From: Rhodanobacter sp.
GTDB lineage: Bacteria > Pseudomonadota > Gammaproteobacteria > Xanthomonadales > Rhodanobacteraceae
Direction: 5' to 3'
DNA: 64,000 bases
NCBI GenBank assembly: GCA_050737735.1
Contig: JBOHYM010000031.1
Coordinates: 18,132 to 82,131 of the forward strand
The notes beneath the pieces are model-generated. The model did not search any database, was not told where the DNA came from, and worked only from the letters and a program-made list of their open reading frames with translations. The position numbers and the translations under genes are program-made. Position 1 is the stretch's first letter; each line of letters begins with the position of its first letter. Shown here one piece after another: positions 1 to 64,000 of this stretch.

Positions 1-1116
1 GCGCAGGCCCTTGACGATCAGCATGTCGAGCAGGGCCGGCAGCGCCTCGTGCAGCGGCAGGCCGACGCCTTCCATCAGGGTCTGCGGCGCGGCGCCGGTG
101 CCACCTTCGGAGCCGTCGACGATGATGAAGTCCGGCGCACTCTCGATGCCACGCCGGTGCACTTCGTCGCACAGCTCGCCGATCCATTCCACCCCGCCGA
201 GTACCGCCTTGAAGCCGACCGGCTTGCCGGTGAGCTCGCGGATATGCTGGATGCTGTCCATCAGTTGTGGCACGTTGCCGATGTCCAGGTGGCGGTTCGG
301 GCTCTGCGAATCCTCGCCAACCGGAATGCCGCGGATCGCCGCGATTTCCGCGGTGACCTTGGCGCCGGGCAGCAAGCCGCCCATGCCCGGTTTGGCGCCC
401 TGCCCCAGCTTGATGCTGACCATCTTGACCTGCTCGTGTGCACAGATCGCCAGCAGCTTGCCGTCATCGAGCTTGCCGTCGGGCGTGCGCACGCCGTACT
501 TGGCGGTACCGATCTCGAAGATGATGTCGCAGCCGCCTTCGAGGTGATACGGCGCCAGGCCGCCTTCGCCGGTATCCATCCAGATGCCGGCCTTGGCCGC
601 GCCGCGTGACAGGGCACGCACTGCTGGCGCCGACAGCGCACCGAAACTCATCGCCGAGATATTGAAGAACGACGCGTGGCTGTACGGCTCGCGCGCATAC
701 GGACCGATCGTCACCGGCACCGGCTTGACGTGATCCATGCCCAGATCCGGAAACGGCGCGTTGACGAAGAACGGTACGCCCTCGGCGCGCAGGTCACGGC
801 TGGAGCCGAATGCGTTGGTGTTGTCCACGTCCTTGGCGGCGCGGTACACCCAGGTGCGCTGCGCGCGGTTGAACGGCATTTCCTCGCGATCGCTGGAATA
901 CAGGTACTGACGGAAGAACTCGCCCAGATGCAGGAACCAGTAACGGAAGTGACCTACTACCGGGAAGTTGCGCAGCACCGCGTTGCCGGTCTGGTTGCGG
1001 TCGGCTACCCAGGTCGCCAGCACGATCACCACCACCAGTGCCAGGAACAGCAGCGCGAACGCGGTGCAGAGTTCCACCACCACGACCAGCCACTGCGCAA
1101 ATCCCCTCGGTTCCAT
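1..1116 (-). CDS. FMN-binding glutamate synthase family protein (3' end runs off the window)
   Basis: Read manually on the minus strand from ATG at 1116: MEPRGFAQWLVVVVELC...NFPVVGHFRYW...DREEMPFNRAQRTWVYRAAK. N-terminal TM plus the family's typical N-terminus; SD-like GAGAGG upstream. Absent from the ORF track because it has no stop in the window. Confidence 0.85.
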   Translation of the reverse strand, partial: MEPRGFAQWLVVVVELCTAFALLFLALVVVIVLATWVADRNQTGNAVLRNFPVVGHFRYWFLHLGEFFRQYLYSSDREEMPFNRAQRTWVYRAAKDVDNTNAFGSSRDLRAEGVPFFVNAPFPDLGMDHVKPVPVTIGPYAREPYSHASFFNISAMSFGALSAPAVRALSRGAAKAGIWMDTGEGGLAPYHLEGGCDIIFEIGTAKYGVRTPDGKLDDGKLLAICAHEQVKMVSIKLGQGAKPGMGGLLPGAKVTAEIAAIRGIPVGEDSQSPNRHLDIGNVPQLMDSIQHIRELTGKPVGFKAVLGGVEWIGELCDEVHRRGIESAPDFIIVDGSEGGTGAAPQTLMEGVGLPLHEALPALLDMLIVKGLR

Positions 1117-1191
1117 GCTGCGTTCCTCTCTGTGGTTCAATCGCCTTGCTGCGGCAAGCCTATCGCATCGTACCGATATCGACCCGCGTGC

Positions 1192-2403
1192 TCACAATTC
1201 GATACGCAGGCATTTCGCGGCACGCACCGCCTTGGCCACCGCCACCTCCAGCGTATCCGCGCGCGCCAGCGTTACCGCCATGCGTCGACGGCCACTGACG
1301 GTCGGCTTGCCGAAGATGCGCAGTTGCGTATCCGGTTCGGCCAGTGCCTCGGCCACGCCGTGGTAACGCGGCCCGGCACCATCACCCGCGACCAGCACCG
1401 CGCACGAGGCCGATGGTCCGTATTGGTGGATCACCGGAATCGGCAGACCGAGGATCGCCCGCGCATGCAGCGCGAACTCGGAGAACTCCTGCGAGATCAG
1501 CGTGACCAGGCCGGTATCGTGCGGACGCGGACTGACCTCGGAGAAGATCACCGCATCACCCTTGATAAAAAACTCCACACCAAACACGCCCCAGCCACCG
1601 AGCGCTCCGGTCACCGCCGCAGCCTGCCGCTGCGCCTCGGCCAGCGCGACTTCACTCATTGGCTGCGGCTGCCACGATTCGCGGTAGTCGCCATCCTCCT
1701 GGCGGTGACCGATCGGCGCGCAGAAGCTGACACCGCTTGTGGCAAGCATTGAATTACTTTCGCCATCAGTGTGTTGCACGGTAAGCAGGGTGATCTCGTA
1801 ATCGAAGGCGACAAAGCCTTCGACGATCACCCGACCCTTGCCGGCCCGTCCGCCGGACTGCGCGTAATCCCACGCATGCTGCAGTTCGTCGGCGTTACGC
1901 ACCACGCTCTGGCCCTTGCCGGACGAACTCATCACCGGCTTGATCACGAACGGGTAACCGATCGCGGCCGCTGCCTCGCGGTACTGCGTTTCATCGTCGC
2001 AAAAGCGATACGGCGAGGTCGGCAGCTTCAGTTCCTCCGCTGCCAACCGGCGGATGCCTTCGCGATCCATCGTCAGCCACGCGGCGCGTGCCGTAGGAAT
2101 CACACGCTGCCCTTCCTTCTCCAGCTCGATCAGGGTCGGTGTGTGGATCGCCTCGATCTCCGGCACCACCAGGTCGGGCTTTTCCAGCTCGATCACTGCG
2201 CGCAGTGCCTTGCCGTCGAGCATGTCGATCACGTGGCTGCGGTGGGCGATCTGCATCGCCGGTGCGTTGGCGTAGCGATCCACCGCGATCACCTCCACCG
2301 CGTAGCGCTGCAGTTCGATCGCCACCTCCTTGCCCAGTTCGCCGGCGCCCAGCAGCAGGACGCGCAGTGCGTGATCGGAATGGGGCGTACCAAACGGTTT
2401 CAT
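1192..2403 (-). CDS. purT: Formate-dependent phosphoribosylglycinamide formyltransferase
   Basis: [40 protein letters not shown]-grasp motifs; start set at MKPFGTP (2403). Confidence 0.96.
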
Positions 2404-2503
2404 CGGGTTCTCCAGCGCAGGCAAAGCGGCATTGTATGCGGCCAGGATGCCGATCATGCCGCCATGAGCTACACGATCAGGTGGCTCAAGATGGGCACTT
2501 GCA

Positions 2504-2530
2504 TTTGATATCTATTTGATATCTACTTGA
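2504..2530. promoter_or_regulatory. Tandem 11-bp direct repeat TTTGATATCTA x2 plus partial CTTGA; candidate operator
   Basis: Exact repeats at 2504-2514 and 2515-2525, immediately upstream of the SD (GGAGA) of the SPFH gene. Confidence 0.55.
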
Positions 2531-2552
2531 CACATCTCAGGGAGACAACACC

Positions 2553-3422
2553 ATGAACGAACGCAATGGTTTTTCCTTCGCAGGCATTCCCATGATCGGT
2601 TTCTGCATCGTGCTGGCCGGCATCGGCTTCGCGCTGCTGCTCTCGGCCGATTCGGCAGCACCCGGAGGACATGTGATTGGCGCCGTCGCCTCGCTGTTCA
2701 TCGAAGTCTTCATGCTCAAGGGCTTCTTCCAAGTCGCACCGAACGAAGGCCAAGTGCTGCAACTGTTCGGCAAGTACGTCGGCACCGTGCGCGAGGCGGG
2801 CCTGCGCTGGACCAACCCGTTCTACAGCAAGCAGCGCCTGTCGCTGCGCGTGCGCAATTTCGAGAGCAGCAAGCTGAAGGTCAACGACAGCGATGGCAAT
2901 CCGATCGAGATCGCCGCGGTGGTGGTCTGGCAGGTGGTGGATACCGCCGAAGCCGTGTTCTGCGTGGACGACTACGAAAACTACGTGCACATCCAGAGCG
3001 AGTCGGCCTTGCGCCAGATGGCGCAGAGCTATCCCTACGACTCGCACGACGACGGCAAGCCCTCGCTGCGCAGCCATGGTGACGAGATCAACACGCATCT
3101 GCGCGACGAGATCCAGGCCCGCCTCGGCAAGGCCGGCGTGCAGGTCACCGAAGCGCGCATCAGCCACCTCGCCTACGCCCAGGAAATCGCCCAGGCCATG
3201 CTGCAGCGCCAGCAGGCCGGCGCGATCATCGCGGCGCGCACGAAGATCGTCGAGGGCGCGGTGAGCATGGTCGAGATGGCACTCGACCAACTCAGCCAAC
3301 GCGGTGTGGTAACCCTCGACGAGGAGCGCAAGGCGGCGATGGTCAGCAACCTGCTGGTGGTGCTGTGCGGCGAGCGCGGCACCCAGCCGGTGGTGAATAC
3401 CGGCACGCTGTACAGCGGTTGA
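2553..3422 (+). CDS. SPFH/band 7 domain membrane protein
   Basis: Two N-terminal TM helices; [45 protein letters not shown] motifs. Confidence 0.9.
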
Positions 3423-3472
3423 TAGACGCCATGACCAGCACTGTCAGCCGACCACGGCAATACTGAGACCGC

Positions 3473-3664
3473 ATGGCCGCCGAGAAAAAAGCCTATCCAC
3501 TGCGCATCAGCGCTGTCGTGCTCGACGCGATGCAACGCTGGTCCGACGACGAGTTGCGCAGTGTCAACGCGCAGATCGAATACGTGTTGCGCGAGGCGCT
3601 GCGCAAGAACGGTCGACTGAAGTCCGACAAGGCCGCGCCACCGACCGATGACGACAACCACTGA
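3473..3664 (+). CDS. Arc-like ribbon-helix-helix DNA-binding protein
   Basis: KKAYPLRI...WSDDELRSVNAQIEYVLREAL is the Arc/RHH pattern; it directly follows the SPFH gene. Confidence 0.85.
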   Translation: MAAEKKAYPLRISAVVLDAMQRWSDDELRSVNAQIEYVLREALRKNGRLKSDKAAPPTDDDNH

Positions 3665-3685
3665 ATCACCTCAGGAAGAGTGCCA

Positions 3686-3880
3686 ATGAATGCAACATGG
3701 GAATACAAGGTAGTGACGTTGAAGCATGGTGGTGGTGGCTTCACGCTCACCCTGACGCCAGCGGACGACGAGACCATTACTGCGCTCAACCGCGAGGGGG
3801 CGCTGGGCTGGGAGCTGGTCAACGCCGTCTGCGCCGGCCCGGTCCAGCCGACTGTGCTGTACTTCAAGCGGCCGCGTTGA
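3686..3880 (+). CDS. DUF4177-like small protein
   Basis: WEYKVV...LNREGALGWELV...LYFKRP pattern; SD AGGAAG upstream. Confidence 0.8.
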   Translation: MNATWEYKVVTLKHGGGGFTLTLTPADDETITALNREGALGWELVNAVCAGPVQPTVLYFKRPR

Positions 3881-3913
3881 GCGGCCACGCATGAACCTTG
3901 CGAGGGATTCACG

Positions 3914-5269
3914 ATGATCCGTTCCCTGCTCCTTGCCGCAGCCGTCATGGCTGCCAGCGGCGCGGCCCTCGCCGACGAGTCGCAAGTCGATCTGTGTCGC
4001 ACACGCTCCGACGAGATTCTGCACGCACTGCAGAAAGGCGACTACGCCACGGCAAGAACTCATTTCGATGCGCGCATGCAGGCTGGGCTGGATGCGCAGA
4101 AACTCGGTCAGGTCTGGCAGCAGATACTGCCGCAGAAACTGGGCACCTACGACCACGCCGAAGCAGCGAATGTACGCCAAGCCAATGATCACCCCATCGC
4201 CGAAACACCGTTGCATTTCGCCAACGGCTGGCTGTCGATGCGCGTGAGCTGCGACGACTCCGGCAAGGTCGATGGATTATTCTTTATACCGGGCCAGCCA
4301 CCCGTAGCGGCAGAGGTAGACATGACCCATGAGCAGCCGCTGTCCGTGCCATCGCCACTTGGCCCGCTGCCCGGCACGCTGACCCTGCCCACGGGCAATG
4401 GTCCGTTCCCCGTCGTGCTGCTGGTCGCCGGCTCCGGCCCCAACGACCGCGACGAAACGATTGGTCCGAACAAACCATTCCGGGATCTCGCGCAGGGGCT
4501 GGCCGCTGCGGGTATCGCCTCACTGCGTTACGACAAGCGCACGCATGTCTATGGCCCGCAGATGGCGGCCGACCAGGCAATCACGGTCGATGACGAGGTG
4601 ACCGATGACGCCGTCAGCGCACTGCATCTTCTAGCCACACGGGCGCATATCGATCCGGCACGCATGTTCGTGCTTGGTCACAGCCTGGGCGCGTTGATGG
4701 CGCCGCGCATCGGCCAGCGCGACTCGCAAGTAGCCGGCCTGATCCTGCTGGCCGCTCCAGCCACGTTCGACCTGGATCTGGTGCTACGTCAAATCAACTA
4801 CATCGGCCATGTGCAAGGCGCGGATGCAGCCGTGATGGAAAAACAGACTGCGCCGATCATCGCGGCACGTAATGCGATGGCCCACGCCGACCCTGCCCAT
4901 CCACCGGCCGGCATGTTCTTCCACGCACCCGCCAGTTACTGGCTCAGCCTGCGCAACTACAACGCAGTCAACACGGCAAAGACCCTGCGCATGCCGATGC
5001 TGGTGCTGCAGGGCGCGCGCGACTACCAGGTCACTGCGGCAGACGAGTTCGCGCAATGGCAGGCCGCTTTTGCGCATGATCCACGGGTGAAGCTTTCGAG
5101 CTATCCGGGCCTCGGTCACCTGTTCATGCCGGCCGGCGATCCACCGTCTCCCGCCGACTATGCACACGCCGGGCATGTCGATGCACAAGTTATCCGCGAC
5201 ATCACGGCCTGGATCCTGAACACGCCAGCCAACACACCGACACAACGCCGTAAGCCGGTGCAGGAATAA
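3914..5269 (+). CDS. Secreted alpha/beta hydrolase with N-terminal DUF3887-like domain
   Basis: Signal peptide; GSGPNDRDE, GHSLG nucleophile elbow, DYQV and GHLF motifs. Confidence 0.85.
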   Translation: MIRSLLLAAAVMAASGAALADESQVDLCRTRSDEILHALQKGDYATARTHFDARMQAGLDAQKLGQVWQQILPQKLGTYDHAEAANVRQANDHPIAETPLHFANGWLSMRVSCDDSGKVDGLFFIPGQPPVAAEVDMTHEQPLSVPSPLGPLPGTLTLPTGNGPFPVVLLVAGSGPNDRDETIGPNKPFRDLAQGLAAAGIASLRYDKRTHVYGPQMAADQAITVDDEVTDDAVSALHLLATRAHIDPARMFVLGHSLGALMAPRIGQRDSQVAGLILLAAPATFDLDLVLRQINYIGHVQGADAAVMEKQTAPIIAARNAMAHADPAHPPAGMFFHAPASYWLSLRNYNAVNTAKTLRMPMLVLQGARDYQVTAADEFAQWQAAFAHDPRVKLSSYPGLGHLFMPAGDPPSPADYAHAGHVDAQVIRDITAWILNTPANTPTQRRKPVQE

Positions 5270-5327
5270 AGCCAGCGAAGGCTGCATGTGGCATTGCCGC
5301 TGGCCGCCAGCCTCTGAGCGCGATAGC

Positions 5328-5690
5328 TCAGGGATCGCTGGAAGCGACCCGCTGCAGCTGCGGCAACTTCAGCTCGTTGCGCGTGCCGTCATCGTCGATC
5401 ACGAACAGGTGACCATCACGTTGCGCCAGCGTCGCCACGTCGCCCACGCTTCCGGCACCGAGCTGTCGTAGCGGCCGGCCATCGGTGGCGTCATAGACGG
5501 TCAGCTGATTGGCCGGGTCATCGGCGACCAACAGCCAGTCGTGGCGGGCATCGTGCCAGCGCATCAACGAACCGGAACCTGGCAACGGCCGAACCAGTCC
5601 GAACCCGTTCAGCACGATCACGAACAACACCGCCAGCATGCCGGCAGCGGCCAACCATGAAGGGGTGCGCAGGAGCGTGGCGAGGTTCAT
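5328..5690 (-). CDS. Small membrane-anchored hypothetical protein (beta-propeller-blade-like)
   Basis: N-terminal hydrophobic helix followed by DWLLVADDPANQLTVYDATDGRPLR. Confidence 0.6.
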   Translation of the reverse strand: MNLATLLRTPSWLAAAGMLAVLFVIVLNGFGLVRPLPGSGSLMRWHDARHDWLLVADDPANQLTVYDATDGRPLRQLGAGSVGDVATLAQRDGHLFVIDDDGTRNELKLPQLQRVASSDP

Positions 5691-5741
5691 GCCCGCATGC
5701 TGACGCAGCGGCATGACAGGCGAGTGACGAGTCGGCCGGCA

Positions 5742-6137
5742 TCAATCCGCGCGCGTGCGCAGCGACAGGCCCAATGCGATCCAGCCACTGATAAAGGCCA
5801 AGCCGCCAAACGGCGTGATGATGCCGACCCAGCGCGGCGCACCCAGGGCGAGCGCATACAGGCTGCCACTGAACAGCACGATGCCGAGCGCGAAAGCGAT
5901 CATTGCAAAGCGACCGCTGCGGCCACGACCCAGCCCCACGGCAAGTGCCAACGCCAGCGCATGCCAGACGTGGTAGTTCACCGCGGTATGCCACAGCTCG
6001 TTGCTGCGTGCGTCAAGTACGTCACGCAAGGCATGCGCACCGAACGCGCCCAGCAGCACCGCGCTGGCGCCCGCCACGCCGACCAGCAGGCCGGCCGCGG
6101 TCGATACGCCCCGGGTATTGACAGGTTGTCGCAGCAT
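5742..6137 (-). CDS. DUF423 family membrane protein
   Basis: GAFGAHAL, YHVWHALAL, LFSGSLY, ITPFGG motifs. Confidence 0.9.
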   Translation of the reverse strand: MLRQPVNTRGVSTAAGLLVGVAGASAVLLGAFGAHALRDVLDARSNELWHTAVNYHVWHALALALAVGLGRGRSGRFAMIAFALGIVLFSGSLYALALGAPRWVGIITPFGGLAFISGWIALGLSLRTRAD

Positions 6138-6216
6138 GGCTGGATTCTCCGGTGGCGTGGCCCGGCGGCACGACCGCTGGCGTATGCTTGATGGGTTGAA
6201 AGCACCGGATTCTCGC

Positions 6217-6834
6217 ATGAAGCTCGCTCACCTGCCGCGCATTGCCCTGCTGTTGCTGCTGCTCGCTTTTGGTCTGCTGCTGGGCGGTTGCCAGCGTAAC
6301 GCTCCGCTGCCATTGCGGCTGACCAATATCAGCGGCCACATGCCGGATCTCGACTTCAAGCTCACCGACGATCACGGCAAGCCGGTCACCGGCGCCGACT
6401 ATCGTGGCAAGGTGGTGCTGCTGTATTTCGGCTATACGCATTGCCCGGATGTCTGCCCGTTGACCCTGGCGCAGCTGCACGTGGTGATGCAGCGGCTGGG
6501 GCCGCTGGCCGACGATGCGCGCATCCTGTTCGTCAGCGTCGACCCGACCCGCGACACGCCGGACGTGATGCATGCCTACGTCAATGCATTCGACCCGCGC
6601 GCGGTCGGCCTCACCGGCGACGCGCGCGCGATCGAGGCCTTGAGCAAACGCTACCGTTCGGCGTTCACCCGCGAACCGGGCAAGCCCGACGGCAGCTACG
6701 AAGTCAGTCACAGTTCGGCGATCTATCTGTTCGACCGCGACGGCCACGCGCGCGCGCTGGCCACGCCGTCCGCCTCGCAGGACGACATCGTGCACGACCT
6801 GCACCTGCTGCTCGACAGCGGAGCCGCGTCATGA
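6217..6834 (+). CDS. SCO1/SenC family copper chaperone (lipoprotein)
   Basis: FGYTHCPDVCP (CxxxC), VSVDPTRDTP and conserved His (VSHSS); lipobox LLGGC. Confidence 0.93.
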   Translation: MKLAHLPRIALLLLLLAFGLLLGGCQRNAPLPLRLTNISGHMPDLDFKLTDDHGKPVTGADYRGKVVLLYFGYTHCPDVCPLTLAQLHVVMQRLGPLADDARILFVSVDPTRDTPDVMHAYVNAFDPRAVGLTGDARAIEALSKRYRSAFTREPGKPDGSYEVSHSSAIYLFDRDGHARALATPSASQDDIVHDLHLLLDSGAAS

Positions 6835-7331
6835 AACTACCTGCCTTGCCATGGCTGCTCGCCGGCCTGCTCGCGGCTGGCGGCGCACAGGCCACTGCCG
6901 CCGACCATGTGCATGCCAGCCATGCCTGGATCCGCGTGCTGCCCGGCGACCTGCCGGCCGGGGCCTATGTCACGCTGCGGAACGACGGCGACCAGCCGGT
7001 GGCGCTGAGCGGTGCCCGCAGCACGGCCTACGCCGAGGTAATGCTGCACCACAGTTCCAGCGCGGGCGGCATGAGCCGCATGACCATGGTCGATGCGCTG
7101 ACCGTGCCGGCCCACGGCACCGCGGTGCTGGCGCCAGCCGGCTATCACCTGATGCTGATGAAGGCGGCTACGCCGGTGAAGCCGGGCGATACGGTCAGGC
7201 TGACGCTCACCTTCACCGATGGCAGCACGCTGGCCACCGACTTCATCGCACGACCGGCCAATACGGTGGATGATGGCAACGATCAGGCCATGCCGGCGAC
7301 GGGAGCGATGGATCCGCACGCGGGCCACTGA
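6831..7331 (+). CDS. Periplasmic copper chaperone PCu(A)C
   Basis: Signal peptide; H...M...H.M motif (MLHHS..GGMSRM; GYHLMLM); ATGA overlap with the sco gene. Confidence 0.9.
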   Translation: MKLPALPWLLAGLLAAGGAQATAADHVHASHAWIRVLPGDLPAGAYVTLRNDGDQPVALSGARSTAYAEVMLHHSSSAGGMSRMTMVDALTVPAHGTAVLAPAGYHLMLMKAATPVKPGDTVRLTLTFTDGSTLATDFIARPANTVDDGNDQAMPATGAMDPHAGH

Positions 7332-7345
7332 GCCCACCGCGAAGC

Positions 7346-8224
7346 TCAGTCCGGCACGATCACATCGACAGCCGCATGTGTGGGCGGCCGCCGCCTTGGC
7401 AGACTGCGCGGCAAGCGTCCGCTGCGTGACAGCCGCAACCATTGGCGCAGCGCCAGCAGCCCGCCGATCGACTCGATCATGGCCGCCGGCACCCAGGTAA
7501 TCACGCCGCCGATCAACTGCCCGGTCAGCACGTTGAAGGTGAACGCGCGGCCGCAGATCTCGAAGATCGGGTACAGGTCGGTCTTGGAAAACGTGACTAT
7601 GGCGCCGGCGAGGATCTGCGGCGTCATGGTGATCCCCGGCGACAGCACGCGCAGGCCCGCGGTCATCCGTCCCGGCGGATGCGGCCGGTGATCGAGTACC
7701 AGCGACCAGTAGGCGAAGCCGCTGATCAGCATCGTCCAGTTCATGAAGCGGTAGATGCGCCAGTCCAGCATCGCCAGCGTCTGCAGGGCCGGAACCAGCC
7801 AGATCAGCACGAACACCACGAACAGCACGGTGGCCACCAGCGGGTTCAGGATTACCCCGCTGAGCAGCCGCCACGGCCACGACCGCTGCAGCGGCCGCAG
7901 CACGCGCACTCGCCACGCCAACGGCAGGCCGGCGCGCAGCACGGAAGCCGGATAGGTGGCGACGATCAGCAGCGGCGCCAGGTGATGCAGCAGCAACTGC
8001 TGGATGCGGTGTATGAAGAATTCATGCTCGGCGTAATAGTCCAGATAGGTCTGCAGCGACAGGTAGATGATCGCCATGCCGATCCAGAACGCCAGTTTGC
8101 GGCCGAAACTCACCGGCAACCGGCGGCTGCCGCGCAGGTACAGCACGCAGGTCCCCACGAAGATCGCGAGGAACACCCACGAAAACTCCCACGGCACGAT
8201 CCATTTCAACAACGTTGCGATCAC
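7346..8224 (-). CDS. Cytochrome c oxidase assembly protein (caa3 CtaG-like)
   Basis: Multi-TM; HRIQQLLLHHLAPLL and GQLIGGVITWVP motifs. Confidence 0.85.
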   Translation of the reverse strand: MIATLLKWIVPWEFSWVFLAIFVGTCVLYLRGSRRLPVSFGRKLAFWIGMAIIYLSLQTYLDYYAEHEFFIHRIQQLLLHHLAPLLIVATYPASVLRAGLPLAWRVRVLRPLQRSWPWRLLSGVILNPLVATVLFVVFVLIWLVPALQTLAMLDWRIYRFMNWTMLISGFAYWSLVLDHRPHPPGRMTAGLRVLSPGITMTPQILAGAIVTFSKTDLYPIFEICGRAFTFNVLTGQLIGGVITWVPAAMIESIGGLLALRQWLRLSRSGRLPRSLPRRRPPTHAAVDVIVPD

Positions 8225-8384
8225 GTCAATCCACCAGCGACCCTATCTGACTCAGCACCACGACCGGAAACCTGTCCGCAACCATCCCGCCGGTTGCGAC
8301 CACCCAGCATAGTGCCGCACACGCCGCCTGCCTTGCGGCAGATTGCCGCTCGCCGCTTCAGGCGGCATTCGCCAGCTGCCGCCA

Positions 8385-10304
8385 TCATCTGCGCTGACGA
8401 CTGCGCCGACTACGGCGCCAGCCGTAAAGCAGCCCGATCAACACCACCAGCGCCGGCACCAGCACGATGTTGATGAACTTCACGCGCAGCCCGAGCGCGT
8501 CGATCTCGGCGTTGAGCTGATGCTGCACCTCGCGCAGCTCCTTGTTGATCGCCAGCTGGCGCTGGCGGAACTGCTCGATTTCCTGCCGTTGCTCGGCAGT
8601 GGCAGTACCGCCATGGCCGCCCTTGGCCGGCTGCAACTCGTCCAGGCGGCGCCTGGTCACGGCCAGTTCCTGTTCCAGCTCCTGTTCCTTGGCCTTGAAT
8701 TTCTGATCGGCCGCGTTCTGCAACGCCAGCACGCGGGTGAAGGGGCGCTGCGAAGTGGAGCGGCCGCGGATCGACAGCAGTGCCGAGGAACCGCTGAGGT
8801 TGTCGACCAGGTTGGTGACGAAATCGCCGTTGTTGGCGAAGGCCTGCATCATCGTCTGGCCGAGCATGGTCTGTGGCTCCACCCACAAACGGTCGCTGAG
8901 CAGGTCGGTATCGGCGATCAGGATCACCTCGGCATTCGGTGCGGAATGGGCCAGGTATCCCGGCTGACCGGCACGCTCGGGAAACGCGCTGTTGAGCGTG
9001 CCGCGCAGGCGCGCCGCCAGCACGTAGTGGTTGTTGTCCGGCTTGTATCCCTGCAGCAGCACGGTGGGATCACTGGCCGCATCCAGCACCCGCTGGGTGG
9101 GCACCACCTCGGCTTCCGCACTGCTTTGCAGCAAGGGGATCAGCCGCGTGCGCGCATCGTGTGCCAGATCGAAATAGCCGATGGTGGAGACGTTGATGCG
9201 CTGCAGGCTGGCCGTGATCGCGTCGTCGCGGTTGAGTTCCTGCGCACTGAGACCGAGCATCGCCGGGTGGTTGAAGCTGCTGCCGGCAAGTTCGATCGAC
9301 AACGCGCGGGAACGATCAAGCACCACCTTGCGTGGGTCGTAGAGCACGCCCCACGCCGCAAACAGGCGCGGCAGGTCCGAGCTGTGGTCGGGGAAGGTCG
9401 GGCTGTCGGCAACGTAGGGCGTGGTGTCGAGCTCCGCATCCGGATCGACGAACACCGCCAGATGACCGCCATGCAGCACGTACTGCTCGACCGCATACTG
9501 CACATCGGGCGGCAGCTGCTTGGGATGGATCAGCAGCAGCACCTTGATGCTCTCATCGACGTGCTTCAGCGTGGCCGCGTCCAGCATCTTCACGTCGAAC
9601 AACTGGTCAAGCTGCTGCATCACCGTCCACGCCGGCTGGCCGAGCATCGGGTTGCCGGCGACCGGCAGCGAGCTGACCACCCCGATCGACGGCTTGCTGG
9701 TCTGATTCAGCTCGTACAGCAGCTTGGCAATGTCGTATTCGACAAACGCCTCGCGCGCCGGATCGAAGAACGGGATCGCCAGTGTCTTCTCGGCCACGCG
9801 ATCCTCGATGGTGTCCCCGTCGGCACCTGCCACCATGGCGCTGCCGACCAGGCCGAAGAACACCCGCTCGCCGTTGCTGCCGCCATTGGCCGCGGTCAGG
9901 CCACCGCCTTCGGCACTCGCCTCGTCGTCCGAGTACGGCACCGGATCGATCACCTGCAAGCGGATGCGGCCGTGCGAACGCGCCACCATCTCCTGCAGCA
10001 TCTCGCGCACGCGCTGTTCGTAACTGCGCAGCTGCGGCAGGTCGCGGGTGGCGTGCTCGGAGAAATACAGGGTCAGTCGCAGCGGCCGATGCAGTGTGTC
10101 GACGATCTGCAGCGTGCCGGGTGTCAGCGTGTACAGCTTGTCGGTAGTGAGGTCGATCCGCGACGCATGCAGCAAGCGGCTGCTGGCCACGATCAGTGGC
10201 ACGAACACCAGCACCAGCAGTACCAGCCCTGCATACAGCGCGCTGCGCCGGGTCAGTCGCAGCGGGGTGGAAAGGACGGGCGACAGGTGCAGGCGCGGCA
10301 TCAC
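8385..10304 (-). CDS. GldG-like ABC transporter substrate-binding/auxiliary component
   Basis: RIDLTTDKLYTLTPGT, VIDPVPYSDDE, ADTDLLSD, NGDFVTNLVDNL; N- and C-terminal TM helices. Confidence 0.85.
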   Translation of the reverse strand: MMPRLHLSPVLSTPLRLTRRSALYAGLVLLVLVFVPLIVASSRLLHASRIDLTTDKLYTLTPGTLQIVDTLHRPLRLTLYFSEHATRDLPQLRSYEQRVREMLQEMVARSHGRIRLQVIDPVPYSDDEASAEGGGLTAANGGSNGERVFFGLVGSAMVAGADGDTIEDRVAEKTLAIPFFDPAREAFVEYDIAKLLYELNQTSKPSIGVVSSLPVAGNPMLGQPAWTVMQQLDQLFDVKMLDAATLKHVDESIKVLLLIHPKQLPPDVQYAVEQYVLHGGHLAVFVDPDAELDTTPYVADSPTFPDHSSDLPRLFAAWGVLYDPRKVVLDRSRALSIELAGSSFNHPAMLGLSAQELNRDDAITASLQRINVSTIGYFDLAHDARTRLIPLLQSSAEAEVVPTQRVLDAASDPTVLLQGYKPDNNHYVLAARLRGTLNSAFPERAGQPGYLAHSAPNAEVILIADTDLLSDRLWVEPQTMLGQTMMQAFANNGDFVTNLVDNLSGSSALLSIRGRSTSQRPFTRVLALQNAADQKFKAKEQELEQELAVTRRRLDELQPAKGGHGGTATAEQRQEIEQFRQRQLAINKELREVQHQLNAEIDALGLRVKFINIVLVPALVVLIGLLYGWRRSRRSRQRR

Positions 10305-11039
10305 TCAGCGCGTCCGTTTCAGGTCGAGCAGCAGCACGCCGGCGAGTAGCCAGCCCATCGTGCTGAGCAGGAAGTACAGCAGGTCACGCACGTCCAGCAC
10401 ACCGCGCGAGATCGCCTCGAAATGCCGCAGCATCGACAGGTGCGCCACGCCATTGATCAGCTTGCGCGGCACCGTGCCCTGGAAGAAATCCAGCACTTGC
10501 GGTTGCCCGACCAGGATCAGCAGCACGCATACCAGTGCGGTCAGGATGAATGCCACCACCTGGCTGCGGGTCAACGCCGACAGGCAGGCGCCGATCGCGA
10601 TGAAGGTGCCGGCCATCAGCCAGCTGCCGAGGTAGCCGGCCAGGATCACGCCGTTGTCAGGCGAGCCGAGATAGTTGACGGTGATCCAGATCGGAAACGT
10701 CAGCACCAACGCCAGCCCGATGAACAGCCACGCCGCCAGGAACTTGCCCAGCATCGCCTGCCACAGCGTCATCGGCAGGGTCAGCAGCAGCTCCAGCGTG
10801 CCGCCCCGGGTTTCCTCGGCCCACATGCGCATGGTGAGCGCCGGCACCAGGATCAGGTACAGCCACGGATGCATCACGAAGAACGGCTGCAGGTCGGCTT
10901 GCCCGCGCTCGTAGAAATCACCCGCGTAGAACGTGAGGATGCCGGCCAGCACCAGGAAGATGATCAGGAACACATAGGCCACCGGCGTCACGAAATAACT
11001 GCGCAGCTCGCGCCGCATCACCGCGCCTGGCAAGCTCAT
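10305..11039 (-). CDS. ABC-2 permease (GldF-like)
   Basis: RELRSYFVTPVAYVF, MRMWAEETRGGTLELLLTLP. Confidence 0.9.
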   Translation of the reverse strand: MSLPGAVMRRELRSYFVTPVAYVFLIIFLVLAGILTFYAGDFYERGQADLQPFFVMHPWLYLILVPALTMRMWAEETRGGTLELLLTLPMTLWQAMLGKFLAAWLFIGLALVLTFPIWITVNYLGSPDNGVILAGYLGSWLMAGTFIAIGACLSALTRSQVVAFILTALVCVLLILVGQPQVLDFFQGTVPRKLINGVAHLSMLRHFEAISRGVLDVRDLLYFLLSTMGWLLAGVLLLDLKRTR

Positions 11040-11995
11040 GCGCTTGCCTCGCTCGTCGTGTTGGCGTCGCCACCCACGCCGCGAGTGGTGATCTGCCGGA
11101 ACACCTCGTCCAGTCGACCGCGCTCCAGCTGGATCTCCGACACCTCAAGTCCCTGTTCGCGCAGCAGGCGCTCGACCGCTTCGAGGATGCGTTCGCCGGG
11201 TTTCGGGAATGCCGTGATGCGGCCGTCCAGTGGATCGACCTCGATCGACGCCACCTGCGGCAGGCGCCCCAGCATTTCCTGCGACATGCCGCTGCCCGGC
11301 GCGCTGAACGACACCGCACCGTGGTAACGCGAACGCTGTTCCAATTCGGCCGGCGTGGCATCCGCCATCAGCTTGCCATCGGCGATGATCACCACGCGGT
11401 CGCACAACGCGTGCACCTCTTCCAGCAGGTGGGTGGAGATCAGGATCGTACGCTCGCGCGCCATCATGTCGATCAGTTGGCGCACCGCATGCTTCTGGTT
11501 CGGGTCGAGGCCGTCGGTGGGTTCATCCAGCATCAACACCGGTGGATCGTGCAGGATCGCCTGGGCCAGCCCGACACGGCGGCGCAGACCTTTCGACAAA
11601 GTATCGATGCATACCCCCAGCACGTCCTCGAGCTGAAGCCGGTGCACCACTTCGTCAAAGCGGCGGTGGCCGGCCTCCGGCTTGAGTTGGCGCATGCGCA
11701 CGATGAACTGCAGGAACTCCCGCACGGTCAGCTCACCGTAGCTCGGCGCACCTTCCGGCAGATAGCCCAGGGCGCGCTTCGCCTTGATCGGTTCACGCAC
11801 GACGTCGTAACCACAGACCCGCGCCGTGCCCGAAGTGGGGATCAGGAATCCGGCGATCATCCGCATCGCAGTGGACTTGCCGGCACCGTTGGGGCCCAGC
11901 AGGCCAAGCACCTGACCGGGCTCGACGCGCATGCTCAGCGCATCCACCGCAGTCAGGTTGCCATAGCATCGGGTGAGCTGGTCGGTCTCGATCAT
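11036..11995 (-). CDS. ABC transporter ATP-binding protein (GldA-like)
   Basis: Walker A GPNGAGKST, signature LSKG, Walker B LMLDEPT, H-loop STHLL. Confidence 0.93.
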   Translation of the reverse strand: MIETDQLTRCYGNLTAVDALSMRVEPGQVLGLLGPNGAGKSTAMRMIAGFLIPTSGTARVCGYDVVREPIKAKRALGYLPEGAPSYGELTVREFLQFIVRMRQLKPEAGHRRFDEVVHRLQLEDVLGVCIDTLSKGLRRRVGLAQAILHDPPVLMLDEPTDGLDPNQKHAVRQLIDMMARERTILISTHLLEEVHALCDRVVIIADGKLMADATPAELEQRSRYHGAVSFSAPGSGMSQEMLGRLPQVASIEVDPLDGRITAFPKPGERILEAVERLLREQGLEVSEIQLERGRLDEVFRQITTRGVGGDANTTSEASA

Positions 11996-12141
11996 GTCCG
12001 CTGAAAAGCTTCGTGTGGAACGCCGTGGCCGTCGGCGTCGCAGGTTGTCCCGCAATGTACCGCAAGACCTCCGTGGAGTTCGGTTGCGCGCGGTGGATCG
12101 GGTGCTGGCCACCGCCGATAGCGAAATAACAGATAAAGAAA

Positions 12142-12165
12142 AGGCCCTTCCTGTCGGAAGGGCCT
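12142..12165 (-). terminator. Rho-independent terminator
   Basis: 10-bp stem AGGCCCTTCC/GGAAGGGCCT with a U-rich tail on the minus strand, just after the stop at 12197. Confidence 0.8.
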
Positions 12166-12196
12166 GTCGATTTTGCCAGCAGCCTCGTGCTACTGC

Positions 12197-13558
12197 TTAC
12201 TGGGCGGCGCTGGCGGCCGCAGCCGGTGCTGCCGCTGTGCCGGCCGGGGCCGGAGCCGTGCCGGAAGCGGCCGGCGCGGTGTCGAGCGACGGCGGCTGGA
12301 TCCCGGCCTCCTGCTCCGGTGTCTGCGCCGGTGCATTGGTGATCGGCAGGAACACGTTGTACTTGGCGTAGGCGGTGATGTTGCCGCCGGCATCCTTCAC
12401 TTCCGGTGTGGCGATGATGTCGTACGGCCGGTTGACCACGTCGTCGAACGTGTAACCGTGGGTCTGCGCATAGGCCTTGAGCATGTCGCGGGTCAGCGGC
12501 ACACCGGCGAACGTGCCGTTCCAGACACCCTTCAACACTGCGCCGCCGAACGCCATCGTGGCGCGCACATCGTTGTCCACCACCAAGCGGCCGAAGCGGT
12601 CCTTGCTGCCCACCGCGAGCGGGGCACTGGCTGCTGCGGCGCTACTGCTGGCGTCGGCCGGGGCGGACGTGTCCAGCGGGGCCGCGGTCGGCGCGGTCAG
12701 CTGCTCGCTCTGGCCGTTGACGGTCAGCGTGCTGGAGTCGATCGGCAGCGCCACATCGAAGCTGTAGGTCTGGTCACCGTAGTTGGTGGTGAACAGGATG
12801 CGCGGGCCGGTCACGTTCACGCCGAGCTTCTTGGCCGCCGCCTGCAGTTCACCGATGGCCTTGTTGGTGGCATCGTCCAGCCCTTCCAGGCCGTCCTTGC
12901 GTGCGATCGAGGTGGACACCAGCAGCACCGGCGTCGGCTGGGTCTGCTCGATGTACGGGATCAGCGCGCTGTAGTCGACGTTGGCGATGCCGGCCAGCAC
13001 GTTCTGCAGGTTGTTCAGGCTGAACTGGACGAACGCATCGGGATCGCCGTGGATGTACATGCTGGAGAACCGGTTGATCAGGTTCCAGCCGTAGGCCACG
13101 TCATACGACCAGGTGACCTGGGTCAGCTGGCCACGGCTGCCCTGGCGCTCCAGGTCCAGCGTGAAATGCTTGTCCATGCCGCGCCAGTCGTTGTCCAGGT
13201 TCCAGACGATGCTGGCGTTCTTGGTCGTGGGCGATATCTTGTCGAAATCCGGCGTGGCGCTGGCAATCGTCAGGCCGCCGCTACCCACCTTGGGATCGGC
13301 GCTGGTCCAGCTGGTTTCGGCGCCCGGACCGAAGGCCTTGCCGGAAAAACTGAACTGCACCTTCGGATCATACGAGCGCAACACCACGTAGTCGGGCAAC
13401 CGGCGGTAGTTGTCGAGCACATCGTAAACCTGGCGCAGATCCTTGCCGATCACCAGCTGGCGTTCCACATGACCGCTGCCGGGCATGACCACGGCCGCCA
13501 GGACACCGAGTGCAGCAACGATGACCAGGGCAACAAGAAATTCAAGGACACGCATCAT
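12197..13558 (-). CDS. Membrane-anchored SRPBCC (polyketide cyclase-like) domain protein
   Basis: N-terminal TM, SRPBCC-like GHVERQLVI..VYDVLDNYRR, Ala/Pro-rich linker and tail. Confidence 0.7.
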   Translation of the reverse strand: MMRVLEFLVALVIVAALGVLAAVVMPGSGHVERQLVIGKDLRQVYDVLDNYRRLPDYVVLRSYDPKVQFSFSGKAFGPGAETSWTSADPKVGSGGLTIASATPDFDKISPTTKNASIVWNLDNDWRGMDKHFTLDLERQGSRGQLTQVTWSYDVAYGWNLINRFSSMYIHGDPDAFVQFSLNNLQNVLAGIANVDYSALIPYIEQTQPTPVLLVSTSIARKDGLEGLDDATNKAIGELQAAAKKLGVNVTGPRILFTTNYGDQTYSFDVALPIDSSTLTVNGQSEQLTAPTAAPLDTSAPADASSSAAAASAPLAVGSKDRFGRLVVDNDVRATMAFGGAVLKGVWNGTFAGVPLTRDMLKAYAQTHGYTFDDVVNRPYDIIATPEVKDAGGNITAYAKYNVFLPITNAPAQTPEQEAGIQPPSLDTAPAASGTAPAPAGTAAAPAAAASAAQ

Positions 13559-13826
13559 TCCAGAGTTCTCCGAAGCGTCTTTACGCCATACCTAAGGATG
13601 TCGCCCCAGTCGCCGCACGCACCTGCCCGAAGGGTCGTTCCGAGGGCCATGAAAGGGGGTCGGCAAACGCCGAAGCTACGGATGTTACTTGCTCGCGGGC
13701 TGGAACGCTATCCGCCGGTGCGAGCGTATCTGGAAGGCCAAAAAGCGGGGCATGGCAGGCCCTACATGCTGCATGCAGCGCGCCCGCAACGCCAGCGGGC
13801 GCAGCTGCCACCGGCCCGGGTGTGGC

Positions 13827-14468
13827 TCAGACGATGCCCATCTCCAGCGCCTTCAGCACGGCACGGGTACGGTCGCGCACGCCCAGTTTGGAAAGGATGT
13901 TGGAAACATGGTTTTTCACGGTCCCTTCGGCCACTTTCAACGAGTTGGCGATTTCCTTGTTGCTGTAGCCGCCTGACAGCAGGCGCAAGATCTCGGTCTC
14001 ACGCTCGGTCAGCGGATCGGGCTGCTCCAGGCTGGTGAAATGGTTCTGCATCCGCGCAACACCTGCCATCAGGCGCTGGGTGACCATCGGCGCCACCAGC
14101 GAGCCGCCGCCGGCGACGGTGCGTACCGCCTCCACCAACTGCTCCAGCGAAACATCCTTCAGCAGATAGCCGCGTGCGCCGGCCTTGAGGCCCTGCAGCA
14201 CCAGCTGGTCATCGTCGAAGGTGGTGAGGATGATGGTCGGCGGCAGCTCGTTGCGCACCGACAGTGCTTGCAGCACCTCCAGCCCGCTCATGTTCGGCAT
14301 GCGCAGATCCAGCAGCACCACATCGGGCTTGATCCGCGGGATGTCCTGCACCGCCTGCGCCCCATCGGCGCATTCGGCCACCACGCGGATATCTTCCGCC
14401 AGATCCAGCAGCGAGCGGACCCCCTGGCGCACCAGATTCTGGTCGTCGACGAGACAAACGGAGATCAT
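13827..14468 (-). CDS. NarL/LuxR-family response regulator
   Basis: REC domain (LVDD, LLDLRMP, GYLLKD) plus LuxR HTH (LTERETEIL, TVKNHVSNILSKL). Confidence 0.95.
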   Translation of the reverse strand: MISVCLVDDQNLVRQGVRSLLDLAEDIRVVAECADGAQAVQDIPRIKPDVVLLDLRMPNMSGLEVLQALSVRNELPPTIILTTFDDDQLVLQGLKAGARGYLLKDVSLEQLVEAVRTVAGGGSLVAPMVTQRLMAGVARMQNHFTSLEQPDPLTERETEILRLLSGGYSNKEIANSLKVAEGTVKNHVSNILSKLGVRDRTRAVLKALEMGIV

Positions 14469-14567
14469 CGCGAATCCTCGGAGAAACGTGACTCAGGGAC
14501 GGCCCGGAAACCGGCCTGGCAGCGAAGGCGCATTCTGCCACGCCCACGCCCGGGTGAACCGCCAACA

Positions 14568-15842
14568 TTACGACACATTCAGTGCGGGCGGTTCAAATCG
14601 TGATGGCGCGTGCGCCAGCGCGGCGTGCTCGCCCAGTGGCAGCCGCACGGTCAGCGCAAAGCCCTGGCTCAGACCGGTGTCCAGCGTCACGCTGCCACCA
14701 AATTCGGCCAGCCGCTCGCGCATGCCGGACAGCCCATTGCCTGGCTCGACCTGCTCGGCACCGCGACCATCGTCACGTGCATGCAGGCCCAGCAGGCTTT
14801 CCCCGGCATAGGCAAAATTCAGCCACAGGTTGCGCGCACCGGCATGCTTGGCCGTATTGGTGATGATTTCCTGCGCGCAGCGCAGCAGTACCTGCGCGCG
14901 GCGCGGATCCTCCACGCTGAAACGTGGCGGCATCACCACGTGCACGTTCAGGCCGGGCACCCCCTCGGTCAGGCTGCGCAGCGCCTGGGTCAGGTCGATC
15001 GCATCGTCCTGGCGCAATTCGCTGACCACCTCGCGTACATCGGCGAGCAGCAGCCGTGCCGTGCTCTGCGCCTTGCGCACATGGGCGCCGGCAGCCTCGT
15101 TGGTGAGGTGACTGGCCACTTCCAGATTCAGACTCAGCGCGGTCAGGTGATGCCCGATCAGGTCGTGCAGGTCGCGCGCAATGCGCATGCGCTCGGCAAT
15201 GCGGCTGGACTCGGCCAGCAGCGCGCGGGTGGCGCGCAGCTCGGAATTCAGCCGGCGCTGAGCCTCGCGCTGGTCGGCCTGCTGGCTGGCCACCGTCGAG
15301 GTGATGAACACCAGCACCGAGATGCCCAGATAGATGCTGGCCTGGATGAAGCCCACGGCAATGCTGTGATCGTATTCGGGAAAGGTGGCAAAGATCGCGA
15401 CCAGGCTCAGGTGCTGCAACACCAGCCAGAACACCGCCAGCCAGAACGGCAGAAGCCACGGCAGCACCAGCGAAGCGACCACCATCAGCATCGCCGACAG
15501 GCCGCTGTGGCTGTACCAGCCCACCGCCACCGCCGCCGCCGTCATCAGGGCCAGCCCCAGCAGTTTCAGCCCCGGATAACGACGCGAACCGAGGTTGCTG
15601 GTCAGTAGCCAGTACATCAGGCCGAACACCAGATAGCAGAGTGTCCACAGCAACAGCGAGAAATTCGGGCGATGCAGTTGATCGAGCCGTTCAGTGGCCC
15701 AGTTGGTGACCAGCGGCGTGCCGGCCGACAGGTAGGTGAAGAAGCCCGCATAGCGGAGCAGACGGATGTGATTGAAAAATGGCCAGCGCATGCCGGGCAT
15801 CATTGGGCGTGCGCCGTTTTCGCGCAATGCGCGAGAAGTCAT
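14568..15842 (-). CDS. HisKA_3 sensor histidine kinase
   Basis: Several TM helices; ERMRIARDLHDLIGHHL H-box, EIITNTAKHA, DDGRG, GNGLSGMRER. Exact start codon uncertain. Confidence 0.93.
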   Translation of the reverse strand: MTSRALRENGARPMMPGMRWPFFNHIRLLRYAGFFTYLSAGTPLVTNWATERLDQLHRPNFSLLLWTLCYLVFGLMYWLLTSNLGSRRYPGLKLLGLALMTAAAVAVGWYSHSGLSAMLMVVASLVLPWLLPFWLAVFWLVLQHLSLVAIFATFPEYDHSIAVGFIQASIYLGISVLVFITSTVASQQADQREAQRRLNSELRATRALLAESSRIAERMRIARDLHDLIGHHLTALSLNLEVASHLTNEAAGAHVRKAQSTARLLLADVREVVSELRQDDAIDLTQALRSLTEGVPGLNVHVVMPPRFSVEDPRRAQVLLRCAQEIITNTAKHAGARNLWLNFAYAGESLLGLHARDDGRGAEQVEPGNGLSGMRERLAEFGGSVTLDTGLSQGFALTVRLPLGEHAALAHAPSRFEPPALNVS

Positions 15843-15994
15843 GGATGGCCGCGGCGACTCGCAACATCACTTTACGAAGCCTTTACATGTGCCCTTGCGA
15901 GATGTACCGGCACCGGCCGCATGCCATAATGCGCCTATTGTGAGGTCGACTCGTCGGCCTTGGTTCCTGTATCCATTTCATTGCGGAGCAACGA

Positions 15995-16615
15995 ATGGCC
16001 CTTGCCATCCGCGACGTGCGCGAGCACGACCTGGATGCCGTGCTGGCGCTCAACAACGCCGCCGGCCGCTCCATCCTCGCCCTCGACGCCACCCGGCTAC
16101 ACTATTTCTACGAACACGCCGACTACTTCCGCGTGGCCGAGATCGACGGTCATCTGGCCGGATTCCTGATCGCGCTGCGCGAGGGTGGGGATTATGAAAG
16201 CCCCAACTATCGCTGGTTCGCCGCGCACTACCCGCAGTTCGTCTACATCGACCGCATCGTGATCGCGAATGCCTATCGCCGGCATGGGCTCGGCCGCATC
16301 TTCTATTGCGACGTGCACAGCTACGCCGAGGTACGTGTACCGCTACTCACCTGCGAGGTGTTCCTGGAGCCACGCGACGACGTGGTGGTGCTGTTCCACG
16401 GCACCTACGGTTTCCAGGAAGTCGGCCAGCAACGCATGGGCGAACACGGCCCCAACGTCAGCCTGCTGGCCAGGGACCTGCCCAGCTACGCCTATGTGCG
16501 CGACACCTGGCTCGAACACGGCGGCCTGCCGGACGTCCCCTGGCTGGCCGAGCGGGATCGCCCTTCCCTGCATGACAGCAACCCGCGCCGCCTCGCCGGG
16601 GAGCGGCGTCCATGA
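15995..16615 (+). CDS. GNAT family N-acetyltransferase
   Basis: YIDRIVIANAYRRHGLGR acetyl-CoA-binding motif; stop overlaps minC start. Confidence 0.85.
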   Translation: MALAIRDVREHDLDAVLALNNAAGRSILALDATRLHYFYEHADYFRVAEIDGHLAGFLIALREGGDYESPNYRWFAAHYPQFVYIDRIVIANAYRRHGLGRIFYCDVHSYAEVRVPLLTCEVFLEPRDDVVVLFHGTYGFQEVGQQRMGEHGPNVSLLARDLPSYAYVRDTWLEHGGLPDVPWLAERDRPSLHDSNPRRLAGERRP

Positions 16616-17382
16616 ATGCAAAGATGGAGACAACCGACGCCTGCGACCTGCGCTTCGGCCAGGTCGGTATTGCCTGCGTGCGCGTGCGCCGGGTCGACGC
16701 TGCCGCGCTATGCGACGAACTGGAACGACGCGTGCGCGCCGCGCCACAGATGTTTTCCCGCGCGGCGGTGGTGCTGGACCTGAGCCACCTGCTCGACCTG
16801 CCGGACGATGGCAGCGTCGACGCGCTGCTCGAGGCCGTGCGCAGTGCCGGCATGCTGCCGGTCGGCCTGGCCTACGGCACCAGCGAAACCGAGGCACTGG
16901 CCAGGCGCATGGGGTTGCCGTTGATTGCGAAATTCCGCGCCGCCTACGAACCGGTCAATGGCGCTCAGGTCGCTGCCGAGCCGGCTCCGCGCGCCGAGCC
17001 AGCGGCACCGGTTCAGCGCGAACCGATCCTGTCCGCACCGGCACCCGGCAGCATGCAGGGTGCCCAGCATCACGCCGGCTCGGTGCGCTCGGGCCAGCAG
17101 ATCTATGCGCGCGATCGCGACCTGATCGTCACCGGCACCATCGCCAATGGCGCCGAAGTGATCGCCGACGGCAATATCCACATCTACGGCGGCCTGCGCG
17201 GCCGCGCCATGGCCGGGGCGCAGGGCGACGAGAAGGCGCGCATCTTCGTCTCCGATTTCCGTGCCGAACTGGTGGCGATCGCCGGCCACTATCGCGTGTT
17301 CGAACAAATTCCTGACGACCTCGAAGGCCAGTCCGTGCAATGCTGGCTCGAAGGCGAAAAATTGCTGATCGCCAAGCTGTGA
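16612..17382 (+). CDS. minC: Septum site-determining protein MinC
   Basis: VRSGQQIYA, GAEVIADGNIHIYGGLRGRAMAG, AELVAIAG. Confidence 0.96.
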   Translation: MNAKMETTDACDLRFGQVGIACVRVRRVDAAALCDELERRVRAAPQMFSRAAVVLDLSHLLDLPDDGSVDALLEAVRSAGMLPVGLAYGTSETEALARRMGLPLIAKFRAAYEPVNGAQVAAEPAPRAEPAAPVQREPILSAPAPGSMQGAQHHAGSVRSGQQIYARDRDLIVTGTIANGAEVIADGNIHIYGGLRGRAMAGAQGDEKARIFVSDFRAELVAIAGHYRVFEQIPDDLEGQSVQCWLEGEKLLIAKL

Positions 17383-17427
17383 TCAGCGACAACAACGACA
17401 ACAAGAACTACACCGGGAGATGGGCCA

Positions 17428-18243
17428 TTGACTGCTGAGATTATCGTTGTCACCTCCGGCAAAGGCGGCGTCGGCAAGACGACGACCAGCGCCTCGCTCG
17501 CCACCGGCCTGGCGATGGCCGGCAAGAAAGTCGCCGTGATCGACTTTGACGTGGGCCTGCGCAACCTCGACCTGATCATGGGCTGCGAGCGGCGCGTGGT
17601 GTACGACTTCGTCAACGTCGTGAACGGCGAGGCCACGCTGAAACAATCGCTGATCAAGGACAAGCGCCACGACAACCTGTATGTGCTGGCCGCCAGCCAG
17701 ACCCGCGACAAGGACGCGCTGACCCAGGAAGGCGTCGAGAAGGTACTCGACGGCCTGTCCGAGGACGGCTTCGACTACGTCGTGTGCGATTCACCGGCCG
17801 GCATCGAGAAAGGCGCGCACCTGGCGATGTACTTCGCCGATCACGCGGTCGTGGTGGTCAACCCGGAAGTGTCCTCCGTACGCGACTCGGACCGCATCCT
17901 GGGCCTGCTCGCCAGCAAGACCCGGCGTGCCGAAAAGGGTGAAGGCCCGGTCACCCAGCACCTGCTGCTGACCCGCTACAACCCGGCCCGCGTCGCCATC
18001 GGTGAAATGCTCAGCGTGAAGGATGTCGAGGAAATCCTCGGCATCGAGGTGGTCGGCGTGATCCCCGAATCGGAGAACGTGCTGACCGCATCCAACAACG
18101 GCATCCCGGTGATCGTCGATGCCAATTCACATGCCGGTCAGGCGTACAGCGACACGGTGGCCCGCATTCTGGGCGAAGAGCGCCCCCTGCGCTTCATCGA
18201 CGTGCCCAAGAAGGGCTTTCTACAGCGCGTGTTCGGAGGTTGA
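17428..18243 (+). CDS. minD: Septum site-determining protein MinD
   Basis: TSGKGGVGKTT, DFDVGLRNLDLIMG, C-terminal amphipathic KKGFLQRVFGG; TTG start with SD GGGAGA. Confidence 0.97.
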   Translation: MTAEIIVVTSGKGGVGKTTTSASLATGLAMAGKKVAVIDFDVGLRNLDLIMGCERRVVYDFVNVVNGEATLKQSLIKDKRHDNLYVLAASQTRDKDALTQEGVEKVLDGLSEDGFDYVVCDSPAGIEKGAHLAMYFADHAVVVVNPEVSSVRDSDRILGLLASKTRRAEKGEGPVTQHLLLTRYNPARVAIGEMLSVKDVEEILGIEVVGVIPESENVLTASNNGIPVIVDANSHAGQAYSDTVARILGEERPLRFIDVPKKGFLQRVFGG

Positions 18244-18248
18244 TCACG

Positions 18249-18515
18249 ATGGGCATTCTCGATTTCCTGAAGCGCAAGCCGGAGGCCACCGCCACCGTGG
18301 CGAGGGAGCGCCTGCGCATCATCGTGGCGCAGGAGCGCTCCACCCGCGGCGCACCGGACTATCTGCCGATGATGCGCAACGAGTTGCTCGAAGTGATCAA
18401 GAAATACGTCCACGTCGACATCGAGGCGATCAACATCAATGTCGAGCGCGACAGTGGCCACGAGATCCTCGAACTTTCGGTCGCCCTGCCGGACGGCAAG
18501 TCGATAACGGTGTAA
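18249..18515 (+). CDS. minE: Cell division topological specificity factor MinE
   Basis: ARERLRIIVAQER, DYLPMMRNELLEVIKKY. Confidence 0.96.
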   Translation: MGILDFLKRKPEATATVARERLRIIVAQERSTRGAPDYLPMMRNELLEVIKKYVHVDIEAININVERDSGHEILELSVALPDGKSITV

Positions 18516-18615
18516 CCCGCTCCGTACCAAGCCGGAACCGATCGGGTTTCGGTGATTTTTCGCTGGGCGATCGTGCATCGCCCAGCGCCCGCCACCCGAT
18601 CTGCGCCGTGCGCGC

Positions 18616-19119
18616 ATGCGCATGCATTCACCAACCATCCCCATCGATGAATCCAGTGATCCGGCCAACGGCGTCCTGCGCCTCAGCCAGATCGGCTTCG
18701 ACGCGCCCGCCGCCCTGCTGGCCCGCTTCGACCTGCAACTGCGGCGCGTGGAACCCGGTGAACCGATTCCCGGCAGCTTCTGGGGTGACGAGGAAGCCGG
18801 CATCATCGGCAACACCGTCCATGCCCGCGACGACACTCCGGTGCACTCGCTGCTGCACGAGGCCTGCCACCTGATCGTGCTGCCAGCGGAAAGACGTCTG
18901 GACGTCCATACCGACGCGACCGACTCGATCGAGGAAGAGGACGCCACCTGCTACCTGCAGATCGTGCTGGCCGACGAACTCCCCGGTGTGGGGCGCGACC
19001 GGCTGATGAGCGACATGGACGCGTGGGGCTATTCGTTCCGGCTCGGCTCGGCCCGTGCCTGGTTCGAGCAAGACGCAGTCGATGCCATGGAATTCCTGAA
19101 AGCACGCGACCTGATCTGA
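18616..19119 (+). CDS. Hypothetical protein with HExxH motif
   Basis: IPGSFWG, LLHEACH, GYSFRLGSA; normal codon usage. Confidence 0.75.
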   Translation: MRMHSPTIPIDESSDPANGVLRLSQIGFDAPAALLARFDLQLRRVEPGEPIPGSFWGDEEAGIIGNTVHARDDTPVHSLLHEACHLIVLPAERRLDVHTDATDSIEEEDATCYLQIVLADELPGVGRDRLMSDMDAWGYSFRLGSARAWFEQDAVDAMEFLKARDLI

Positions 19120-19142
19120 GTTGTTAAGCGACGCGGCGCCGT

Positions 19143-19757
19143 TCAGCGCCGCGATACGTGCGGATCGCCCGGCACGTACCAGCGCCAGGGCTTGTCGATT
19201 GCGCGGGTGATGCCCACGCGCGTCGTGACCACCGGCGCGGCCGGCGGCGGCATGCCGTCGTCGACGATGCTGAAACCATCGGCACCACTGACCAGATCGA
19301 TGCCGTCCTGCGCACCATCGATGCCCATCGCCTGGCACAACCGCGCCGGCCCGCGACACAGGTCGCGATCGTTTCGGCAGGACGGCCGTGCCGCACGCAT
19401 CGCGGCGAGCCCGCCGAGCGGTGCCAGCGCCCGCAGCAGCACCGCGGTACCGCCGCCCGCTTCGCTGCACACCGGGTTGCAGCACCAGTGCATGCCATAG
19501 GTGAAGTACACATAGAGCAGGCCCGGCTCGCCGAACATCGTCGCATTGCGCGCACTCCTGCCGCGCCAGGAATGCGCCGCCGGATCCAGTACGCCGCAAT
19601 ACGCTTCGGTTTCCACGATGCGCCCGCTGCGACCGTCCGCATTGACGAGGACCTTGTTCAACAGGGCGACCGCGACCTCACGCGGATCGTGCCGGTAAAA
19701 CGCGCGGTCGAGCACGGCATGCCCATCCGGCACGACCACGGGTGGCACCGCCTTCAT
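19143..19757 (-). CDS. DNA-3-methyladenine glycosylase (MPG/AAG family)
   Basis: GRIVETEAY, YVYFTYGMHWC, AVLLRA, GPARLCQAMGI, RVGI, WRWY; ATGA overlap with the upstream remnant. Confidence 0.93.
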   Translation of the reverse strand: MKAVPPVVVPDGHAVLDRAFYRHDPREVAVALLNKVLVNADGRSGRIVETEAYCGVLDPAAHSWRGRSARNATMFGEPGLLYVYFTYGMHWCCNPVCSEAGGGTAVLLRALAPLGGLAAMRAARPSCRNDRDLCRGPARLCQAMGIDGAQDGIDLVSGADGFSIVDDGMPPPAAPVVTTRVGITRAIDKPWRWYVPGDPHVSRR

Positions 19758-20071
19758 GCCGGCTCGAACAGCTGCTGTGCATCCGGATGGCTGAAGCTGG
19801 ATGCCAGGCAGCCGAAGCGAGCGCTCTCGCGCAACTCCTGTGCGGCATGATCGAGCGCTCCCAGCGCGATCGTAGCCAGTGGTGCCCGCTCGCCATTGGC
19901 ATAGCCGAGCGACCAGGCCACGCCGCCGCTGGTGGTGGCCACCGCCGCGAACCCGCGCAGTGCAAGCAGTCGCGCGCTGCCCGCGTCCCACGCATTCGGC
20001 AGCAGCACCGACGCGCGGTCGTGCATCCTGTGGAAAGCCTGCGCCCGGTCGATCTGCGTCTGCATGTCCAT
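19754..20071 (-). pseudogene. Internally deleted isocitrate lyase/PEP mutase family gene
   Basis: Family N-terminus (LPNAWDAGSARLL..FAAVATTSGGVAWSLGYANGE) joined in frame to a C-terminal-like segment (ALGALDHAAQELRES..); only about 105 aa versus the usual 250-290 aa. Confidence 0.7.
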
Positions 20072-20262
20072 GCCGTTATCCACTTTCGGTGGCGATGACC
20101 AGCCTGCAGCGTACGCCGCTTGCGTTTCGCACGGAAACGGCCGAAGAATGACTGCGTGGCCACCGCTGTCACTGGCATGTCGGGCCCGACACTGGCCGGC
20201 GTGTCGCCAGCGTCCTAGAGTTCCTTCCGGCGCCCCCTGACCACGTCATGCTGGAGAGCATC

Positions 20263-21408
20263 ATGGCCACCCGCAGGCTCGTGCTGATGTTCGACGGCAC
20301 CTGGAACAAACCCGAGTCGAATACCAATGTGGAGCGGCTGCGCCGGTTCATCGCACCGTGCGATGCCGCGGGCGTCGAGCAGCTCGTCAACTACATCCCG
20401 GGTGTCGGCGTGACATCGGGGTTGGCCCACCTGCTCGGCGGTGCCTTCGGTTACGGCCTGTCGGACAACGTGCTGGATGGCTATCGCTGGTTATGTGCCA
20501 CCTGGCAGCCCGGCGACGAGCTCTACCTGTTCGGTTTCAGCCGTGGTGCCTACGCCGCGCGCAGCCTCGGTGGCCTGATCCGCAAGTGCGGCCTGCTCCG
20601 GTGCCATCACGACGGCAGCGTGACCAAGGCCGATATTTCCAGCGCCTACGATTTATACCGCGACATCGCCTGCAAGCCGGACGACGCGGTTGCGGTGGCT
20701 TTCCGCGCCAGTCACTCGATCGAGATCGGGATCCACTTCATCGGCGTGTGGGATACGGTCGGCTCGCTCGGCATACCAGATACCGCCTCGTGGTTTCCGT
20801 TCGCCCGCGCGCGCTATCAATTCCACGACACCGAGCTGAGCAAGATCGTCAAGTACGCCTATCAGGCGCTGGCGCTGGATGAGCACCGTGCCGACTTCAA
20901 GCCGGCGGTGTGGACGCGCAACCCGGACACGCTGAAAACCGGCGATACCCTGACTTCGAAGAAGGCGGAACAGATCGAGATCGAGCAGCGCTGGTTCATC
21001 GGCGCGCATGCCGACGTCGGCGGTGGCAACGACTGCGATGGCGCCGGGCGCAAGCCCGACCCGCTGCCCGACCTGCCGCTGGCGTGGCTGCAGTGCAAGG
21101 CGATCACGGCTGGTCTGGTCTGCGACGGAATCATCATTCCCGGCACGGATGCAGATATCGGCGTGCCACGCAATTCCTACGCGGAGTTCATGTATGGCCT
21201 CTACAAGGAGTTCAAGCCGCCGTTCGACCGCGTGCTGGGTACCGGTGTGAACGAAAAGGTCGACGATTCGGTCTGGCAGCGCTGGCTCACCGATGCCAGC
21301 TACCGCTCGCCATCACTGGCGCAGGCACTGACCCGTGCGGTCGTGCTTATGTCGGTCGAAACCGTGGTGGCGCTGGATACGACGGTCGACCCTGGCCAAC
21401 CCGCGTAG
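20263..21408 (+). CDS. DUF2235 / Tle1-like alpha/beta hydrolase
   Basis: FDGTWN, GFSRGAY (GxSxG), GVWDTV, ALDEHR, WFIGAHADVGGG; SD GGAGAG before the ATG at 20263. Confidence 0.88.
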   Translation: MATRRLVLMFDGTWNKPESNTNVERLRRFIAPCDAAGVEQLVNYIPGVGVTSGLAHLLGGAFGYGLSDNVLDGYRWLCATWQPGDELYLFGFSRGAYAARSLGGLIRKCGLLRCHHDGSVTKADISSAYDLYRDIACKPDDAVAVAFRASHSIEIGIHFIGVWDTVGSLGIPDTASWFPFARARYQFHDTELSKIVKYAYQALALDEHRADFKPAVWTRNPDTLKTGDTLTSKKAEQIEIEQRWFIGAHADVGGGNDCDGAGRKPDPLPDLPLAWLQCKAITAGLVCDGIIIPGTDADIGVPRNSYAEFMYGLYKEFKPPFDRVLGTGVNEKVDDSVWQRWLTDASYRSPSLAQALTRAVVLMSVETVVALDTTVDPGQPA

Positions 21409-21453
21409 CATCGATTCCTGCCGGTACAACGTCGTTGCGCAGCCGTGGCCGGA

Positions 21454-22722
21454 TCAATGCGGCTCGACGATCTCCGCCTGCATCACCGTCGTGGCATCCG
21501 TGTCTGCCACCACCTGATCCAGCGGGAGCCGGGTAACAGCGCGATACCAGCGCCATGCCAGGACCCCGATCACGGTCAGCATCGACGCACCCAACGCAAG
21601 CTGCAGCAGGCTGACCGACAGCAGCGGCGACAGCACGCCGGCGACCAGACTGCAAAGCAGCAGGCTGGCAAACGCCTGCACCGAGGAAATGCCGCCACGC
21701 TGTTGCGGGAAGCGATCCAGCAGCAGCAAGGTCAGCGTGGGAAACGCCAGTTGCACACCGATGCCGTGCAGGATCAGCGGCAGCATCGACCACGGCAAGC
21801 GTGGCGCCGGAAACACCAGCGCCAGCAGCAGGTGCAGCGCACAGGCCAGCAACATCACCGCGTAGCCCAGGTTCACCGTGAAACCCGCGCTGCGCCGTTC
21901 GGCCATCCGCCCGGACAGCCACGCACCGCCGATCAACCCGATCACCACCGGCATGAACAGCCACGGGAAGCCGGCCGCCGACAGGTGCAGCAGCTCGCGC
22001 ACGATGCGCGGCGCCGAGGCGATGTACAGGAACAGTCCGGCGAAGTTGACCGAACTGGAAATCAGCAACGGCCAGAATGGCCGATCGCGACCGAACGAGA
22101 CATAGCTGGCCAACAACGGGCGCGGCGCAAACGACGTGCGCCGCGCCGGCGGGTGACTCTCCTGCAGCAGCAGTGCGAGGGCCAGCGCCAGCAATGTGGT
22201 AAATCCGGCCAACACCCAGAAGATGCCATGCCAGCCGCCGAGCGGCAGCAGCAGCGCGCCGACCATCGGCGCGATCACCGGCGCCACGCCGAAAATCATC
22301 ATCACCTGCGCCATCAGTCGCTGCGCAGCGGCGCCCTCGAGTGTGTCGCGGATCACCGCACGTCCCACCACCAGCCCTGCGCCGGCGCATACGCCCTGCA
22401 GACCGCGGCAGGCCAGCAGCATCGCGAACGAGGTCGACAGCGCCGCGCCCACCGAGGCCAGCGCATACACCAGCATGCCGGTGACCATGACCGGCTTGCG
22501 CCCGATCGCGTCGGAGATCGCCCCGTGGAACAGGCTCATCGCCGCATAGGTGACCAGGTACACGCTGATCAGTTGTTGCAGCGCCGTGTCGTCCACCGCG
22601 AAGCGCGCACCGATCAGCGGAAACGACGGAAACACCGCGTCGATCGAGAATGGCCCGATCATCGACAGCCCCGCCAGCAGCCACGGCAGGCTGCGGTGCA
22701 CAGGGCGATTGGCTGGGCTCAT
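21454..22722 (-). CDS. Bcr/CflA subfamily MFS multidrug efflux transporter
   Basis: GPFSIDAVFPSFP, HGAISDAIGRKPV, about 12 TM helices. Confidence 0.9.
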   Translation of the reverse strand: MSPANRPVHRSLPWLLAGLSMIGPFSIDAVFPSFPLIGARFAVDDTALQQLISVYLVTYAAMSLFHGAISDAIGRKPVMVTGMLVYALASVGAALSTSFAMLLACRGLQGVCAGAGLVVGRAVIRDTLEGAAAQRLMAQVMMIFGVAPVIAPMVGALLLPLGGWHGIFWVLAGFTTLLALALALLLQESHPPARRTSFAPRPLLASYVSFGRDRPFWPLLISSSVNFAGLFLYIASAPRIVRELLHLSAAGFPWLFMPVVIGLIGGAWLSGRMAERRSAGFTVNLGYAVMLLACALHLLLALVFPAPRLPWSMLPLILHGIGVQLAFPTLTLLLLDRFPQQRGGISSVQAFASLLLCSLVAGVLSPLLSVSLLQLALGASMLTVIGVLAWRWYRAVTRLPLDQVVADTDATTVMQAEIVEPH

Positions 22723-22782
22723 GCGGGGATCGGCACATCGGCAGGGCCACGCAGTATAGAACCCCGCCGCAATCCATCGTGC

Positions 22783-22813
22783 TTGACGACGGGACCGCCA
22801 GATCGACTAGGAT
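22783..22813 (+). promoter_or_regulatory. Putative sigma70 promoter of the riboswitch-crcB transcript
   Basis: TTGACG (22783-88), 19-nt spacer, TAGGAT (22808-13); the predicted +1 falls just before the aptamer. The spacer is longer than consensus. Confidence 0.4.
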
Positions 22814-22821
22814 GATGATTC

Positions 22822-22910
22822 GGGAGATGGCATGCCTCCCGTTTCGCGGAGGCTTTCGGCACCGTGGAACCAACCACCTCCCGCCTTGCGTCGAGGTTGA
22901 TGATGCCTGC
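22822..22910 (+). ncRNA. Fluoride riboswitch (crcB RNA motif)
   Basis: GGGAGATGGCATGCCTCCC (P1 plus pseudoknot strand), AACC-ACCTC..GAGGT-TGATGATGCCTGC 3' signature; directly upstream of crcB. Confidence 0.9.
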
Positions 22911-22989
22911 ACCACCGGCTTCCGGCGGGGCAGGCGTGCCTGCCACCGCGGCAACCGGACACTCATAGAAATTGTCAGGAGACGCGCTC

Positions 22990-23376
22990 GTGGGCTTTAC
23001 CGGATTTGCTGCTATTGGCGTCGGCGGCGCCTTGGGATGCTGGCTGCGCTGGGGTCTGGGCATCCTGCTCAACCCGCTGTTTCCCACCCTGCCCTTGGGC
23101 ACGCTCGCGGCCAACCTCGCCGGTGGCCTGATGATGGGCTGCGTGATGGGCCTGTTCGATCACTTCCAGACCCTGTCGCCTGAACTGCGGTTGTTCGTGT
23201 TCACCGGCTTCCTCGGCGGGTTGACCACGTTCTCCACCTTTTCGGCCGAATCCGCCACCCTGCTGCTGCGCCAGCAATACCTGTGGTTCAGCGGGCATGT
23301 GGCGGCGCATCTGCTCGGTTCGCTGGCGATGACCGTGCTGGGCATCACCCTCACCCGCAGCCTGCTGCGTCACTGA
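22990..23376 (+). CDS. crcB: Fluoride efflux channel CrcB/Fluc
   Basis: GGALGCWLRW, PLGTLAANL, TGFLGGLTTFSTFS; GTG start with SD CAGGAG. Confidence 0.95.
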   Translation: MGFTGFAAIGVGGALGCWLRWGLGILLNPLFPTLPLGTLAANLAGGLMMGCVMGLFDHFQTLSPELRLFVFTGFLGGLTTFSTFSAESATLLLRQQYLWFSGHVAAHLLGSLAMTVLGITLTRSLLRH

Positions 23377-23389
23377 CCCGGAGCACCGC

Positions 23390-23728
23390 ATGAACCAGGA
23401 AACTGTGCAACAGGGCGTGCATCTGACCTTCTACTGCCATCTGCGTGCGAAGCACGACGGCATGCTGCTGTCCGAATGGCTACTGGAACAGGCCAAGGAG
23501 CACGGCCTCGGTGGTGGTTCGGTCTTCCGCGCGATCGCCGGCTTCGGCCGGCATGGCGTGCTGCACGAGGAACAGTTCTTCGAACTGGCCGACGACCTGC
23601 CGGTCAAGATCGAATTCCTGCTGCGCGAGGATCAGGCCGAACTACTGCTGCAACTGGTGCGTGTGGCCGACGTCGACGCAACGTATGCACGCTGGCCGGC
23701 AAGCTTTGCGGTACTCAGTAAACACTGA
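23390..23728 (+). CDS. DUF190 domain (PII-like) protein
   Basis: GGSVFRAIAGFGRHG, LADDLPVKIEF; usual crcB neighbour. Confidence 0.88.
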   Translation: MNQETVQQGVHLTFYCHLRAKHDGMLLSEWLLEQAKEHGLGGGSVFRAIAGFGRHGVLHEEQFFELADDLPVKIEFLLREDQAELLLQLVRVADVDATYARWPASFAVLSKH

Positions 23729-23760
23729 CCATCACGATTTCACCCGCTGCGAGGCAACGC

Positions 23761-24879
23761 ATGAGCCAGGACGACCTGAAGAACCGCGCCAGCGAACTGC
23801 TCGAACAGGCTGGCATCCGTATCGACGGCACTGCACCGATCGACCTGCGCGTGCATGACGAGCGCTTGTACGCGCGTGTGTTCGCGCACGGTTCGCTGGG
23901 ACTGGGCGAGGCGTATATGGATGGCTGGTGGGATGCTGACGACCTGCCCGGTCTGTGCACTCGCCTGCTCACTGCCGGGCTGGACCAGGAGCTGAAGACC
24001 CTCGATACCCTGCTCGCGCATCTCAAGGCCCGCTTCATCAACCTGCAACGCGGCGAGCGCGCCTTCGAGATCGGCAAGGTGCACTACGACCTCGGCAACG
24101 ACCTGTTCCACGCCATGCTTGGCGCGCGGCTGGTGTATTCCTGCGGCTACTGGGCGCGCGCCGACAACCTCGACGATGCGCAGGCGGCCAAGCTCGACCT
24201 GATCTGCCGCAAGCTGCAGTTGCAGACCGGCCAGCGCGTGCTGGATATCGGCTGCGGCTGGGGCGAGGCGCTGAAGTATGCGGCAGAGCACTACGGCATC
24301 GAAGGCGTCGGCATCACCGTGTCGCAGGAGCAGGCCGACTACGCGCGCGCGCTGTGCGCCGGGTTGCCCATCGAGATCCGCCTGCAGGACTACCGCGAGG
24401 TCGACGAACGGTTCGATGCGGTGTATTCCCTCGGCATGTTCGAGCATGTCGGCGGCAAGAACTATCGCGCGTATTTCGAATCGGTGCGCCGCTGCCTGAA
24501 AGACGATGGCCTGTCGCTGCTGCACTGCATCGGCAGCAACAGCGCCCCTGCACAGACCGATCCGTGGATCGAAAAGTACATCTTCCCGAACTCGATGATC
24601 CCCGCCGCCAGCCAGGTGGCGGCTGCGCTGGAAGACCTGTTCGTGGTCGAGGACTGGCACAACTTCGGCACCGACTACGACCGCACCCTGGCAGCCTGGA
24701 GCGCCAACTTCGAAGCGGCATGGCCGACGTTGTCAGCCCGTTATGACGAGCGGTTTCGGCGCATGTGGCGCTATTACCTGGCCGTTTCCACCGCGGTCTT
24801 CCGCAGCCGCCGCGACCAGTTGTGGCAGCTCACCCTGAGCCCGCGCGGCGTGCCTGGCGGTTACCGCGTACCGCGTTGA
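23761..24879 (+). CDS. cfa: Cyclopropane-fatty-acyl-phospholipid synthase
   Basis: HYDLGNDLF, YSCGYW, VLDIGCGWG, SLGMFEHVG, WIEKYIFP, RMWRYYL. Confidence 0.95.
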   Translation: MSQDDLKNRASELLEQAGIRIDGTAPIDLRVHDERLYARVFAHGSLGLGEAYMDGWWDADDLPGLCTRLLTAGLDQELKTLDTLLAHLKARFINLQRGERAFEIGKVHYDLGNDLFHAMLGARLVYSCGYWARADNLDDAQAAKLDLICRKLQLQTGQRVLDIGCGWGEALKYAAEHYGIEGVGITVSQEQADYARALCAGLPIEIRLQDYREVDERFDAVYSLGMFEHVGGKNYRAYFESVRRCLKDDGLSLLHCIGSNSAPAQTDPWIEKYIFPNSMIPAASQVAAALEDLFVVEDWHNFGTDYDRTLAAWSANFEAAWPTLSARYDERFRRMWRYYLAVSTAVFRSRRDQLWQLTLSPRGVPGGYRVPR

Positions 24880-24960
24880 CACGTGCCATGTTGAATCCAT
24901 CGCCAGCGCGGCCGCTTCGTGCCACCATCGCCAGCGACGTATCCGTCACGGGGAAGCCGC

Positions 24961-25839
24961 ATGTCCTTGTTCCATCACCTCCGTCGCTGCGCGGCCATCG
25001 CGCTGCTCAGCCTGCTGCCGGTTACCACGGCGCTGGCCCAGCCGGCGCTGTGGATGGTGAAGAACGCGCACACCACCATCTACCTGTTCGGCACCGTGCA
25101 TCTGCTGCCGGACGACACCACCTGGCACTACCCTGCACTGGACCAGGCGCTCGCCGCCAGCGACTCGCTGACGATCGAGCTGACCGATGACGATAGCGCG
25201 AGCATGCAGGCGCTGGTGCTGCAATACGGACTCGACCCGGCCCATCCGCTGTCGGCCAGGCTCACGCCGGCCGAAAACGCCAGTCTGGCACAGGCCGCGC
25301 AGACCGCCGGCCTGCCCGGCGGCATCCAGACCCTGCAGATCATGCGGCCATGGCTGGCTGCGCTGACGCTCGCCGTGGCGCCGCTGGTGAAAGCCGGCCT
25401 CGATCCCGCACATGGTGTGGACAAGCTGCTGAAGGCGCAGATGCAGCAGGCCGGCAAGCCGGTGAACGGCATGGAAACCGCCGAACAGCAGATCCGCTTC
25501 CTCGCTGACCTGCCGCCGGACGTCGAACTGGCCTTCCTGCGCTCGACCCTGCATGACATCGACAAGGGACCGGCCGAGCTCACCGAGCTGATCAGCGCGT
25601 GGAAAAATGGCGACATCGCCACCATCGCGCGGATCGAGGACGAGGATGTGCGTCAGCAGGCCCCCGAGCTCTATCAACGCCTGCTGGTGCAGCGCAACCA
25701 GGCTTGGGCCAGCAAGATCGCCACCATGCTGCAGCAATCCGGCACCGTCTTCATCGCCGTCGGCGCCGGGCATCTGGCCGGACCGGACAGCGTGCAGGTG
25801 CAGCTCGGAAAGCTTGGCATCGAGGCGATCCGCCAGTAA
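24961..25839 (+). CDS. TraB/GumN family protein
   Basis: Signal peptide; YLFGTVH, RNQAW, FIAVGAGHL. Confidence 0.9.
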   Translation: MSLFHHLRRCAAIALLSLLPVTTALAQPALWMVKNAHTTIYLFGTVHLLPDDTTWHYPALDQALAASDSLTIELTDDDSASMQALVLQYGLDPAHPLSARLTPAENASLAQAAQTAGLPGGIQTLQIMRPWLAALTLAVAPLVKAGLDPAHGVDKLLKAQMQQAGKPVNGMETAEQQIRFLADLPPDVELAFLRSTLHDIDKGPAELTELISAWKNGDIATIARIEDEDVRQQAPELYQRLLVQRNQAWASKIATMLQQSGTVFIAVGAGHLAGPDSVQVQLGKLGIEAIRQ

Positions 25840-25859
25840 CGCACTATCCGGGGCAGCCA

Positions 25860-25949
25860 TTGTGGGAGCGACTTCAGTCGCGATGCTCTTTCTTTATGAA
25901 TGCAGAAGCGTCGCGACTGAAGTCGCTCCCACAAGATCCGCTCCTACAA
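25860..25949. repeat. REP doublet (REPIN-like), GTGG/GTAG-GAGCGACT family
   Basis: Perfect 24-bp inverted repeat TTGTGGGAGCGACTTCAGTCGCGA (25860-83) / TCGCGACTGAAGTCGCTCCCACAA (25911-34), plus partial copy GCTCCTACAA (25940-49). Confidence 0.85.
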
Positions 25950-26019
25950 GAATCGGCCGCTTTCTGGCACCATCGACCGGTTACGCGCGTAACGCGTGCT
26001 ACCTGACTGACCTACCTGC

Positions 26020-28260
26020 ATGAACCTGCAAGCCAATTACGAACAGATCCCACTCAAGGAATACGCCGAGCGGGCCTATCTCGATTACTCGATGTACGTG
26101 GTGCTGGACCGCGCCCTGCCCTTCGTCGGCGACGGCCTGAAGCCGGTGCAGCGGCGCATCATCTACGCGATGAGCGAGCTGGGCCTGGCCGCCACGGCGA
26201 AGCCGAAGAAATCCGCACGCACGATCGGTGACGTGATCGGCAAGTTCCATCCGCACGGTGACAGCTCCTGCTATGAAGCGATGGTGCTGATGGCGCAGCC
26301 GTTCTCGTACCGCTATCCACTGGTCGACGGCCAGGGCAACTTCGGCTCACCGGACGACCCGAAGAGCTTCGCGGCGATGCGCTACACCGAGAGCAAGCTC
26401 AGCCCGATCGCCGAAGCACTGCTGGGCGAACTGGGTCAGGGCACGGTCGACTGGGTGCCGAACTTCGACGGCACATTGGAGGAACCGAGCTGGCTACCGG
26501 CACGCGTGCCGCACGTGCTGCTCAACGGCTCGATGGGCATCGCCGTGGGCATGGCCACCGACATCCCGCCGCACAACCTGCGCGAACTGGCCAGCGCGTG
26601 CATCCGCCTGCTGGACGATCCGGACGCCACCGTCGCCGACCTGTTCGAGCACGTGCGCGGCCCGGATTATCCGACCGAAGCGGAGATCATCACCCCACGC
26701 GCCGACCTGCTGGCGATGTACCAGACGGGTGGTGGTTCGGTGCGCGCCCGCGCGGTGTACCAGCGCGAGGAAGGCAACATCGTGATCACCGCGCTGCCGC
26801 ACCAGGTCAGCCCGTCGAAGATCCTTGAGCAGATCGCTGCGCAGATGCGCGCGAAGAAACTGCCGATGATCGAGGACCTGCGCGACGAATCCGACCACGA
26901 GAATCCGATCCGCCTGGTGATCGTGCCGCGCTCGAACCGCGTCGACGCCGACGAGACGATGCAGCACCTGTTCGCCACGACGGATATGGAGAAGAGCTTC
27001 CGCGTCAACCTCAACATGATCGGGCTGGATGGGCGTCCGGCGGTAAAGGATCTCAAACGCATCCTCAGCGAATGGCTGGCGTTCCGCACCAGCACGGTCA
27101 CCCGCCGCCTGGAGCACCGCCTGGCCAAGGTCGAACGCCGCCTGCATCTGCTCGAAGGCCTGCGCATCGCGTACCTCAACCTCGACGAGGTCATCCGCAT
27201 CGTGCGTACCGAGGACGAACCGAAAGCGGTGTTGATGGCGCGCTTCCGACTCAGCGAGGAGCAGACCGACTACATCCTCGAAACGCGCCTGCGCCAGCTC
27301 GCCCGTCTCGAGGAAATGAAGATCACCGCCGAGGCGGATCAGCTCGAAGAGGAGCGCGCCAAGATCAACGTCCTGCTGAAATCGCCGGCCAAGCTGAAAA
27401 GCCTGATCAAGGACGAGCTGCGCGCCGACGCCGCTAAGTTCGGCGACGATCGCCGCTCGCCACTGGTGCAGCGCGACGCGGCACAGGCGCTGGATGAGAG
27501 CGCCCTGGTCGCCAGCGAACCGGTCACCGTGGTGCTGAGCCAGAAGGGCTGGGCACGCGCGGCGAAGGGCCACGACATCGACGCCGAGGGCCTGAACTAC
27601 CGCGAAGGCGATGGCCTGCTCGCCGCCGTGAAGGCGCGCACCACTCAGCAGGTGGCGTTCATCGACTCCACCGGCCGTGCCTACTCCACGCCAGCGCATA
27701 CCCTGCCCTCGGCGCGTGGCAACGGCGAGCCGCTCACCGGCCGCTTCAGCCCGACCGCCGGCGCCAGCTTCGATGCCGTGATCGCCGGCGACAACGACAC
27801 CCGGCTGATCCTCGCCACCGATTTCGGCTACGGCTTCGTCACCCGCTTCGAGGCGCTTACCGGGCGCCAGAAGGCCGGCAAGCAGATCATCAGCCTCAGC
27901 GACGGCGCCCACGTGCTGGCGCCGCAAGTCAGCGCCGACCCGGCACGCGACCGCATCGTGGTGGTCACCACCGAAGGCCATCTGTTGATGTTCTCGGTCG
28001 CCGAGCTGCCGGAGCTGGACAAGGGCAAGGGCAACAAGCTGATCGAGGTGCCGAAGGCAAAACTCGTCAGCGGCGACGAGCGCGTCGCCGGCGTGGCCGT
28101 GGTCAGCGAAGGCAAGGGTGAAGTCACACTTTACGCCGGTCAGCGTAAACTCACCCTGAAATGGTCAGATCTGGTGGAATACGGTGGTAACCGCGCCACC
28201 CGCGGCGGCCTGCTGCCACGCGGCCTGCGCCGGGTGGAGCGGATCGAGACGACGGCCTGA
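26020..28260 (+). CDS. parC: DNA topoisomerase IV subunit A
   Basis: [33 protein letters not shown] active-site Tyr, 746 aa. Confidence 0.97.
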
Positions 28261-28280
28261 GGGCACCGCCTGACGACAAG

Positions 28281-28305
28281 GGATGGCAGGAACTTCCTGC
28301 CATCC
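28281..28305. other. 10-bp stem-loop after parC (possible transcript-end structure)
   Basis: GGATGGCAGG-AACTT-CCTGCCATCC; no canonical U-tract. Confidence 0.45.
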
Positions 28306-28375
28306 GGCATTTCAAACAGGGATGTGCACGCCACACGGCCTCGTGCGTTGAACGCGTTATATCCCGGAGCACCTC

Positions 28376-28849
28376 ATGAACCTGAAACGTCCGATCCTTG
28401 TCCTGGCAGGCGCGCTGCTGGCCAGTTCTGCGTGGGCGCAGACGGCCACCCAGCCGCCGCTGAACCTCAAGCTGCCCCCCGGCGGCGCGCCGGCCGCCAG
28501 TTCGACAGCAGCCGCCCCCAGCAGCAGCAGTACCAGCACCACCAGCACGACCACCAGCAGCAAACCCGCGCCGGGTGTGTACTACGGCGACACCAGCGGA
28601 CGCATGGGCAACAGCGAGCGCGACACCGCCGCCGCGCAAGGCTGCGATGACTCCACCTACAACCAGGCGCAGATGCATGGCAGCGTGGGCATGGGCGTGG
28701 TCGGCGGCAACCACGTGAGCGGCAGCTACCAGACCGGCGAGGTCAACGTCACCAAGAACCTCGGCGATTGCGACCACCCCACCGGCACGGTCGGCTTTTC
28801 GATCAGTGTCGGCCAGGGCAATTTCCATGGTAACCGCGGCGGCTACTGA
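28376..28849 (+). CDS. Secreted hypothetical protein with Ser/Thr-rich linker
   Basis: Signal peptide (..ASSAWA-Q), PLNLKLP motif, two Cys, beta-strand-like C-terminus; SD GGAG. Confidence 0.75.
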   Translation: MNLKRPILVLAGALLASSAWAQTATQPPLNLKLPPGGAPAASSTAAAPSSSSTSTTSTTTSSKPAPGVYYGDTSGRMGNSERDTAAAQGCDDSTYNQAQMHGSVGMGVVGGNHVSGSYQTGEVNVTKNLGDCDHPTGTVGFSISVGQGNFHGNRGGY

Positions 28850-28947
28850 GCCGGGTGCCATCATGAAGCACGACCACCGGGCGGGAAGTTCCGTCTGCCG
28901 TTCCGATGCATGGATCCCGGAACATGCCGAACCGGGAAAAACCGATG

Positions 28948-29235
28948 CACGGTGAGTACAAGATGCCCGGCGGCAAGCTGGTCGTGATCGATCTCGACGT
29001 GCGTGACGGGCACCTCGCGAACGTGCAGCTGAGCGGCGACTTCTTTCTTGAACCGGACAGTGCGCTGCACGCAATCAATGCCGCGCTGGCTGGCCAGCCG
29101 GTGGATGCCAATGAGGCAACGCTCGCCACCACGTTGCACCACGCGCTTCCCTCCGACGTGATGATGTACGGCGTGTCGCCCGAGGCCATCGCGGTCGCCG
29201 TGTGCCGCGCCCTGCACGGAGATCCTGACGCTTGA
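28948..29235 (+). CDS. Lipoate-protein ligase small (C-terminal-like/LplB) subunit
   Basis: MHGEYKMPGGKLVVIDL..VQLSGDFFLEP. Confidence 0.8.
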   Translation, partial: HGEYKMPGGKLVVIDLDVRDGHLANVQLSGDFFLEPDSALHAINAALAGQPVDANEATLATTLHHALPSDVMMYGVSPEAIAVAVCRALHGDPDA

Positions 29236-30008
29236 TGCGCACCGACTGGCATGACCACGACTGGCAACTGATCCACACCGTCCCGCAATCGCCCACGTTG
29301 CACATGGCGCTGGACGATGTGCTCACCCACGAGGTCGGTGCCGGCCAGCGCGCGCCGACGCTGCGTATCTGGGAATGGGCAGCGCCAGCGGTGGTGATCG
29401 GGCGCTTCCAGTCGCTGCGCAATGAAGTCGATGCACAAGCGGCGCAACGCCACGGCATCCAGGTGGTGCGACGGATCAGCGGCGGCGGCGCCATGTTCAT
29501 CGAACCGGGCAACACGATCACCTATTCGATCTATGCGCCGCTGTCGCTGATCAAGGGGCTGTCGTTCCAGCAAGCGTATGCGTTCATGGACGCATGGGTG
29601 ATCGAGGCCCTCGGCGAGCTGGGCATCAAAGCCTGGTACCAGCCGCTCAACGACATCACCTCCGACGGCGGCAAGATCGCCGGTGCCGCGCAGGTGCACC
29701 GCGGCGGCGCGGTGCTGCATCACGTGACGATGGCCTACGACATCGACGCCAGCAAGATGCTGGACGTATTGCGCATCGGTCGCGAGAAACTGTCCGACAA
29801 AGGCACCACCAGCGCCGCCAAGCGGGTCGACCCGCTGCGCAGCCAGACCGGGCTGCCACGCGAGGCCGTGATCGGGCAGATGATCGCCACGTTCCGCCGC
29901 CTGCATGGCCTGACCGACGACGTGCTGAAGCCGGACGAACTCGCCCGCGCCGAGGCATTGGCGCAGGACAAGTTCAGCAGCGTGACGTGGCTGACCGACG
30001 TCGCGTAA
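29235..30008 (+). CDS. lplA: Lipoate-protein ligase A catalytic domain
   Basis: VVRRISGGGAMF, NDI....KIAGAAQ, HHVTM; TGATG overlap with the upstream gene. Confidence 0.85.
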   Translation: MRTDWHDHDWQLIHTVPQSPTLHMALDDVLTHEVGAGQRAPTLRIWEWAAPAVVIGRFQSLRNEVDAQAAQRHGIQVVRRISGGGAMFIEPGNTITYSIYAPLSLIKGLSFQQAYAFMDAWVIEALGELGIKAWYQPLNDITSDGGKIAGAAQVHRGGAVLHHVTMAYDIDASKMLDVLRIGREKLSDKGTTSAAKRVDPLRSQTGLPREAVIGQMIATFRRLHGLTDDVLKPDELARAEALAQDKFSSVTWLTDVA

Positions 30009-30020
30009 ACCGCTCCGCTC

Positions 30021-30085
30021 CGTAGGGCGGGCACTGCCCGCCGCTCTTGCGCTTGCGAAAAACGGCGGGCAGTGCCCGCCCTACG
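30021..30085. repeat. REP doublet, GTAG-GGCGGGCA family
   Basis: Perfect 23-bp inverted repeat CGTAGGGCGGGCACTGCCCGCCG (30021-43) / CGGCGGGCAGTGCCCGCCCTACG (30063-85) between convergent genes. Confidence 0.85.
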
Positions 30086-30097
30086 CGGCTTGTGTTG

Positions 30098-30586
30098 CTA
30101 CAACCGCGTAAACGACCACGACTGCATGCGCCCGTCGCGATACGGCATCACGCCGTGAAACGGGCGCGGGTCGTCGTCGAACACCAGCGGCAGGAAGTGG
30201 CGGTCGCCCTCCCACATCGGCAGTTCCATCAGCCGGTCGCGTGGCACCCATTCCAGCGTGCCTTCCGCATTGGCCGACAGTGGCTCGCCACGGTAAGTGT
30301 CGATCACGAAGATGAAGCCGAGCCAGTCCTCGCCCTGCTTGCCGAAGCCGGGCCAGTTCAGCGTGCCGCGCAGGCGCATCGATTCGCATACGATGCCGGC
30401 CTCCTCGAGGATCTCGCGCTGCATGCAGGCAGCGATGTCCTCGCCCGGCTCCATCTTGCCACCGAGGCCGTTGTACTTGCCCAGGTGCTGGTCATCCGCG
30501 CGCGCATTGCGGTGGATCATCAACACCTTGCTGCGATCGGGCGATAGCACATAGCCGAGCGTGGCCGTGATCGGGGTATACGGCAT
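30098..30586 (-). CDS. Nudix hydrolase (8-oxo-dGTP diphosphatase / MTH1-like)
   Basis: GLGGKMEPGEDIAACMQREILEEAG Nudix box; EGTLEW, MWEGD. Confidence 0.9.
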   Translation of the reverse strand: MPYTPITATLGYVLSPDRSKVLMIHRNARADDQHLGKYNGLGGKMEPGEDIAACMQREILEEAGIVCESMRLRGTLNWPGFGKQGEDWLGFIFVIDTYRGEPLSANAEGTLEWVPRDRLMELPMWEGDRHFLPLVFDDDPRPFHGVMPYRDGRMQSWSFTRL

Positions 30587-30707
30587 GGAGGGGCCTTGCG
30601 ACAAAAATCGAAGTTTAGCGGCAGTCACGCGACCACGCCCGCTCACGAGCCGCACATCGGGCACCGTCGGACTTGCACCGGCGCGGCCGGCCGGCGACCA
30701 TCGACGG

Positions 30708-31526
30708 ATGCGTCTCCATACTCCCATACCTGCTCAGCGGCCTCCCGGGCCTCATCCGCTGCGCCGCCTGCTGGCGCTGGTGCTGCTGACCCAGTTGATC
30801 GGCTGCACGCCCGCATCGAAGGCCATGGACAGCGGCGAACTGACGTTCGAGGGGCAGATCTACCGTGTCGTGCACCTGGATCTCAAGCGTGAACCGCTGA
30901 GCCTGCACTGGCGCGACCCGCAGAGCGGCCAGCCGTTCGGCAACATCGAAACATTGCGCCAGTGGGGCGAGGCACAGGGACAGCGACTGCTGTTTGCCAC
31001 CAACGCGGGGATCTACGACAAGCAGTTTGCGCCGCTCGGCCTGTACGTCGAAAACAGCAAGACCGTGGTGCCGCTGAACATGTCGCACGGCAACCCCGCG
31101 TCCGGCAATTTCTCGCTGCTGCCGAACGGTGTGTTCGTGGTATATCCGGATGGCCATGCCGCGGTACGTACCAGCACCGCCTTCAAGGCCGACAACAAGC
31201 CTGCGCAATGGGCGACTCAATCGGGCCCGATGCTGCTGATCGACGGCAAGCTCAACGACCAGTTCGTCGATGATTCCGCGAGCCTGAAATGGCGCAGCGG
31301 CGTATGCGTGAAAACGCCCACCGAAGTGATCTTTGCCGTGAGCGAAGCGCCCGTGAATTTCCATACGTTTGGACGGCTGTTCCGCGACAAGCTGGGTTGC
31401 CGTGATGCCTTGTATCTGGATGGCAGCATTTCCCAACTGTACGTCGATGGCGAGGGCTATGCGGGCGCGCCGGCCTTCATGGTGAAACCCTATGCCGGCA
31501 TCTTTGCCGTGTTTGCCAAACCGTGA
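30708..31526 (+). CDS. Phosphodiester glycosidase family (YigE/DUF2233-like) exported protein
   Basis: LFATNAGIY, GNFSLLPNGVF, QSGPML, RSGV, ALYLDGSIS. Confidence 0.8.
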   Translation: MRLHTPIPAQRPPGPHPLRRLLALVLLTQLIGCTPASKAMDSGELTFEGQIYRVVHLDLKREPLSLHWRDPQSGQPFGNIETLRQWGEAQGQRLLFATNAGIYDKQFAPLGLYVENSKTVVPLNMSHGNPASGNFSLLPNGVFVVYPDGHAAVRTSTAFKADNKPAQWATQSGPMLLIDGKLNDQFVDDSASLKWRSGVCVKTPTEVIFAVSEAPVNFHTFGRLFRDKLGCRDALYLDGSISQLYVDGEGYAGAPAFMVKPYAGIFAVFAKP

Positions 31527-33952
31527 CGACCCACCCTGCAACGTCTCGGCGCTGGCGTATCCTGCGCGCCCTGCTGCTCGTCCTGGCGATGCTGCTGCTG
31601 GCCGCGCTGGCGACCGGCTGGTGGCTGCTCGCCGGCAGCCGTGCCCGGCTCGATGGTGTGCGCCGCCTGCCCGGCCTGAGCGCCAGTGTCAGCCTCAGCC
31701 GCGATGCACTGGGCACCGTCACCCTCGAAGGGAAAAACCGTACCGATCTCAGCTACGCGCTCGGCTACGTGCACGCGCAGGAGCGCTTCTTCGCGATGGA
31801 CCTGATGCGCCGCATGGCCGCAGGCGAGCTATCCGCCCTGGTCGGGCCGGCTGCGCTCAAGGTCGACCTGAACCACCGGCGCCATCGCCTGCGCGCCGTC
31901 GTCGAGGCCGCCTACGCACAGCTGCCGCCCACGCAGAAACTCCAGCTCGACCGTTATCGCGACGGCGTCAACGCCGGTCTCGCCGACCTGCGCGTGCGGC
32001 CGTGGGAATACCTGCTGCTCGGCAGCCAGCCGCAACGGTGGCGCTCGGAAGACAGCGCGCTGGTGATCGCCGCGATGTATCTGGACTTGAACAGCGACGG
32101 CCGCAACGAGCGCGAGCTGCGCATCGCCCAGATGCGCGCGGTACTGCCCGGCTCCCTTGTGGATTTCCTGCTGGCGCCCGACCCGGACTGGGAGGCACCG
32201 CTGAGCGGGCCGTTGTCGCCTTCGCCGGTGATTCCCGGTGCCGACGTATTCGATCTGCGTCACCTCGCACTGGCCAACGCGTCCATTGGATCGTCCGCCA
32301 GCCTGACCGCCGCCCTCGCGCCGGCACTCGATGCGCCACGCCCCGGCAGCAACAGTTTCGCGGTCGCCGGCGCACTCGGCGGCAATGGCGCGGCGATCCT
32401 CGCCAACGACATGCATCTGGGCCTGCGCGTACCGAACATCTGGTTCCGCACCCGCCTGCGCTATCCCGACCCGAGCGCACCGAACGGACTGCGCGATGTC
32501 AACGGCGTCAGCCTGCCCGGCACGCCGGCGATGATTGTCGGCTCCAACGGCCAGATCGCCTGGGGCTTCACCAACAGCTATGGCGACTGGCAGGACTGGG
32601 TGCGCGTGCTGCGCGATCCATCGAACCCCGGCCGCTACAAGGTGCCGGAAGGCTGGGCCAGCATCGAGGCCCACGTCGAACACATCCGGGTCAAGGGCAA
32701 ACCGGACACCCTGCTCACCGTCGAAGACACCCGCTGGGGTCCGATCATGGGCAAGGATGCTGACGGCACGCCGTTGGCGCTGGCGTGGATCGGTGCGCAG
32801 CCGCGTGGCTACAACGTCGAACTGATGCAACTGGAGCGCATGCCGGACGTGCACAGCGCGCTGGACCTGGCGCCGCAGCTGGGCATGCCGCCGCAGAACC
32901 TGCTGGTCGCCGACAGCCGCGGACAGATCGGCTGGACGATTGCCGGCAACAGCATCCCGTTGCGTGCCGGCATCGATCCGCTGCTGCCGTCCGACTGGTC
33001 CGAGTCAGGTACGGGCTGGGTGGGCTGGGCCGCGCCCGCGCAATATCCGCGTATCGAGCATCCCGCCGAGGGCCGCTTGTGGACCGCCAACAACCGCACG
33101 GTCAGCGGCGATGCGCTGGCCTTGCTCAGCAATGGCGGCCACGATCTGGGCGCGCGCGCGCAGCAGATCCGCGACGACCTGCACGCACGCGCCGGCTTCA
33201 CTCCCGCCGACCTGCTCGACATCCAGCTGGACAACCGTGCCGTGTTCCTGAGCCGCTGGCAGCAATTGCTGCAGCAGACGCTGGCCGATAGCCGGAACCC
33301 GGCGTTGCAGCAACTGCGTCAGCTCAGCGCGACCTGGCAGCGCCACGCCACGGTCGACAGTGTCGACTACCGGCTGGTGCGTGCGTTCCGCAGCCGGGTC
33401 AGCGAGATCGCGCTGGTGCCGTTCGCCGCGCAGGTGAAGCACCGCTACGACGACTTCAGCTGGCCTGGCGAGAACAGTGCCGAAGCGGCCGTATGGGCGA
33501 TGATCCAGGCACAACCGACGCAACTGCTCGATCCGAGATACCACGACTGGCACGCCCTGCTGCTCGACGCCGCCACGCAGGTTGCCAGCGAACTCGACCA
33601 GCAACCCGGCGGCCTCGCCGCACGCAGCTGGGGTGAGCACAACCGCAGCGAGATCAACCACCCGCTGGCCGCCGCACTGCCGCACTGGCTCGGTCGCCTC
33701 ATCGACATGCCCGACCAGCCGCTGCCCGGCGACAACAACATGCCGCGCGTCGCCGCGCCCGGCTTCGGCGCGTCCGAACGCCTCGACGTGGCCCCGGGCC
33801 ACGAGGCCGAAGGCATCCTCGAAATGCCCGGCGGGCAGAGCGACAACCCGCTGTCGCCGTACTTCGGCGCGGGGCACGAGGATTGGGTCAAGGGGCGGCC
33901 AACACCGCTGTTGCCGGGGCCGGACCAGCACACCCTGACCCTCGAACCGTAG
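31523..33952 (+). CDS. Penicillin acylase family Ntn-hydrolase
   Basis: N-terminal TM; GYVHAQERFFAMDLMRR; beta-chain start GSNSFAV; LANDMHL; PGGQS.NPLSP. Confidence 0.92.
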   Translation: MTTHPATSRRWRILRALLLVLAMLLLAALATGWWLLAGSRARLDGVRRLPGLSASVSLSRDALGTVTLEGKNRTDLSYALGYVHAQERFFAMDLMRRMAAGELSALVGPAALKVDLNHRRHRLRAVVEAAYAQLPPTQKLQLDRYRDGVNAGLADLRVRPWEYLLLGSQPQRWRSEDSALVIAAMYLDLNSDGRNERELRIAQMRAVLPGSLVDFLLAPDPDWEAPLSGPLSPSPVIPGADVFDLRHLALANASIGSSASLTAALAPALDAPRPGSNSFAVAGALGGNGAAILANDMHLGLRVPNIWFRTRLRYPDPSAPNGLRDVNGVSLPGTPAMIVGSNGQIAWGFTNSYGDWQDWVRVLRDPSNPGRYKVPEGWASIEAHVEHIRVKGKPDTLLTVEDTRWGPIMGKDADGTPLALAWIGAQPRGYNVELMQLERMPDVHSALDLAPQLGMPPQNLLVADSRGQIGWTIAGNSIPLRAGIDPLLPSDWSESGTGWVGWAAPAQYPRIEHPAEGRLWTANNRTVSGDALALLSNGGHDLGARAQQIRDDLHARAGFTPADLLDIQLDNRAVFLSRWQQLLQQTLADSRNPALQQLRQLSATWQRHATVDSVDYRLVRAFRSRVSEIALVPFAAQVKHRYDDFSWPGENSAEAAVWAMIQAQPTQLLDPRYHDWHALLLDAATQVASELDQQPGGLAARSWGEHNRSEINHPLAAALPHWLGRLIDMPDQPLPGDNNMPRVAAPGFGASERLDVAPGHEAEGILEMPGGQSDNPLSPYFGAGHEDWVKGRPTPLLPGPDQHTLTLEP

Positions 33953-33976
33953 CCGCGAATCCGTCAACCTGAACGT

Positions 33977-34002
33977 AAAAATGTGACGCAAATCACATTT
34001 TT
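33977..34002. promoter_or_regulatory. CRP/Clp-type binding site
   Basis: AAAAATGTGA-CGCAAA-TCACATTTTT: perfect 10-bp arms around N6, matching the TGTGA-N6-TCACA consensus; 130 bp upstream of the first TIR gene. Confidence 0.8.
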
Positions 34003-34132
34003 GCATGTTATTGTCATGAAATCGCAGCCACCTGCCAAGCCACGACGACGGCCCGGCACCTGATTTGCGGCCGAGTGGGTGGGGACTTCCCGGCAAGGGA
34101 GTGCGCAACTTCGTGCGGGAGTGCGGTGCGTC

Positions 34133-36409
34133 ATGACGCAGGCCTCCGTGATGCCGGCTTTCCGGTACCGCGCCTTCATCAGCTACAGCCACCGGGACAA
34201 GTCCTGGGCCGACTGGCTGCACAAGGCGCTGGAAACCTATGCGGTGCCGAAGCGGCTGGTCGGCCAGACCACGGCGGCCGGCGTGATCCCCAGGCGCCTC
34301 GCGCCGATCTTCCGCGATCGCGACGAGCTGGCCAGCGCCACCGACCTCGGTCGCAAGGTCAACGAGGCGCTCGGGCAGTCCGCGGACCTGATCGTGATCT
34401 GCTCGCCGCACTCGGCCACGTCGCACTGGGTCAACGAGGAAGTGCTGGCGTTCAAGCGGCTGGGCCGCAGCGAGCGCATCTTCTGCCTGATCGTGGACGG
34501 CGAACCCAACGCCAAAGACCTGCCAGGCCGCGCGGCGGAAGAGTGTTTCGCCGAGCCCTTGCGCTACACCGTCGATGCGAATGGCCACGTGACCCACGTA
34601 CCTACCGAGCCGGTCGCCGCCGACGTGCGCCCCGGCAAGGATGGCAAGACCAACGCCAAGCTGAAGCTCATCGCCGGCATGCTGGATCTTGGTTTCGACC
34701 AGTTGAAGCAGCGCGAGCTGCAGCGTCGCACCAAGCGCATGACCGCGATTGCTGCACTGGCCATGGTGGTGATGACGCTGACAATCACGCTGGCGATCGC
34801 GGCGCTGATCTCACGCCATGATGCCGTCATTGCGCAGCACAAAGCCGTGGTCGCGCAACAGGCTGCGGAGCGCCGCCAGAAGCAGGCCGAAGGCCTTGTC
34901 GGGTTCATGCTGGGAGATCTCAATGAAAAGCTGGCGCAGGTGTCGCGCCTGGACATCATGCAAAGCGTCGACGACAAGGCGATGGCGTACTTCGCTGCGT
35001 TACCTACTTCCGATGTTACCGACGAAACGCTTGAACAGCGCGCCAAGGCATTGGAGAAGATCGGCAGTGTCCGTTTCGCGCAAGGACATCTCGACGCAGC
35101 ACTGGAATCGTATCGGGCAGGCGCGAACCTTGCCAGCACCTTGGCTCATGAGGCACCCGAGGATTCAACGCGACAGATCGCCTACTCACGAATGCTCACC
35201 TTTATTGGCATGGCCCACTGGAGCCAGGGCAGGCTCGACGCCACACAACAAGATTTTGAATCAGCGCAGCAGGCACTCCGGGTATCGAAATCCGGAGTAA
35301 AAGATAATCTGCCGCAGGTGTTCCAGGTAGCCATGCTCGATAACGACATCGGCCATGTGCTCGAGGCGCGTGGTCAACCGGAGGCCGCGGAAGCCGCGTA
35401 CCGCAACGCCATGGTGCTGTCACAAAAGCTGGTCGCGGCCAAGCCCGACAACACCGACTTTCTCTTGCAATTAGGAATAGCACACAACAACCTCGGCAAA
35501 ATGGCGTTGATGCGCGGCGACCTGGCAACGGCAATCGCCGAATACCGCGCCGACGATGCCATCGAATCGAACCTGTCCGCACGAGATCCGAAAAACAATG
35601 ATCAACTAGCCAACACATTTACGGTGCGGGCAATCCTCGGCCGCACCTTGGCCTTGGCCGGCGAAGTTGATGCGGGTATGCGCGACTTGCAGCAGGCAAT
35701 AGATATAGCGACCCGGCTGTCCACGCTGGACCCATCGCAGACGCAAATTCAGGAAAATCTCGCGCTGTATCAAATGCAATTGGGCCGGCTTCTGCGTCTT
35801 GGGAACCAGCTACCCAAGGCAGTCGTGCTAACTGAACGCGCTTTGCAGGGGTTTGCAACGCTGACCAAGCAGGATCCAGGAAATGCTGAATGGAAGCGAG
35901 AACTCGCCGAAGTGCAGACCGAACATGCGGCTCAGACGCTTTCCGGTGGCGACAAAATGGAGGCGCAAAAGCAAGCACAAACTGCGCTGGACATGCTCGA
36001 GTCACAGTTTGCCAAGCAGCCAGACAACCACGCCCTACTGCTGGTGACTACGAACGCCAAGCTTCTGCTTGCCGATGTCATTGGCAATGCGCCATCGGCG
36101 CAGCGGTTGCGGAAAGAAGCACTCATCATGGCGCAAGCGCCGAGAGGCAGCCCTGGCGATCCACGCCTGCTGGCACTGCAGGTTAAGGCGCTGCTAGCAC
36201 TCGGAAAGACGACCGAAGCGACGACCGTCATCCGGAACCTATGGAAAGCTGGCTATCGCGACCCGGCGTTGCTCTCGGTACTGCACCGTGCGGACGTCGA
36301 CTACCCGGTTAATGCCCTGTTCGCGAAGCGCATCGCACAACCCACGCAAGTCGATACCACCCATCTCGCCCGCCCGACGACAGCTGCGCAAACGGTTGAC
36401 ACGCGGTAG
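34133..36409 (+). CDS. TIR-TM-TPR protein, copy 1
   Basis: TIR motifs AFISYSH, IFRDRDEL, LIVICSPHS, WVNEEV (catalytic Glu position); basic patch QRELQRRTKR then one hydrophobic helix; long helical TPR-like C-terminus. Confidence 0.88.
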   Translation: MTQASVMPAFRYRAFISYSHRDKSWADWLHKALETYAVPKRLVGQTTAAGVIPRRLAPIFRDRDELASATDLGRKVNEALGQSADLIVICSPHSATSHWVNEEVLAFKRLGRSERIFCLIVDGEPNAKDLPGRAAEECFAEPLRYTVDANGHVTHVPTEPVAADVRPGKDGKTNAKLKLIAGMLDLGFDQLKQRELQRRTKRMTAIAALAMVVMTLTITLAIAALISRHDAVIAQHKAVVAQQAAERRQKQAEGLVGFMLGDLNEKLAQVSRLDIMQSVDDKAMAYFAALPTSDVTDETLEQRAKALEKIGSVRFAQGHLDAALESYRAGANLASTLAHEAPEDSTRQIAYSRMLTFIGMAHWSQGRLDATQQDFESAQQALRVSKSGVKDNLPQVFQVAMLDNDIGHVLEARGQPEAAEAAYRNAMVLSQKLVAAKPDNTDFLLQLGIAHNNLGKMALMRGDLATAIAEYRADDAIESNLSARDPKNNDQLANTFTVRAILGRTLALAGEVDAGMRDLQQAIDIATRLSTLDPSQTQIQENLALYQMQLGRLLRLGNQLPKAVVLTERALQGFATLTKQDPGNAEWKRELAEVQTEHAAQTLSGGDKMEAQKQAQTALDMLESQFAKQPDNHALLLVTTNAKLLLADVIGNAPSAQRLRKEALIMAQAPRGSPGDPRLLALQVKALLALGKTTEATTVIRNLWKAGYRDPALLSVLHRADVDYPVNALFAKRIAQPTQVDTTHLARPTTAAQTVDTR

Positions 36410-36467
36410 TGCCACAAGGCGTTGCGGGCCGCCTCTCATGCCTTGCATCAATCTCCCGGAGCAGATC

Positions 36468-36851
36468 ATGCCGAATGTAACTCTCAACGTGACACTCAAG
36501 GATGGCAACCTCGACGTCGATCAGGCAGGAAATGGAAACCAGATGGGCCACGGTCAGACGACCACGATCTCCTGGCACCTCACGACAGCCGGGGGAACGT
36601 TCAATGCACTCGACGCCAGCAACAAGGGATTTTCTTGGATCCAGACGCCGCCCGATAACGTGTTCACCGGGCTGCAGTTGTTACAAAACGGAAAAATCCA
36701 GATAACGGACAACAACACCGACCCTGGCGGCATCAACTCTGCAGGCAGCTGGATTTACCAGCTGTGGGCAACCATCAATGGCACCCAGTATTCGACCATA
36801 GCGACCACCCCGACGGGAACTGTTACCAATCCAAACATCAAAAATAACTGA
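36468..36851 (+). CDS. Small beta-rich hypothetical protein (DP-EP/DUF1888-like), partner 1
   Basis: 127 aa, SD GGAG, no signal peptide; starts MPNVTLNVTL, ends TNPNIKNN. Confidence 0.75.
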   Translation: MPNVTLNVTLKDGNLDVDQAGNGNQMGHGQTTTISWHLTTAGGTFNALDASNKGFSWIQTPPDNVFTGLQLLQNGKIQITDNNTDPGGINSAGSWIYQLWATINGTQYSTIATTPTGTVTNPNIKNN

Positions 36852-36876
36852 CCACCCCAAAGGGACTGAAGCGACC

Positions 36877-36931
36877 AAAGGGGCCAGGTTCACTTTTCCC
36901 ACGCCGTGGTCATCCAGGGTGGTGAACCTGA
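36877..36931. repeat. Cassette-boundary inverted repeat, copy 1
   Basis: AAAGGGGCCAGGTTCAC..GTGAACCTG: CAGGTTCAC (36885-93) / GTGAACCTG (36922-30). Confidence 0.7.
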
Positions 36932-37002
36932 ATCCCGTAGCAGATATCTGAAAATCAGAAGGACTCCCAGTCAGGGAACCGTCGCAACAAGTGCGAGATG
37001 TC

Positions 37003-39147
37003 ATGACGCAAGGTTCGGGGTCACCAGCGTTCCGCTACTACGCCTTCATCAGCTACAGCCACCAGGACAAGGCCTGGGCCGACTGGCTGCACAAGGCGCT
37101 GGAAACGTACGCGGTGCCGAAACGACTGGTCGGCCAGACCACGCTGGCCGGCGTGATCCCCAAACACCTCGCACCGATCTTCCGCGACCGCGACGAGCTG
37201 GCTAGCGCGCACGATCTCGGCGACAAGGTCAACCAGGCGCTGGCACAGTCGGCCAACCTGATCGTGATCTGCTCGCCGCGCTCGGCTGCCTCGCGCTGGG
37301 TGCAGGAGGAAGTGCTGGCATACAAGCGCCTCGGACGCAGCGAGCGAATCTTTTGCCTGATGGTGGATGGCGAGCCCAACGCCAGTGACCTGCCCGGCCG
37401 CGATACCGAAGAATGTTTCGCCTCCGCGCTGCGTTTCCAGCTCGACCCAGACGGCCAACCCACCACGCAACACGCCGAGCCGATCGCCGCCGATGCTCGA
37501 TCTGGCAAGGACGGCAAGGGCAACGCCAAACTGAAGCTGATCGCCGGCTTGCTGGATATCGATTTCGATCGCCTGAAGCAGCGCGAATTAAGGCGGCGCA
37601 ACCGGCGCCTGGCCGCGGTCACCTCGATGGCGCTGGTGGTGATGGCGTTGACCACAACGCTGGCCGTGTTCGCACTAATCTCACGCCACGACGCCCGGCG
37701 ACGCCAGGCCCAAGCCGAAGATATCCTGGGTTTCATGCTCGGCGATTTGCGCGGCAAGCTCGCTACCGTCGGCCGGCTCGACCTGATGGTGGCAGTCGAC
37801 GACAAGGCCACCGCGTACTTCGGCACACTGCAGCCACGTGATCTCAACGAACACGCGCTGGAGCAACAGGCCCGATTGTTGACCGGCATCGGCCAAGTGC
37901 GCTTGGACCAGGGTCACGACGACAAAGCCATGCTGGCGTTTCGCGACTCCTATGCGCGCAGCAGCGAACTGCTCAGGCGTCAACCTGGAAACGGCCAAAG
38001 ATTGTTCGATAGGGCCCAGGCCGAATACTGGATTGGGTTCGCCTTCTGGCGCCAAGGGCAACTGGACAATGCGGAAACCTGGCTACGGCGTTATCGCGAC
38101 AGCGCGCTAAAGCTCGCTGCGATGGATCGAACGAATTTCGCCTGGCAGCGTGAGGTTGCCTACGGCCAGGAAAACCTGGCCACACTGGATCTGGCCCGCG
38201 GCCTCGACAAACCGGCCGAGCGCATCTTCCGCGACGCGTATGAGCTTTATCTTGGCTGGATGAAAACGCACCCGCACGACACCGGATTGCGTGACGAAGC
38301 GGCCAATATTGCCTCCTATCTGGGCAGCCTGGCGATGCAGGACGGCCGGCTTGCGGAGGCGCGCGCTCGTTACGCGGAACAGGTAACTGACATTTCCGAC
38401 AACCGTGCCGCAGAACCCGACAATGCACAATGGGAGTCAGAGTGGCCGGACGCGAGCGTGTTCCTGGCGGAGGTACAGGCTGATACGGGCGACGCTGCCG
38501 ACGCCCGTCGCGGTTCGGCAGATGCGACAGCCCTGGACGAAATGCTGGCCAAGCAGGACCCCACCAACAAAACCTGGCAGCTACAGCTTGGCAAAGGCTA
38601 CTGGTGGCTGGCACGCCTCGATTCGCGTGCGGCACCGGATCAAGCCTGGAGCGAGGCGCTCGGCGCGGAACGCATCTTCGCCGCCACGCACGCGTCAGAA
38701 CCGAAGGACAGTCTCGCCCTGCACTGGTTGGCGAAATCGCAGGTACTGCTGGGCGAACTGGCGTGGCGACGTGGTGAGAGTGCCGAAGCAACGACTTGGC
38801 TGTCTCGCGCCAACGCCGAGCTGGCACCAGCCCTCGCCACCCAACAAAACAAGAACGCTTACCGGTTGCTGCCGCCAGAGTTGCACCTGCTCTTGGGCGA
38901 CGTTGCAGCGCAACGCGGCGATGACGCAGCCGCACGTGCTGCCTGGTCCGTTGCCGAACAGCAACTGCGCGAAGGTACAAATCCGCCGACATTCGATCAC
39001 CTCGACCTGCTCGTGCGCGTCTTGCTGGCGCAGCATCGAGACGCCGTGGCGGCGCCTTATCTAGCAAGACTGAAGGCAAGTGGGTACGTGCCGCTGTACC
39101 CGTGGCAGGAGGGGCCCGGCAGCCAAACAATGGCTGAATCTCGATGA
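37003..39147 (+). CDS. TIR-TM-TPR protein, copy 2
   Basis: TIR nearly identical to copy 1 (WVQEEV), basic patch RELRRRNRR, TM LAAVTSMALVVMALTTTLAVFALI, divergent TPR-like C-terminus. Confidence 0.88.
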   Translation: MTQGSGSPAFRYYAFISYSHQDKAWADWLHKALETYAVPKRLVGQTTLAGVIPKHLAPIFRDRDELASAHDLGDKVNQALAQSANLIVICSPRSAASRWVQEEVLAYKRLGRSERIFCLMVDGEPNASDLPGRDTEECFASALRFQLDPDGQPTTQHAEPIAADARSGKDGKGNAKLKLIAGLLDIDFDRLKQRELRRRNRRLAAVTSMALVVMALTTTLAVFALISRHDARRRQAQAEDILGFMLGDLRGKLATVGRLDLMVAVDDKATAYFGTLQPRDLNEHALEQQARLLTGIGQVRLDQGHDDKAMLAFRDSYARSSELLRRQPGNGQRLFDRAQAEYWIGFAFWRQGQLDNAETWLRRYRDSALKLAAMDRTNFAWQREVAYGQENLATLDLARGLDKPAERIFRDAYELYLGWMKTHPHDTGLRDEAANIASYLGSLAMQDGRLAEARARYAEQVTDISDNRAAEPDNAQWESEWPDASVFLAEVQADTGDAADARRGSADATALDEMLAKQDPTNKTWQLQLGKGYWWLARLDSRAAPDQAWSEALGAERIFAATHASEPKDSLALHWLAKSQVLLGELAWRRGESAEATTWLSRANAELAPALATQQNKNAYRLLPPELHLLLGDVAAQRGDDAAARAAWSVAEQQLREGTNPPTFDHLDLLVRVLLAQHRDAVAAPYLARLKASGYVPLYPWQEGPGSQTMAESR

Positions 39148-39258
39148 CCTGCGCGACCCCATCCAGAGACACAGCCGACCTTCTATTCATCGGACCGGTG
39201 GACCGCGCGTCCGTCGTTTGGGCCCGGAGCGGCCGAACCTCAAGCGGGAGCAATGGCA

Positions 39259-39669
39259 ATGCCAAACAGCAATATCACAGTGGTGCTGGATGTTTGCAAC
39301 TTCCACAACAACGGCGGTGGGTGGACCAATATAAGTGCCGCTAACGGCAGCGCCTACAGCTACAAATATTCCGGCGGCAACGACCCCGACCACAGCAATG
39401 CGAACGGGCATATAAGGCACACCGTCAGCCATGGTGTCGCCACCATCGAAGTGCAGTTGCAATGCGACCCACGTTACGTGTTCAACCAAACCTCCTTCGA
39501 GGGAAATAACCAAGGCCAACTAGGATGGGTAGGCACCGAACCGAGAAGACGGACAATCACGAATCAATGCACCCAGGCGATCACTGCGAATTACAAGATA
39601 AAAATCAGGGATACGACTGCCGGCACTACTCTCGATTGCGATCCAGCGATCAGAAATGTACCGGCCTAG
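39259..39669 (+). CDS. Small beta-rich hypothetical protein (DP-EP/DUF1888-like), partner 2
   Basis: 136 aa, SD GGGAG, no signal peptide; starts MPNSNITVVLDV, ends DCDPAIRNVPA. Confidence 0.75.
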   Translation: MPNSNITVVLDVCNFHNNGGGWTNISAANGSAYSYKYSGGNDPDHSNANGHIRHTVSHGVATIEVQLQCDPRYVFNQTSFEGNNQGQLGWVGTEPRRRTITNQCTQAITANYKIKIRDTTAGTTLDCDPAIRNVPA

Positions 39670-39677
39670 CAGACAAA

Positions 39678-39769
39678 AGAATCAGGTTCATTTTTGGCGT
39701 ACTTCCCGTGCGGGATAGTGAACCTGATTCTCTGGTGACAGATGAGAGCAACGGGCCAGATTCATTTTT
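39678..39769. repeat. Cassette-boundary inverted repeat, copy 2, plus an extra half-site
   Basis: AGAATCAGGTTCA (39678-90) / TGAACCTGATTCT (39719-31) perfect 13-bp arms; related GGGCCAGATTCATTTTT at 39753-69. Confidence 0.7.
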
Positions 39770-39879
39770 TCAAGAGTTTGGCGCGCCAACCAACAAGCCG
39801 ACCCATAAGTATTCGGAAGACAGGTGCTACCGCAAGGAACTACTTGAACAGGCAACAACGTTCTGGAGTGCAGCAAGTC

Positions 39880-40086
39880 ATGACGCAGCCCCTCTCGATA
39901 CCGGCTTTCCGCTATCGCGCCTTCATCAGCTACAGCCACCAGGAAAAGGCCTGGGCCGACTGGCTGCACAAGGTGCTGGTAACCTGCGCAAGCCCGAAGC
40001 GGTTGATCGGCCAGACCACGATGGCCGGCGTGATCTGCTGGCATCTCGCGCCGAGCTTCCGCGACCGCGACAATGCCAACCACTGA
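39880..40086 (+). pseudogene. Truncated third TIR copy (68 aa)
   Basis: MTQPLSIPAFRYRAFISYSHQEKAWADWLHK..LAPSFRDRD; homology stops abruptly before the catalytic Glu; the stop overlaps the next gene by 14 nt. Confidence 0.85.
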
Positions 40087-41797
40087 CTGCCCAACTCCGA
40101 TCTCGGTGCCGCTGGTGATCGGCGTCACCAGCCACCGCAATATTTCCGCAAGCGAAATCGAGCCGATCCGGCAACGTGTGCGAGACTTTTTTGCCCGACT
40201 GAAGCGCGAACTTCCCGAGTTGCCGCTGGTGCTGCTGTCGGCCCTGGCCGAGGGCGGCGATCAGCTGGTGGCGCAGGAAGCGCTCGCTGCCGGTGCGCGC
40301 CTGCTGGCTCCGTTGCCATTGCCGCGGGAACTGTACGCGGACGACTTCACCGATCCGGCAGCACGCGTCGGCTTCGACAGCTTGTGTGCACAGGCCGAAG
40401 TCGTGCAGTTGCCGCTGCGGGCGGGGCAATCGCTGCACGATGTCAGTTCGCCCGGCACCGCGCGCGACCGCCAGTACGCCCAGGCCGGGGTCTACATCGC
40501 CAGCCATTGCCACATCCTGCTGGCGATATGGGACGGCAAACCCTCGACCCGGATCGGCGGCACCGCTCAGATCGTGAAGTATCACCTGAGCGGTGCGATG
40601 CCCGGCCAGAGCGATCGACGCCGCAGCGCACGTCACGAACTGGGCGCCGGCGACGAACACCTGCTCTACCATATCGTCTGTTCGCGCAATGCTGCCGACG
40701 GCGCACCCGCCGCCGGCCTGGAGCCGTTGCAGACGCTGTGGCGCAGCACCGACACGGCGGTGGCGACGGACCCGGGCAAGCCGGCCGAGTTCCATCGGAT
40801 GTTCGCGCACATGGCCGAGTTCAATGCCGACTGCGCGAAGTACGCTGCCGCCATCGATGCCGCAGCACCAGAGGCACGTGATGCGCCGGCAGATGTCTCG
40901 ACGAACGTCGACCGCCTGTTCCACGCCGCCGACTGGCTGGCGATCCATTTCCAGAAACGGGTACTGCTGGCGCTGCGTTCGACCTATACGCTGGCCGCGC
41001 TGATGGGTATTGCGTTCACCTGCTACGCGCATCTGCCGCAACAGAACTACCTGATCTACCTGTTCCTGCTGTTGTTCGCGCTTGGCGCCTTCGTGGCCGT
41101 GCTCGCCCGTCGCCGCGACTGGCATCGCAAGTATCTGGACTATCGCGCGCTGGCGGAGGGCCTGCGCATCCAGTCGTACTGGCGGCGCGCGGGCATCTCG
41201 GTGAACAGCGAGCATGAATTCGCGCATGACAACTTTTTGCAGAAACAGAACGTCGAACTCGGCTGGATCCGCAACGTGATGCGTGCCTCCGCCCTGTATC
41301 CACCCACCGGCCCGGCAGAACCCGCATCGCCCGAGCTGGCGCGTGTCATTGCGGAATGGGTGGGCGAATCGGGCAAATCGGGACAACTCCATTACTACGA
41401 ACGCAAGACCGCCGAGCGCACCGGCCTGCACCATGTCACCGAGACGATCGGATCGATCAGCCTGTGGGGTGGCATAACCATCAGTGTGTTCCTCGCCGCG
41501 TTCGTGTTCAGGCTTTCGGATGAAGCGAAAACCATCCTGGTGACGGTGATGGCGGTGCTGTCGATCATCGCCGCGGTGCGCGAGGCCTATGCCTACCGCA
41601 AGGCCGACAAGGAACTGATCAAGCAGTACCGCTTCATGCAGCGCATCTTCGCCAGCGCGCGCGCGGCGCTGGACCGCACGCATGATCCGGTAGAGCAGCG
41701 CGAGATCCTGCTCTCGCTGGGCGATGCGGCGCTGACCGAGCACGCGGAGTGGACGCTGATGCAGCGCGAGCGGCAGGTGGAACAAGGCAAGCTGTGA
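40073..41797 (+). CDS. YpsA-like SLOG domain fused to two 2TM (SLATT/DUF4231-like) effector modules
   Basis: IGVTSHR, SALAEGGDQL and LAIWDG..GGTAQIV SLOG motifs; four TM helices in two pairs; WHRKYLDYRALAEGLR, GQLHYY and EHAEW motifs. Confidence 0.75.
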   Translation: MPTTDCPTPISVPLVIGVTSHRNISASEIEPIRQRVRDFFARLKRELPELPLVLLSALAEGGDQLVAQEALAAGARLLAPLPLPRELYADDFTDPAARVGFDSLCAQAEVVQLPLRAGQSLHDVSSPGTARDRQYAQAGVYIASHCHILLAIWDGKPSTRIGGTAQIVKYHLSGAMPGQSDRRRSARHELGAGDEHLLYHIVCSRNAADGAPAAGLEPLQTLWRSTDTAVATDPGKPAEFHRMFAHMAEFNADCAKYAAAIDAAAPEARDAPADVSTNVDRLFHAADWLAIHFQKRVLLALRSTYTLAALMGIAFTCYAHLPQQNYLIYLFLLLFALGAFVAVLARRRDWHRKYLDYRALAEGLRIQSYWRRAGISVNSEHEFAHDNFLQKQNVELGWIRNVMRASALYPPTGPAEPASPELARVIAEWVGESGKSGQLHYYERKTAERTGLHHVTETIGSISLWGGITISVFLAAFVFRLSDEAKTILVTVMAVLSIIAAVREAYAYRKADKELIKQYRFMQRIFASARAALDRTHDPVEQREILLSLGDAALTEHAEWTLMQRERQVEQGKL

Positions 41798-41854
41798 TCC
41801 CTGCCGGCACGAGCGCCGGCACCCCACGATGCCGGTATCAGGTCGTCACGCCCT

Positions 41855-42940
41855 TCATGCGTTGCCTTTCCTGGCAAGCAACGTCAGAAATTCATCATCC
41901 CGGACGTTGGCGACCGACCATGCCAGCCGTAGTCGCATCATCGTGGGCAATCGCCGCGGCTGGCCGCCGTCGGGCGACTTGCCCAGTTGCATCCGCAGAC
42001 TGGCCAGATACATGGATTGCCGGACGGCCGTGCGGCGCTTCGTTTCGATGTTCTCGAAGCCAGCAGCCTGCAGCAGGCTGATCAGCCCCGTTCGACTGAA
42101 CAGCACCAGATGCCTTGGCGTTTCCAGGCCGCGCCAGTTCCTGCCCCAGCGCTGAGCGCCACGGCTCTCGATGTTCGGGGTGTCGATGAAAAGCGCACCA
42201 TCCGGTTTCAGCAGGCGATGGACGGCCTGGATGAACGGCACGGGTTCATGCAGATGCTCCAGCACATGACTCAGCGAGATCGCATCGAAGACGCCGGGCT
42301 CGTCGGCGAACAGCCCGACGGAACCCACCCTGGCATCGAGGCCGCGCTGCTTCGCAGCGGCGACCGCCGCAGGATCAGGATCGACGCCCGCCACGTCCCA
42401 GCCCGCATCGCGCGCATTGAACAGGAAGTCGCCGTTGCCACAGCCGATATCCAGCAGCTTCTGGCCCGGCTGTGGCTTCGGCAAAAAGCGAAACTCGGCA
42501 TCGCGCTTCTGTCGTCGAAGCGGCAACACCTTCGCCAGCCAGACACCTACCCTGCTGGCGGGTTGGCGCTGGGTGCCATAACGCGCGTTCACGTAACCGT
42601 TGGTCAGCGCCCGCTTCAGGTGTCGCACGATGCCTGGCTTGTCCGACGGGGTCCGCGGTCCATCGGCGTTGTGTGTGTAGTAGTCCCCGTAGGCCTTGCC
42701 GATGCTCGCCTCGCTCGGCCGCGGATCGAGATACGCGCTGTGGCAATGGGTACAGCGGTAAAGCATCCAGCGGCCCGGCGCCACAAAGAACGCGTTGTCC
42801 ACCAGATCCTGCTGCAGCAGTTCGCGCGCCGTGCCACGGCAGACCGGGCACGCGGACACGTGCTCCAGTTCGTCGGCAGGCCAGGGCTGCTGCCATGCCG
42901 GCGTGGATTCCGATCCCTTGTCTTCGATGGTTTCCGGCAT
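41855..42940 (-). CDS. Class I SAM-dependent methyltransferase with N-terminal Zn ribbon
   Basis: CPVC..CTHC, LLDIGCGNG, SHVLEH, PRHLVLFS. Confidence 0.88.
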   Translation of the reverse strand: MPETIEDKGSESTPAWQQPWPADELEHVSACPVCRGTARELLQQDLVDNAFFVAPGRWMLYRCTHCHSAYLDPRPSEASIGKAYGDYYTHNADGPRTPSDKPGIVRHLKRALTNGYVNARYGTQRQPASRVGVWLAKVLPLRRQKRDAEFRFLPKPQPGQKLLDIGCGNGDFLFNARDAGWDVAGVDPDPAAVAAAKQRGLDARVGSVGLFADEPGVFDAISLSHVLEHLHEPVPFIQAVHRLLKPDGALFIDTPNIESRGAQRWGRNWRGLETPRHLVLFSRTGLISLLQAAGFENIETKRRTAVRQSMYLASLRMQLGKSPDGGQPRRLPTMMRLRLAWSVANVRDDEFLTLLARKGNA

Positions 42941-43009
42941 GCCCTGATCCACGCGTTCCAGCTCAAGCGGTAGCAGCGGCGGACAGTGCCACACGAAGAC
43001 GGCACGTGC

Positions 43010-44167
43010 CTAGCGCAAGTCCTCACGTTGCAGCAGCCGTTCACAAATCGCCCGGTAGATCGCCGGCAACCGCTCCAGCTCGTCCAGCGCGATGCACTCG
43101 TCGACCTTGTGGATCGTCGCATTGACCGGACCGATCTCGACGACTTCGGCACCCATCGGTGCAATGAAACGACCGTCCGAGGTGCCACCGCCCGTGCTCT
43201 GTTCGGGATCGAGACCACACAGATCGCGACACACCTCCACCACCGTCTCGCGCAGCACGCCACCAGGCGGAGTGAGGAACGGCTCGCCGGACAGGTTCCA
43301 GTCGAGTGCGAAATCCAGACCGTGCCGATGCAGGACCGCCTCGGTACGCGCACGCAGATCCTCGGCGCGGCTGGCGGTGGAGTAGCGGAAATTGATCAAC
43401 GCCTTCAACTCGCCCGGAATCACGTTGTTGGCGCCGGTGCCCGCGTTGAGGTTGGAGACCTGGAACGAGGTGGGCGGGAAATCATGGTTGCCCTCGTCCC
43501 AGCGTTCGGCGGCCAGCTCGGCCAGCGCCGGCGCGAAGGCATGGATCGGGTTCAACGCTTTCTCCGGATACGCCACATGCCCCTGTACACCGCGCACGCT
43601 GAGCGTGCCCGACAACGAACCGCGCCGGCCTACCCGGATCAGGTCACCGAGTTTTTCCTTCGCCGACGGTTCGCCCACCACGCACCAGTCGATGCGCTCG
43701 CCACTGGCACGGAAATGCTCCACCACCTTGCGCACGCCGTCGAGGTTGGTCGGCCCTTCCTCGTCGCTGGTCAGCAGCAGGGCGACCCGGCCGCGGTGAT
43801 CAGGATGCGCCGTCGCAAACTGTTCCAGCGCCACCACCATCGCCGCCACCCCGCCCTTCATGTCGGCCGCGCCACGGCCGTATAGACGGCCATCGCGGAT
43901 CGTCGGTTCGAACGGCGGGCTCTGCCATGCGGTTTCCGGACCACTGGGCACCACGTCGACATGGCCAAGAAAGGCCAGCGTCGGTGCCGATGACGCCTGC
44001 CCGCCATGTACGGCCCACAGGTTGTCGACCTCGCCGTAGCGCAGGTGCTCGACGCGAAAGCCCACCCGCTGCAGGCGTTCCCCGATCAGCCGCAGGCAAC
44101 CGGCATCATCGGGCGTCACCGAACGGCGGCGGATCAAGTCGCAGGCAAGATCGAGGACAGCGGACAT
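43010..44167 (-). CDS. dapE: Succinyl-diaminopimelate desuccinylase
   Basis: [61 protein letters not shown]. Confidence 0.96.
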
Positions 44168-44237
44168 GGGGCACTCGCAGGGCGCAGGGAGTCAACGGCG
44201 CGTGCAGCATACCAAGCGCAGGCAGGCGCTGGCCCGA

Positions 44238-45302
44238 TCAACCAGCCAGCACCACCCCGAGCAGATGACCCACCGCATAGGTGATCGCCGCTGCCGCCGC
44301 CGTGATGCCGAACTGGCGCGCGATCGAGAACAGCATGCTGCGGCCGGTGAACAGCGAGGTGCCGATGCCGATCAGCGCCAGTCCGACGGCAGTGCCGCCG
44401 ATGCTGGCCAGCAACGCGGCGCGACCACCGAGAAAGAAGTACGGTGCCACCGGGAACAGCGCACCGCACGCGAACAGGCAGAACGATGAGACTGCCGCAC
44501 CATACGCCGAGCCGCCGAGTTCGCCAGGGTCGATCCCCAGATCCTCACGTACCAGCATGTCCAGTGCCGCCCGCGGCGTCTCGGCGATATGTTCGGCCAG
44601 ATGCTCGGCCGCCGCCGGCTGCAGCCCCTTCTCGCGGTAGATGCCGGCGATATGCTGCAAGCCATCTTCCGGCGCTACCGCGAGGCGCTCGGCCCGCTCG
44701 GTGATCTGCGCCTGATAGAACTCGCGCGAGCTGTTCACCGACAGCCATTCGCCCAGCGCCATCGAGCACGCGCCGGCAACCAAACCGGCCAGACCCGCCA
44801 GTAGCACCGCGCGATCACCGGACGCGGCGCCGGCCATGCCCATCACCAGGCTGACGTTGGAGACCAGGCCATCGTTGGCACCGAGCACCGCGGCACGCAG
44901 CGTGTTGCCACTCTGCATGCGATGCCGGTGGCCGTGCCCGTCCGGGCCACTCGCGGGGATGAAGTGATCGCGATGACCGCTACGATCGACCGGTGTGTCG
45001 TCGTGGTCGGCATGCTCCAGTCGCACCACGGTCGGCATCACGAACTCGGTACCGAAACGCCGGGCGAACCAGCCCAACGCGCGCACGCGCGGGCCGATGC
45101 GCGTCGGCGGCACGACTTCGCCCAGCTCGCGCAGACGCGCCTCCCAGAACTGCGCATTGCCCTGTTCGCCCGCAGCGATGCGCTGGTAGGCACGGCTCAG
45201 GCGCGCGTCCGTCGCCAGCGCGGCCAGCTGCGCGTACAACGCCGCATTGTCGCGCTCGATGCGCAGGTTGTCGCGGAACCGCCGTGCACGGTGATCGCTC
45301 AT
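44238..45302 (-). CDS. VIT1/CCC1 transporter with N-terminal ferritin-like domain
   Basis: LRAAVLGANDGLVS, GACSMALGEWLSV; N-terminal ERDNAALY..E..NA helical domain; His-rich linker. Confidence 0.88.
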   Translation of the reverse strand: MSDHRARRFRDNLRIERDNAALYAQLAALATDARLSRAYQRIAAGEQGNAQFWEARLRELGEVVPPTRIGPRVRALGWFARRFGTEFVMPTVVRLEHADHDDTPVDRSGHRDHFIPASGPDGHGHRHRMQSGNTLRAAVLGANDGLVSNVSLVMGMAGAASGDRAVLLAGLAGLVAGACSMALGEWLSVNSSREFYQAQITERAERLAVAPEDGLQHIAGIYREKGLQPAAAEHLAEHIAETPRAALDMLVREDLGIDPGELGGSAYGAAVSSFCLFACGALFPVAPYFFLGGRAALLASIGGTAVGLALIGIGTSLFTGRSMLFSIARQFGITAAAAAITYAVGHLLGVVLAG

Positions 45303-45317
45303 GTCGGCACCCCGGTA

Positions 45318-45815
45318 TCAGCCATCGAGTTCGTCGCCATGCTGGCCGAGGTAGACCAGGGCGACCAGCAGCACCACCACAAAGCGGAACGCGCTGGCCA
45401 AGCCGTTCCACTGCGTGGACATCCACATGCCAAACCATTCGCCGCCGATCGCCATGAAGCCGCCCAGCCAAAGCAGCACGCCGAGCGTGAGGCCGGCCAC
45501 GGCGGCGCGCCCAGCCCGCCGGAACGTCGCGGCCGTAGCCTGCCGCGCACGCCACAGACGCCACGCGCCCGCGCCGCACAGCACGGCGGCCAACGACTCG
45601 GCGGCGATGATCAGCAGGTAGGCGGCATGCTGCAGCAGCGGCGAATGGATGGCGCGGTAATGGATGCCGGCATCGGGAAAGATCGAGTCCATTGCCAGCA
45701 CGTGCTGCACGAAGGGGAGGTTGCTGCCGTAGTCGGTGAGGTTGCCGAACGCGACCAGCGCCAGCCACAGCGCGATCGTGGCCACCACGGCAATCTTTGA
45801 CAGTCGCATCGGCAT
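45318..45815 (-). CDS. DUF2165 family small integral membrane protein
   Basis: GNLTDYGSNLPFVQHVLAMD, IGGEWFGMWMS..WNG. Confidence 0.85.
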   Translation of the reverse strand: MPMRLSKIAVVATIALWLALVAFGNLTDYGSNLPFVQHVLAMDSIFPDAGIHYRAIHSPLLQHAAYLLIIAAESLAAVLCGAGAWRLWRARQATAATFRRAGRAAVAGLTLGVLLWLGGFMAIGGEWFGMWMSTQWNGLASAFRFVVVLLVALVYLGQHGDELDG

Positions 45816-45816
45816 C

Positions 45817-46176
45817 TCAGCGCCCGAACAGTTTCTTGAAGCCGTTGTCGGTAAAGCCCACGCTCACCGTGCCATCGGACTGCAACACCACCGGGCGGCG
45901 GATCAGCGCGGGATATTCCTTCAGCAGCAAGGTCCATTCCGGATCGCTGCCTGGGTTCTTGCGTTGCGGCAGCAGGTTGCGCCAGGTGGTGCCGGCTTTG
46001 TTGACCAGTTTCTCCCAGCCGCCAAGCTGCTGCGCCCAGTCCTTCAGCGTCACTGCCGGCACCGGGTTGGCGCGGTAGTCGACGAAGCTGTGCTCCACCT
46101 CGAAACGGGTGAGCCAGTTGCGCGCCTTCTTGCAGGTGTCGCAGTTGGGCAGGCCGTAAAGCGTGGCGATGGTCAT
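45817..46176 (-). CDS. ArsC/Spx-like (YffB) reductase family protein
   Basis: YGLPNCDTCKKAR, LVNKAGTTWR, LIRRPV. Confidence 0.9.
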   Translation of the reverse strand: MTIATLYGLPNCDTCKKARNWLTRFEVEHSFVDYRANPVPAVTLKDWAQQLGGWEKLVNKAGTTWRNLLPQRKNPGSDPEWTLLLKEYPALIRRPVVLQSDGTVSVGFTDNGFKKLFGR

Positions 46177-46946
46177 CGATCCGTATCCGTTTTCGGTTGT
46201 TGCTGCTTCAGCATGCGCAGGATGAAGTAGAAGGTCGCCGCAGCGGCCAGGTGCTTGAGGGTGTGCCCGCTGATGATGCCCGTGGTCAGCCGGAATATCG
46301 ACGCATCGAATTTCTCGCAGACGAAAGCCACGGCATAGCAGGCCAGCGCTGGAAACAACAGCCGGCGCCCGGTCCACGGTGTCGGCAACAGCATGAGCGC
46401 AAGCAGGATCAGCAAGATCGCACCACCCTGCGCGAGCAGGTACGGCAGCAGGTTGTCGCTGAGTTTCCAGTACACCACACTGCCCACGCCAAGCAGGGTC
46501 AATACCAGCAACGGCAGGTCCGAACGCCAGCGCAGTCGTTCGGCGCAGGTCGCCGCCAGTAACGGCATGAACACCAGCGTCATCGGCAGGCGGTCCCACA
46601 CCAGCCGTACATCCGAGGGCGCCCAGTGGTAGTAGCCCGAACCGAACGCGGTGAACACGAGGCCCAGGAACATCAGGCCATAGGCATGGCGTGCTGCTAT
46701 CTCCATCGCACGTATCGTCGGTGTGCGCATGGCAGCCAGACCCACCAGCCCGACCAGCAGGAACATTACGTTGGAAGCCACATCCCCGTAATTGGGAATG
46801 CCCAGCCATGCACGCTTGTCGGCGAAGTCGTGATAACCCTGCGGCTGGGCGAACGGCGGCAACACGAACGCGAGAACCAGCAGCACCACAGCCACCAGCG
46901 CCAACACATAAGCGCGACGCGGCATGAGCATGGACCTGGCGGCCAT
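46173..46946 (-). CDS. Ceramidase-like (CREST superfamily) membrane protein
   Basis: DVASN, GSGYYHWAP, LVWDRLPM, SGHTLKH; start could also be 46931. Confidence 0.8.
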   Translation of the reverse strand: MAARSMLMPRRAYVLALVAVVLLVLAFVLPPFAQPQGYHDFADKRAWLGIPNYGDVASNVMFLLVGLVGLAAMRTPTIRAMEIAARHAYGLMFLGLVFTAFGSGYYHWAPSDVRLVWDRLPMTLVFMPLLAATCAERLRWRSDLPLLVLTLLGVGSVVYWKLSDNLLPYLLAQGGAILLILLALMLLPTPWTGRRLLFPALACYAVAFVCEKFDASIFRLTTGIISGHTLKHLAAAATFYFILRMLKQQQPKTDTDR

Positions 46947-46957
46947 CGGCGACCCGT

Positions 46958-47785
46958 TCACTCGCCGCTGCGCAGCAGTTCGTTGATGCCGGTCTTGCTG
47001 CGGGTCTTCTCGTCGACCTGCTTGACGATGATCGCCGCGTACAGGCTGTGGCTGCCGTCCTTCGCCGGCAGGCTGCCGGCCACCACCACGCTGCCGGCTG
47101 GCACCCGGCCATAGCTGACTTCGCCGGTGGCGCGGTTGTAGATGCGGGTGGACTGGCCGAGGAACACGCCCATGCCGATCACGCTGCCCTTTTCCACCAC
47201 CACGCCCTCGACCACTTCCGAACGCGCGCCGATGAAGCAGTTGTCCTCGATGATGGTGGGGTTGGCCTGCAGCGGCTCCAGCACCCCGCCGATGCCGACG
47301 CCGCCAGACAGGTGCACGCCGGCACCGATCTGCGCGCAGGAACCGACCGTGGCCCAGGTGTCGATCATGCTGCCGGCACCAACCCATGCGCCGATATTGA
47401 CGTAGCTCGGCATCAGCACCGCGTCCTTCGCGATATGCGCGCCACGACGCACCAGCGCACCCGGTACCACGCGCGCGCCAAGCTGCTGCAGTTCGGCGTC
47501 GTTGCCCCGGGCGAAGCGCAGCGGCACCTTGTCGAACGCCTGCGCCGGACCACCGTCGACCACGCAGTTGTCGTTGATGCGAAAATACAGCAGCACCGCT
47601 TTCTTGATCCACTGGTTCACCGTCCAGCCGCCGTGGCCGTCCGGTTCGGCGACCCGGCGCTCGCCGGATTCGAGCAGGTCGATGACCTGGCCGATGGCGG
47701 GCCGCAGATGGGTCTCGATCTCGGCCTGGGTGAGTTCGTTGCGGCGCTCGAAGGCGGCGTCAATCAGGGTTTCAATAGCTTGCAT
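46958..47785 (-). CDS. dapD: 2,3,4,5-tetrahydropyridine-2,6-dicarboxylate N-succinyltransferase
   Basis: [43 protein letters not shown]. Confidence 0.96.
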
Positions 47786-48034
47786 GGGACGGATTCGCTG
47801 GTTGTAAGGCAGATGGAAGACAGACCACACCGGGCTGATCGCAAAGAGTACATGCTGCGGCGATCGATACGGACCCGTCAGGCACCCAGCCTTCCATCGG
47901 GCCATACCACCGGTCGCGGTTTCATCTGCCTTTAACCCGCTGCGGCAGTACATTGAACAACCAGCTGGCACAGAACGTCTTCCCTCTCGCCGAGTCGGTT
48001 CGTTCCCCCATACCAGACCTGAGGAATACCGGAA

Positions 48035-48589
48035 ATGAGTCAACTGAAGATCGCCGTTTTCGTCGGCAGCCTGCGCAAGGATTCATTCAACCGCCGGCTC
48101 GCCCGAGCCGTGGAGAAGCTGGCGCCGGCCGGGTTCGCGTTCCGGCATGTCCCGATCGACGGCCTGCCGTTGTACTCGCAGGATTTCGACGCCGCCTACC
48201 CGGCCCCCGCCAGCCAGTTGAAAAAGGAGGTCGAAGCGGCCGACGGACTGCTGTTCGTCACGCCCGAATACAACCGCTCGATCCCCGGCGTGCTGAAGAA
48301 CGCGATCGACATCGCCTCGCGTCCGTGGGGCACCAACTCGTTTGCCGGCAAGCCGGCCGGCGTGATCGGCGCATCGATCGGCACCGGCGGCACCGCACTG
48401 GCGCAACAGCACCTGCGCAACGTGCTGGCCTATCTCGACGTGCCGGTGCTGGCGCAGCCGGAAGTGTTCATCCATTTCAAGGACGAGTTGATTGCCGATG
48501 ACGGCACCATCGGCAACGACGGCACCCGGAAATTCCTGCAGGGTTTCATGGACAACTACGCCGCGTGGGTCAGGCGCTTCGCACATTGA
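48035..48589 (+). CDS. NADPH-dependent FMN reductase (ChrR-like)
   Basis: [26 protein letters not shown]. Confidence 0.92.
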
Positions 48590-48644
48590 GGACATGCCGG
48601 CGCGTAACACCTTCCCGTCGTTTGCGCCGCAGGAGAATCAAGCC

Positions 48645-48926
48645 ATGCACAAACAGATCAGCGAGGGTTTCATGGTCTTCCTCTCCGATGGCGACGAGGG
48701 GATCGGTTCAGTCCGCGAGGTTCGCCATGGTCTGCCGGAGCTGCTCATCTATATCGAAAATGCCGGCGACTTCGTGGTGCCGGTCTCGGCGGTCAGTGCG
48801 GTCCACTCCGGCAAGGTAATCCTGGCCTGGGACAGGCTGGACTTGCGCCTGCGCAACGCGATCGCCCATGCCCGCGATTCGGAAGATCCCGACTATGTCG
48901 CGCCGGACTCGAGCGAGGACGAATAG
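48645..48926 (+). CDS. Small hypothetical protein (PRC-barrel-like)
   Basis: SD AGGAG; GIGSVREV..GDFVVPVSAV; 93 aa. Confidence 0.7.
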   Translation: MHKQISEGFMVFLSDGDEGIGSVREVRHGLPELLIYIENAGDFVVPVSAVSAVHSGKVILAWDRLDLRLRNAIAHARDSEDPDYVAPDSSEDE

Positions 48927-49110
48927 CGAGGTCCCCAGCCCCGGTTTTCACGACCATGTCCAGGCGAAGCGCTGGCCTGATACCGGTGATCCGCGACTGA
49001 CCGATCGGGCGCTGGACGCCCCCTGCTTCGCGGGGTCAAATCGGAGTCCGTGGCCCGCGCATACAGAAACGGCGCAAAGCCCGCAGGCCGCGCCGTTGCT
49101 GGATTTCAAT

Positions 49111-49185
49111 TGGTGGGCGGTACAAGGATCGAACTTGTGACCCCTACCATGTCAAGGTAGTGCTCTACCGCTGAGCTAACCGCCC
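49111..49185 (-). tRNA. tRNA-Val (GAC)
   Basis: GGGCGGTTAGCTCAGCGGTAGAGC..CTACC-TTGACAT-GGTAG..GTTCGATCC..CCGCCCACCA; cloverleaf with encoded CCA. Confidence 0.97.
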
Positions 49186-49265
49186 GTCTCGCCTCGGATG
49201 ACCGCGCGAGCCGCGCAGTATACGGCAGTGGCTGGCACTCGACAATATCCCACCCCGCCGGCCGC

Positions 49266-51284
49266 TCAGCGCAGGGCCTGTTCGCGCAACTGATGGATCT
49301 GGTCGCGCAGCCGCGCGGCGTCCTCGAACTCCAGATTCTGTGCGTGCTTGTACATCTGCGCCTCGAGTTTCTTCAGCATGCCCGCGGCCTGTTGCGTGTT
49401 GAGTCCGGCGTAATCGGCAGCCTGTTCCGCCACGGCCCGGCTGCGCGAGGATTTGCTGCCGCGACGGTTACCTGCCTCGCTGCGCGCGCCCTCCATGATG
49501 TCGGCGATGCGTCGCACGATGGTGGTCGGTACGATGCCCTGCTGCTCGTTCCATGCCATCTGCTTCTCGCGACGGCGCGCGGTTTCGTCGATCGCCGCCT
49601 GCATCGAGCGGGTGATCTGGTCGCCGTACAGGATTGCCTTGCCGCGCACGTTGCGGGCGGCGCGACCGATGGTCTGGATCAGCGAGCCGGTGGAGCGCAG
49701 GAAACCTTCCTTGTCGGCATCGAGGATCGCCACCAGCGACACCTCGGGCATGTCCAGGCCCTCGCGCAGCAGGTTGATGCCAACCAGCACGTCGAACTCG
49801 CCCAGGCGCAGGTCGCGGATGATCTCGCTGCGCTCGACCGTCTCGATATCCGAATGCAGGTAACGCACCTTCACGTCGTGCTCGGCCAGATACTCGGTGA
49901 GGTTCTCCGCCATGCGCTTGGTCAGCGTGGTGACCAGCACGCGATCGCCGATCGCCACGCGCTTGTGTACTTCGCCGAGCAGGTCGTCGACCTGGGTGCG
50001 CACCGGGCGCACTTCCACCTCCGGGTCGACCAGGCCAGTGGGGCGTACCACCAGCTCGACCACCGCCTCACCCGATTTATCCAGTTCGTACGCACGCGGA
50101 GTGGCGGAGACATAGATCGCACGCGGCACGCGCTGCTCCCACTCCTCGAAGCGCAACGGCCGGTTATCCATCGCCGAGGGCAGCCGGAAACCGAATTCCA
50201 CCAGGGTCTCCTTGCGCGAGCGGTCGCCCTTGTACATCGCACCAAGCTGCGGCACGGTGACATGTGACTCGTCCACCACCAGCAGGCCGTCGGCCGGTAG
50301 ATAGTCGAACAAGGTGGGCGGCGGCTCGCCGGGCGCGCGCCGGGTCAGATGGCGCGAGTAGTTCTCGATACCCTGGCAGTAGCCGACCTCGGCCATCATC
50401 TCGATATCGAAACGCGTGCGCTGGTCCAGCCGCTGCGCCTCGACCAGCTTGTTGTCCTTGTACAACTGCTCCAGCCGTTCCTTCAGCTCGACCTTGATCG
50501 TCTCGATCGCGTTCAGCACGCTCTCGCGCGTGCTGGCGTAGTGCGTGCGCGGGTAGACCGTGTAGCGCTGTACCTTGCGGATCGTTTCGCCGGTGAGCGG
50601 ATCGAACAGCGCCAGGTTCTCCACCTCGCCATCGAACAGTTCGATGCGTAGCGCTTCGGTTTCCGACTCAGCCGGAAACACATCGATGATCTCGCCGCGC
50701 ACGCGGTAGGCACCACGACGCAGTTCCATCTCGTTGCGGGTGTACTGCAACTCGGTCAGCTGGTGGATCAGCTTGCGCTGGTCGATGCGTTCGCCCTTGG
50801 CCAGGATCAGCCGCAGGCTCAGATAATCCTCCGGATTGCCGAGGCCATAGATCGCCGACACGGTAGCGACGATGATCGAATCCCGCCGCGACAGCAGCGC
50901 CTTGGTCGCCGACAACCGCATCTGCTCGATGTGCTCGTTGATCGAGGCATCCTTTTCGATGAAGGTGTCCGACGCCACCACGTAGGCTTCCGGCTGGTAG
51001 TAGTCGTAATAGCTGACGAAATACTCCACCGCGTTGTGCGGGAAGAATTCCTTGAATTCGCCGTACAGCTGCGCCGCCAGCGTCTTGTTCGGTGCCATCA
51101 CGATGGTCGGCCGCTGCACCCGCTCGATCATGTTGGCGATGGTGTAGGTCTTGCCTGAACCGGTCACGCCGAGCAGGGTCTGTGCTGCCAGGCCCGCCTC
51201 GAAGCCCTCGGCCAGACGCTGGATCGCCTGCGGCTGGTCGCCGGCAGGCTGATAGGGAGCAACAAGCTGGAAGCGGTCAGTCAT
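49266..51284 (-). CDS. uvrB: Excinuclease ABC subunit B
   Basis: [39 protein letters not shown]-terminal UVR domain. Confidence 0.98.
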
Positions 51285-51434
51285 CGGCTACATATGTGGG
51301 CGAGGCAGGACATTCTAAATCGGGCCTGCTGACAGGATGCGTCAGCAGCGTCCGACGCCCGCACGATGGTCCGGCTGCTGGCCGCATTCCCGTGCCGCCC
51401 TAGCATGAAACTCCGGCTGCGCAAGGATGACGCC

Positions 51435-51992
51435 ATGCGGATTCACGAGGGTTCCGGATCACCGGCCAGACAATCTGGCGTGACCTTGATCGAGCAGATC
51501 ATGGTGCTCGCCATCATCGCGGTACTGACCGGCATTGCCGCACCGCCGCTGCGGCAGTTGCTGAGTCGCAACCAGCTGCAGGTCGCGCAGACCGATTTCA
51601 TCGCGGCATTGCAGCACACCCGCGGCACCGCCATCACCAGCGGCAAACGCACCCTGTTCTGTCCGAGCAGCGACGGCCGTCGCTGCAGCAACGAAACGCG
51701 CTGGGATGGCGGTTGGCTGATCGGTCACGATGCCGATCGCGACAACCAGCCCGACAACGGCCCGCTGCGCACCGGACGCGGCTACGACAAAATCAACATC
51801 CTCGGCGACAGCGGACGTCCCCTCGTGCGCTTCCAGAGCGACGGCAGCGCCGGCGGCAACCCGAACACCTGGAGATTCTGCCGCCAAGGCCAGCCGGCCC
51901 AGGCACTGATCGTGGTGGTCTCCAACTCCGGCCGCATCCGCGGCGCACCCGCCAGCGCCAGTCAGGCGGCAGACTGCGCACAGATGAAGTAA
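51435..51992 (+). CDS. fimT: Orphan FimT/GspH family minor pilin
   Basis: Class III signal peptide QSG/VTLIE; FimT core; C-terminal SNSGRIR (GRxR) motif. Confidence 0.85.
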   Translation: MRIHEGSGSPARQSGVTLIEQIMVLAIIAVLTGIAAPPLRQLLSRNQLQVAQTDFIAALQHTRGTAITSGKRTLFCPSSDGRRCSNETRWDGGWLIGHDADRDNQPDNGPLRTGRGYDKINILGDSGRPLVRFQSDGSAGGNPNTWRFCRQGQPAQALIVVVSNSGRIRGAPASASQAADCAQMK

Positions 51993-52015
51993 CCGGATGC
52001 CTGCCGCAGAAAAGC

Positions 52016-52039
52016 AAAAAGCCGGCAATCTGCCGGCTT
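52016..52039 (-). terminator. Rho-independent terminator after tRNA-Asn (possibly bidirectional)
   Basis: AAGCCGGCA-ATC-TGCCGGCTT stem with an A-run on the left. Confidence 0.75.
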
Positions 52040-52049
52040 GTGCGAATGA

Positions 52050-52126
52050 TGGCGCCCGAAGCTGGACTCGAACCAGCGACCCCCTGATTAACAGTCAAGT
52101 GCTCTAACCAGCTGAGCTATTCGGGC
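52050..52126 (-). tRNA. tRNA-Asn (GTT)
   Basis: GCCCGAATAGCTCAGCTGGTTAGAGC..CTTGA-CTGTTAA-TCAGG..GGTTCGAGTCC..TTCGGGCGCCA. Confidence 0.97.
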
Positions 52127-52196
52127 GTGAGCTGCGTAGTTTGTCGGGGCTGAGGCCAGCTGTCAAGCCGTTGCTGGCGAATCGTCAGGCAAAATT

Positions 52197-53606
52197 TCAG
52201 CTCGTGAGCACCCGATAACACGGCACGTAAGCCGCACCGCCGGGAAGCTTCATGCGGTGTTGCCCGACGAACGCCTGCAACAACTTGTCCAGTGCCTGCA
52301 TGATGTCCGCATCGCCGTCGATATCGAACGGACCGGACTGTTCGATCGCCTGCACGCCTTCTTCCTTCACGTTGCCGGCGACGATGCCGGAGAAGGCCCG
52401 GCGCAGATCCGCCGCCAGCTCATGCAGCGGCCGGCCGTGGCGAATCTGCAGCGCGCGCATCGCCTCGTGGGTGGGACGGAAAGGTGTCTGGAACACCAGC
52501 GGGATCTGCAACGCCCAGTTGAAGAAAAACGCATCCTTGGTGTCCAGCCGATGATTGCGCACCTTGTCGATGCCCTTGATCATCGAGCGCGCGACGGCGG
52601 CCGGATCATCCACGATGATCTGGTAGTGCCGAGCCACATCGTCGCCCAGAGCCAGGCGCAGGAAACGGTCGATCTGCTCGAAGTACGCAGCCGACTGTCG
52701 CGGCCCGGTGAAGATCAGCGGGAATGGCGTGCCGGCGTTGTCCGGGTGCAGCAGGATGCCGAGCAGGTAGAGGATTTCCTCGGCCGTGCCGACGCCACCG
52801 GGGAACACGATGATGCCGTGGCCGATGCGCACGAACGCCTCAAGCCGCTTCTCGATATCCGGCATGATCACCAGGTGGTTGACGATCGGGTTCGGCGACT
52901 CGGCCGCGATGATGCCCGGCTCGGTGATGCCGATGTAACGGTTGTTGCGGCGCCGCTGCTTGGCATGCGCGATGGTCGCGCCCTTCATCGGTCCCTTCAT
53001 GGCGCCGGGACCGCAACCGGTGCAGATATCCAGCCCGCGCAGGCCGAGCTGGTAGCCGACCGACTTGGTGTAGTCGTATTCCTCGCGCGAGATCGAATGC
53101 CCGCCCCAGCACACCACCAGATTGGGATCGATGTGCGGCTTCAGGATGCGTGCATTGCGCAGGATCTCGAACACGCCCTGGGTCAGGCCAGCCGAGCCAT
53201 CCAGATCAACACCGATCTGTTCCAGCTGGGTCGACACATAGACAATGTCGCGCACCACCGCTACCAGCAGTTCGTTGATGCCGCGGATGATCTGACCGTC
53301 CACGAAGGCCTGCGACGGTGCGTGGCTCAGCTCGATCTTGATGCCGCGATCCTGCTGCAGCACCTGGATGTCGAAATCCGGGTACTGCTCGAGGATCGCC
53401 CGCGGATCGTCGCTGATGCTGCCTGACGTCAGCACCGCCAGCGCGCAACGGCGCAGCAGCGCATGCAGGCCCGAACCGCTGGCGCCGCGCAGCCGCATGA
53501 CCTCGTTGCGGGAAAGAATATCCAGTCCGCCCACCGGCGAAATGCGCGCGCTGACGGTGGCTGACTTGTCGCGCGTGGTGGCGTTGCTATCGTTCATCCG
53601 AATCAT
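52197..53606 (-). CDS. ppnN: Nucleotide 5'-monophosphate nucleosidase PpnN (LOG/SLOG family)
   Basis: CWGGHSISREEYDY, CTGCGPGAMKGPMKGA, DIEKRLEAFVR, FPGGVGTAEE. Confidence 0.95.
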   Translation of the reverse strand: MIRMNDSNATTRDKSATVSARISPVGGLDILSRNEVMRLRGASGSGLHALLRRCALAVLTSGSISDDPRAILEQYPDFDIQVLQQDRGIKIELSHAPSQAFVDGQIIRGINELLVAVVRDIVYVSTQLEQIGVDLDGSAGLTQGVFEILRNARILKPHIDPNLVVCWGGHSISREEYDYTKSVGYQLGLRGLDICTGCGPGAMKGPMKGATIAHAKQRRRNNRYIGITEPGIIAAESPNPIVNHLVIMPDIEKRLEAFVRIGHGIIVFPGGVGTAEEILYLLGILLHPDNAGTPFPLIFTGPRQSAAYFEQIDRFLRLALGDDVARHYQIIVDDPAAVARSMIKGIDKVRNHRLDTKDAFFFNWALQIPLVFQTPFRPTHEAMRALQIRHGRPLHELAADLRRAFSGIVAGNVKEEGVQAIEQSGPFDIDGDADIMQALDKLLQAFVGQHRMKLPGGAAYVPCYRVLTS

Positions 53607-53712
53607 TCTCCTGACCGCCGGTTCGCGGTATTCGTTGCATCATCAATCATGCGCCGACAATCATGGGCCGACCGCGTAGCTTCCCGCGCCGGCTGCATCG
53701 GGTCAAGCGAAC

Positions 53713-53743
53713 AAAAAAACCGGCGCCCTTGCGGACGCCGGTT
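53713..53743 (-). terminator. Rho-independent terminator
   Basis: AACCGGCG..CGCCGGTT stem with a T7 tail on the minus strand, after the Oar-like TBDR stop. Confidence 0.8.
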
Positions 53744-53766
53744 GCTGTCACGACCTTGCCGATGGA

Positions 53767-56700
53767 TCAGAAGGTGTACTTCACGGTCAGCTGCACCGAC
53801 CAGCGCTGGGCCAGATCGTCGCCATTGTTGACATAGGTGGGGATGGCCAGCGGGGTGTAATTGCCACTGTTGTCGATGTAATTGGTACAGGTCGCCGCAC
53901 CGCCGCACGAGATGTCGTAAATGTACTTGCCGGTGGCCTTGTCCACGCCATAGAAATCGGCCAGTGCACGACCACCGGGGAACGTGACGCGCTTCTCGAT
54001 GCCCCAGTTCTTGTTGAGCGCGTTGAGGAAGTTGTACACATCCAGCCTGATCTGGCCCTTGTTGCCCTTGAAGAGGCCCGGAATCTCCTGGCTGAAGCTC
54101 AGGTCGAGCTGGTTGATCCAACCCGCGCGAGCGCCATTGCGCCTGGCCACCTGGCCCTGATGCTCCTTCAGATAGCTGTCATTCTGGATGTAGCTGTAGA
54201 ACTGCTGCTGCAGCAGGGCATCACGCGCGGCATTGCCAGTTGTACGGAACTCCACGTCGCCCGGCTTCGGAATGTAGACGAGGTCGTTGGTGAAGGTATC
54301 GCCGTTGGCATCGTTGCCGAACGACCAACTGTACGGGTACGCCGAATGGCCATCGTAGAACGCACTGGCGCTGGTCACGTAGTCGCCAAAGAAACGATGC
54401 TGCCAGTTCAGCGCGGCGATCACCCGCTTGGGCACTGAATAGTTCGATACGCTGGCCACGTTCTCGTTCGAGTTCTTGACGTAGTTGTACTTGTAATTCG
54501 ACGACGCCACGCTCGATGTACCAGGATTCACTTCGGTCGCACGGCTAAGCGTGAAGCCGACCATGCCGGACCACTCGTCGCTGAACGACTTCTTCAGCTG
54601 CAAGGTCAGGCTGTCGGCCTTGCCGCGACTGCTGTCCGCCAGATTGATCGTGTTGGCACTGAAGGCCGAGTTGGAGTTGTAGACCGACTGCTGGTTCTTG
54701 GCCTTCGGGTCACTGTATGGCAGGAAGTAGTAACTGTTGCGGCCATCCGGCAGTTGCAAAGTCGGTGCACCCAGGTTGATTGCCTGGTACCAGATCGCAT
54801 CGCGCTGGATGATGTGCTGGTAGTCGGCGGTGGCTACCAAGCCCCACCACGGCAACTCGCGATCGACACCCAGGCTGAGCTTCCATGCCGAGGGAATCTG
54901 GAACCCGGGCGAAACCGTGTTGACCGTCATCGCGCCGGAACCCGGCGGACCATCGTTCTGCGCATACGGATTCGTGCTGAACGCAGGTAGGTTGGCGTTG
55001 CAGGGGGCCTTTTGCGTCGGACCGCAGTTGAACTGCGTCTGGGTGATGCCGGAGTTGGAGAAGATGTTGCCGATCCACACGCCCGGGGGGTTGGACACGA
55101 ACAGGCCCGCGCCGCCGCGCAACTGGGTCATGCGCTCGGTGTCGAAGCTGTAGTTGAACGACATGCGCGGCTGCACCACGCGGTTGCCGTTGATCGTGGT
55201 CTGGTTGGTGCGGCCGAAACCACCCGTGGCCTGCCCCGTCTTCGGGTTGACCCCTGGCGCAGCCGCAAACGCCGCGTTGTACAGCGGCTGGTCGCTCATC
55301 AGCGGAATATCCACGCGCACGCCGTACTGCAGCGAAAGGCGGGGGGTGACCTGCCAGGTGTCCTGCAGGAACACGCCGTACTGGGTCAGGTTGTAGGCCG
55401 CCGCGGTCTGCGCCATATCCAGCCCGTTGGCCGGACGGTTGTAGTAATACTGGTAGTAATTACCGGCGGCGAAATTCTGCAGGCCGGTGTTCGTGCTGCC
55501 GGTCAGGTTCTCGAAGGTATAGGCGCCGAACGCATTCTGCACGAACAGGTTGTAATACTTGTCCTTCTCGAAATCGACGCCGCCCTTCAGCGTGTGGTCG
55601 CCCAGGAACAACGTGCCAGCCCATGCCGCGTTCAGGGTCTTCACCTTGAGCACGTTGGCCTGGCTGGAGTACTCGGTGCCGAATTCAACCGACGGACCCG
55701 GATATACCCTCGGATAAACCGTGATGTCGGGCATCGCCACGCCGTTGTATGGACCGCGGTTCTGCTCGAAGTTCGAGTACGACAAGGTGGTGTCGGTGGA
55801 GAACTTGTCCGACCAGTCGTCGTAGAAATGCAGCGCGTAGTTCTTGTTGTCGACGGCGGTCTTGTACCAGCCGCTGGAAAGCACCAGCTTGGTCGAGCTG
55901 CCGGTGATGATCGGCTTGTTTTCCTTGGTCTCGGTGTAGGTGAAGCTAGCGCGGTGGCTGTCGTTGATGTTCCAGTCGATCTTGCCCAGGTAACGCTTGT
56001 CGAGCAGGTTCGAGTTGCCGCCGCCGACCGAGCCGATGTCGGTCAGGCCGTAGGCCGCAGCCGCATCACGGATTCTCTGGACATCGGCGGTGGTCAGCCC
56101 GGCGATCGGCACCGCCGCGCCGGAATCGGCCGGGCCATACGGGCTGCCAGGGCCGATCTGGGTGCTCTTTTCGTACGAGGCGAAGAAGAACAGCTTGTCC
56201 TGGATGATCGGGCCACCCACGGTGGCGCCACCGGTCCACGCACGCGAGAAACCGGTGTACGACTTGCCACTCTGGTTGTCGCCGATCATCTTGTCGTTCT
56301 GGTAAACGTAATACACCGAACCGTGGAAATCGTTGGTACCGCTCTTGGTCACCGCGTTCACGGTGGCGCCCAGGCCGCGGCGATTGGCCACGTCATAATT
56401 CGCGGTGGAGATGTTGTATTCCTGGATCGTGTCCTGCGAGATCGGCGTACCCAGCGTCGGCAGGCCGTTCGCGTTCAGGCCGAACGGGTCGTTCGCGCTG
56501 ATCGAGTCGACCGTGATGTTGTTGTAGCGGCTGTTCTGGCCGTTGGCGGAAATTTCGCCACGGGCGCGATCGGTGATGACCACGCGCGGATCCATGCGCA
56601 CGATGTTCTGGATCGAACGGCCCGGGGTCGGCTGGGCGTCCAGCTCGGCACGCGAGACATTGGTACTGATGCCCTTGTTGTCCGCCGAGAACGTCTGCGC

Positions 56701-57102
56701 CAATGCATTCGCCGACACGGTCACGCCAGCCAGATCTTTCGCGTCCTTCGCCTCTGCGCCGCCGGCCATCATCAGGTTGACCGGGGTTTCCTGGGCCAGT
56801 TGCAGATACACGTTGTTCTGCTCGACCTTGGTCACGCCGTCCTTGGACACGGTCACGTCGAACGGACCACCTACGCGCAGGCCCTGTGCGGCATAGCGGC
56901 CATCCGCGTCAGTCGTGGTGACCTTGGTGGTACCGGACGGCTCGTGCACGATCTGCACGGTGGCGCCGGCTACCGGCTGACCACTGGCATCCAGCACGCG
57001 ACCGGAGATGGCGGAAGAGGTGTCCTGCGCCAGGATCGGCGAGGAAGCGAGCAGCGTGGCGATCGCCAGCGGCAGCAGTTTTGCGCGAATGGTGCTTTTC
57101 AT
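53767..57102 (-). CDS. Oar-like TonB-dependent receptor with carboxypeptidase-regulatory N-domain
   Basis: Signal peptide; SGRVLDASGQPVAGATV..TDADGRY; plug (NAVTKSGTNDFHGS); C-terminal VKYTF; 1111 aa. Confidence 0.92.
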   Translation of the reverse strand: MKSTIRAKLLPLAIATLLASSPILAQDTSSAISGRVLDASGQPVAGATVQIVHEPSGTTKVTTTDADGRYAAQGLRVGGPFDVTVSKDGVTKVEQNNVYLQLAQETPVNLMMAGGAEAKDAKDLAGVTVSANALAQTFSADNKGISTNVSRAELDAQPTPGRSIQNIVRMDPRVVITDRARGEISANGQNSRYNNITVDSISANDPFGLNANGLPTLGTPISQDTIQEYNISTANYDVANRRGLGATVNAVTKSGTNDFHGSVYYVYQNDKMIGDNQSGKSYTGFSRAWTGGATVGGPIIQDKLFFFASYEKSTQIGPGSPYGPADSGAAVPIAGLTTADVQRIRDAAAAYGLTDIGSVGGGNSNLLDKRYLGKIDWNINDSHRASFTYTETKENKPIITGSSTKLVLSSGWYKTAVDNKNYALHFYDDWSDKFSTDTTLSYSNFEQNRGPYNGVAMPDITVYPRVYPGPSVEFGTEYSSQANVLKVKTLNAAWAGTLFLGDHTLKGGVDFEKDKYYNLFVQNAFGAYTFENLTGSTNTGLQNFAAGNYYQYYYNRPANGLDMAQTAAAYNLTQYGVFLQDTWQVTPRLSLQYGVRVDIPLMSDQPLYNAAFAAAPGVNPKTGQATGGFGRTNQTTINGNRVVQPRMSFNYSFDTERMTQLRGGAGLFVSNPPGVWIGNIFSNSGITQTQFNCGPTQKAPCNANLPAFSTNPYAQNDGPPGSGAMTVNTVSPGFQIPSAWKLSLGVDRELPWWGLVATADYQHIIQRDAIWYQAINLGAPTLQLPDGRNSYYFLPYSDPKAKNQQSVYNSNSAFSANTINLADSSRGKADSLTLQLKKSFSDEWSGMVGFTLSRATEVNPGTSSVASSNYKYNYVKNSNENVASVSNYSVPKRVIAALNWQHRFFGDYVTSASAFYDGHSAYPYSWSFGNDANGDTFTNDLVYIPKPGDVEFRTTGNAARDALLQQQFYSYIQNDSYLKEHQGQVARRNGARAGWINQLDLSFSQEIPGLFKGNKGQIRLDVYNFLNALNKNWGIEKRVTFPGGRALADFYGVDKATGKYIYDISCGGAATCTNYIDNSGNYTPLAIPTYVNNGDDLAQRWSVQLTVKYTF

Positions 57103-57345
57103 CGAACATCGATCCCATGGTGGTTCGCAATAAATAACGAATCAGGCAACAAGCAAAGCCACTCGCCACCAGAGAAATCTCTGTAAGACGATGATTTTTC
57201 TTTTTGTTCCCCTGAAGGAGCTGGCCGAAACCGAACTGCTTGGCTTCGCCAGATCGGGCTAAAGTTACGCGCAGGATATTACAATTTCGTAACTACTTGC
57301 CATATTCGAGATTTTTTGCTGACCCGCCAAGGAGTTGCCGGCAAC

Positions 57346-57377
57346 AAAAAGGCCGGCACCCGAAGGTGCCGGCCTTT
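57346..57377 (-). terminator. Rho-independent terminator
   Basis: AAAGGCCGGCACC-CGAA-GGTGCCGGCCTTT; TTCG loop and T tail on the minus strand. Confidence 0.85.
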
Positions 57378-57416
57378 GAACCACGCAGTACCTGCCGCGG
57401 TGTGTGACTTCCGTTT

Positions 57417-59876
57417 TTAGAAGAACGAGGCGCCGAAGGTCACCATGACCGTGCGGGTCGGCAACAGCGAGTAGTACGGTGCCGCGGCATACAGGGTCAC
57501 ACCGTTCTCGTCCTTGATCTTGCCAGGGTTGGACGCGAGGAACGCCGAGATGTTGTTGGCGTTGGTGAGCGCCTGGCGATCAGTGAGATTGAACACATTG
57601 ACCTTGATGTACGGCTTGCGGAACCAGGACGAGAAGTCCGGAAATTTCCAGCCTGTGCTGAAATTGAGCGTGGCGTAGCCGCCCACTTTCTCCGTATTGG
57701 ACCAGTCGCCCCAGATCGGGCCACGGTACTTCTCATCCAGGCTGGCCCAGAACGGACCTTGGTCATAGCTCAGCCGCACGTAGCCAATGTTCTTGGGCGT
57801 GTTCAGCAGGACCTTGCCGTCGGTGTTGTAGATGCCGTCACCCAGGCTGTTGAGGTTCGCTTCCAGGGTGGCCTTGGTGTAGGCGTACGAGCCGTAGATC
57901 GTCCAGTTGGGCGTGATCTTGTAGCTGGCTTCGGTGTTCAGGCCACGCATGTGCACCTTGGGCAACGACAGGTACACGGTGGCGAACGTCGTTTCGTCAA
58001 AGCCGGAAATCTGCTTGTTGGTGAGGTTGGACGCGTACGCATCGACGCTGGCCGAGAACGTATCGTTGTAGAAGCGCCAGCCCAGATCGGCCGTGGTCGA
58101 CTTCTCCGGCTTGTTGAGGTAGGTGCTCGCCGGATTGATTTGGCCCGGGAAGAATGCAGCGGCCGCATTTTGCAGGACGGCACCGTTGATCGGCGCACGG
58201 AATGTCCTGCCGATACCGAAGTAGAACTGATTCTGCTCATTCAGCTGATACTTGACGCCAGCCGTCGGACTTACGCCATGAAACGTCTGACTGAAATCGG
58301 CGACGCCGTATTGCGTGTAGCCGGGGCGCACCGAGTTCGGATACTGGTAGTCGAAACCGCTGCGCTGCACCCACAGGTAGGAGGCCCCTGCGGTAATGGT
58401 CCACTGGTCATTCGGAGTCCACGTGTCCGTGGCAAACACCTTGCGGGTTTCCGTGGCGGTGTACTCGTTGTAGGCCTGCTGTATCGCTCCATTGGGATAA
58501 CGGATCAGGTTAGGTGGCGTGCCCCAGTAGTCCGAAGGGACGCCCGTGCTCGGATCAACCGGGGTGAAACCCTGGCTTTGCTCCTGCCGCGGACGCTCCC
58601 ACCAGAAACCGTACTCGAGGCTGTTGTCCTGGCCAAAATCCTGATTCAGCTTGGCGATGACGCCGGGACGCATGGTGTAGGTGTTGCTGATGGAATAAAC
58701 CAGATCCTTGCCGCTGATTTTTCCGTCGCCATTCAGATCCTGATTGGTGTACTGGTACCAATTGGCCGTCTGCTTCGATTCGGTAAAGGTGGTGCCGCCA
58801 CCACCGCCGCCATTGCCGTACTGCACGTAGGGCACCACCGAAAGATGCAGGTTGTCGCTCAGCTTGAACTCGCCATCCAGGCTGACCAGCCAGCTGCGGA
58901 ATGGATTGGTGTGCAGCAGGTAGAAATTGGTGTCGGTCGGACTCAGCCGCGTGGCGTCATAATTCTGGTTGTAATTCTTCTGAGCCTGCGCCTTGGTCAG
59001 GCTGTTGTAGGTATTGTTGAACTCGCGGTTGTACTGGAACGAGGCCGAGATGGAGTTGTTGTCGTCGATCGTCCACACCGACTTGCCATCCACCTTGGTC
59101 ACTTTCTGCTGACCTGGACCACGCCAGAGGTCGGCGCTGTTGTCGGAATACGACAACCACGAACGCACCGGGCCGGTATCGCCGGTATTCAGGCGGAAGA
59201 AGGTGCGCCGGTAATCGTTGCTTCCAAACGTCTGGCTGGCGTCGACGCCGGCCGTATGTGAGGGGTCGATGGTAGCCCAGGCGATCGAACCACCTGCTGC
59301 GCCGCCGATCGGTGTGTCCACATCGGGATAGCCCTGCAGCACGGTGATGTCACCATAGTTCTCTGCATCGCCATACTCAGTCGAATAGACCTTGTAGTTG
59401 CCGCTGTCGTTGATCGGTGCGCCATTCACGGTGGTGCCGATCTCGTCGCTGGTGAAGCCGCGGATGCTGTAGTTGCCGTTGGCGAGGCCGGTAAAGTCAT
59501 CGGTGGAAGCATTGACACCCGGGATACTGTCGATCATCTGCACGAAGGTGGCGCCTGGTGCGGCCTTGACGATCGCGTCACGGGTGATCGTGGAAACCGC
59601 CTTCGGCGCGGTCTGCACCGACATCAGGCCGCCACCCAGCGACAACGACTGCGCCGTGACCTGCACCGTGCTCAACTGCTGCACGCGCTTGGTGTCATTC
59701 GAGGTCGTCGTGTTGGAGGTGCTCGACGCGCTGGCTCGCTGTGCGGGCGTGGGCGTGGCAACCTGGCTTGCATTGGTCTGATCCGTGGCGCTCTGTGCCA
59801 GCGCCATCGATGATGCCATGCCAAAAACCAGTGCGATTGATACAGATAGATAGGTTCGTTTCATTATGGATTCCAT
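57417..59876 (-). CDS. TonB-dependent receptor
   Basis: Signal peptide; TonB-box region STVQVTA; plug IRGF; NVFNLTD; C-terminal Phe. Confidence 0.92.
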   Translation of the reverse strand: MESIMKRTYLSVSIALVFGMASSMALAQSATDQTNASQVATPTPAQRASASSTSNTTTSNDTKRVQQLSTVQVTAQSLSLGGGLMSVQTAPKAVSTITRDAIVKAAPGATFVQMIDSIPGVNASTDDFTGLANGNYSIRGFTSDEIGTTVNGAPINDSGNYKVYSTEYGDAENYGDITVLQGYPDVDTPIGGAAGGSIAWATIDPSHTAGVDASQTFGSNDYRRTFFRLNTGDTGPVRSWLSYSDNSADLWRGPGQQKVTKVDGKSVWTIDDNNSISASFQYNREFNNTYNSLTKAQAQKNYNQNYDATRLSPTDTNFYLLHTNPFRSWLVSLDGEFKLSDNLHLSVVPYVQYGNGGGGGGTTFTESKQTANWYQYTNQDLNGDGKISGKDLVYSISNTYTMRPGVIAKLNQDFGQDNSLEYGFWWERPRQEQSQGFTPVDPSTGVPSDYWGTPPNLIRYPNGAIQQAYNEYTATETRKVFATDTWTPNDQWTITAGASYLWVQRSGFDYQYPNSVRPGYTQYGVADFSQTFHGVSPTAGVKYQLNEQNQFYFGIGRTFRAPINGAVLQNAAAAFFPGQINPASTYLNKPEKSTTADLGWRFYNDTFSASVDAYASNLTNKQISGFDETTFATVYLSLPKVHMRGLNTEASYKITPNWTIYGSYAYTKATLEANLNSLGDGIYNTDGKVLLNTPKNIGYVRLSYDQGPFWASLDEKYRGPIWGDWSNTEKVGGYATLNFSTGWKFPDFSSWFRKPYIKVNVFNLTDRQALTNANNISAFLASNPGKIKDENGVTLYAAAPYYSLLPTRTVMVTFGASFF

Positions 59877-60109
59877 CTCGCAAGTTCAAAAATGAGTGAC
59901 AGGTTCCACAGCCGATCGCATGGCAACCTTTCCGTGGCCGTCCGGGTCGCTAAACATCACCATTCAGCGGTGTCGGGAACTTTCAGAACGCGTCGATGTT
60001 CTCAGTGGACGCGTTAATCAGCGGCAGATCTCTTCAGGCAATGCAAAATCGCAAGCTATAACGACAAGCACTTCACTGAACCGAAAGAAAAAACGTAAAA
60101 CTCGGGCAC

Positions 60110-60134
60110 AAAAAAACCCGACATGCCAGTCGGG
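60110..60134 (-). terminator. Rho-independent terminator inside an intergenic region
   Basis: Minus strand CCCGAC-TGGCAT-GTCGGG-TTTTTTT; about 310 bp from the nearest upstream stop codon. Confidence 0.75.
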
Positions 60135-60444
60135 CAGAAAACGCCTGCTTTTCGAATTTACTTGCGATTATCCCTTGCTAATCACAACTGGTAGCTGCTG
60201 AAAGCGCTCCGTATATTGTCTTAGTTTTACCTTACAACAATTTTACAACATTTCCAGCCATTGACACCTTAGGCAGGAATGGCCATGCCATTCATGCCTG
60301 CTGATCGCGTCAGCGCACCATGTTTGGCATGTTGTCTCCATCATGCGGCGCCATCCACCGCGGTCTCAATGCTGGCGATGTTTCCAGGCCTGTTCTCTAA
60401 GTGCGGCATGGCAAGACGCGGGGCGTGCACCCAAAACGCGAAAA

Positions 60445-62157
60445 TCAGGCCGCTTTGCCGAGATAGCGCGCCCGCTTGGCCGGCTTGAGCGCGGCAAGGT
60501 CCAGCATCACCAGCCCGTCGACGCAGCCGGAAAAGCCCGGGTCCTCGCCGAAGTCGAGGAACTGCACGCCCTCCGGCTCGACCAGGTCGACATACTGGCG
60601 ATACAGCACCGGCAGGCTGACCCCCAGCGCATCCAGGTGATGCTTCAGCTTGCCCAGACCGGCGGACGCATCCAGCCCATCGAGTGCCTGATGCACCCCG
60701 CGGACAACCTCAGCCGAGATCACGAACGGCTGCCTCGCCGCCGCCAGTCCCGGTGCGCCGAAATAATGCTGGTGCGCCGCCGCGATCCACTCGCGCGCCT
60801 CGCGTGGCAGGTTGACCGACATGCTGACCGGACCAAACAGATAACGCAGCTCGGGGTGACGTTGCAGGTACAGGCCGATGCCCTGCCACAACTGATCCAG
60901 CGCGCGCGAACGCCAGTACGCCGGCGCGATGAAGCTGCGCCCCAGCTCCAGCCCCTGTGTCAGCCGCGACTCCAATGCCGGCGAATAGTGGAACAGGCTG
61001 GAGGTATACAACCCCGCCATGCCGCGCTCGGCGAGCAAGCGGCCACCATGACCGAGGCGGTAGGAGCCGACGATTCGCAAGGCCTTGGGATCCCACAGCA
61101 GCAGGTGCTCGTAGTGCGGATCGCAGGCGTCCAGATCGCGTCGCGCACCGGTACCCTCGCCGACCTTGCGGAAGGTCAGCTCGCGCAAGCGGCCAATCTC
61201 GCGCAGTACCACACTGTCGGCACTCCCCTTGAGCAACAACACCTGCTTGCCATCGTTGAGTTCGGCCAGCGTCTCGGCTTGCGCCAGCTCAGCCGCCACC
61301 TGTTCGGCCGGCTCCGGATGCGCCAGTGGCGCCTGGCCGCCGAAGATCAGGCCACGGTGCCTGCCGACGCGGTAGACATGTCGGCGCATGAGCGTGGCGG
61401 CCTGCTTCGACGAACCGCCACTACGCTGGTCGAGCTCACTGGCCGCGACCAGCGCACCAATGCTGAAACCGATGCGCCGGCTGCCGGATGCCACCGCTTC
61501 ACGCGGCAGCATCGCCGTGCTCAGCGGCTTGGCCAGCATCGACATGCCATAGAACATGGTCGAGTTGCGCGCGGCGACATGCACCGGCAGCACCGGCACT
61601 TTGCGGCGCAGTGACAAGCGGGCAAAACCGTCCGACCAGCGCCCGTCGTGCACGCCGTCGGCACACATCCGCGAGACCTCGCCGGCAGGAAACATGATCA
61701 GCGCCTCGCCCTTGTCCAGCGCACGGTAGATCCCGCGCAGTTGCGACGCCGCACCCTTGCCGAACACGTCCACCGGCAACAGCAGCTTGCCCAGCTGCGG
61801 CACCGTCGCCAACCAGTCGTTGCCGAGAATGCGCACATCCGGGCGCACTGAACCGATCAACTGCAACAGCGCGATGGCATCCTGCATGCCCAGCGGATGA
61901 TTGGCCACCACCAGCAAGGGACCGTCCAGCGGGATGTGTTCGCGCTCACGCAGATTGATGTGATAGCTGGTGCCGAGCACATCCAGCACTCGCTCGACAA
62001 AATCAAAACCCTCGGCCGCGCCGACCCGCTTCAGCACGCGATTGAAACCGTCTTCGTCGGCCAACCGCTCGAGTACGCCAGCTACCGGACGACGGATGGC
62101 GGGGTACTGCGCCAGCCAGGGCAGACGCTCGACCAGAGACTGCTCGATACTCAGCAT
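60445..62157 (-). CDS. PlsC-like plus GNAT (OlsB-like) bifunctional acyltransferase, OlsF-like amino-lipid synthase
   Basis: N-domain ANHPLGMQD and FPAGEVS; C-domain EIGRLRELTFRKVGEG, HLLLWD, LELGRSF. Confidence 0.8.
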   Translation of the reverse strand: MLSIEQSLVERLPWLAQYPAIRRPVAGVLERLADEDGFNRVLKRVGAAEGFDFVERVLDVLGTSYHINLREREHIPLDGPLLVVANHPLGMQDAIALLQLIGSVRPDVRILGNDWLATVPQLGKLLLPVDVFGKGAASQLRGIYRALDKGEALIMFPAGEVSRMCADGVHDGRWSDGFARLSLRRKVPVLPVHVAARNSTMFYGMSMLAKPLSTAMLPREAVASGSRRIGFSIGALVAASELDQRSGGSSKQAATLMRRHVYRVGRHRGLIFGGQAPLAHPEPAEQVAAELAQAETLAELNDGKQVLLLKGSADSVVLREIGRLRELTFRKVGEGTGARRDLDACDPHYEHLLLWDPKALRIVGSYRLGHGGRLLAERGMAGLYTSSLFHYSPALESRLTQGLELGRSFIAPAYWRSRALDQLWQGIGLYLQRHPELRYLFGPVSMSVNLPREAREWIAAAHQHYFGAPGLAAARQPFVISAEVVRGVHQALDGLDASAGLGKLKHHLDALGVSLPVLYRQYVDLVEPEGVQFLDFGEDPGFSGCVDGLVMLDLAALKPAKRARYLGKAA

Positions 62158-62273
62158 GACCGTGTCCTCGAATCGACTGCCGTCATCCTGCAGGTCGATT
62201 GTGACAAGCGGTCGGTTACGCAAGACGCTGGCGGTGCCCACCCGGTACGAGTGGCTGTTTCAGACGGCCGCGT

Positions 62274-62885
62274 TCAGACGGCCAGATGCAGAAACGACGC
62301 CACACCGGCCATGAACATCTGCACCGACAACGCAATCAGCAGCATGCCCATCACACGCTCCAGCGCGGTCAGCACACTCTCGCCGAGCCAGCGGAACAAA
62401 TAGGTGGCGCTGAGCAGGATCACCGAGGTGGCCAGCCACGCCAGCAACAGGGCGGTCACCCAGTCGGCGGTACGACCGGGCTGGCTATTGGTCAGCAGCA
62501 ACAGCGCCGCCATCGCCGACGGGCCGGCTACACCGGGAATCGCCATCGGCACGATGAACGGCTCGCCCTGGCCCGGCTTGCCGAAGATGCCGCCGCCGTC
62601 GGCCGGCGGAAACACCATGCGGATGCCGATCAGGAACAGCACGATGCCGCCGGCGATGCTGATCGAATCCGGTTTCAGCTGCAGCAGCTGCAGGATGTGC
62701 TGACCGCCGAACAGGAACGCCAGCAGCACGCCCAGCGCGATCAGCAACTCGCGCACCATCACCCGGCGCCGGCGCTTCGGCGGCACGTCCTTGAGCAGGC
62801 TGAGGAAGAACGGGATATTGCCCAGCGGATCCATGATCAGAAACAACATGATTCCCGCGGACAACGTGGTCATCTGCGTTTCCAT
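62274..62885 (-). CDS. MarC family membrane protein
   Basis: LFLIMDPLGNIP, PMAIPGVAGPSA, LERVMGMLL. Confidence 0.92.
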   Translation of the reverse strand: METQMTTLSAGIMLFLIMDPLGNIPFFLSLLKDVPPKRRRRVMVRELLIALGVLLAFLFGGQHILQLLQLKPDSISIAGGIVLFLIGIRMVFPPADGGGIFGKPGQGEPFIVPMAIPGVAGPSAMAALLLLTNSQPGRTADWVTALLLAWLATSVILLSATYLFRWLGESVLTALERVMGMLLIALSVQMFMAGVASFLHLAV

Positions 62886-62939
62886 CTCGACTCCATCCTC
62901 GCGAGACCCTCACCACGCCGGCGGCGTGGTGCCCTTCAT

Positions 62940-63707
62940 TCAGTCGACACGCAGATCCAGCACCGCACCACGCGCCGGCAGCGCCTGCGCACTCAGCAGG
63001 TAGATAGCGGCAGCGGCCGTGGCATCCGGCAGCGGACGCTGCATGATGTCCTCGCCGAAATACGCCTGCCGCCGCAGCGCCGTGCGCATCGGCGTCGGCA
63101 ACATGGCGTGGACGCGCAACCGGCCGCTGTCGTTTTCCTCGTGCAGGATCGCCACGAAACGCTCCAGCGCCGCCTTCGATACGCCATAAGCGCCCCAGTG
63201 TGCCCGCTGCAACAGCTCGGGATTGTCCAGCACGAACACCGCCGCGCTGTCGCTGGCCTGATTCAGCAGCGGCAAACAGGCCTGAGTCAGTGCGAACGGC
63301 GCGGAGACATTCACGTGCAGCGCGCGCAGCCAGTCGTCCGGCTTGTGCATCGCCAGCGGGGTGAGCCCGGTGAAGCTGGCCGCGCAATGCACGATGCCGT
63401 CGAGCCGGCCGAGATCACGCTCCAGCCCCTCGGCCAGTGCGGTGTATTCGCGCGGGGTGGCGACCTCCATGTCGAGCGGATGGATCACCGGCTCGGACAG
63501 GCCTTCGGCCAGCATCGCGTCATAGAGTTGTTCCAGCTGGCGCTTGCGCTTGCCGGTCATCACCACGGTGGCGCCGGCACGTGCCACTGCGCGCACCACG
63601 GCAGAACCGAGACCGCCATAGGCGCCGGTCACCAGTACCACACGATCGGCCAGGGTATCGGCTGCCGGAGTCCAGCCCGCCGGCAATCGGGCCACGGGCA
63701 GCGCCAT
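62940..63707 (-). CDS. YciK-like short-chain dehydrogenase/reductase
   Basis: VTGAYGGLG, YGVSK (YxxxK), MRTALRRQAYFGE. Confidence 0.88.
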   Translation of the reverse strand: MALPVARLPAGWTPAADTLADRVVLVTGAYGGLGSAVVRAVARAGATVVMTGKRKRQLEQLYDAMLAEGLSEPVIHPLDMEVATPREYTALAEGLERDLGRLDGIVHCAASFTGLTPLAMHKPDDWLRALHVNVSAPFALTQACLPLLNQASDSAAVFVLDNPELLQRAHWGAYGVSKAALERFVAILHEENDSGRLRVHAMLPTPMRTALRRQAYFGEDIMQRPLPDATAAAAIYLLSAQALPARGAVLDLRVD

Positions 63708-64000
63708 CAATGCGCCACTCCGGTCACGTCACTGGCCATGCGCGCCAGCTCTCCGGCGGAGTTCAGATCCTCGATGATGTCGCAGCCACCAATCAGCTCG
63801 CCCTGGATAAATAGCTGCGGAAAGGTGGGCCAGTTCGAAAAATGCGGCAGCGCGGCGCGCACCTGCGGATCCGCCAGCACATTCACCGCATGGAATGCGG
63901 CGCCGGCCCTGGACAGCGCCTGCGCGGCGCGGCTGGAAAAGCCGCACATCGGAAACTCCGGTGTGCCCTTCATGAAAAGCACGATGGGATGCTCGGCCAG
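63707..64000 (-). CDS. grxD: Monothiol glutaredoxin Grx4 (5' end outside the window)
   Basis: LFMKGTPEFPMCGFS, WPTFPQLFIQGELIGGCDI. Confidence 0.95.
   Translation of the reverse strand: MAEHPIVLFMKGTPEFPMCGFSSRAAQALSRAGAAFHAVNVLADPQVRAALPHFSNWPTFPQLFIQGELIGGCDIIEDLNSAGELARMASDVTGVAH

What the first reader, a model, noticed from the sequence alone, without database searches (positions are those of the whole stretch)
36468..39669. Each receptor has its own small beta-rich partner ending in (D/N)PxIxN (DP-EP/DUF1888-like)
Seen: 127-aa (36468-36851) and 136-aa (39259-39669) ORFs, each directly after a TIR-TPR gene. They share little overall similarity, but both start MPN followed by an alternating beta-strand (VTLNVTL / ITVVLDV), are rich in Asn/Gly/Thr, and end TNPNIKNN or CDPAIRNVPA. 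Neither has a signal peptide. Established (from memory): DUF1888/DP-EP proteins such as Shewanella SO1698 are about 125-aa beta-sandwiches that self-cleave at a C-terminal Asp-Pro bond and self-assemble. Inference: these are cognate ligands, adaptors or inhibitors of the upstream TPR. A cytoplasmic ligand for an outward-facing TPR would reach it only after lysis or non-classical export, i.e. a kin-specific danger signal. Partner 1 has Asn-Pro instead of Asp-Pro and may not self-cleave.
Basis: partly seen in the sequence, partly recalled or inferred. Interest (0 to 1): 0.72.

Follow-up and report, generated by a model that had tools for sequence, protein, structure and literature searches.

The report
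Tail-tagged partner proteins of TIR receptors
Two small genes that each follow a membrane-spanning TIR immune-receptor gene are real and always linked to such receptors. They are not DP-EP self-cleaving peptidases. They belong to undescribed families whose shared C-terminal peptide looks like the receptor's cognate ligand.

Summary
ORFs 36468-36851 (127 aa) and 39259-39669 (136 aa) are real genes under purifying selection. Each has a Shine-Dalgarno site and lies directly after a TIR-TM-TPR gene. Neither has a signal peptide, and both end in [N/D]PxIxN.

The DP-EP/DUF1888 reading is not supported. Neither protein nor any of 112 relatives matches the Pfam model. There is no PDB sequence match. 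Foldseek gives only generic beta-sandwich hits. Partner 1 contains no Glu at all.

Partner 1 belongs to an unannotated family of at least 238 clusters at 50% identity. Partner 2 belongs to a second family that shows no detectable sequence relation to the first. In every informative locus the partner abuts a TIR-TM-TPR gene. A SLATT/DUF4231 membrane protein is usually nearby, as in type VII Thoeris.

The tail is the key feature. 95% of family-1 members have it, and Asn sits at position -2 from the C-terminus in 88% of those. In related loci the same tail also ends short acidic peptides and signal-peptide-bearing peptides. Tails match within a locus (p = 0.0006), in some loci despite synonymous differences. 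Some family-2 partners carry export signals.

Best reading (confidence about 0.4): the tail is a portable ligand for the predicted periplasmic TPR. How leaderless carriers would reach the TPR is unresolved.

The parts
34133..36409 (+). Receptor 1: N-terminal TIR (ThsB-like), one transmembrane helix, C-terminal TPR region predicted to be periplasmic. The likely start is ATG 34133 (MTQASVMPAFRY); the mechanical ORF starts at 34079.
   Evidence: Pfam TIR_2, ThsB_TIR and TPR hits. A single KD19>1.6 segment at residues 202-229. The 5' 300 nt are repeated at 36990 and 39867.
36468..36851 (+). Partner 1, 127 aa. Leaderless beta-sandwich of an unannotated family (at least 238 clusters). Contains no Arg and no Glu.
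36825..36848 (+). Tail of partner 1: T-N-P-N-I-K-N-N-COOH (residues 120-127), the family signature [N/D]PxI[K/I]N+1.
   Evidence: 253 of 266 family members have the tail. I124 and N126 are invariant in A3, and exactly one residue follows the Asn in 223 of 253.
36886..36929 (+). Hairpin AGGTTCA-N30-TGAACCT, 35 nt after the partner 1 stop codon.
   Evidence: Exactly two copies in the window, one after each partner gene; 0 expected by chance.
37003..39147 (+). Receptor 2: TIR-TM-TPR paralogue. It is 81% identical to receptor 1 in the TIR domain and 24% identical in the TPR region.
39259..39669 (+). Partner 2, 136 aa. Leaderless member of a second family with the hallmark YSYKYSGG, four conserved Cys, and a C-D-P-x-I-x-N tail.
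39637..39666 (+). Tail of partner 2: C-D-P-A-I-R-N-V-P-A-COOH (residues 127-136).
   Evidence: CDPxIxN is conserved across 21 family-2 sequences, with one exception that lacks the Asn.
39684..39725 (+). Second copy of the hairpin, 15 nt after the partner 2 stop codon.
   Evidence: (I20).
39880..40086 (+). Relic of a third receptor gene: the first 68 codons of a TIR domain (MTQPLSIPAFRYRAFISYSH...). It overlaps the start of the SLATT gene by 14 nt.
   Evidence: Pfam TIR_2 partial hit. Direct repeat D1. The same 68-aa ORF occurs in L008-L010.
40073..41797 (+). Putative effector, 574 aa: a soluble N-terminal domain of about 280 aa with no family match, followed by four TM helices with DUF4231/SLATT matches.
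   Evidence: Pfam DUF4231 28.1 bits (cut-off 24.7) and SLATT_3 23.1 bits (below cut-off). NCBIfam SLATT_1 34.9 bits (below cut-off). TM segments. Conserved next to receptor-partner pairs.

Best explanation
The two ORFs encode cognate accessory proteins of two paralogous TIR-TM-TPR receptors. Together with a SLATT-type membrane protein, these form a Thoeris-like TIR signalling locus.

The partners are not peptidases. Each is a small beta-rich carrier of a short C-terminal recognition peptide, [N/D]-P-x-I-x-N, placed at or near the free C-terminus. This tail is the functional element. I infer that it is bound by the TPR domain of the adjacent receptor, in the way that TPR domains of Hop, PEX5 or the RRNPP quorum-sensing receptors bind short, often C-terminal, peptides.

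I further infer that tail binding sets or changes the oligomeric state of the receptor, and so the NAD-consuming, signal-producing activity of the cytoplasmic TIR domain. The TIR product would then gate the SLATT protein.

Shown here: the genes are real; the linkage to receptors is universal in the loci examined; the tail is conserved, terminal, portable between carriers, and matched within loci; some carriers are exported.

Inferred, not shown: that the TPR is the tail's receptor; the periplasmic location of the TPR (hydropathy plus the positive-inside rule only); the direction of regulation (activation or inhibition); and any role in phage defence.
For: 1. Linkage. Family-1 partners lie 16-75 nt after a TIR-TM-TPR gene on the same strand in every locus with enough flank, in at least five different chromosomal contexts. 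Family-2 partners directly follow a receptor gene in 11 of 16 further loci and directly precede one in 2. The remaining contigs are too short or end at the partner.

2. Tail statistics. 253 of 266 family-1 proteins end in the motif. Pro is present in 94%, Ile in 96%, and exactly one residue follows the Asn in 88%. Y97, I124 and N126 are the only invariant columns across 112 diverse members.

3. The second family, with no detectable sequence relation, carries the same tail. The chance of this is about 3e-4.

4. Portability. In related loci the same tail ends 50-60 aa acidic peptides (L001, L016, L019-22, L028, L033, L037). It also ends signal-peptide-bearing peptides (L004/L007, L017, L019). 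All have Shine-Dalgarno sites, and several are RefSeq hypothetical proteins seen on up to 397 contigs.

5. Tails match within a locus better than between loci: 4.6 versus 2.7 of 7 variable positions, permutation p = 0.0006. In L033 and L037 the matching peptides differ at synonymous sites, which argues for selection on the peptide rather than recent gene conversion.

6. Three family-2 partners have a lipobox or signal peptide (L045 twice, L054). This places the domain on the same side of the membrane as the predicted periplasmic TPR.

7. Partner identity tracks the periplasmic part of the receptor (Spearman 0.68-0.81) far better than the TIR domain (0.28).

8. Read-through variants P0020, P0022 and P0024 lost the first tail's Asn and stop codon, and end in a second, intact tail.
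Against: The window's partners, and all 274 family-1 proteins checked, have no export signal. The TPR is predicted to be on the other side of the inner membrane. A 14-kDa cytoplasmic protein has no known route there.

The AF2 monomer model packs the tail as a beta-strand of the sandwich (E123-126). It could therefore be partly structural, or be exchanged between partner molecules rather than bound by the TPR.

Co-variation of partner and TPR could reflect physical linkage within a recombining cassette rather than contact.

The tail core is conserved while the TPR repeats are hypervariable. This fits a conserved docking site better than a specificity-determining one.

Three loci (L003, L014, L026) have no SLATT gene within 7 kb.
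Confidence: 0.4

Rival explanations
1. Cytoplasmic regulator. The leaderless partner stays in the cytoplasm and binds the TIR domain or the juxtamembrane linker of its own receptor. It acts as a safety catch or co-activator, using the C-terminal strand for beta-augmentation. On this view the secreted tail peptides in other genomes do something else.
For: There is no export signal in 274 family-1 proteins or in either window partner. No partner is fused to the C-terminus of a receptor among 238 clusters, as expected if the two lie in different compartments. The nearest structural neighbours, MakC and MakD, are cytosolic accessory proteins.
Against: Partner identity correlates poorly with the TIR domain (0.28) and only moderately with the linker (0.45). 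The TIR domains of the two window receptors are 81% identical, yet their partners cannot be aligned. Exported family-2 partners and exported tail peptides do not fit a purely cytoplasmic site of action.
Confidence: 0.2
2. Strand-exchange carriers. The receptor for the tail is the beta-sandwich itself. The tail is the last strand of the fold, on a flexible tether, and can be donated in trans. This would give self-assembly, or competition with the tails of the small peptides. On this view the TPR is not the binding site.
For: The AF2 model puts residues 123-126 in a strand after a low-confidence linker (pLDDT 58 for residues 111-120 and 84 for 121-127). Linker length varies between members. Tails match the neighbouring partner within a locus.
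Against: This does not explain why the partner is always tied to a TIR-TM-TPR gene. Signal-peptide-bearing tail peptides would be in a different compartment from leaderless sandwiches. No oligomer model was computed.
Confidence: 0.12
3. Substrate or signal precursor. The tail is modified or used by the TIR domain (for example by ADP-ribosyl transfer, by analogy with His-ADPR in type II Thoeris) or by a protease. The product, rather than a nucleotide alone, controls the SLATT protein.
For: Tail-bearing acidic peptides resemble leader-plus-core precursor peptides. TIR domains can conjugate ADPR to acceptors (bioRxiv 10.64898/2025.12.03.692087). The terminal position of the motif is strictly kept.
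Against: No modifying enzyme or protease is conserved in the loci. A structured 125-aa carrier is not needed for such a role. Exported carriers would never meet the cytoplasmic TIR domain.
Confidence: 0.08
4. The partners are DP-EP/DUF1888-type beta-sandwiches that self-cleave at the Asp-Pro (or Asn-Pro) bond and self-assemble.
For: Similar size, a beta-rich fold, and a D/N-Pro dipeptide 5-9 residues from the C-terminus. Asp-Pro and Asn-Pro bonds are chemically labile (general knowledge).
Against: No match to PF08985 in 114 proteins. No PDB sequence match. No entry described as SO1698 or as an aspartic peptidase in the Foldseek top 50. Partner 1 has no Glu, so it has no EP motif. 9% of tails have neither Asn nor Asp before the Pro, and 6% lack the Pro, whereas Ile and Asn are the conserved residues.
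Confidence: 0.03

Closest known systems
Thoeris defence systems, especially type VII (TIR ThsB plus SLATT effector ThsH; bioRxiv 10.64898/2025.12.03.692087)
   Same: A ThsB-like TIR protein is encoded next to a SLATT/DUF4231 multi-TM protein. There are several TIR paralogues per single effector. The locus sits in a variable chromosomal slot with a GC dip.
   Different: Here the TIR protein is a single-pass membrane protein with a C-terminal TPR region of about 500 aa. Each TIR gene is followed by a small tail-bearing partner. No such third component appears in the passages of that preprint that I searched. Neither defence activity nor the signal molecule was tested.
RRNPP peptide-receptor pairs (Rap/Phr, PlcR/PapR, NprR/NprX, AimR/AimP); from my own knowledge
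   Same: A TPR receptor gene is followed by a small ORF whose C-terminal few residues are the ligand. Some of the small ORFs here have a signal peptide followed by a C-terminal conserved peptide (L004, L017, L019). The peptides are matched within each locus.
   Different: RRNPP receptors are cytoplasmic proteins of Firmicutes and their phages, with HTH or phosphatase outputs and Opp-dependent peptide import. Here the TPR is predicted to be periplasmic, the output is a TIR domain, the hosts are Gram-negative, and the main carrier is a leaderless folded 125-aa protein.
Toll-like receptor 4 with MD-2; also the ToxR/ToxS and VtrA/VtrC co-component sensors (PMC9214523)
   Same: A single-pass receptor with a repeat or sensor ectodomain and a cytoplasmic signalling domain, plus a small beta-rich co-component. 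In the bacterial examples the co-component is encoded next door and the pair evolves fast as a cassette.
   Different: MD-2, ToxS and VtrC are all exported or membrane-anchored. Most partners here are leaderless. No sequence or significant fold similarity was found.
DP-EP / DUF1888 (PF08985; Shewanella SO1698)
   Same: About 125 aa, beta-rich, with an Asp/Asn-Pro dipeptide near the C-terminus.
   Different: No profile match, no EP motif, and the D/N position is not strictly conserved.
MakC/MakD of Vibrio cholerae (PDB 8rqy; PMC11484084)
   Same: This is the best Foldseek match for the partner 1 model (E 2.6e-4, TM 0.47). MakC and MakD are small cytosolic beta-sandwich accessory proteins of unknown function, encoded in an operon with membrane-active proteins.
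   Different: TM-score is below 0.5, with 12% identity and rmsd 5.6 A. MakC and MakD have helices and no [N/D]PxIxN tail. The genomic context is different.

Membership tests
DP-EP / DUF1888 (PF08985) | Match to the Pfam family model | tested here: not met
   hmmscan found no hit for either window protein at E<=1. Across the 112 members of A3, PF08985 was not among the 15 families matched at E<=0.1, each of which was hit by only one member.
DP-EP / DUF1888 (PF08985) | Conserved DP and EP motifs (family name; from memory) | tested here: not met
   Partner 1 contains no Glu. The residue before the tail Pro is N 70%, D 21%, other 9%. The single EP in partner 2 (T-E-P at 93-95) is not conserved in A2.
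DP-EP / DUF1888 (PF08985) | Fold like the SO1698 structure | tested here: inconclusive
   Profile searches of PDB sequences found nothing. The Foldseek top 50 for the partner 1 model lists MakC/D, cupredoxins and Ig domains, and no entry described as SO1698 or an aspartic peptidase. No direct pairwise superposition was possible. The partner 2 model is too poor to use (pLDDT 50).
DP-EP / DUF1888 (PF08985) | Autocatalytic cleavage at the Asp-Pro bond and self-assembly | not testable with these tools
   Requires intact-mass spectrometry and SEC of purified protein.
Thoeris-like TIR signalling system (type VII-like) | ThsB-type TIR protein with an intact catalytic region | tested here: met
   TIR_2 at 46 and 53 bits and ThsB_TIR at 33.8 bits, all above their cut-offs. 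The W-V-x-E-E segment that contains the usual catalytic Glu is present in both receptors (sequence). Catalysis itself was not tested.
Thoeris-like TIR signalling system (type VII-like) | Adjacent SLATT-domain effector | tested here: met
   DUF4231 at 28.1 bits, above the 24.7 cut-off. SLATT_3, SLATT_1 and SLATT_6 hits are below their cut-offs. There are four TM segments. Homologues lie next to receptor-partner pairs in most loci.
Thoeris-like TIR signalling system (type VII-like) | Phage-triggered production of a cADPR-type signal that activates the effector, giving protection from phage | not testable with these tools
   No experiment was possible. PADLOC 2023 models give only a weak TIR hit.
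RRNPP-type peptide/TPR receptor pair | TPR receptor with an adjacent small ORF that encodes a secreted pro-peptide with a C-terminal ligand | tested here: inconclusive
   Present in related loci (L004/L007, L017, L019). Absent from the window, where the tail sits only on leaderless 127- and 136-aa proteins.
RRNPP-type peptide/TPR receptor pair | Cytoplasmic receptor with HTH or phosphatase output; homology to Rap, NprR, PlcR or PrgX | tested here: not met
   The receptor is TIR-TM-TPR. It has no HTH and no RRNPP family match in Pfam or NCBIfam.

The most novel reading that the evidence does not exclude
A bacterial counterpart of Toll-like receptor logic that uses a self-encoded peptide ligand. 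The periplasmic TPR ectodomain of a membrane TIR receptor reads a locus-specific C-terminal peptide ([N/D]PxIxN).

Most carriers of that peptide are kept in the cytoplasm: the leaderless beta-sandwich and the acidic peptides. They would reach the TPR only when the inner membrane is breached or cells lyse. The system would then sense 'cytoplasm in the wrong place', a damage-associated signal, in the same cell or in kin. It would respond through TIR-made nucleotides and a SLATT pore.
Probability: 0.15. Interest if true: 0.92.

Novelty: new variant of a known kind. Interest (0 to 1): 0.74.

Why it matters
Thoeris-type TIR systems are currently described as a soluble TIR sensor plus an effector, and how the TIRs sense infection is largely open. 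Here a widespread group of loci has a different architecture. Family 1 alone has at least 238 protein clusters, found in Rhodanobacter, Thermomonas and many soil and water metagenomes.

The TIR is tethered to a large predicted periplasmic TPR domain. It is always accompanied by proteins and peptides that share a short terminal motif matched within each locus. If the motif is the TPR ligand, this would be a peptide-gated transmembrane TIR receptor in bacteria. That would give a direct experimental handle on TIR activation, because a synthetic hexa- to dodecapeptide could be added from outside the cell.

It would also link quorum-sensing-style peptide recognition, TLR-like topology and Thoeris signalling. 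Even if that model fails, two sizeable protein families and a conserved short linear motif currently have no annotation at all.

Tried and rejected
- **Family libraries.** Pfam, NCBIfam, PADLOC and PHROGs scans of both partners and relatives found no family.
- **PDB by sequence.** Single sequences and three profiles found nothing.
- **Linking the two families.** Profile-profile comparison gave probabilities of 2.3%, 1.5% and 2.4%, even after expanding both families. An HMM of 144 family-1 sequences scores partner 2 at only 2.8 bits. Homology of the two families is therefore unproven.
- **Fold searches.** The partner 1 model gave only generic beta-sandwich, cupredoxin or Ig matches against PDB and BFVD, with TM <= 0.47. 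The partner 2 model was too poor to search.
- **Mobile elements.** tblastn of partner 1 against plasmid and phage collections found no match.
- **Transcription.** No RNA runs hold this sequence. It occurs only in metagenome DNA runs, one cave metagenome holding 99% of the sampled words, so operon structure could not be checked. The promoter and terminator scan was at background level.
- **Other components.** PDB searches with the TPR region, the TIR region and the SLATT N-domain were uninformative.
- **SO1698 paper.** A literature search did not find it in the held library.
- **Spurious cluster member.** A 612-aa 'RHS' protein listed in the same cluster as a tail peptide was checked. It has no tail and looks like a spurious cluster member.


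Full report
**1. What is in the window**

The region 34.1-41.8 kb carries five genes and one gene relic on the + strand.

- Receptor 1 (34133-36409) and receptor 2 (37003-39147) are paralogues. Each has an N-terminal TIR domain (Pfam TIR_2 E 7e-12 and 7e-14, ThsB_TIR 5e-8). Each has one strongly hydrophobic segment at residues 202-229 and then about 500 residues with TPR matches.
- The flank before the helix is strongly basic (KQRELQRRTKR). With the positive-inside rule and the absence of a signal peptide, this places the TIR in the cytoplasm and the TPR in the periplasm. This is an inference from established topology rules.
- Partner 1 (36468-36851) and partner 2 (39259-39669) follow the receptors by 58 and 111 nt. 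Each has a GGAG box 6-8 nt before its ATG.
- After partner 2 comes a 68-codon relic of a third TIR gene (39880-40086). It overlaps the start of a 574-aa protein (40073-41797) that has four TM segments and DUF4231/SLATT matches.
- The region has lower GC than its surroundings (0.60-0.61 against about 0.65). The partner genes are at 0.53.
- The organism is a Rhodanobacter-like gammaproteobacterium. The sequence occurs almost only in one cave metagenome.

**2.

Coordinates, lengths, N-termini (MPN followed by an alternating strand), Asn/Thr/Gly richness, lack of a hydrophobic N-terminus and the two tails are all as described. The two proteins are not detectably similar: BLASTP E 0.079 and hhalign probability 2%.

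Both are real genes.

- Partner 1 has 30 close homologues and partner 2 has 6, all of conserved length.
- dN/dS against orthologues is 0.10-0.35.
- A relaxed tail pattern at an ORF end occurs nowhere else in the 64-kb window on either strand.

**3. The families**

*Family 1.* A profile of the partner 1 family finds 238 clusters at 50% identity in 1.84 billion representative proteins.

- They are almost all 120-145 aa. None of 274 checked has an N-terminal hydrophobic segment.
- Across 112 diverse members the only invariant residues are Y97, I124 and N126. Nearly invariant (90% or more) are M1, V8, W36, L38, F45, F55, W57, F66, G93, L99 and P122.
- None of the 112 matches DP-EP, and no Pfam family is matched by more than one member. 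The profile finds nothing in the PDB.
- AlphaFold2 gives a confident all-beta model (pLDDT 84, pTM 0.78, ten strands). The tail forms a terminal strand after a low-confidence linker.
- Foldseek finds only loose beta-sandwich neighbours. The best is MakC/MakD of Vibrio cholerae (E 2.6e-4, TM 0.47), followed by cupredoxins, Ig domains and uncharacterised phage proteins.

*Family 2.* A metagenome scan raised the partner 2 family to 21 sequences.

- Its hallmarks are YSYKYSGG and a tail C-D-P-x-I-x-N followed by 0-7 residues.
- Even with both families expanded, profile-profile comparison stays at 2.4% probability. Whether the two families are homologous is open.
- What they demonstrably share is size, the N-terminal strand, the tail and the genomic position.

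**4. Linkage**

In every locus with enough flank, the family-1 partner lies 16-75 nt after a TIR-TM-TPR gene on the same strand.

- This holds in Rhodanobacter genomes and MAGs, in Thermomonas, and in unrelated metagenome contigs with different neighbours.
- Family-2 partners directly follow a receptor gene in 11 of 16 new loci. In L048 and L050 they precede one. The remaining contigs are too short or end at the partner.
- A homologue of the 574-aa SLATT-type protein is downstream in Rhodanobacter-type loci and upstream in Thermomonas-type loci and L037. It is missing within 7 kb in L003, L014 and L026.
- Loci carry one or two receptor-partner pairs per SLATT gene. L037 and L045 have two partners after one receptor.
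- In Rhodanobacter the locus occupies the same slot, between a penicillin amidase and a dapE-like peptidase, with different cassette content in different genomes.

**5. The tail is the informative feature**

*Conservation.* Of 266 family-1 proteins of at least 100 aa, 253 end in the motif.

| Position | Frequency among the 253 tails |
|---|---|
| Residue before Pro | N 70%, D 21%, other 9% |
| Pro | 94% |
| Ile | 96% (the rest Val) |
| Exactly one residue after the Asn | 88% |

*Same tail on other carriers.* While checking apparent relics downstream of partner genes, I found that related loci encode further small proteins with the same tail.

- Acidic, apparently disordered peptides of 50-60 aa without a signal peptide: L001, L016, L019-22, L028, L033, L037.
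- Peptides of 36-66 aa with a typical Sec signal peptide, usually with two Cys: L004/L007, L017, L019.
- All have good Shine-Dalgarno sites. Several are RefSeq 'hypothetical proteins' (WP_168171088.1, WP_136259909.1) and recur on up to 397 contigs.

*Matching within loci.*

- L033 has TTTNPWVRNN on the partner and TTTLPWVRNN on the peptide.
- L037 has GRNPVIINR on both.
- L017 has TTTNPWIKN on both.
- L028 has NPIIIN on both.
- Over ten pairs the mean match is 4.6 of 7 variable positions, against 2.7 between loci (permutation p = 0.0006; p = 0.003 for six diverse loci).
- In L033 and L037 the matching peptides are encoded by different synonymous codons. In L017 the DNA is identical, so that case may be recent conversion.

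*Other observations.*

- Read-through variants P0020, P0022 and P0024 have lost the first tail's Asn and stop codon and end in a second, intact tail.
- Three family-2 partners have a lipobox or signal peptide (L045 twice, L054).

**6. Interpretation**

A motif that is terminal, portable between three unrelated carriers, matched within a locus and always encoded next to a TPR protein is most simply a recognition peptide for that TPR. TPR domains are the classic readers of short, often C-terminal, peptides (Hop, PEX5, RRNPP receptors; my own knowledge). The exported carriers put the motif where the TPR is predicted to be.

Partner identity tracks the periplasmic part of the receptor and not the TIR domain.

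| Receptor segment (receptor 1 numbering) | Spearman correlation with partner identity |
|---|---|
| Periplasmic residues 247-330 | 0.81 |
| TPR repeats (331-560 and 561-end) | 0.68 and 0.70 |
| TIR domain | 0.28 |

The window's two receptors are 81% identical in the TIR domain and 24% identical in the TPR. I weight this lightly, because linkage inside a recombining cassette could produce the same pattern.

The main difficulty is the compartment. The window's partners, the whole of family 1 and the acidic peptides are leaderless. Three resolutions are possible.

- They act on the cytoplasmic face of the receptor (rival 1).
- They exchange strands among themselves (rival 2).
- They are sequestered ligands that meet the TPR only after membrane damage.

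Nothing computed here discriminates among these.

**7. The DP-EP claim**

It fails every test I could run.

- No PF08985 match in 114 proteins.
- No PDB sequence match.
- No such entry among the best 50 fold matches.
- No Glu at all in partner 1.
- A D/N position that is less conserved than the Ile and Asn two and four residues after the Pro.

Asn, not Asp, is the majority residue, so partner 1 is the typical member rather than a degenerate one. Asn-Pro and Asp-Pro bonds are both chemically labile (general knowledge; FlhB-type NPTH autocleavage is a precedent for Asn-Pro). Cleavage therefore cannot be excluded without mass spectrometry, but nothing argues for it.

**8. Comparison with known systems**

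At the system level the closest relative is Thoeris, in particular the recently described type VII (TIR plus SLATT effector, cADPR signal; bioRxiv 10.64898/2025.12.03.692087).

- Shared features: a ThsB-like TIR, a SLATT-type multi-TM protein, and several TIR genes per effector.
- New features: the TM-TPR extension of the TIR protein and the tail-bearing companions. I did not find these in the passages of that preprint that I searched, nor in Pfam, NCBIfam or PADLOC.
- In logic, the receptor and downstream-peptide arrangement resembles RRNPP systems, and the topology resembles TLRs with a small co-receptor. Membership in either is not met or not applicable.

I file the finding as a new variant of a known kind of system. 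It contains two protein families and a short linear motif that are undescribed.

**9. Verdict**

- Observation: confirmed.
The cognate-partner idea holds. The DP-EP idea does not.
- Confidence in the tail-as-TPR-ligand mechanism: about 0.4.
- Confidence that the partners are obligate companions of TIR-TM-TPR receptors, and that the tail is their key functional element: above 0.9.

Noticed in passing
Related loci: L001 8653-8811; L016 7494-7655; L019 7495-7650 and 7875-8075; L017 4527-4637; L004/L007 6525-6725; L028 7493-7657; L033 7514-7666; L037 6735-6917: Extra small genes downstream of the partner end in the same [N/D]PxIxN tail. Some are acidic leaderless peptides of 50-60 aa and others are signal-peptide-bearing peptides of 36-66 aa. 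None is present in the window.
   Followed up: yes
window 39880-40086 (also L008 8620-8826, L009, L010): A 68-codon N-terminal fragment of a third TIR gene survives as an ORF that overlaps the SLATT gene start by 14 nt. The same arrangement is conserved in the closest relatives. It is either a relic of a deleted third receptor-partner cassette or a retained upstream ORF coupled to SLATT translation.
   Followed up: partly
window 36886-36929 and 39684-39725: A hairpin AGGTTCA-N28-30-TGAACCT lies 35 and 15 nt after the two partner stop codons. There are exactly two copies in 64 kb, with 0 expected by chance. L008 has the same element with one mismatch. It has no T-run, so it is not a typical intrinsic terminator. 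It may be a cassette boundary or an RNA-processing or stabilising element.
   Followed up: partly
L045 3480-3947 and about 4095-4556; L054 4857-5345: Three family-2 partners carry a lipobox or Sec signal peptide, whereas the window's partner 2 and most relatives are leaderless. The same domain therefore seems to be used on both sides of the inner membrane in different lineages.
   Followed up: partly
P0020, P0022, P0024 (metagenome proteins); L019-L022 about 7288-7650: In one Rhodanobacter lineage the partner reads through into the downstream acidic-peptide tail, giving a 146-151 aa protein with a degenerate first tail (DPMIKP) and an intact terminal tail (NPQIKNL).
   Followed up: partly
window 36468-36851: Partner 1 has no Arg and no Glu in 127 residues, and its gene is 53% GC in a 65% GC genome. 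This composition is unusual for a cytoplasmic protein of a high-GC bacterium and is more typical of secreted or surface beta-proteins.
   Followed up: no
window 31523-33952 and 41855-44167; L001, L008: The locus sits in the same chromosomal slot in several Rhodanobacter genomes, between a penicillin amidase and a dapE-like M20 peptidase. Cassette number and partner family differ between genomes, and a methyltransferase gene sits on either side of the locus. This looks like a variable island.
   Followed up: partly
L008 5135-5747: The spacer between the two receptor-partner pairs holds a 40-aa signal-peptide ORF (MKCIAQSFVSGIALTAGSTLASANA...). In another frame it holds a short ORF ending AAGDAGDPEIENKDPE, which resembles the tail of the neighbouring 118-aa partner. 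This may be a frameshifted secreted tail-peptide gene.
   Followed up: no
L003 8472-9219: In one locus without a nearby SLATT gene, the partner is followed by 128-aa and 103-aa ORFs with no Pfam hit on record. A YD-repeat protein and a Sel1-repeat protein lie upstream of the receptor.
   Followed up: no
window 40073-40912: The N-terminal domain of about 280 aa in the SLATT-type protein matches no Pfam, NCBIfam, PADLOC or PDB entry. It is the obvious candidate for the signal-binding module.
   Followed up: partly

Follow-up and report, generated by a model that had tools for sequence, protein, structure and literature searches.

Immunity in bacteria, plants and animals is under the control of TIR-made nucleotides, and further types of Thoeris system continue to be defined. 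The SLATT family takes its name from its association with SLOG domains, and in 2015 Burroughs, Zhang, Schaffer, Iyer and Aravind reportedly predicted SLOG-SLATT and TIR-SLATT conflict systems that share the logic considered here, in which an enzyme generates a nucleotide, a SLOG domain acts as the sensor and a 2TM SLATT protein as the pore. An effector type that combines a SLOG domain with four transmembrane (TM) helices stands on the list of predicted Thoeris effectors, and we know of no working experimental example of it.

YpsA-like SLOG domains have been linked to the sensing of cADPR variants; for SLATT, a role as a permeability effector regulated by ADPr derivatives has been predicted (PMC9503650). 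The combination of TIR and SLATT has been validated as type VII Thoeris, for which the signal is cADPR (bioRxiv 10.64898/2025.12.03.692087). "SLOG and 4TM" was given as a putative Thoeris effector type by Yirmiya et al. 2025 (bioRxiv 10.64898/2025.12.03.692087, Tables S1/S2), and two "SLOG and 4TM" systems conferred no phage defence in E. coli in that same study. Here we describe an effector gene of related architecture in a 64,000-nucleotide stretch of Rhodanobacter sp. DNA, referred to as the window.

A SLOG-SLATT effector gene under purifying selection

Our main finding is an intact, real ORF at 40073..41797 (+ strand) that encodes a 574-aa effector consisting of a SLOG domain followed by two SLATT-like 2TM modules. 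A homologue search returns more than 3,500 relatives, and the N-domain alone accounts for 6,073 clusters at 50% identity, which is far beyond what chance would produce. These relatives make up a large, well-conserved natural set, many of them from culturable Rhodanobacter, Dyella and Lysobacter. The gene has a dN/dS of 0.16 over 573 codons, indicating purifying selection. Only one sequencing run, of cave metagenome DNA, contains the locus. PADLOC has no model that matches the effector or the small proteins described below, and across 33.8-42.1 kb, predicted promoter and terminator sites were no commoner than in shuffled sequence.

A hydropathy scan places four TM helices in the effector, at aa 297-315 (TM1), 327-345 (TM2), 461-479 (TM3) and 484-502 (TM4), in agreement with the helices of the AF2 model. 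Thus, the two TM pairs of the original prediction are borne out by both methods, and each of the two hairpins is followed by a conserved helix, as in SLATT. In module 1 (aa 282-385; 40916..41227, + strand), the hairpin leads into the invariant helix W350...YLDYRALAEGLR, and Pfam matches aa 282-369 to DUF4231 at 28.1 bits, above the gathering threshold of 24.7, and to SLATT_3 at 23.1 bits. The residues W350...Y357 R358 A359 L360 A361 E362 lie inside this match and are invariant among close homologues. In module 2 (aa 437-574; 41381..41794, + strand), the hairpin is followed by the helix YAYRKADKELIKQY and by a C-terminal EHAEW...RER motif; E556...W560, at the end of the SLATT_1-like match, is nearly invariant among 81 diverse relatives. 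The post-TM helices YLDYRALAEGLR and YRKADKELIKQY are likewise invariant among close homologues.

The matches of module 2 in the query itself are sub-threshold (SLATT_6, E 0.009; SLATT_1, E 0.038), as are all of the NCBIfam matches of the effector to SLATT_1 and SLATT_3. When the two modules are compared by hhalign, they align in register and weakly, with a probability of 23%. Since this repeat test is weak, the SLATT-likeness of module 2 rests on SLATT_1 matches in relatives, one of which reaches 29.8 bits (gathering 26.3) in the segment equivalent to module 2. Among the 81 relatives, 36 match DUF4231, 22 match SLATT_3 and 19 match SLATT_1. Tandem SLATT-like 2TM modules, and not a transporter, are therefore what the profile matches above gathering support, with DUF4231 in module 1 and SLATT_1 in the relative's module 2; the W..YR..AE and E..W motifs that had been held to be typical of SLATT proved to be conserved and to lie in the DUF4231/SLATT_3 and SLATT_1-like matches, respectively.

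A cassette with membrane-anchored TIR sensors

The effector closes a cassette in which a TIR-TM-TPR sensor is followed by a small beta-sandwich protein and then by the effector, an order that is common to Rhodanobacter, Metallibacterium and the nearest relative of the window. In the window, the pair of sensor and small protein is tandemly duplicated and a decaying third TIR stub comes after it, such that two intact TIR genes and the stub lie directly upstream of the effector on the same strand. Sensor copy 1 (34079..36409, + strand) has a TIR domain, one TM helix (aa 226-244) and a TPR region of ~530 aa. Its ORF opens at GTG 34079; the likely start is ATG 34133, judging from copy 2 and the stub ("MTQ..."). 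Pfam matches copy 1 to TIR_2 at 46.3 bits and to ThsB_TIR at 33.8 bits, both above gathering, and to several TPR families. Sensor copy 2 (36991..39147, + strand) is a TIR-TM-TPR paralogue that lies downstream of copy 1 by one repeat period (2870 nt), matches TIR_2 at 52.9 bits, ThsB_TIR at 33.8 bits and TPR_4, and has a dN/dS of 0.17 against L006. Of 63 partner proteins, at least 90% share the motif S115-x-W117-x-x-x-E121, in which V comes after W117. Given this conserved Glu and the TIR_2 and ThsB_TIR matches above gathering, the sensor TIRs are predicted to be catalytically competent.

Each sensor gene is paired with a small accessory gene. Small protein 1 (36468..36851, + strand; 127 aa) is 100% identical to P0271 and has 12 homologues, all labelled hypothetical. 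Its AF2 model (pLDDT 78.5) is an all-beta sandwich of nine strands, for which Foldseek returns weak generic Ig-like matches only (E>0.1). No signal peptide is visible in its sequence, and it has no match in Pfam, NCBIfam or PADLOC. Small protein 2 (39253..39669, + strand; 138 aa) is 23% identical to small protein 1 (alignment A4) and shares 96% nucleotide identity with its L006 orthologue, with a dN/dS of 0.35. In 22 of the 80 related loci, homologues of small protein 1 come after the sensor gene.

The third TIR gene (39880..40086, + strand) is a stub of 68 codons running to "...FRDRD", followed by four foreign codons and a stop. It is the third copy of direct repeat D1 (spacing 2870/2877 nt), its Pfam TIR_2 match is limited to the first strand, and the stub is present in L006 as well. 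These features point to a decaying remnant of the tandem array. The stub overlaps the start of the effector by 14 nt, and we considered a functional mini-gene that is translationally coupled to the effector; this was ruled out by a dN/dS of 0.64, compared with 0.16-0.17 for the intact genes. In other genomes, the short ORFs that separate the small gene from the effector were also ruled out as TIR stubs; what they share with the small protein is only a C-terminal T-x-P-x-IKN tail.

The association of effector and sensor is widespread. A TIR-TM-TPR gene adjoins the effector in 50 of the 80 related loci (40-76% identity), and nine further loci encode a homologous TM-TPR protein in which no TIR was detected; five of these nine are full-length and carry nSTAND1 or DUF4062-nSTAND1 heads, and the other four end at a contig end. 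Distant members of the effector family (31-35% identity) adjoin other TIR genes or a nucleotide cyclase. At the level of sequence, this context of adjoining TIR genes strongly backs the idea, first put forward for the effector alone, of a nucleotide-gated pore.

Given that a SLOG-SLATT fusion occurs in a conserved cassette with membrane-anchored TIR enzymes, the effector most likely belongs to a Thoeris-like system of a predicted type, in which a signal would open a pore. We propose, with a probability of roughly 0.6, that the cassette carries out Thoeris-like, TIR-driven signalling in which a TIR-made, NAD-derived signal gates the SLOG-SLATT membrane effector. The sensors, each of which has a single TM helix, would be anchored such that their TIR domain is cytoplasmic and their TPR region lies on the far side of the membrane, an orientation that the positive-inside rule and the ATPase N-terminal variants suggest. 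Once triggered, the TIR domain would cleave or rearrange NAD+ to give an ADP-ribose-derived nucleotide, as the conserved catalytic Glu and the match to ThsB-type TIR domains lead us to expect. In the cytoplasm, the SLOG domain of the effector would take up this nucleotide in a crevice whose lining consists of R205 and of four loops that are invariant in the family, GVT(S/G)HR, LAEGGD, WDG and GGT; it is from the observed fold and conservation that we infer binding. Binding would make the two SLATT hairpins oligomerise or open, and the resulting leakiness of the inner membrane would arrest or kill the cell, in keeping with the predicted and partly tested role of SLATT in CBASS and type VII Thoeris. 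We take defence against phage, or in some other conflict, to be the most likely biological role. Weighing against the proposal are the failure of the two tested "SLOG and 4TM" systems to protect E. coli, the position of the cassette outside defence islands, the lack of a matching PADLOC model, and profile searches in which the effector query matches no curated SLOG family at E<=0.1 and its module 2 stays sub-threshold for SLATT.

The same wiring might instead serve physiological outside-in signalling, in which a periplasmic TPR region senses an envelope or extracellular cue, the TIR domain makes the messenger, and the SLOG-SLATT protein acts as a regulated ion channel and not as a suicide pore. 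The identity of the effector falls with taxonomy, from Rhodanobacter to Dyella, Frateuria, Rudaea, Dokdonella, Lysobacter/Luteimonas, Arenimonas and Woeseiaceae, which suggests long residence in the lineage, and all of the intact genes are under purifying selection. The cassette also lies outside defence islands: among 126 neighbours, which are housekeeping genes, no enrichment and no recurrent defence or mobile-element genes were seen, the only recurrent items being HNH (2) and extra TIR (3). The sensor itself would suit such a pathway, since its one TM helix has a K+R value of 5.4 on the N-side versus 3.1, and its interchangeable N-terminal heads are ATPases, necessarily cytoplasmic, which would place the TPR region in the periplasm. 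However, the flanks of the cassette differ in almost every species, and such shifting of genomic position is a hallmark of conflict systems. So is the behaviour of the sensor genes, which are duplicated, swapped and strongly divergent among close relatives (copy 1 has 60% nucleotide identity between close relatives, compared with ~90% for the rest of the locus). Moreover, nSTAND1 NTPases, a type of protein typical of conflict systems, take the place of the sensor heads in some loci, and all TIR + SLATT or TIR + SLOG systems characterised so far are anti-phage. We consider a purely physiological pathway unlikely.

We also entertain, tentatively and with some doubt, a bacterial "Toll-like" outside-in pathway, in which a single-pass receptor with a periplasmic TPR sensor and a cytoplasmic TIR domain would gate a SLOG-SLATT channel through a nucleotide messenger made by its TIR domain, and in which the small beta-sandwich protein would be a specificity or inhibitory subunit of each sensor. 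If so, the trigger of TIR signalling would act at the envelope and would precede, or not require, the entry of foreign DNA. What is new about this locus is a receptor-like sensor whose TPR region is predicted to be periplasmic; a membrane anchor is reported for none of the Thoeris sensors described in the papers examined here. Should the TPR region indeed be periplasmic, the cassette would provide the first example of receptor-like topology in a bacterial TIR pathway, and it would raise the question of which envelope cue triggers TIR signalling.

The SLOG domain and the serine of its strand-1 loop

The SLOG core of the effector (aa 13-175; 40109..40597, + strand) is a Rossmannoid beta-alpha sandwich, as judged from the AF2 model and Foldseek. 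In blocks of 10 residues, the AF2 pLDDT is 82 for aa 11-20, 67 for aa 21-30 and 74-91 for aa 31-150. The insert that follows the core (aa 170-237) is poorly modelled, yet it holds R205, which is invariant in the alignment of 81 diverse relatives (alignment A3). Compared with the PDB by Foldseek, the N-domain model finds YpsA (2nx2) first, with an E-value of 1.8e-3, a probability of 1.0 and a TM-score of 0.58 normalised on the target. The best 15 matches are YpsA, DprA and ShosA; Moco carrier protein appears at ranks 16, 18 and 23 and LOG-like proteins (TM1055/TT1887) at ranks 25 and 35, and ThsA is absent among the best 50.

The effector query has no match to a curated SLOG family in Pfam or NCBIfam at E<=0.1, and neither a close-homologue profile nor a diverse one picked up any relative among PDB chain sequences, so that the link of the query's N-domain to SLOG comes from fold comparison. 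Eight of the 81 relatives match the Pfam family YAcAr (PF10686, "YspA, cpYpsA-related SLOG family"), the best with an E-value of 1.8e-5. The family of YpsA proper (DUF1273/PF06908) is matched neither by the query at E<=0.1 nor among the families matched by the 81 relatives. The description of the N-domain as YpsA-like thus holds for a SLOG fold nearest to YpsA and DprA and fails for the YpsA family itself; the effector is YpsA-like solely in a broad clade sense.

The three N-terminal motifs singled out in the original prediction turned out to be the most conserved columns of the family. In both the close homologues and the 81 relatives (27-51% identity), the top columns are G17, T19, H21 and R22 in motif 1, L58, A59, G61 and D63 in motif 2, and W153, D154 and G155 together with G162, G163 and T164 in motif 3. 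A G-x-D/E motif after strand 2 is the substrate-binding signature of SLOG domains (PMC6459960). By motif pattern, G61-G62-D63, which comes after the strand at aa 52-55, agrees with this signature; across the 81 diverse relatives G61 never varies, and at least 90% of them keep D63.

Conserved residues of this kind could also be those of an enzyme. The SLOG domain might be, for example, an N-glycosidase or a hydrolase whose substrate is a nucleotide or the TIR product, with the four helices as an anchor or with a separate function. LOG-clade domains are nucleotide N-glycosidases and signal-processing SLOG enzymes are allowed for (PMC6459960; PMC9503650), and H21, R22, D63 and R205 could be catalytic. 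However, the best folds are those of the non-catalytic YpsA and DprA rather than LOG, the acid of the LOG-type "GGxGTxxE" motif is missing (the effector reads GGTAQIV), and the TM part is no plain anchor but conserved SLATT with invariant post-TM helices. An enzymatic SLOG domain is therefore quite improbable, and a sensor domain in a Thoeris-like system remains our preferred reading.

The loop after strand 1, G17-V-T-S20-H-R22 (40121..40138, + strand), carries the serine that had drawn attention to the gene as atypical. The TGHR form, described at the outset as usual, is indeed usual within the effector's own wider family: in 131 representatives of 50%-identity clusters that cover the loop, the residue is Gly in 108, Ser in 16 and Ala in 7, and the distant relatives mostly read GVTGHR, with Ala or Cys now and then. 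The codon at 40130-40132 is AGC, as had been read from the letters. The alignment of homologues that had been suggested as a check on whether the serine is conserved shows that it is, in 120 of 120 close homologues. That the G-to-S change marks early decay, the first step in the loss of a disused gene, is refuted by conservation: AGC is one base from GGC and a decaying TIR stub lies directly upstream, yet Ser also occupies the position in every Rhodanobacteraceae-clade locus, the synonymous codons AGC (37) and AGT (13) are both in use with no other, and the ORF is intact with the low dN/dS given above. The GVTSHR serine is a variant fixed in the lineage, and its replacement of the usual Gly at position 20 is conservative.

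The other proposal, that Ser20 alters ligand specificity, finds no support from the alignments, in which the position tolerates G, S, A and C across the family. The TIR-TM-TPR partner type is the same with Gly forms and Ser forms, and so there is no pointer to a changed ligand. This natural G/S/A/C variation is a ready mutational series for ligand-binding work.

Comparison with known systems

B. subtilis YpsA (PDB 2NX2) is the best structural match of the SLOG domain and, by motif pattern, shares its G-x-D/E signature (G53/E55 in YpsA; G61-G62-D63 in the effector). Unlike the effector, YpsA is soluble and has a single domain; it is tied to cell division and has neither a membrane part nor a TIR partner. 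In type I Thoeris, ThsA (SIR2-SLOG) resembles the effector in using SLOG as the receiver of a TIR-made, cADPR-type signal. The output of ThsA is a SIR2 NADase, whereas that of the effector is a membrane SLATT pair, and the SLOG domain in the window is nearest to YpsA and DprA, with ThsA outside the best 50 Foldseek matches. Type III Thoeris (van den Berg et al. 2024, as cited elsewhere) has, by its description in the citing source, a SLOG effector with several TIR genes, a likeness to the two intact genes and stub of the window. Type VII Thoeris (the TIR protein ThsB with the SLATT protein ThsH, and canonical cADPR as the signal) pairs a TIR producer with a SLATT membrane effector that is thought to oligomerise on ligand, as does the window. 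ThsH is annotated with SLATT only, and models of ThsH put the ligand pockets at the contacts between SLATT protomers, whereas the window effector has a fused N-terminal SLOG domain and two SLATT modules.

In architecture, though not by sequence comparison, the "SLOG and 4TM" effectors of Yirmiya et al. resemble the effector in having a SLOG domain and four TM helices beside a TIR gene, and their authors predict that they respond to a TIR-made signal. In the domain excerpts, the TIR partners of those systems appear to be short and stand-alone, whereas the TIR domain in the window is fused via a TM helix to a TPR region of ~500 aa; no "FISYSH"-type TIR occurs in the examined portion of Table S1. 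The window cassette further differs from those systems by its small beta-sandwich gene. With their unusual membrane-anchored TIR-TPR sensor, the effectors of this clade provide a natural set for the SLOG + 4TM type.

Domain architecture of the effector

The effector is encoded by an intact ORF at 40073-41797 on the forward strand (574 amino acids), and all of the sequence motifs on which the original prediction relied were found in it. A sequence search detects more than 3,500 homologues, and the best 120 of these, with 70-92% identity, come from Rhodanobacter, Dyella, Metallibacterium, and related metagenome bins. The locus in the window also occurs in a cave metagenome sequencing run. The effector is a member of a large family, of a kind so far known from prediction. 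One Woeseia genome bin carries two distinct copies of the family on separate contigs (L079 and L086, with 42% and 41% identity to the query). Woeseiaceae also have a longer form (L092, 6001-8511; P0123 and about 60 similar proteins of about 780-870 amino acids), in which some 250 additional N-terminal residues match the SLOG N-domain once more, less strongly. In L092, a gene for a 528-residue protein of no assigned function lies between the long effector gene and a TIR-TPR gene.

None of the curated sequence profiles compared with the first 280 residues of the query recognises the N-domain, and profile searches of PDB sequences found no relative of it. AlphaFold2, given 21 homologues, models the N-domain as a beta-alpha Rossmannoid, with pLDDT values of 74-91 in 10-residue blocks across residues 31-150. 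When this model was compared with the PDB using Foldseek, the top match was YpsA (2NX2; E 1.8e-3, probability 1.0, TM 0.58 on the target), followed by DprA from four species and then by the DprA-like ShosA, a Moco carrier protein, and two LOG-like proteins. Pfam PF10686 (YAcAr, 'YspA, cpYpsA-related SLOG family') is matched by 8 of 81 diverse relatives, with a best E of 1.8e-5. The columns conserved across these 81 relatives, which have only 27-51% identity, lie in loops along the sheet's C-terminal edge: G17, T19, H21, and R22 in the first; L58, A59, G61, and D63 in the second, which bears the G-x-D/E signature reported for YpsA-clade proteins (PMC6459960); W153, D154, and G155 in the third; and G162, G163, and T164 in the fourth. 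R205 is conserved as well. Since these Foldseek matches all belong to the SLOG superfamily, relatives match YAcAr, and these loops are conserved, the N-domain is, as had been proposed, a SLOG domain; it is YpsA/DprA-like and lies outside YpsA proper.

Hydropathy places four transmembrane helices at residues 297-315, 327-345, 461-479, and 484-502, and a conserved helix comes after each pair. Module 1 passes the gathering score of Pfam DUF4231 (28.1 bits versus 24.7) and falls just short of passing for SLATT_3; among the 81 relatives, DUF4231 is found in 36, SLATT_3 in 22, and SLATT_1 in 19. Module 2 of the query, searched alone, matches SLATT_6 (E 0.009) and SLATT_1 (E 0.038), and the equivalent segment of a relative matches nearly the whole SLATT_1 model with 29.8 bits (gathering score 26.3). 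Profile-profile comparison aligns the two modules in register, weakly. Given these matches, and given that no match to a transporter family was found, the assignment of two tandem SLATT-like modules holds, firmly for module 1 and through transitive homology for module 2.

The serine of the GVTSHR loop

The serine in this loop (codon AGC, 40130-40132) had been taken to mark either early decay or altered ligand specificity. Early decay is excluded: serine is present in 120 of 120 close homologues (119 GVTSHR, 1 GVASHR), in a set of 80 genome loci it is fixed at all those with roughly 54% identity or more, which make up the Rhodanobacteraceae clade, both AGC (37 loci) and AGT (13) and no other serine codons are used, and the effector has a dN/dS of 0.16 relative to a 90%-identical orthologue. 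This codon use fits a single G-to-A origin with long retention afterwards. Serine recurs at a few Lysobacter-like loci, and glycine prevails at the more distant loci, with single cases of cysteine and alanine. Among 131 representatives of N-domain clusters at 50% identity that cover the loop, 108 have glycine, 16 serine, and 7 alanine. Because effectors of the glycine and serine forms have the same kind of partner gene, the change carries no sign of an accompanying new signal. Altered ligand specificity thus finds no support, and a small tuning effect is possible.

The TIR-TPR sensor cassette

Two sensor genes lie upstream of the effector on the same strand. Their products are 718-776 amino acids long. 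In each, the TIR domain, which scores above gathering for both Pfam TIR_2 and ThsB_TIR, is N-terminal, and after it come a single strongly hydrophobic helix and some 500 residues of TPR repeats. Each gene is followed 3' by its own version of a small gene (127 or 138 amino acids), and these units repeat with a period of 2,870/2,877 nt. The third unit ends after 64 TIR codons, precisely at the effector start codon, leaving a stub of 68 codons (39880-40086, forward strand) whose end lies 14 nt inside the effector ORF. L006, a locus with a 90%-identical effector, is arranged in the same way, with the stub at the same position (9808-10014). We rejected the stub as a gene and regard it as a remnant because it evolves nearly neutrally (dN/dS 0.64, versus 0.17 for the intact sensor). 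Sensor pair 1 (34079-36851, versus 3648-6323 in L006) is only about 60% identical in nucleotide sequence, versus about 90-96% for sensor pair 2, the effector, and the flanks, a pattern suggesting that one sensor unit was replaced by another allele or diversified rapidly. Between a penicillin amidase gene and sensor copy 1, and a short distance upstream of the latter, lies an AT-rich palindrome with a 12-bp stem (GTAAAAATGTGA...TCACATTTTTGC, 33975-34004, forward strand) that might serve as a terminator or an operator. Elsewhere, the window contains a fluoride riboswitch match (22814-22916, forward strand; 34.4 bits, right at the gathering score), together with two tRNA genes on the reverse strand (49114-49185 and 52053-52126).

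A single-unit form (sensor, small gene, effector) occurs in Rhodanobacter and Metallibacterium genomes in unrelated neighbourhoods. Among 80 loci that span 40-76% identity, a TIR-TM-TPR gene adjoins the effector at 50, and many of the others have flanks too short to show whether one is there. At 9 further loci the partner is a homologous TM-TPR protein in which TIR was not detected; 4 of these end at a contig end, and in the 5 full-length partners (L029, 3569-6772; L088, 3539-6757; L050, 1527-5198; L055, 695-4465; L064, 1708-5292) an nSTAND1 NTPase, or DUF4062 plus nSTAND1, takes the place of the TIR head. At least 90% of 63 partners retain the TIR catalytic motif S-x-W-x-x-x-E. Distant family members (31-35% identity) neighbour stand-alone TIR genes, a TIR-NB-ARC-TPR protein, a kinase-TIR protein, or a nucleotide cyclase. 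In one Rhodanobacter lineage (L001-L003, 9734-10321, reverse strand), the gene directly downstream of the effector encodes a PnuC-type nicotinamide mononucleotide transporter; this position may be coincidence or a tie to NAD salvage.

The small protein received no family assignment from Pfam, NCBIfam, or PADLOC, its homologues are all annotated as hypothetical, and no signal peptide was seen at its N-terminus. It is modelled (pLDDT 78.5) as a beta sandwich of nine strands, for which the only structural neighbours are generic Ig-like ones, and the two copies in the window are only 23% identical. Short ORFs called between the small gene and the effector in two other loci (L001, 7632-7859; L004, 7539-7865) end in T-x-P-x-IKN, the tail of the small protein (…TNPNIKNN), and are possibly left over from duplicated small genes.

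Predicted topology and gating, and relation to Thoeris

By hydropathy, 57 of 63 sensor partners have exactly one TM helix, and the 15 residues on its N-terminal side hold 5.4 K+R, versus 3.1 on the other side. Since a 200-residue TIR or ATPase N-terminus without a signal peptide must remain cytoplasmic, and given this charge bias, the TPR region is predicted to face the periplasm. For the effector, the prediction puts the SLOG domain, inter-module linker, and C-terminus in the cytoplasm. The nucleotide-gated pore originally proposed is supported; its gating is an inference, which the conserved TIR linkage now backs.

A defence role is favoured by a genomic position that differs in almost every species, by the duplication and modular swapping of sensors, and by the divergence of sensor pair 1 between two genomes (60% nucleotide identity, versus about 90% for the rest of the locus). 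The logic of the components, which is that of Thoeris, also counts in its favour. Against it, the flanking genes are ordinary housekeeping genes among which recurrent defence or mobile-element genes were not found, identity to the query follows taxonomy, and two tested 'SLOG and 4TM' systems gave E. coli no protection (Yirmiya et al. 2025).

Published work also speaks for a defence role. SLATT has been predicted to be a permeability effector regulated by ADPr derivatives, and YpsA-like SLOG domains have been linked to the sensing of cADPR variants (PMC9503650). TIR plus SLATT has been validated as type VII Thoeris, with cADPR as the signal, and 'SLOG and 4TM' is among the putative effector types catalogued (Yirmiya et al. 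2025). What is new here is that such an effector is consistently paired with a small beta-sandwich protein and with a TIR-TPR sensor that is membrane-anchored and receptor-like. This pairing makes it conceivable that the trigger for TIR signalling comes from the periplasmic side.
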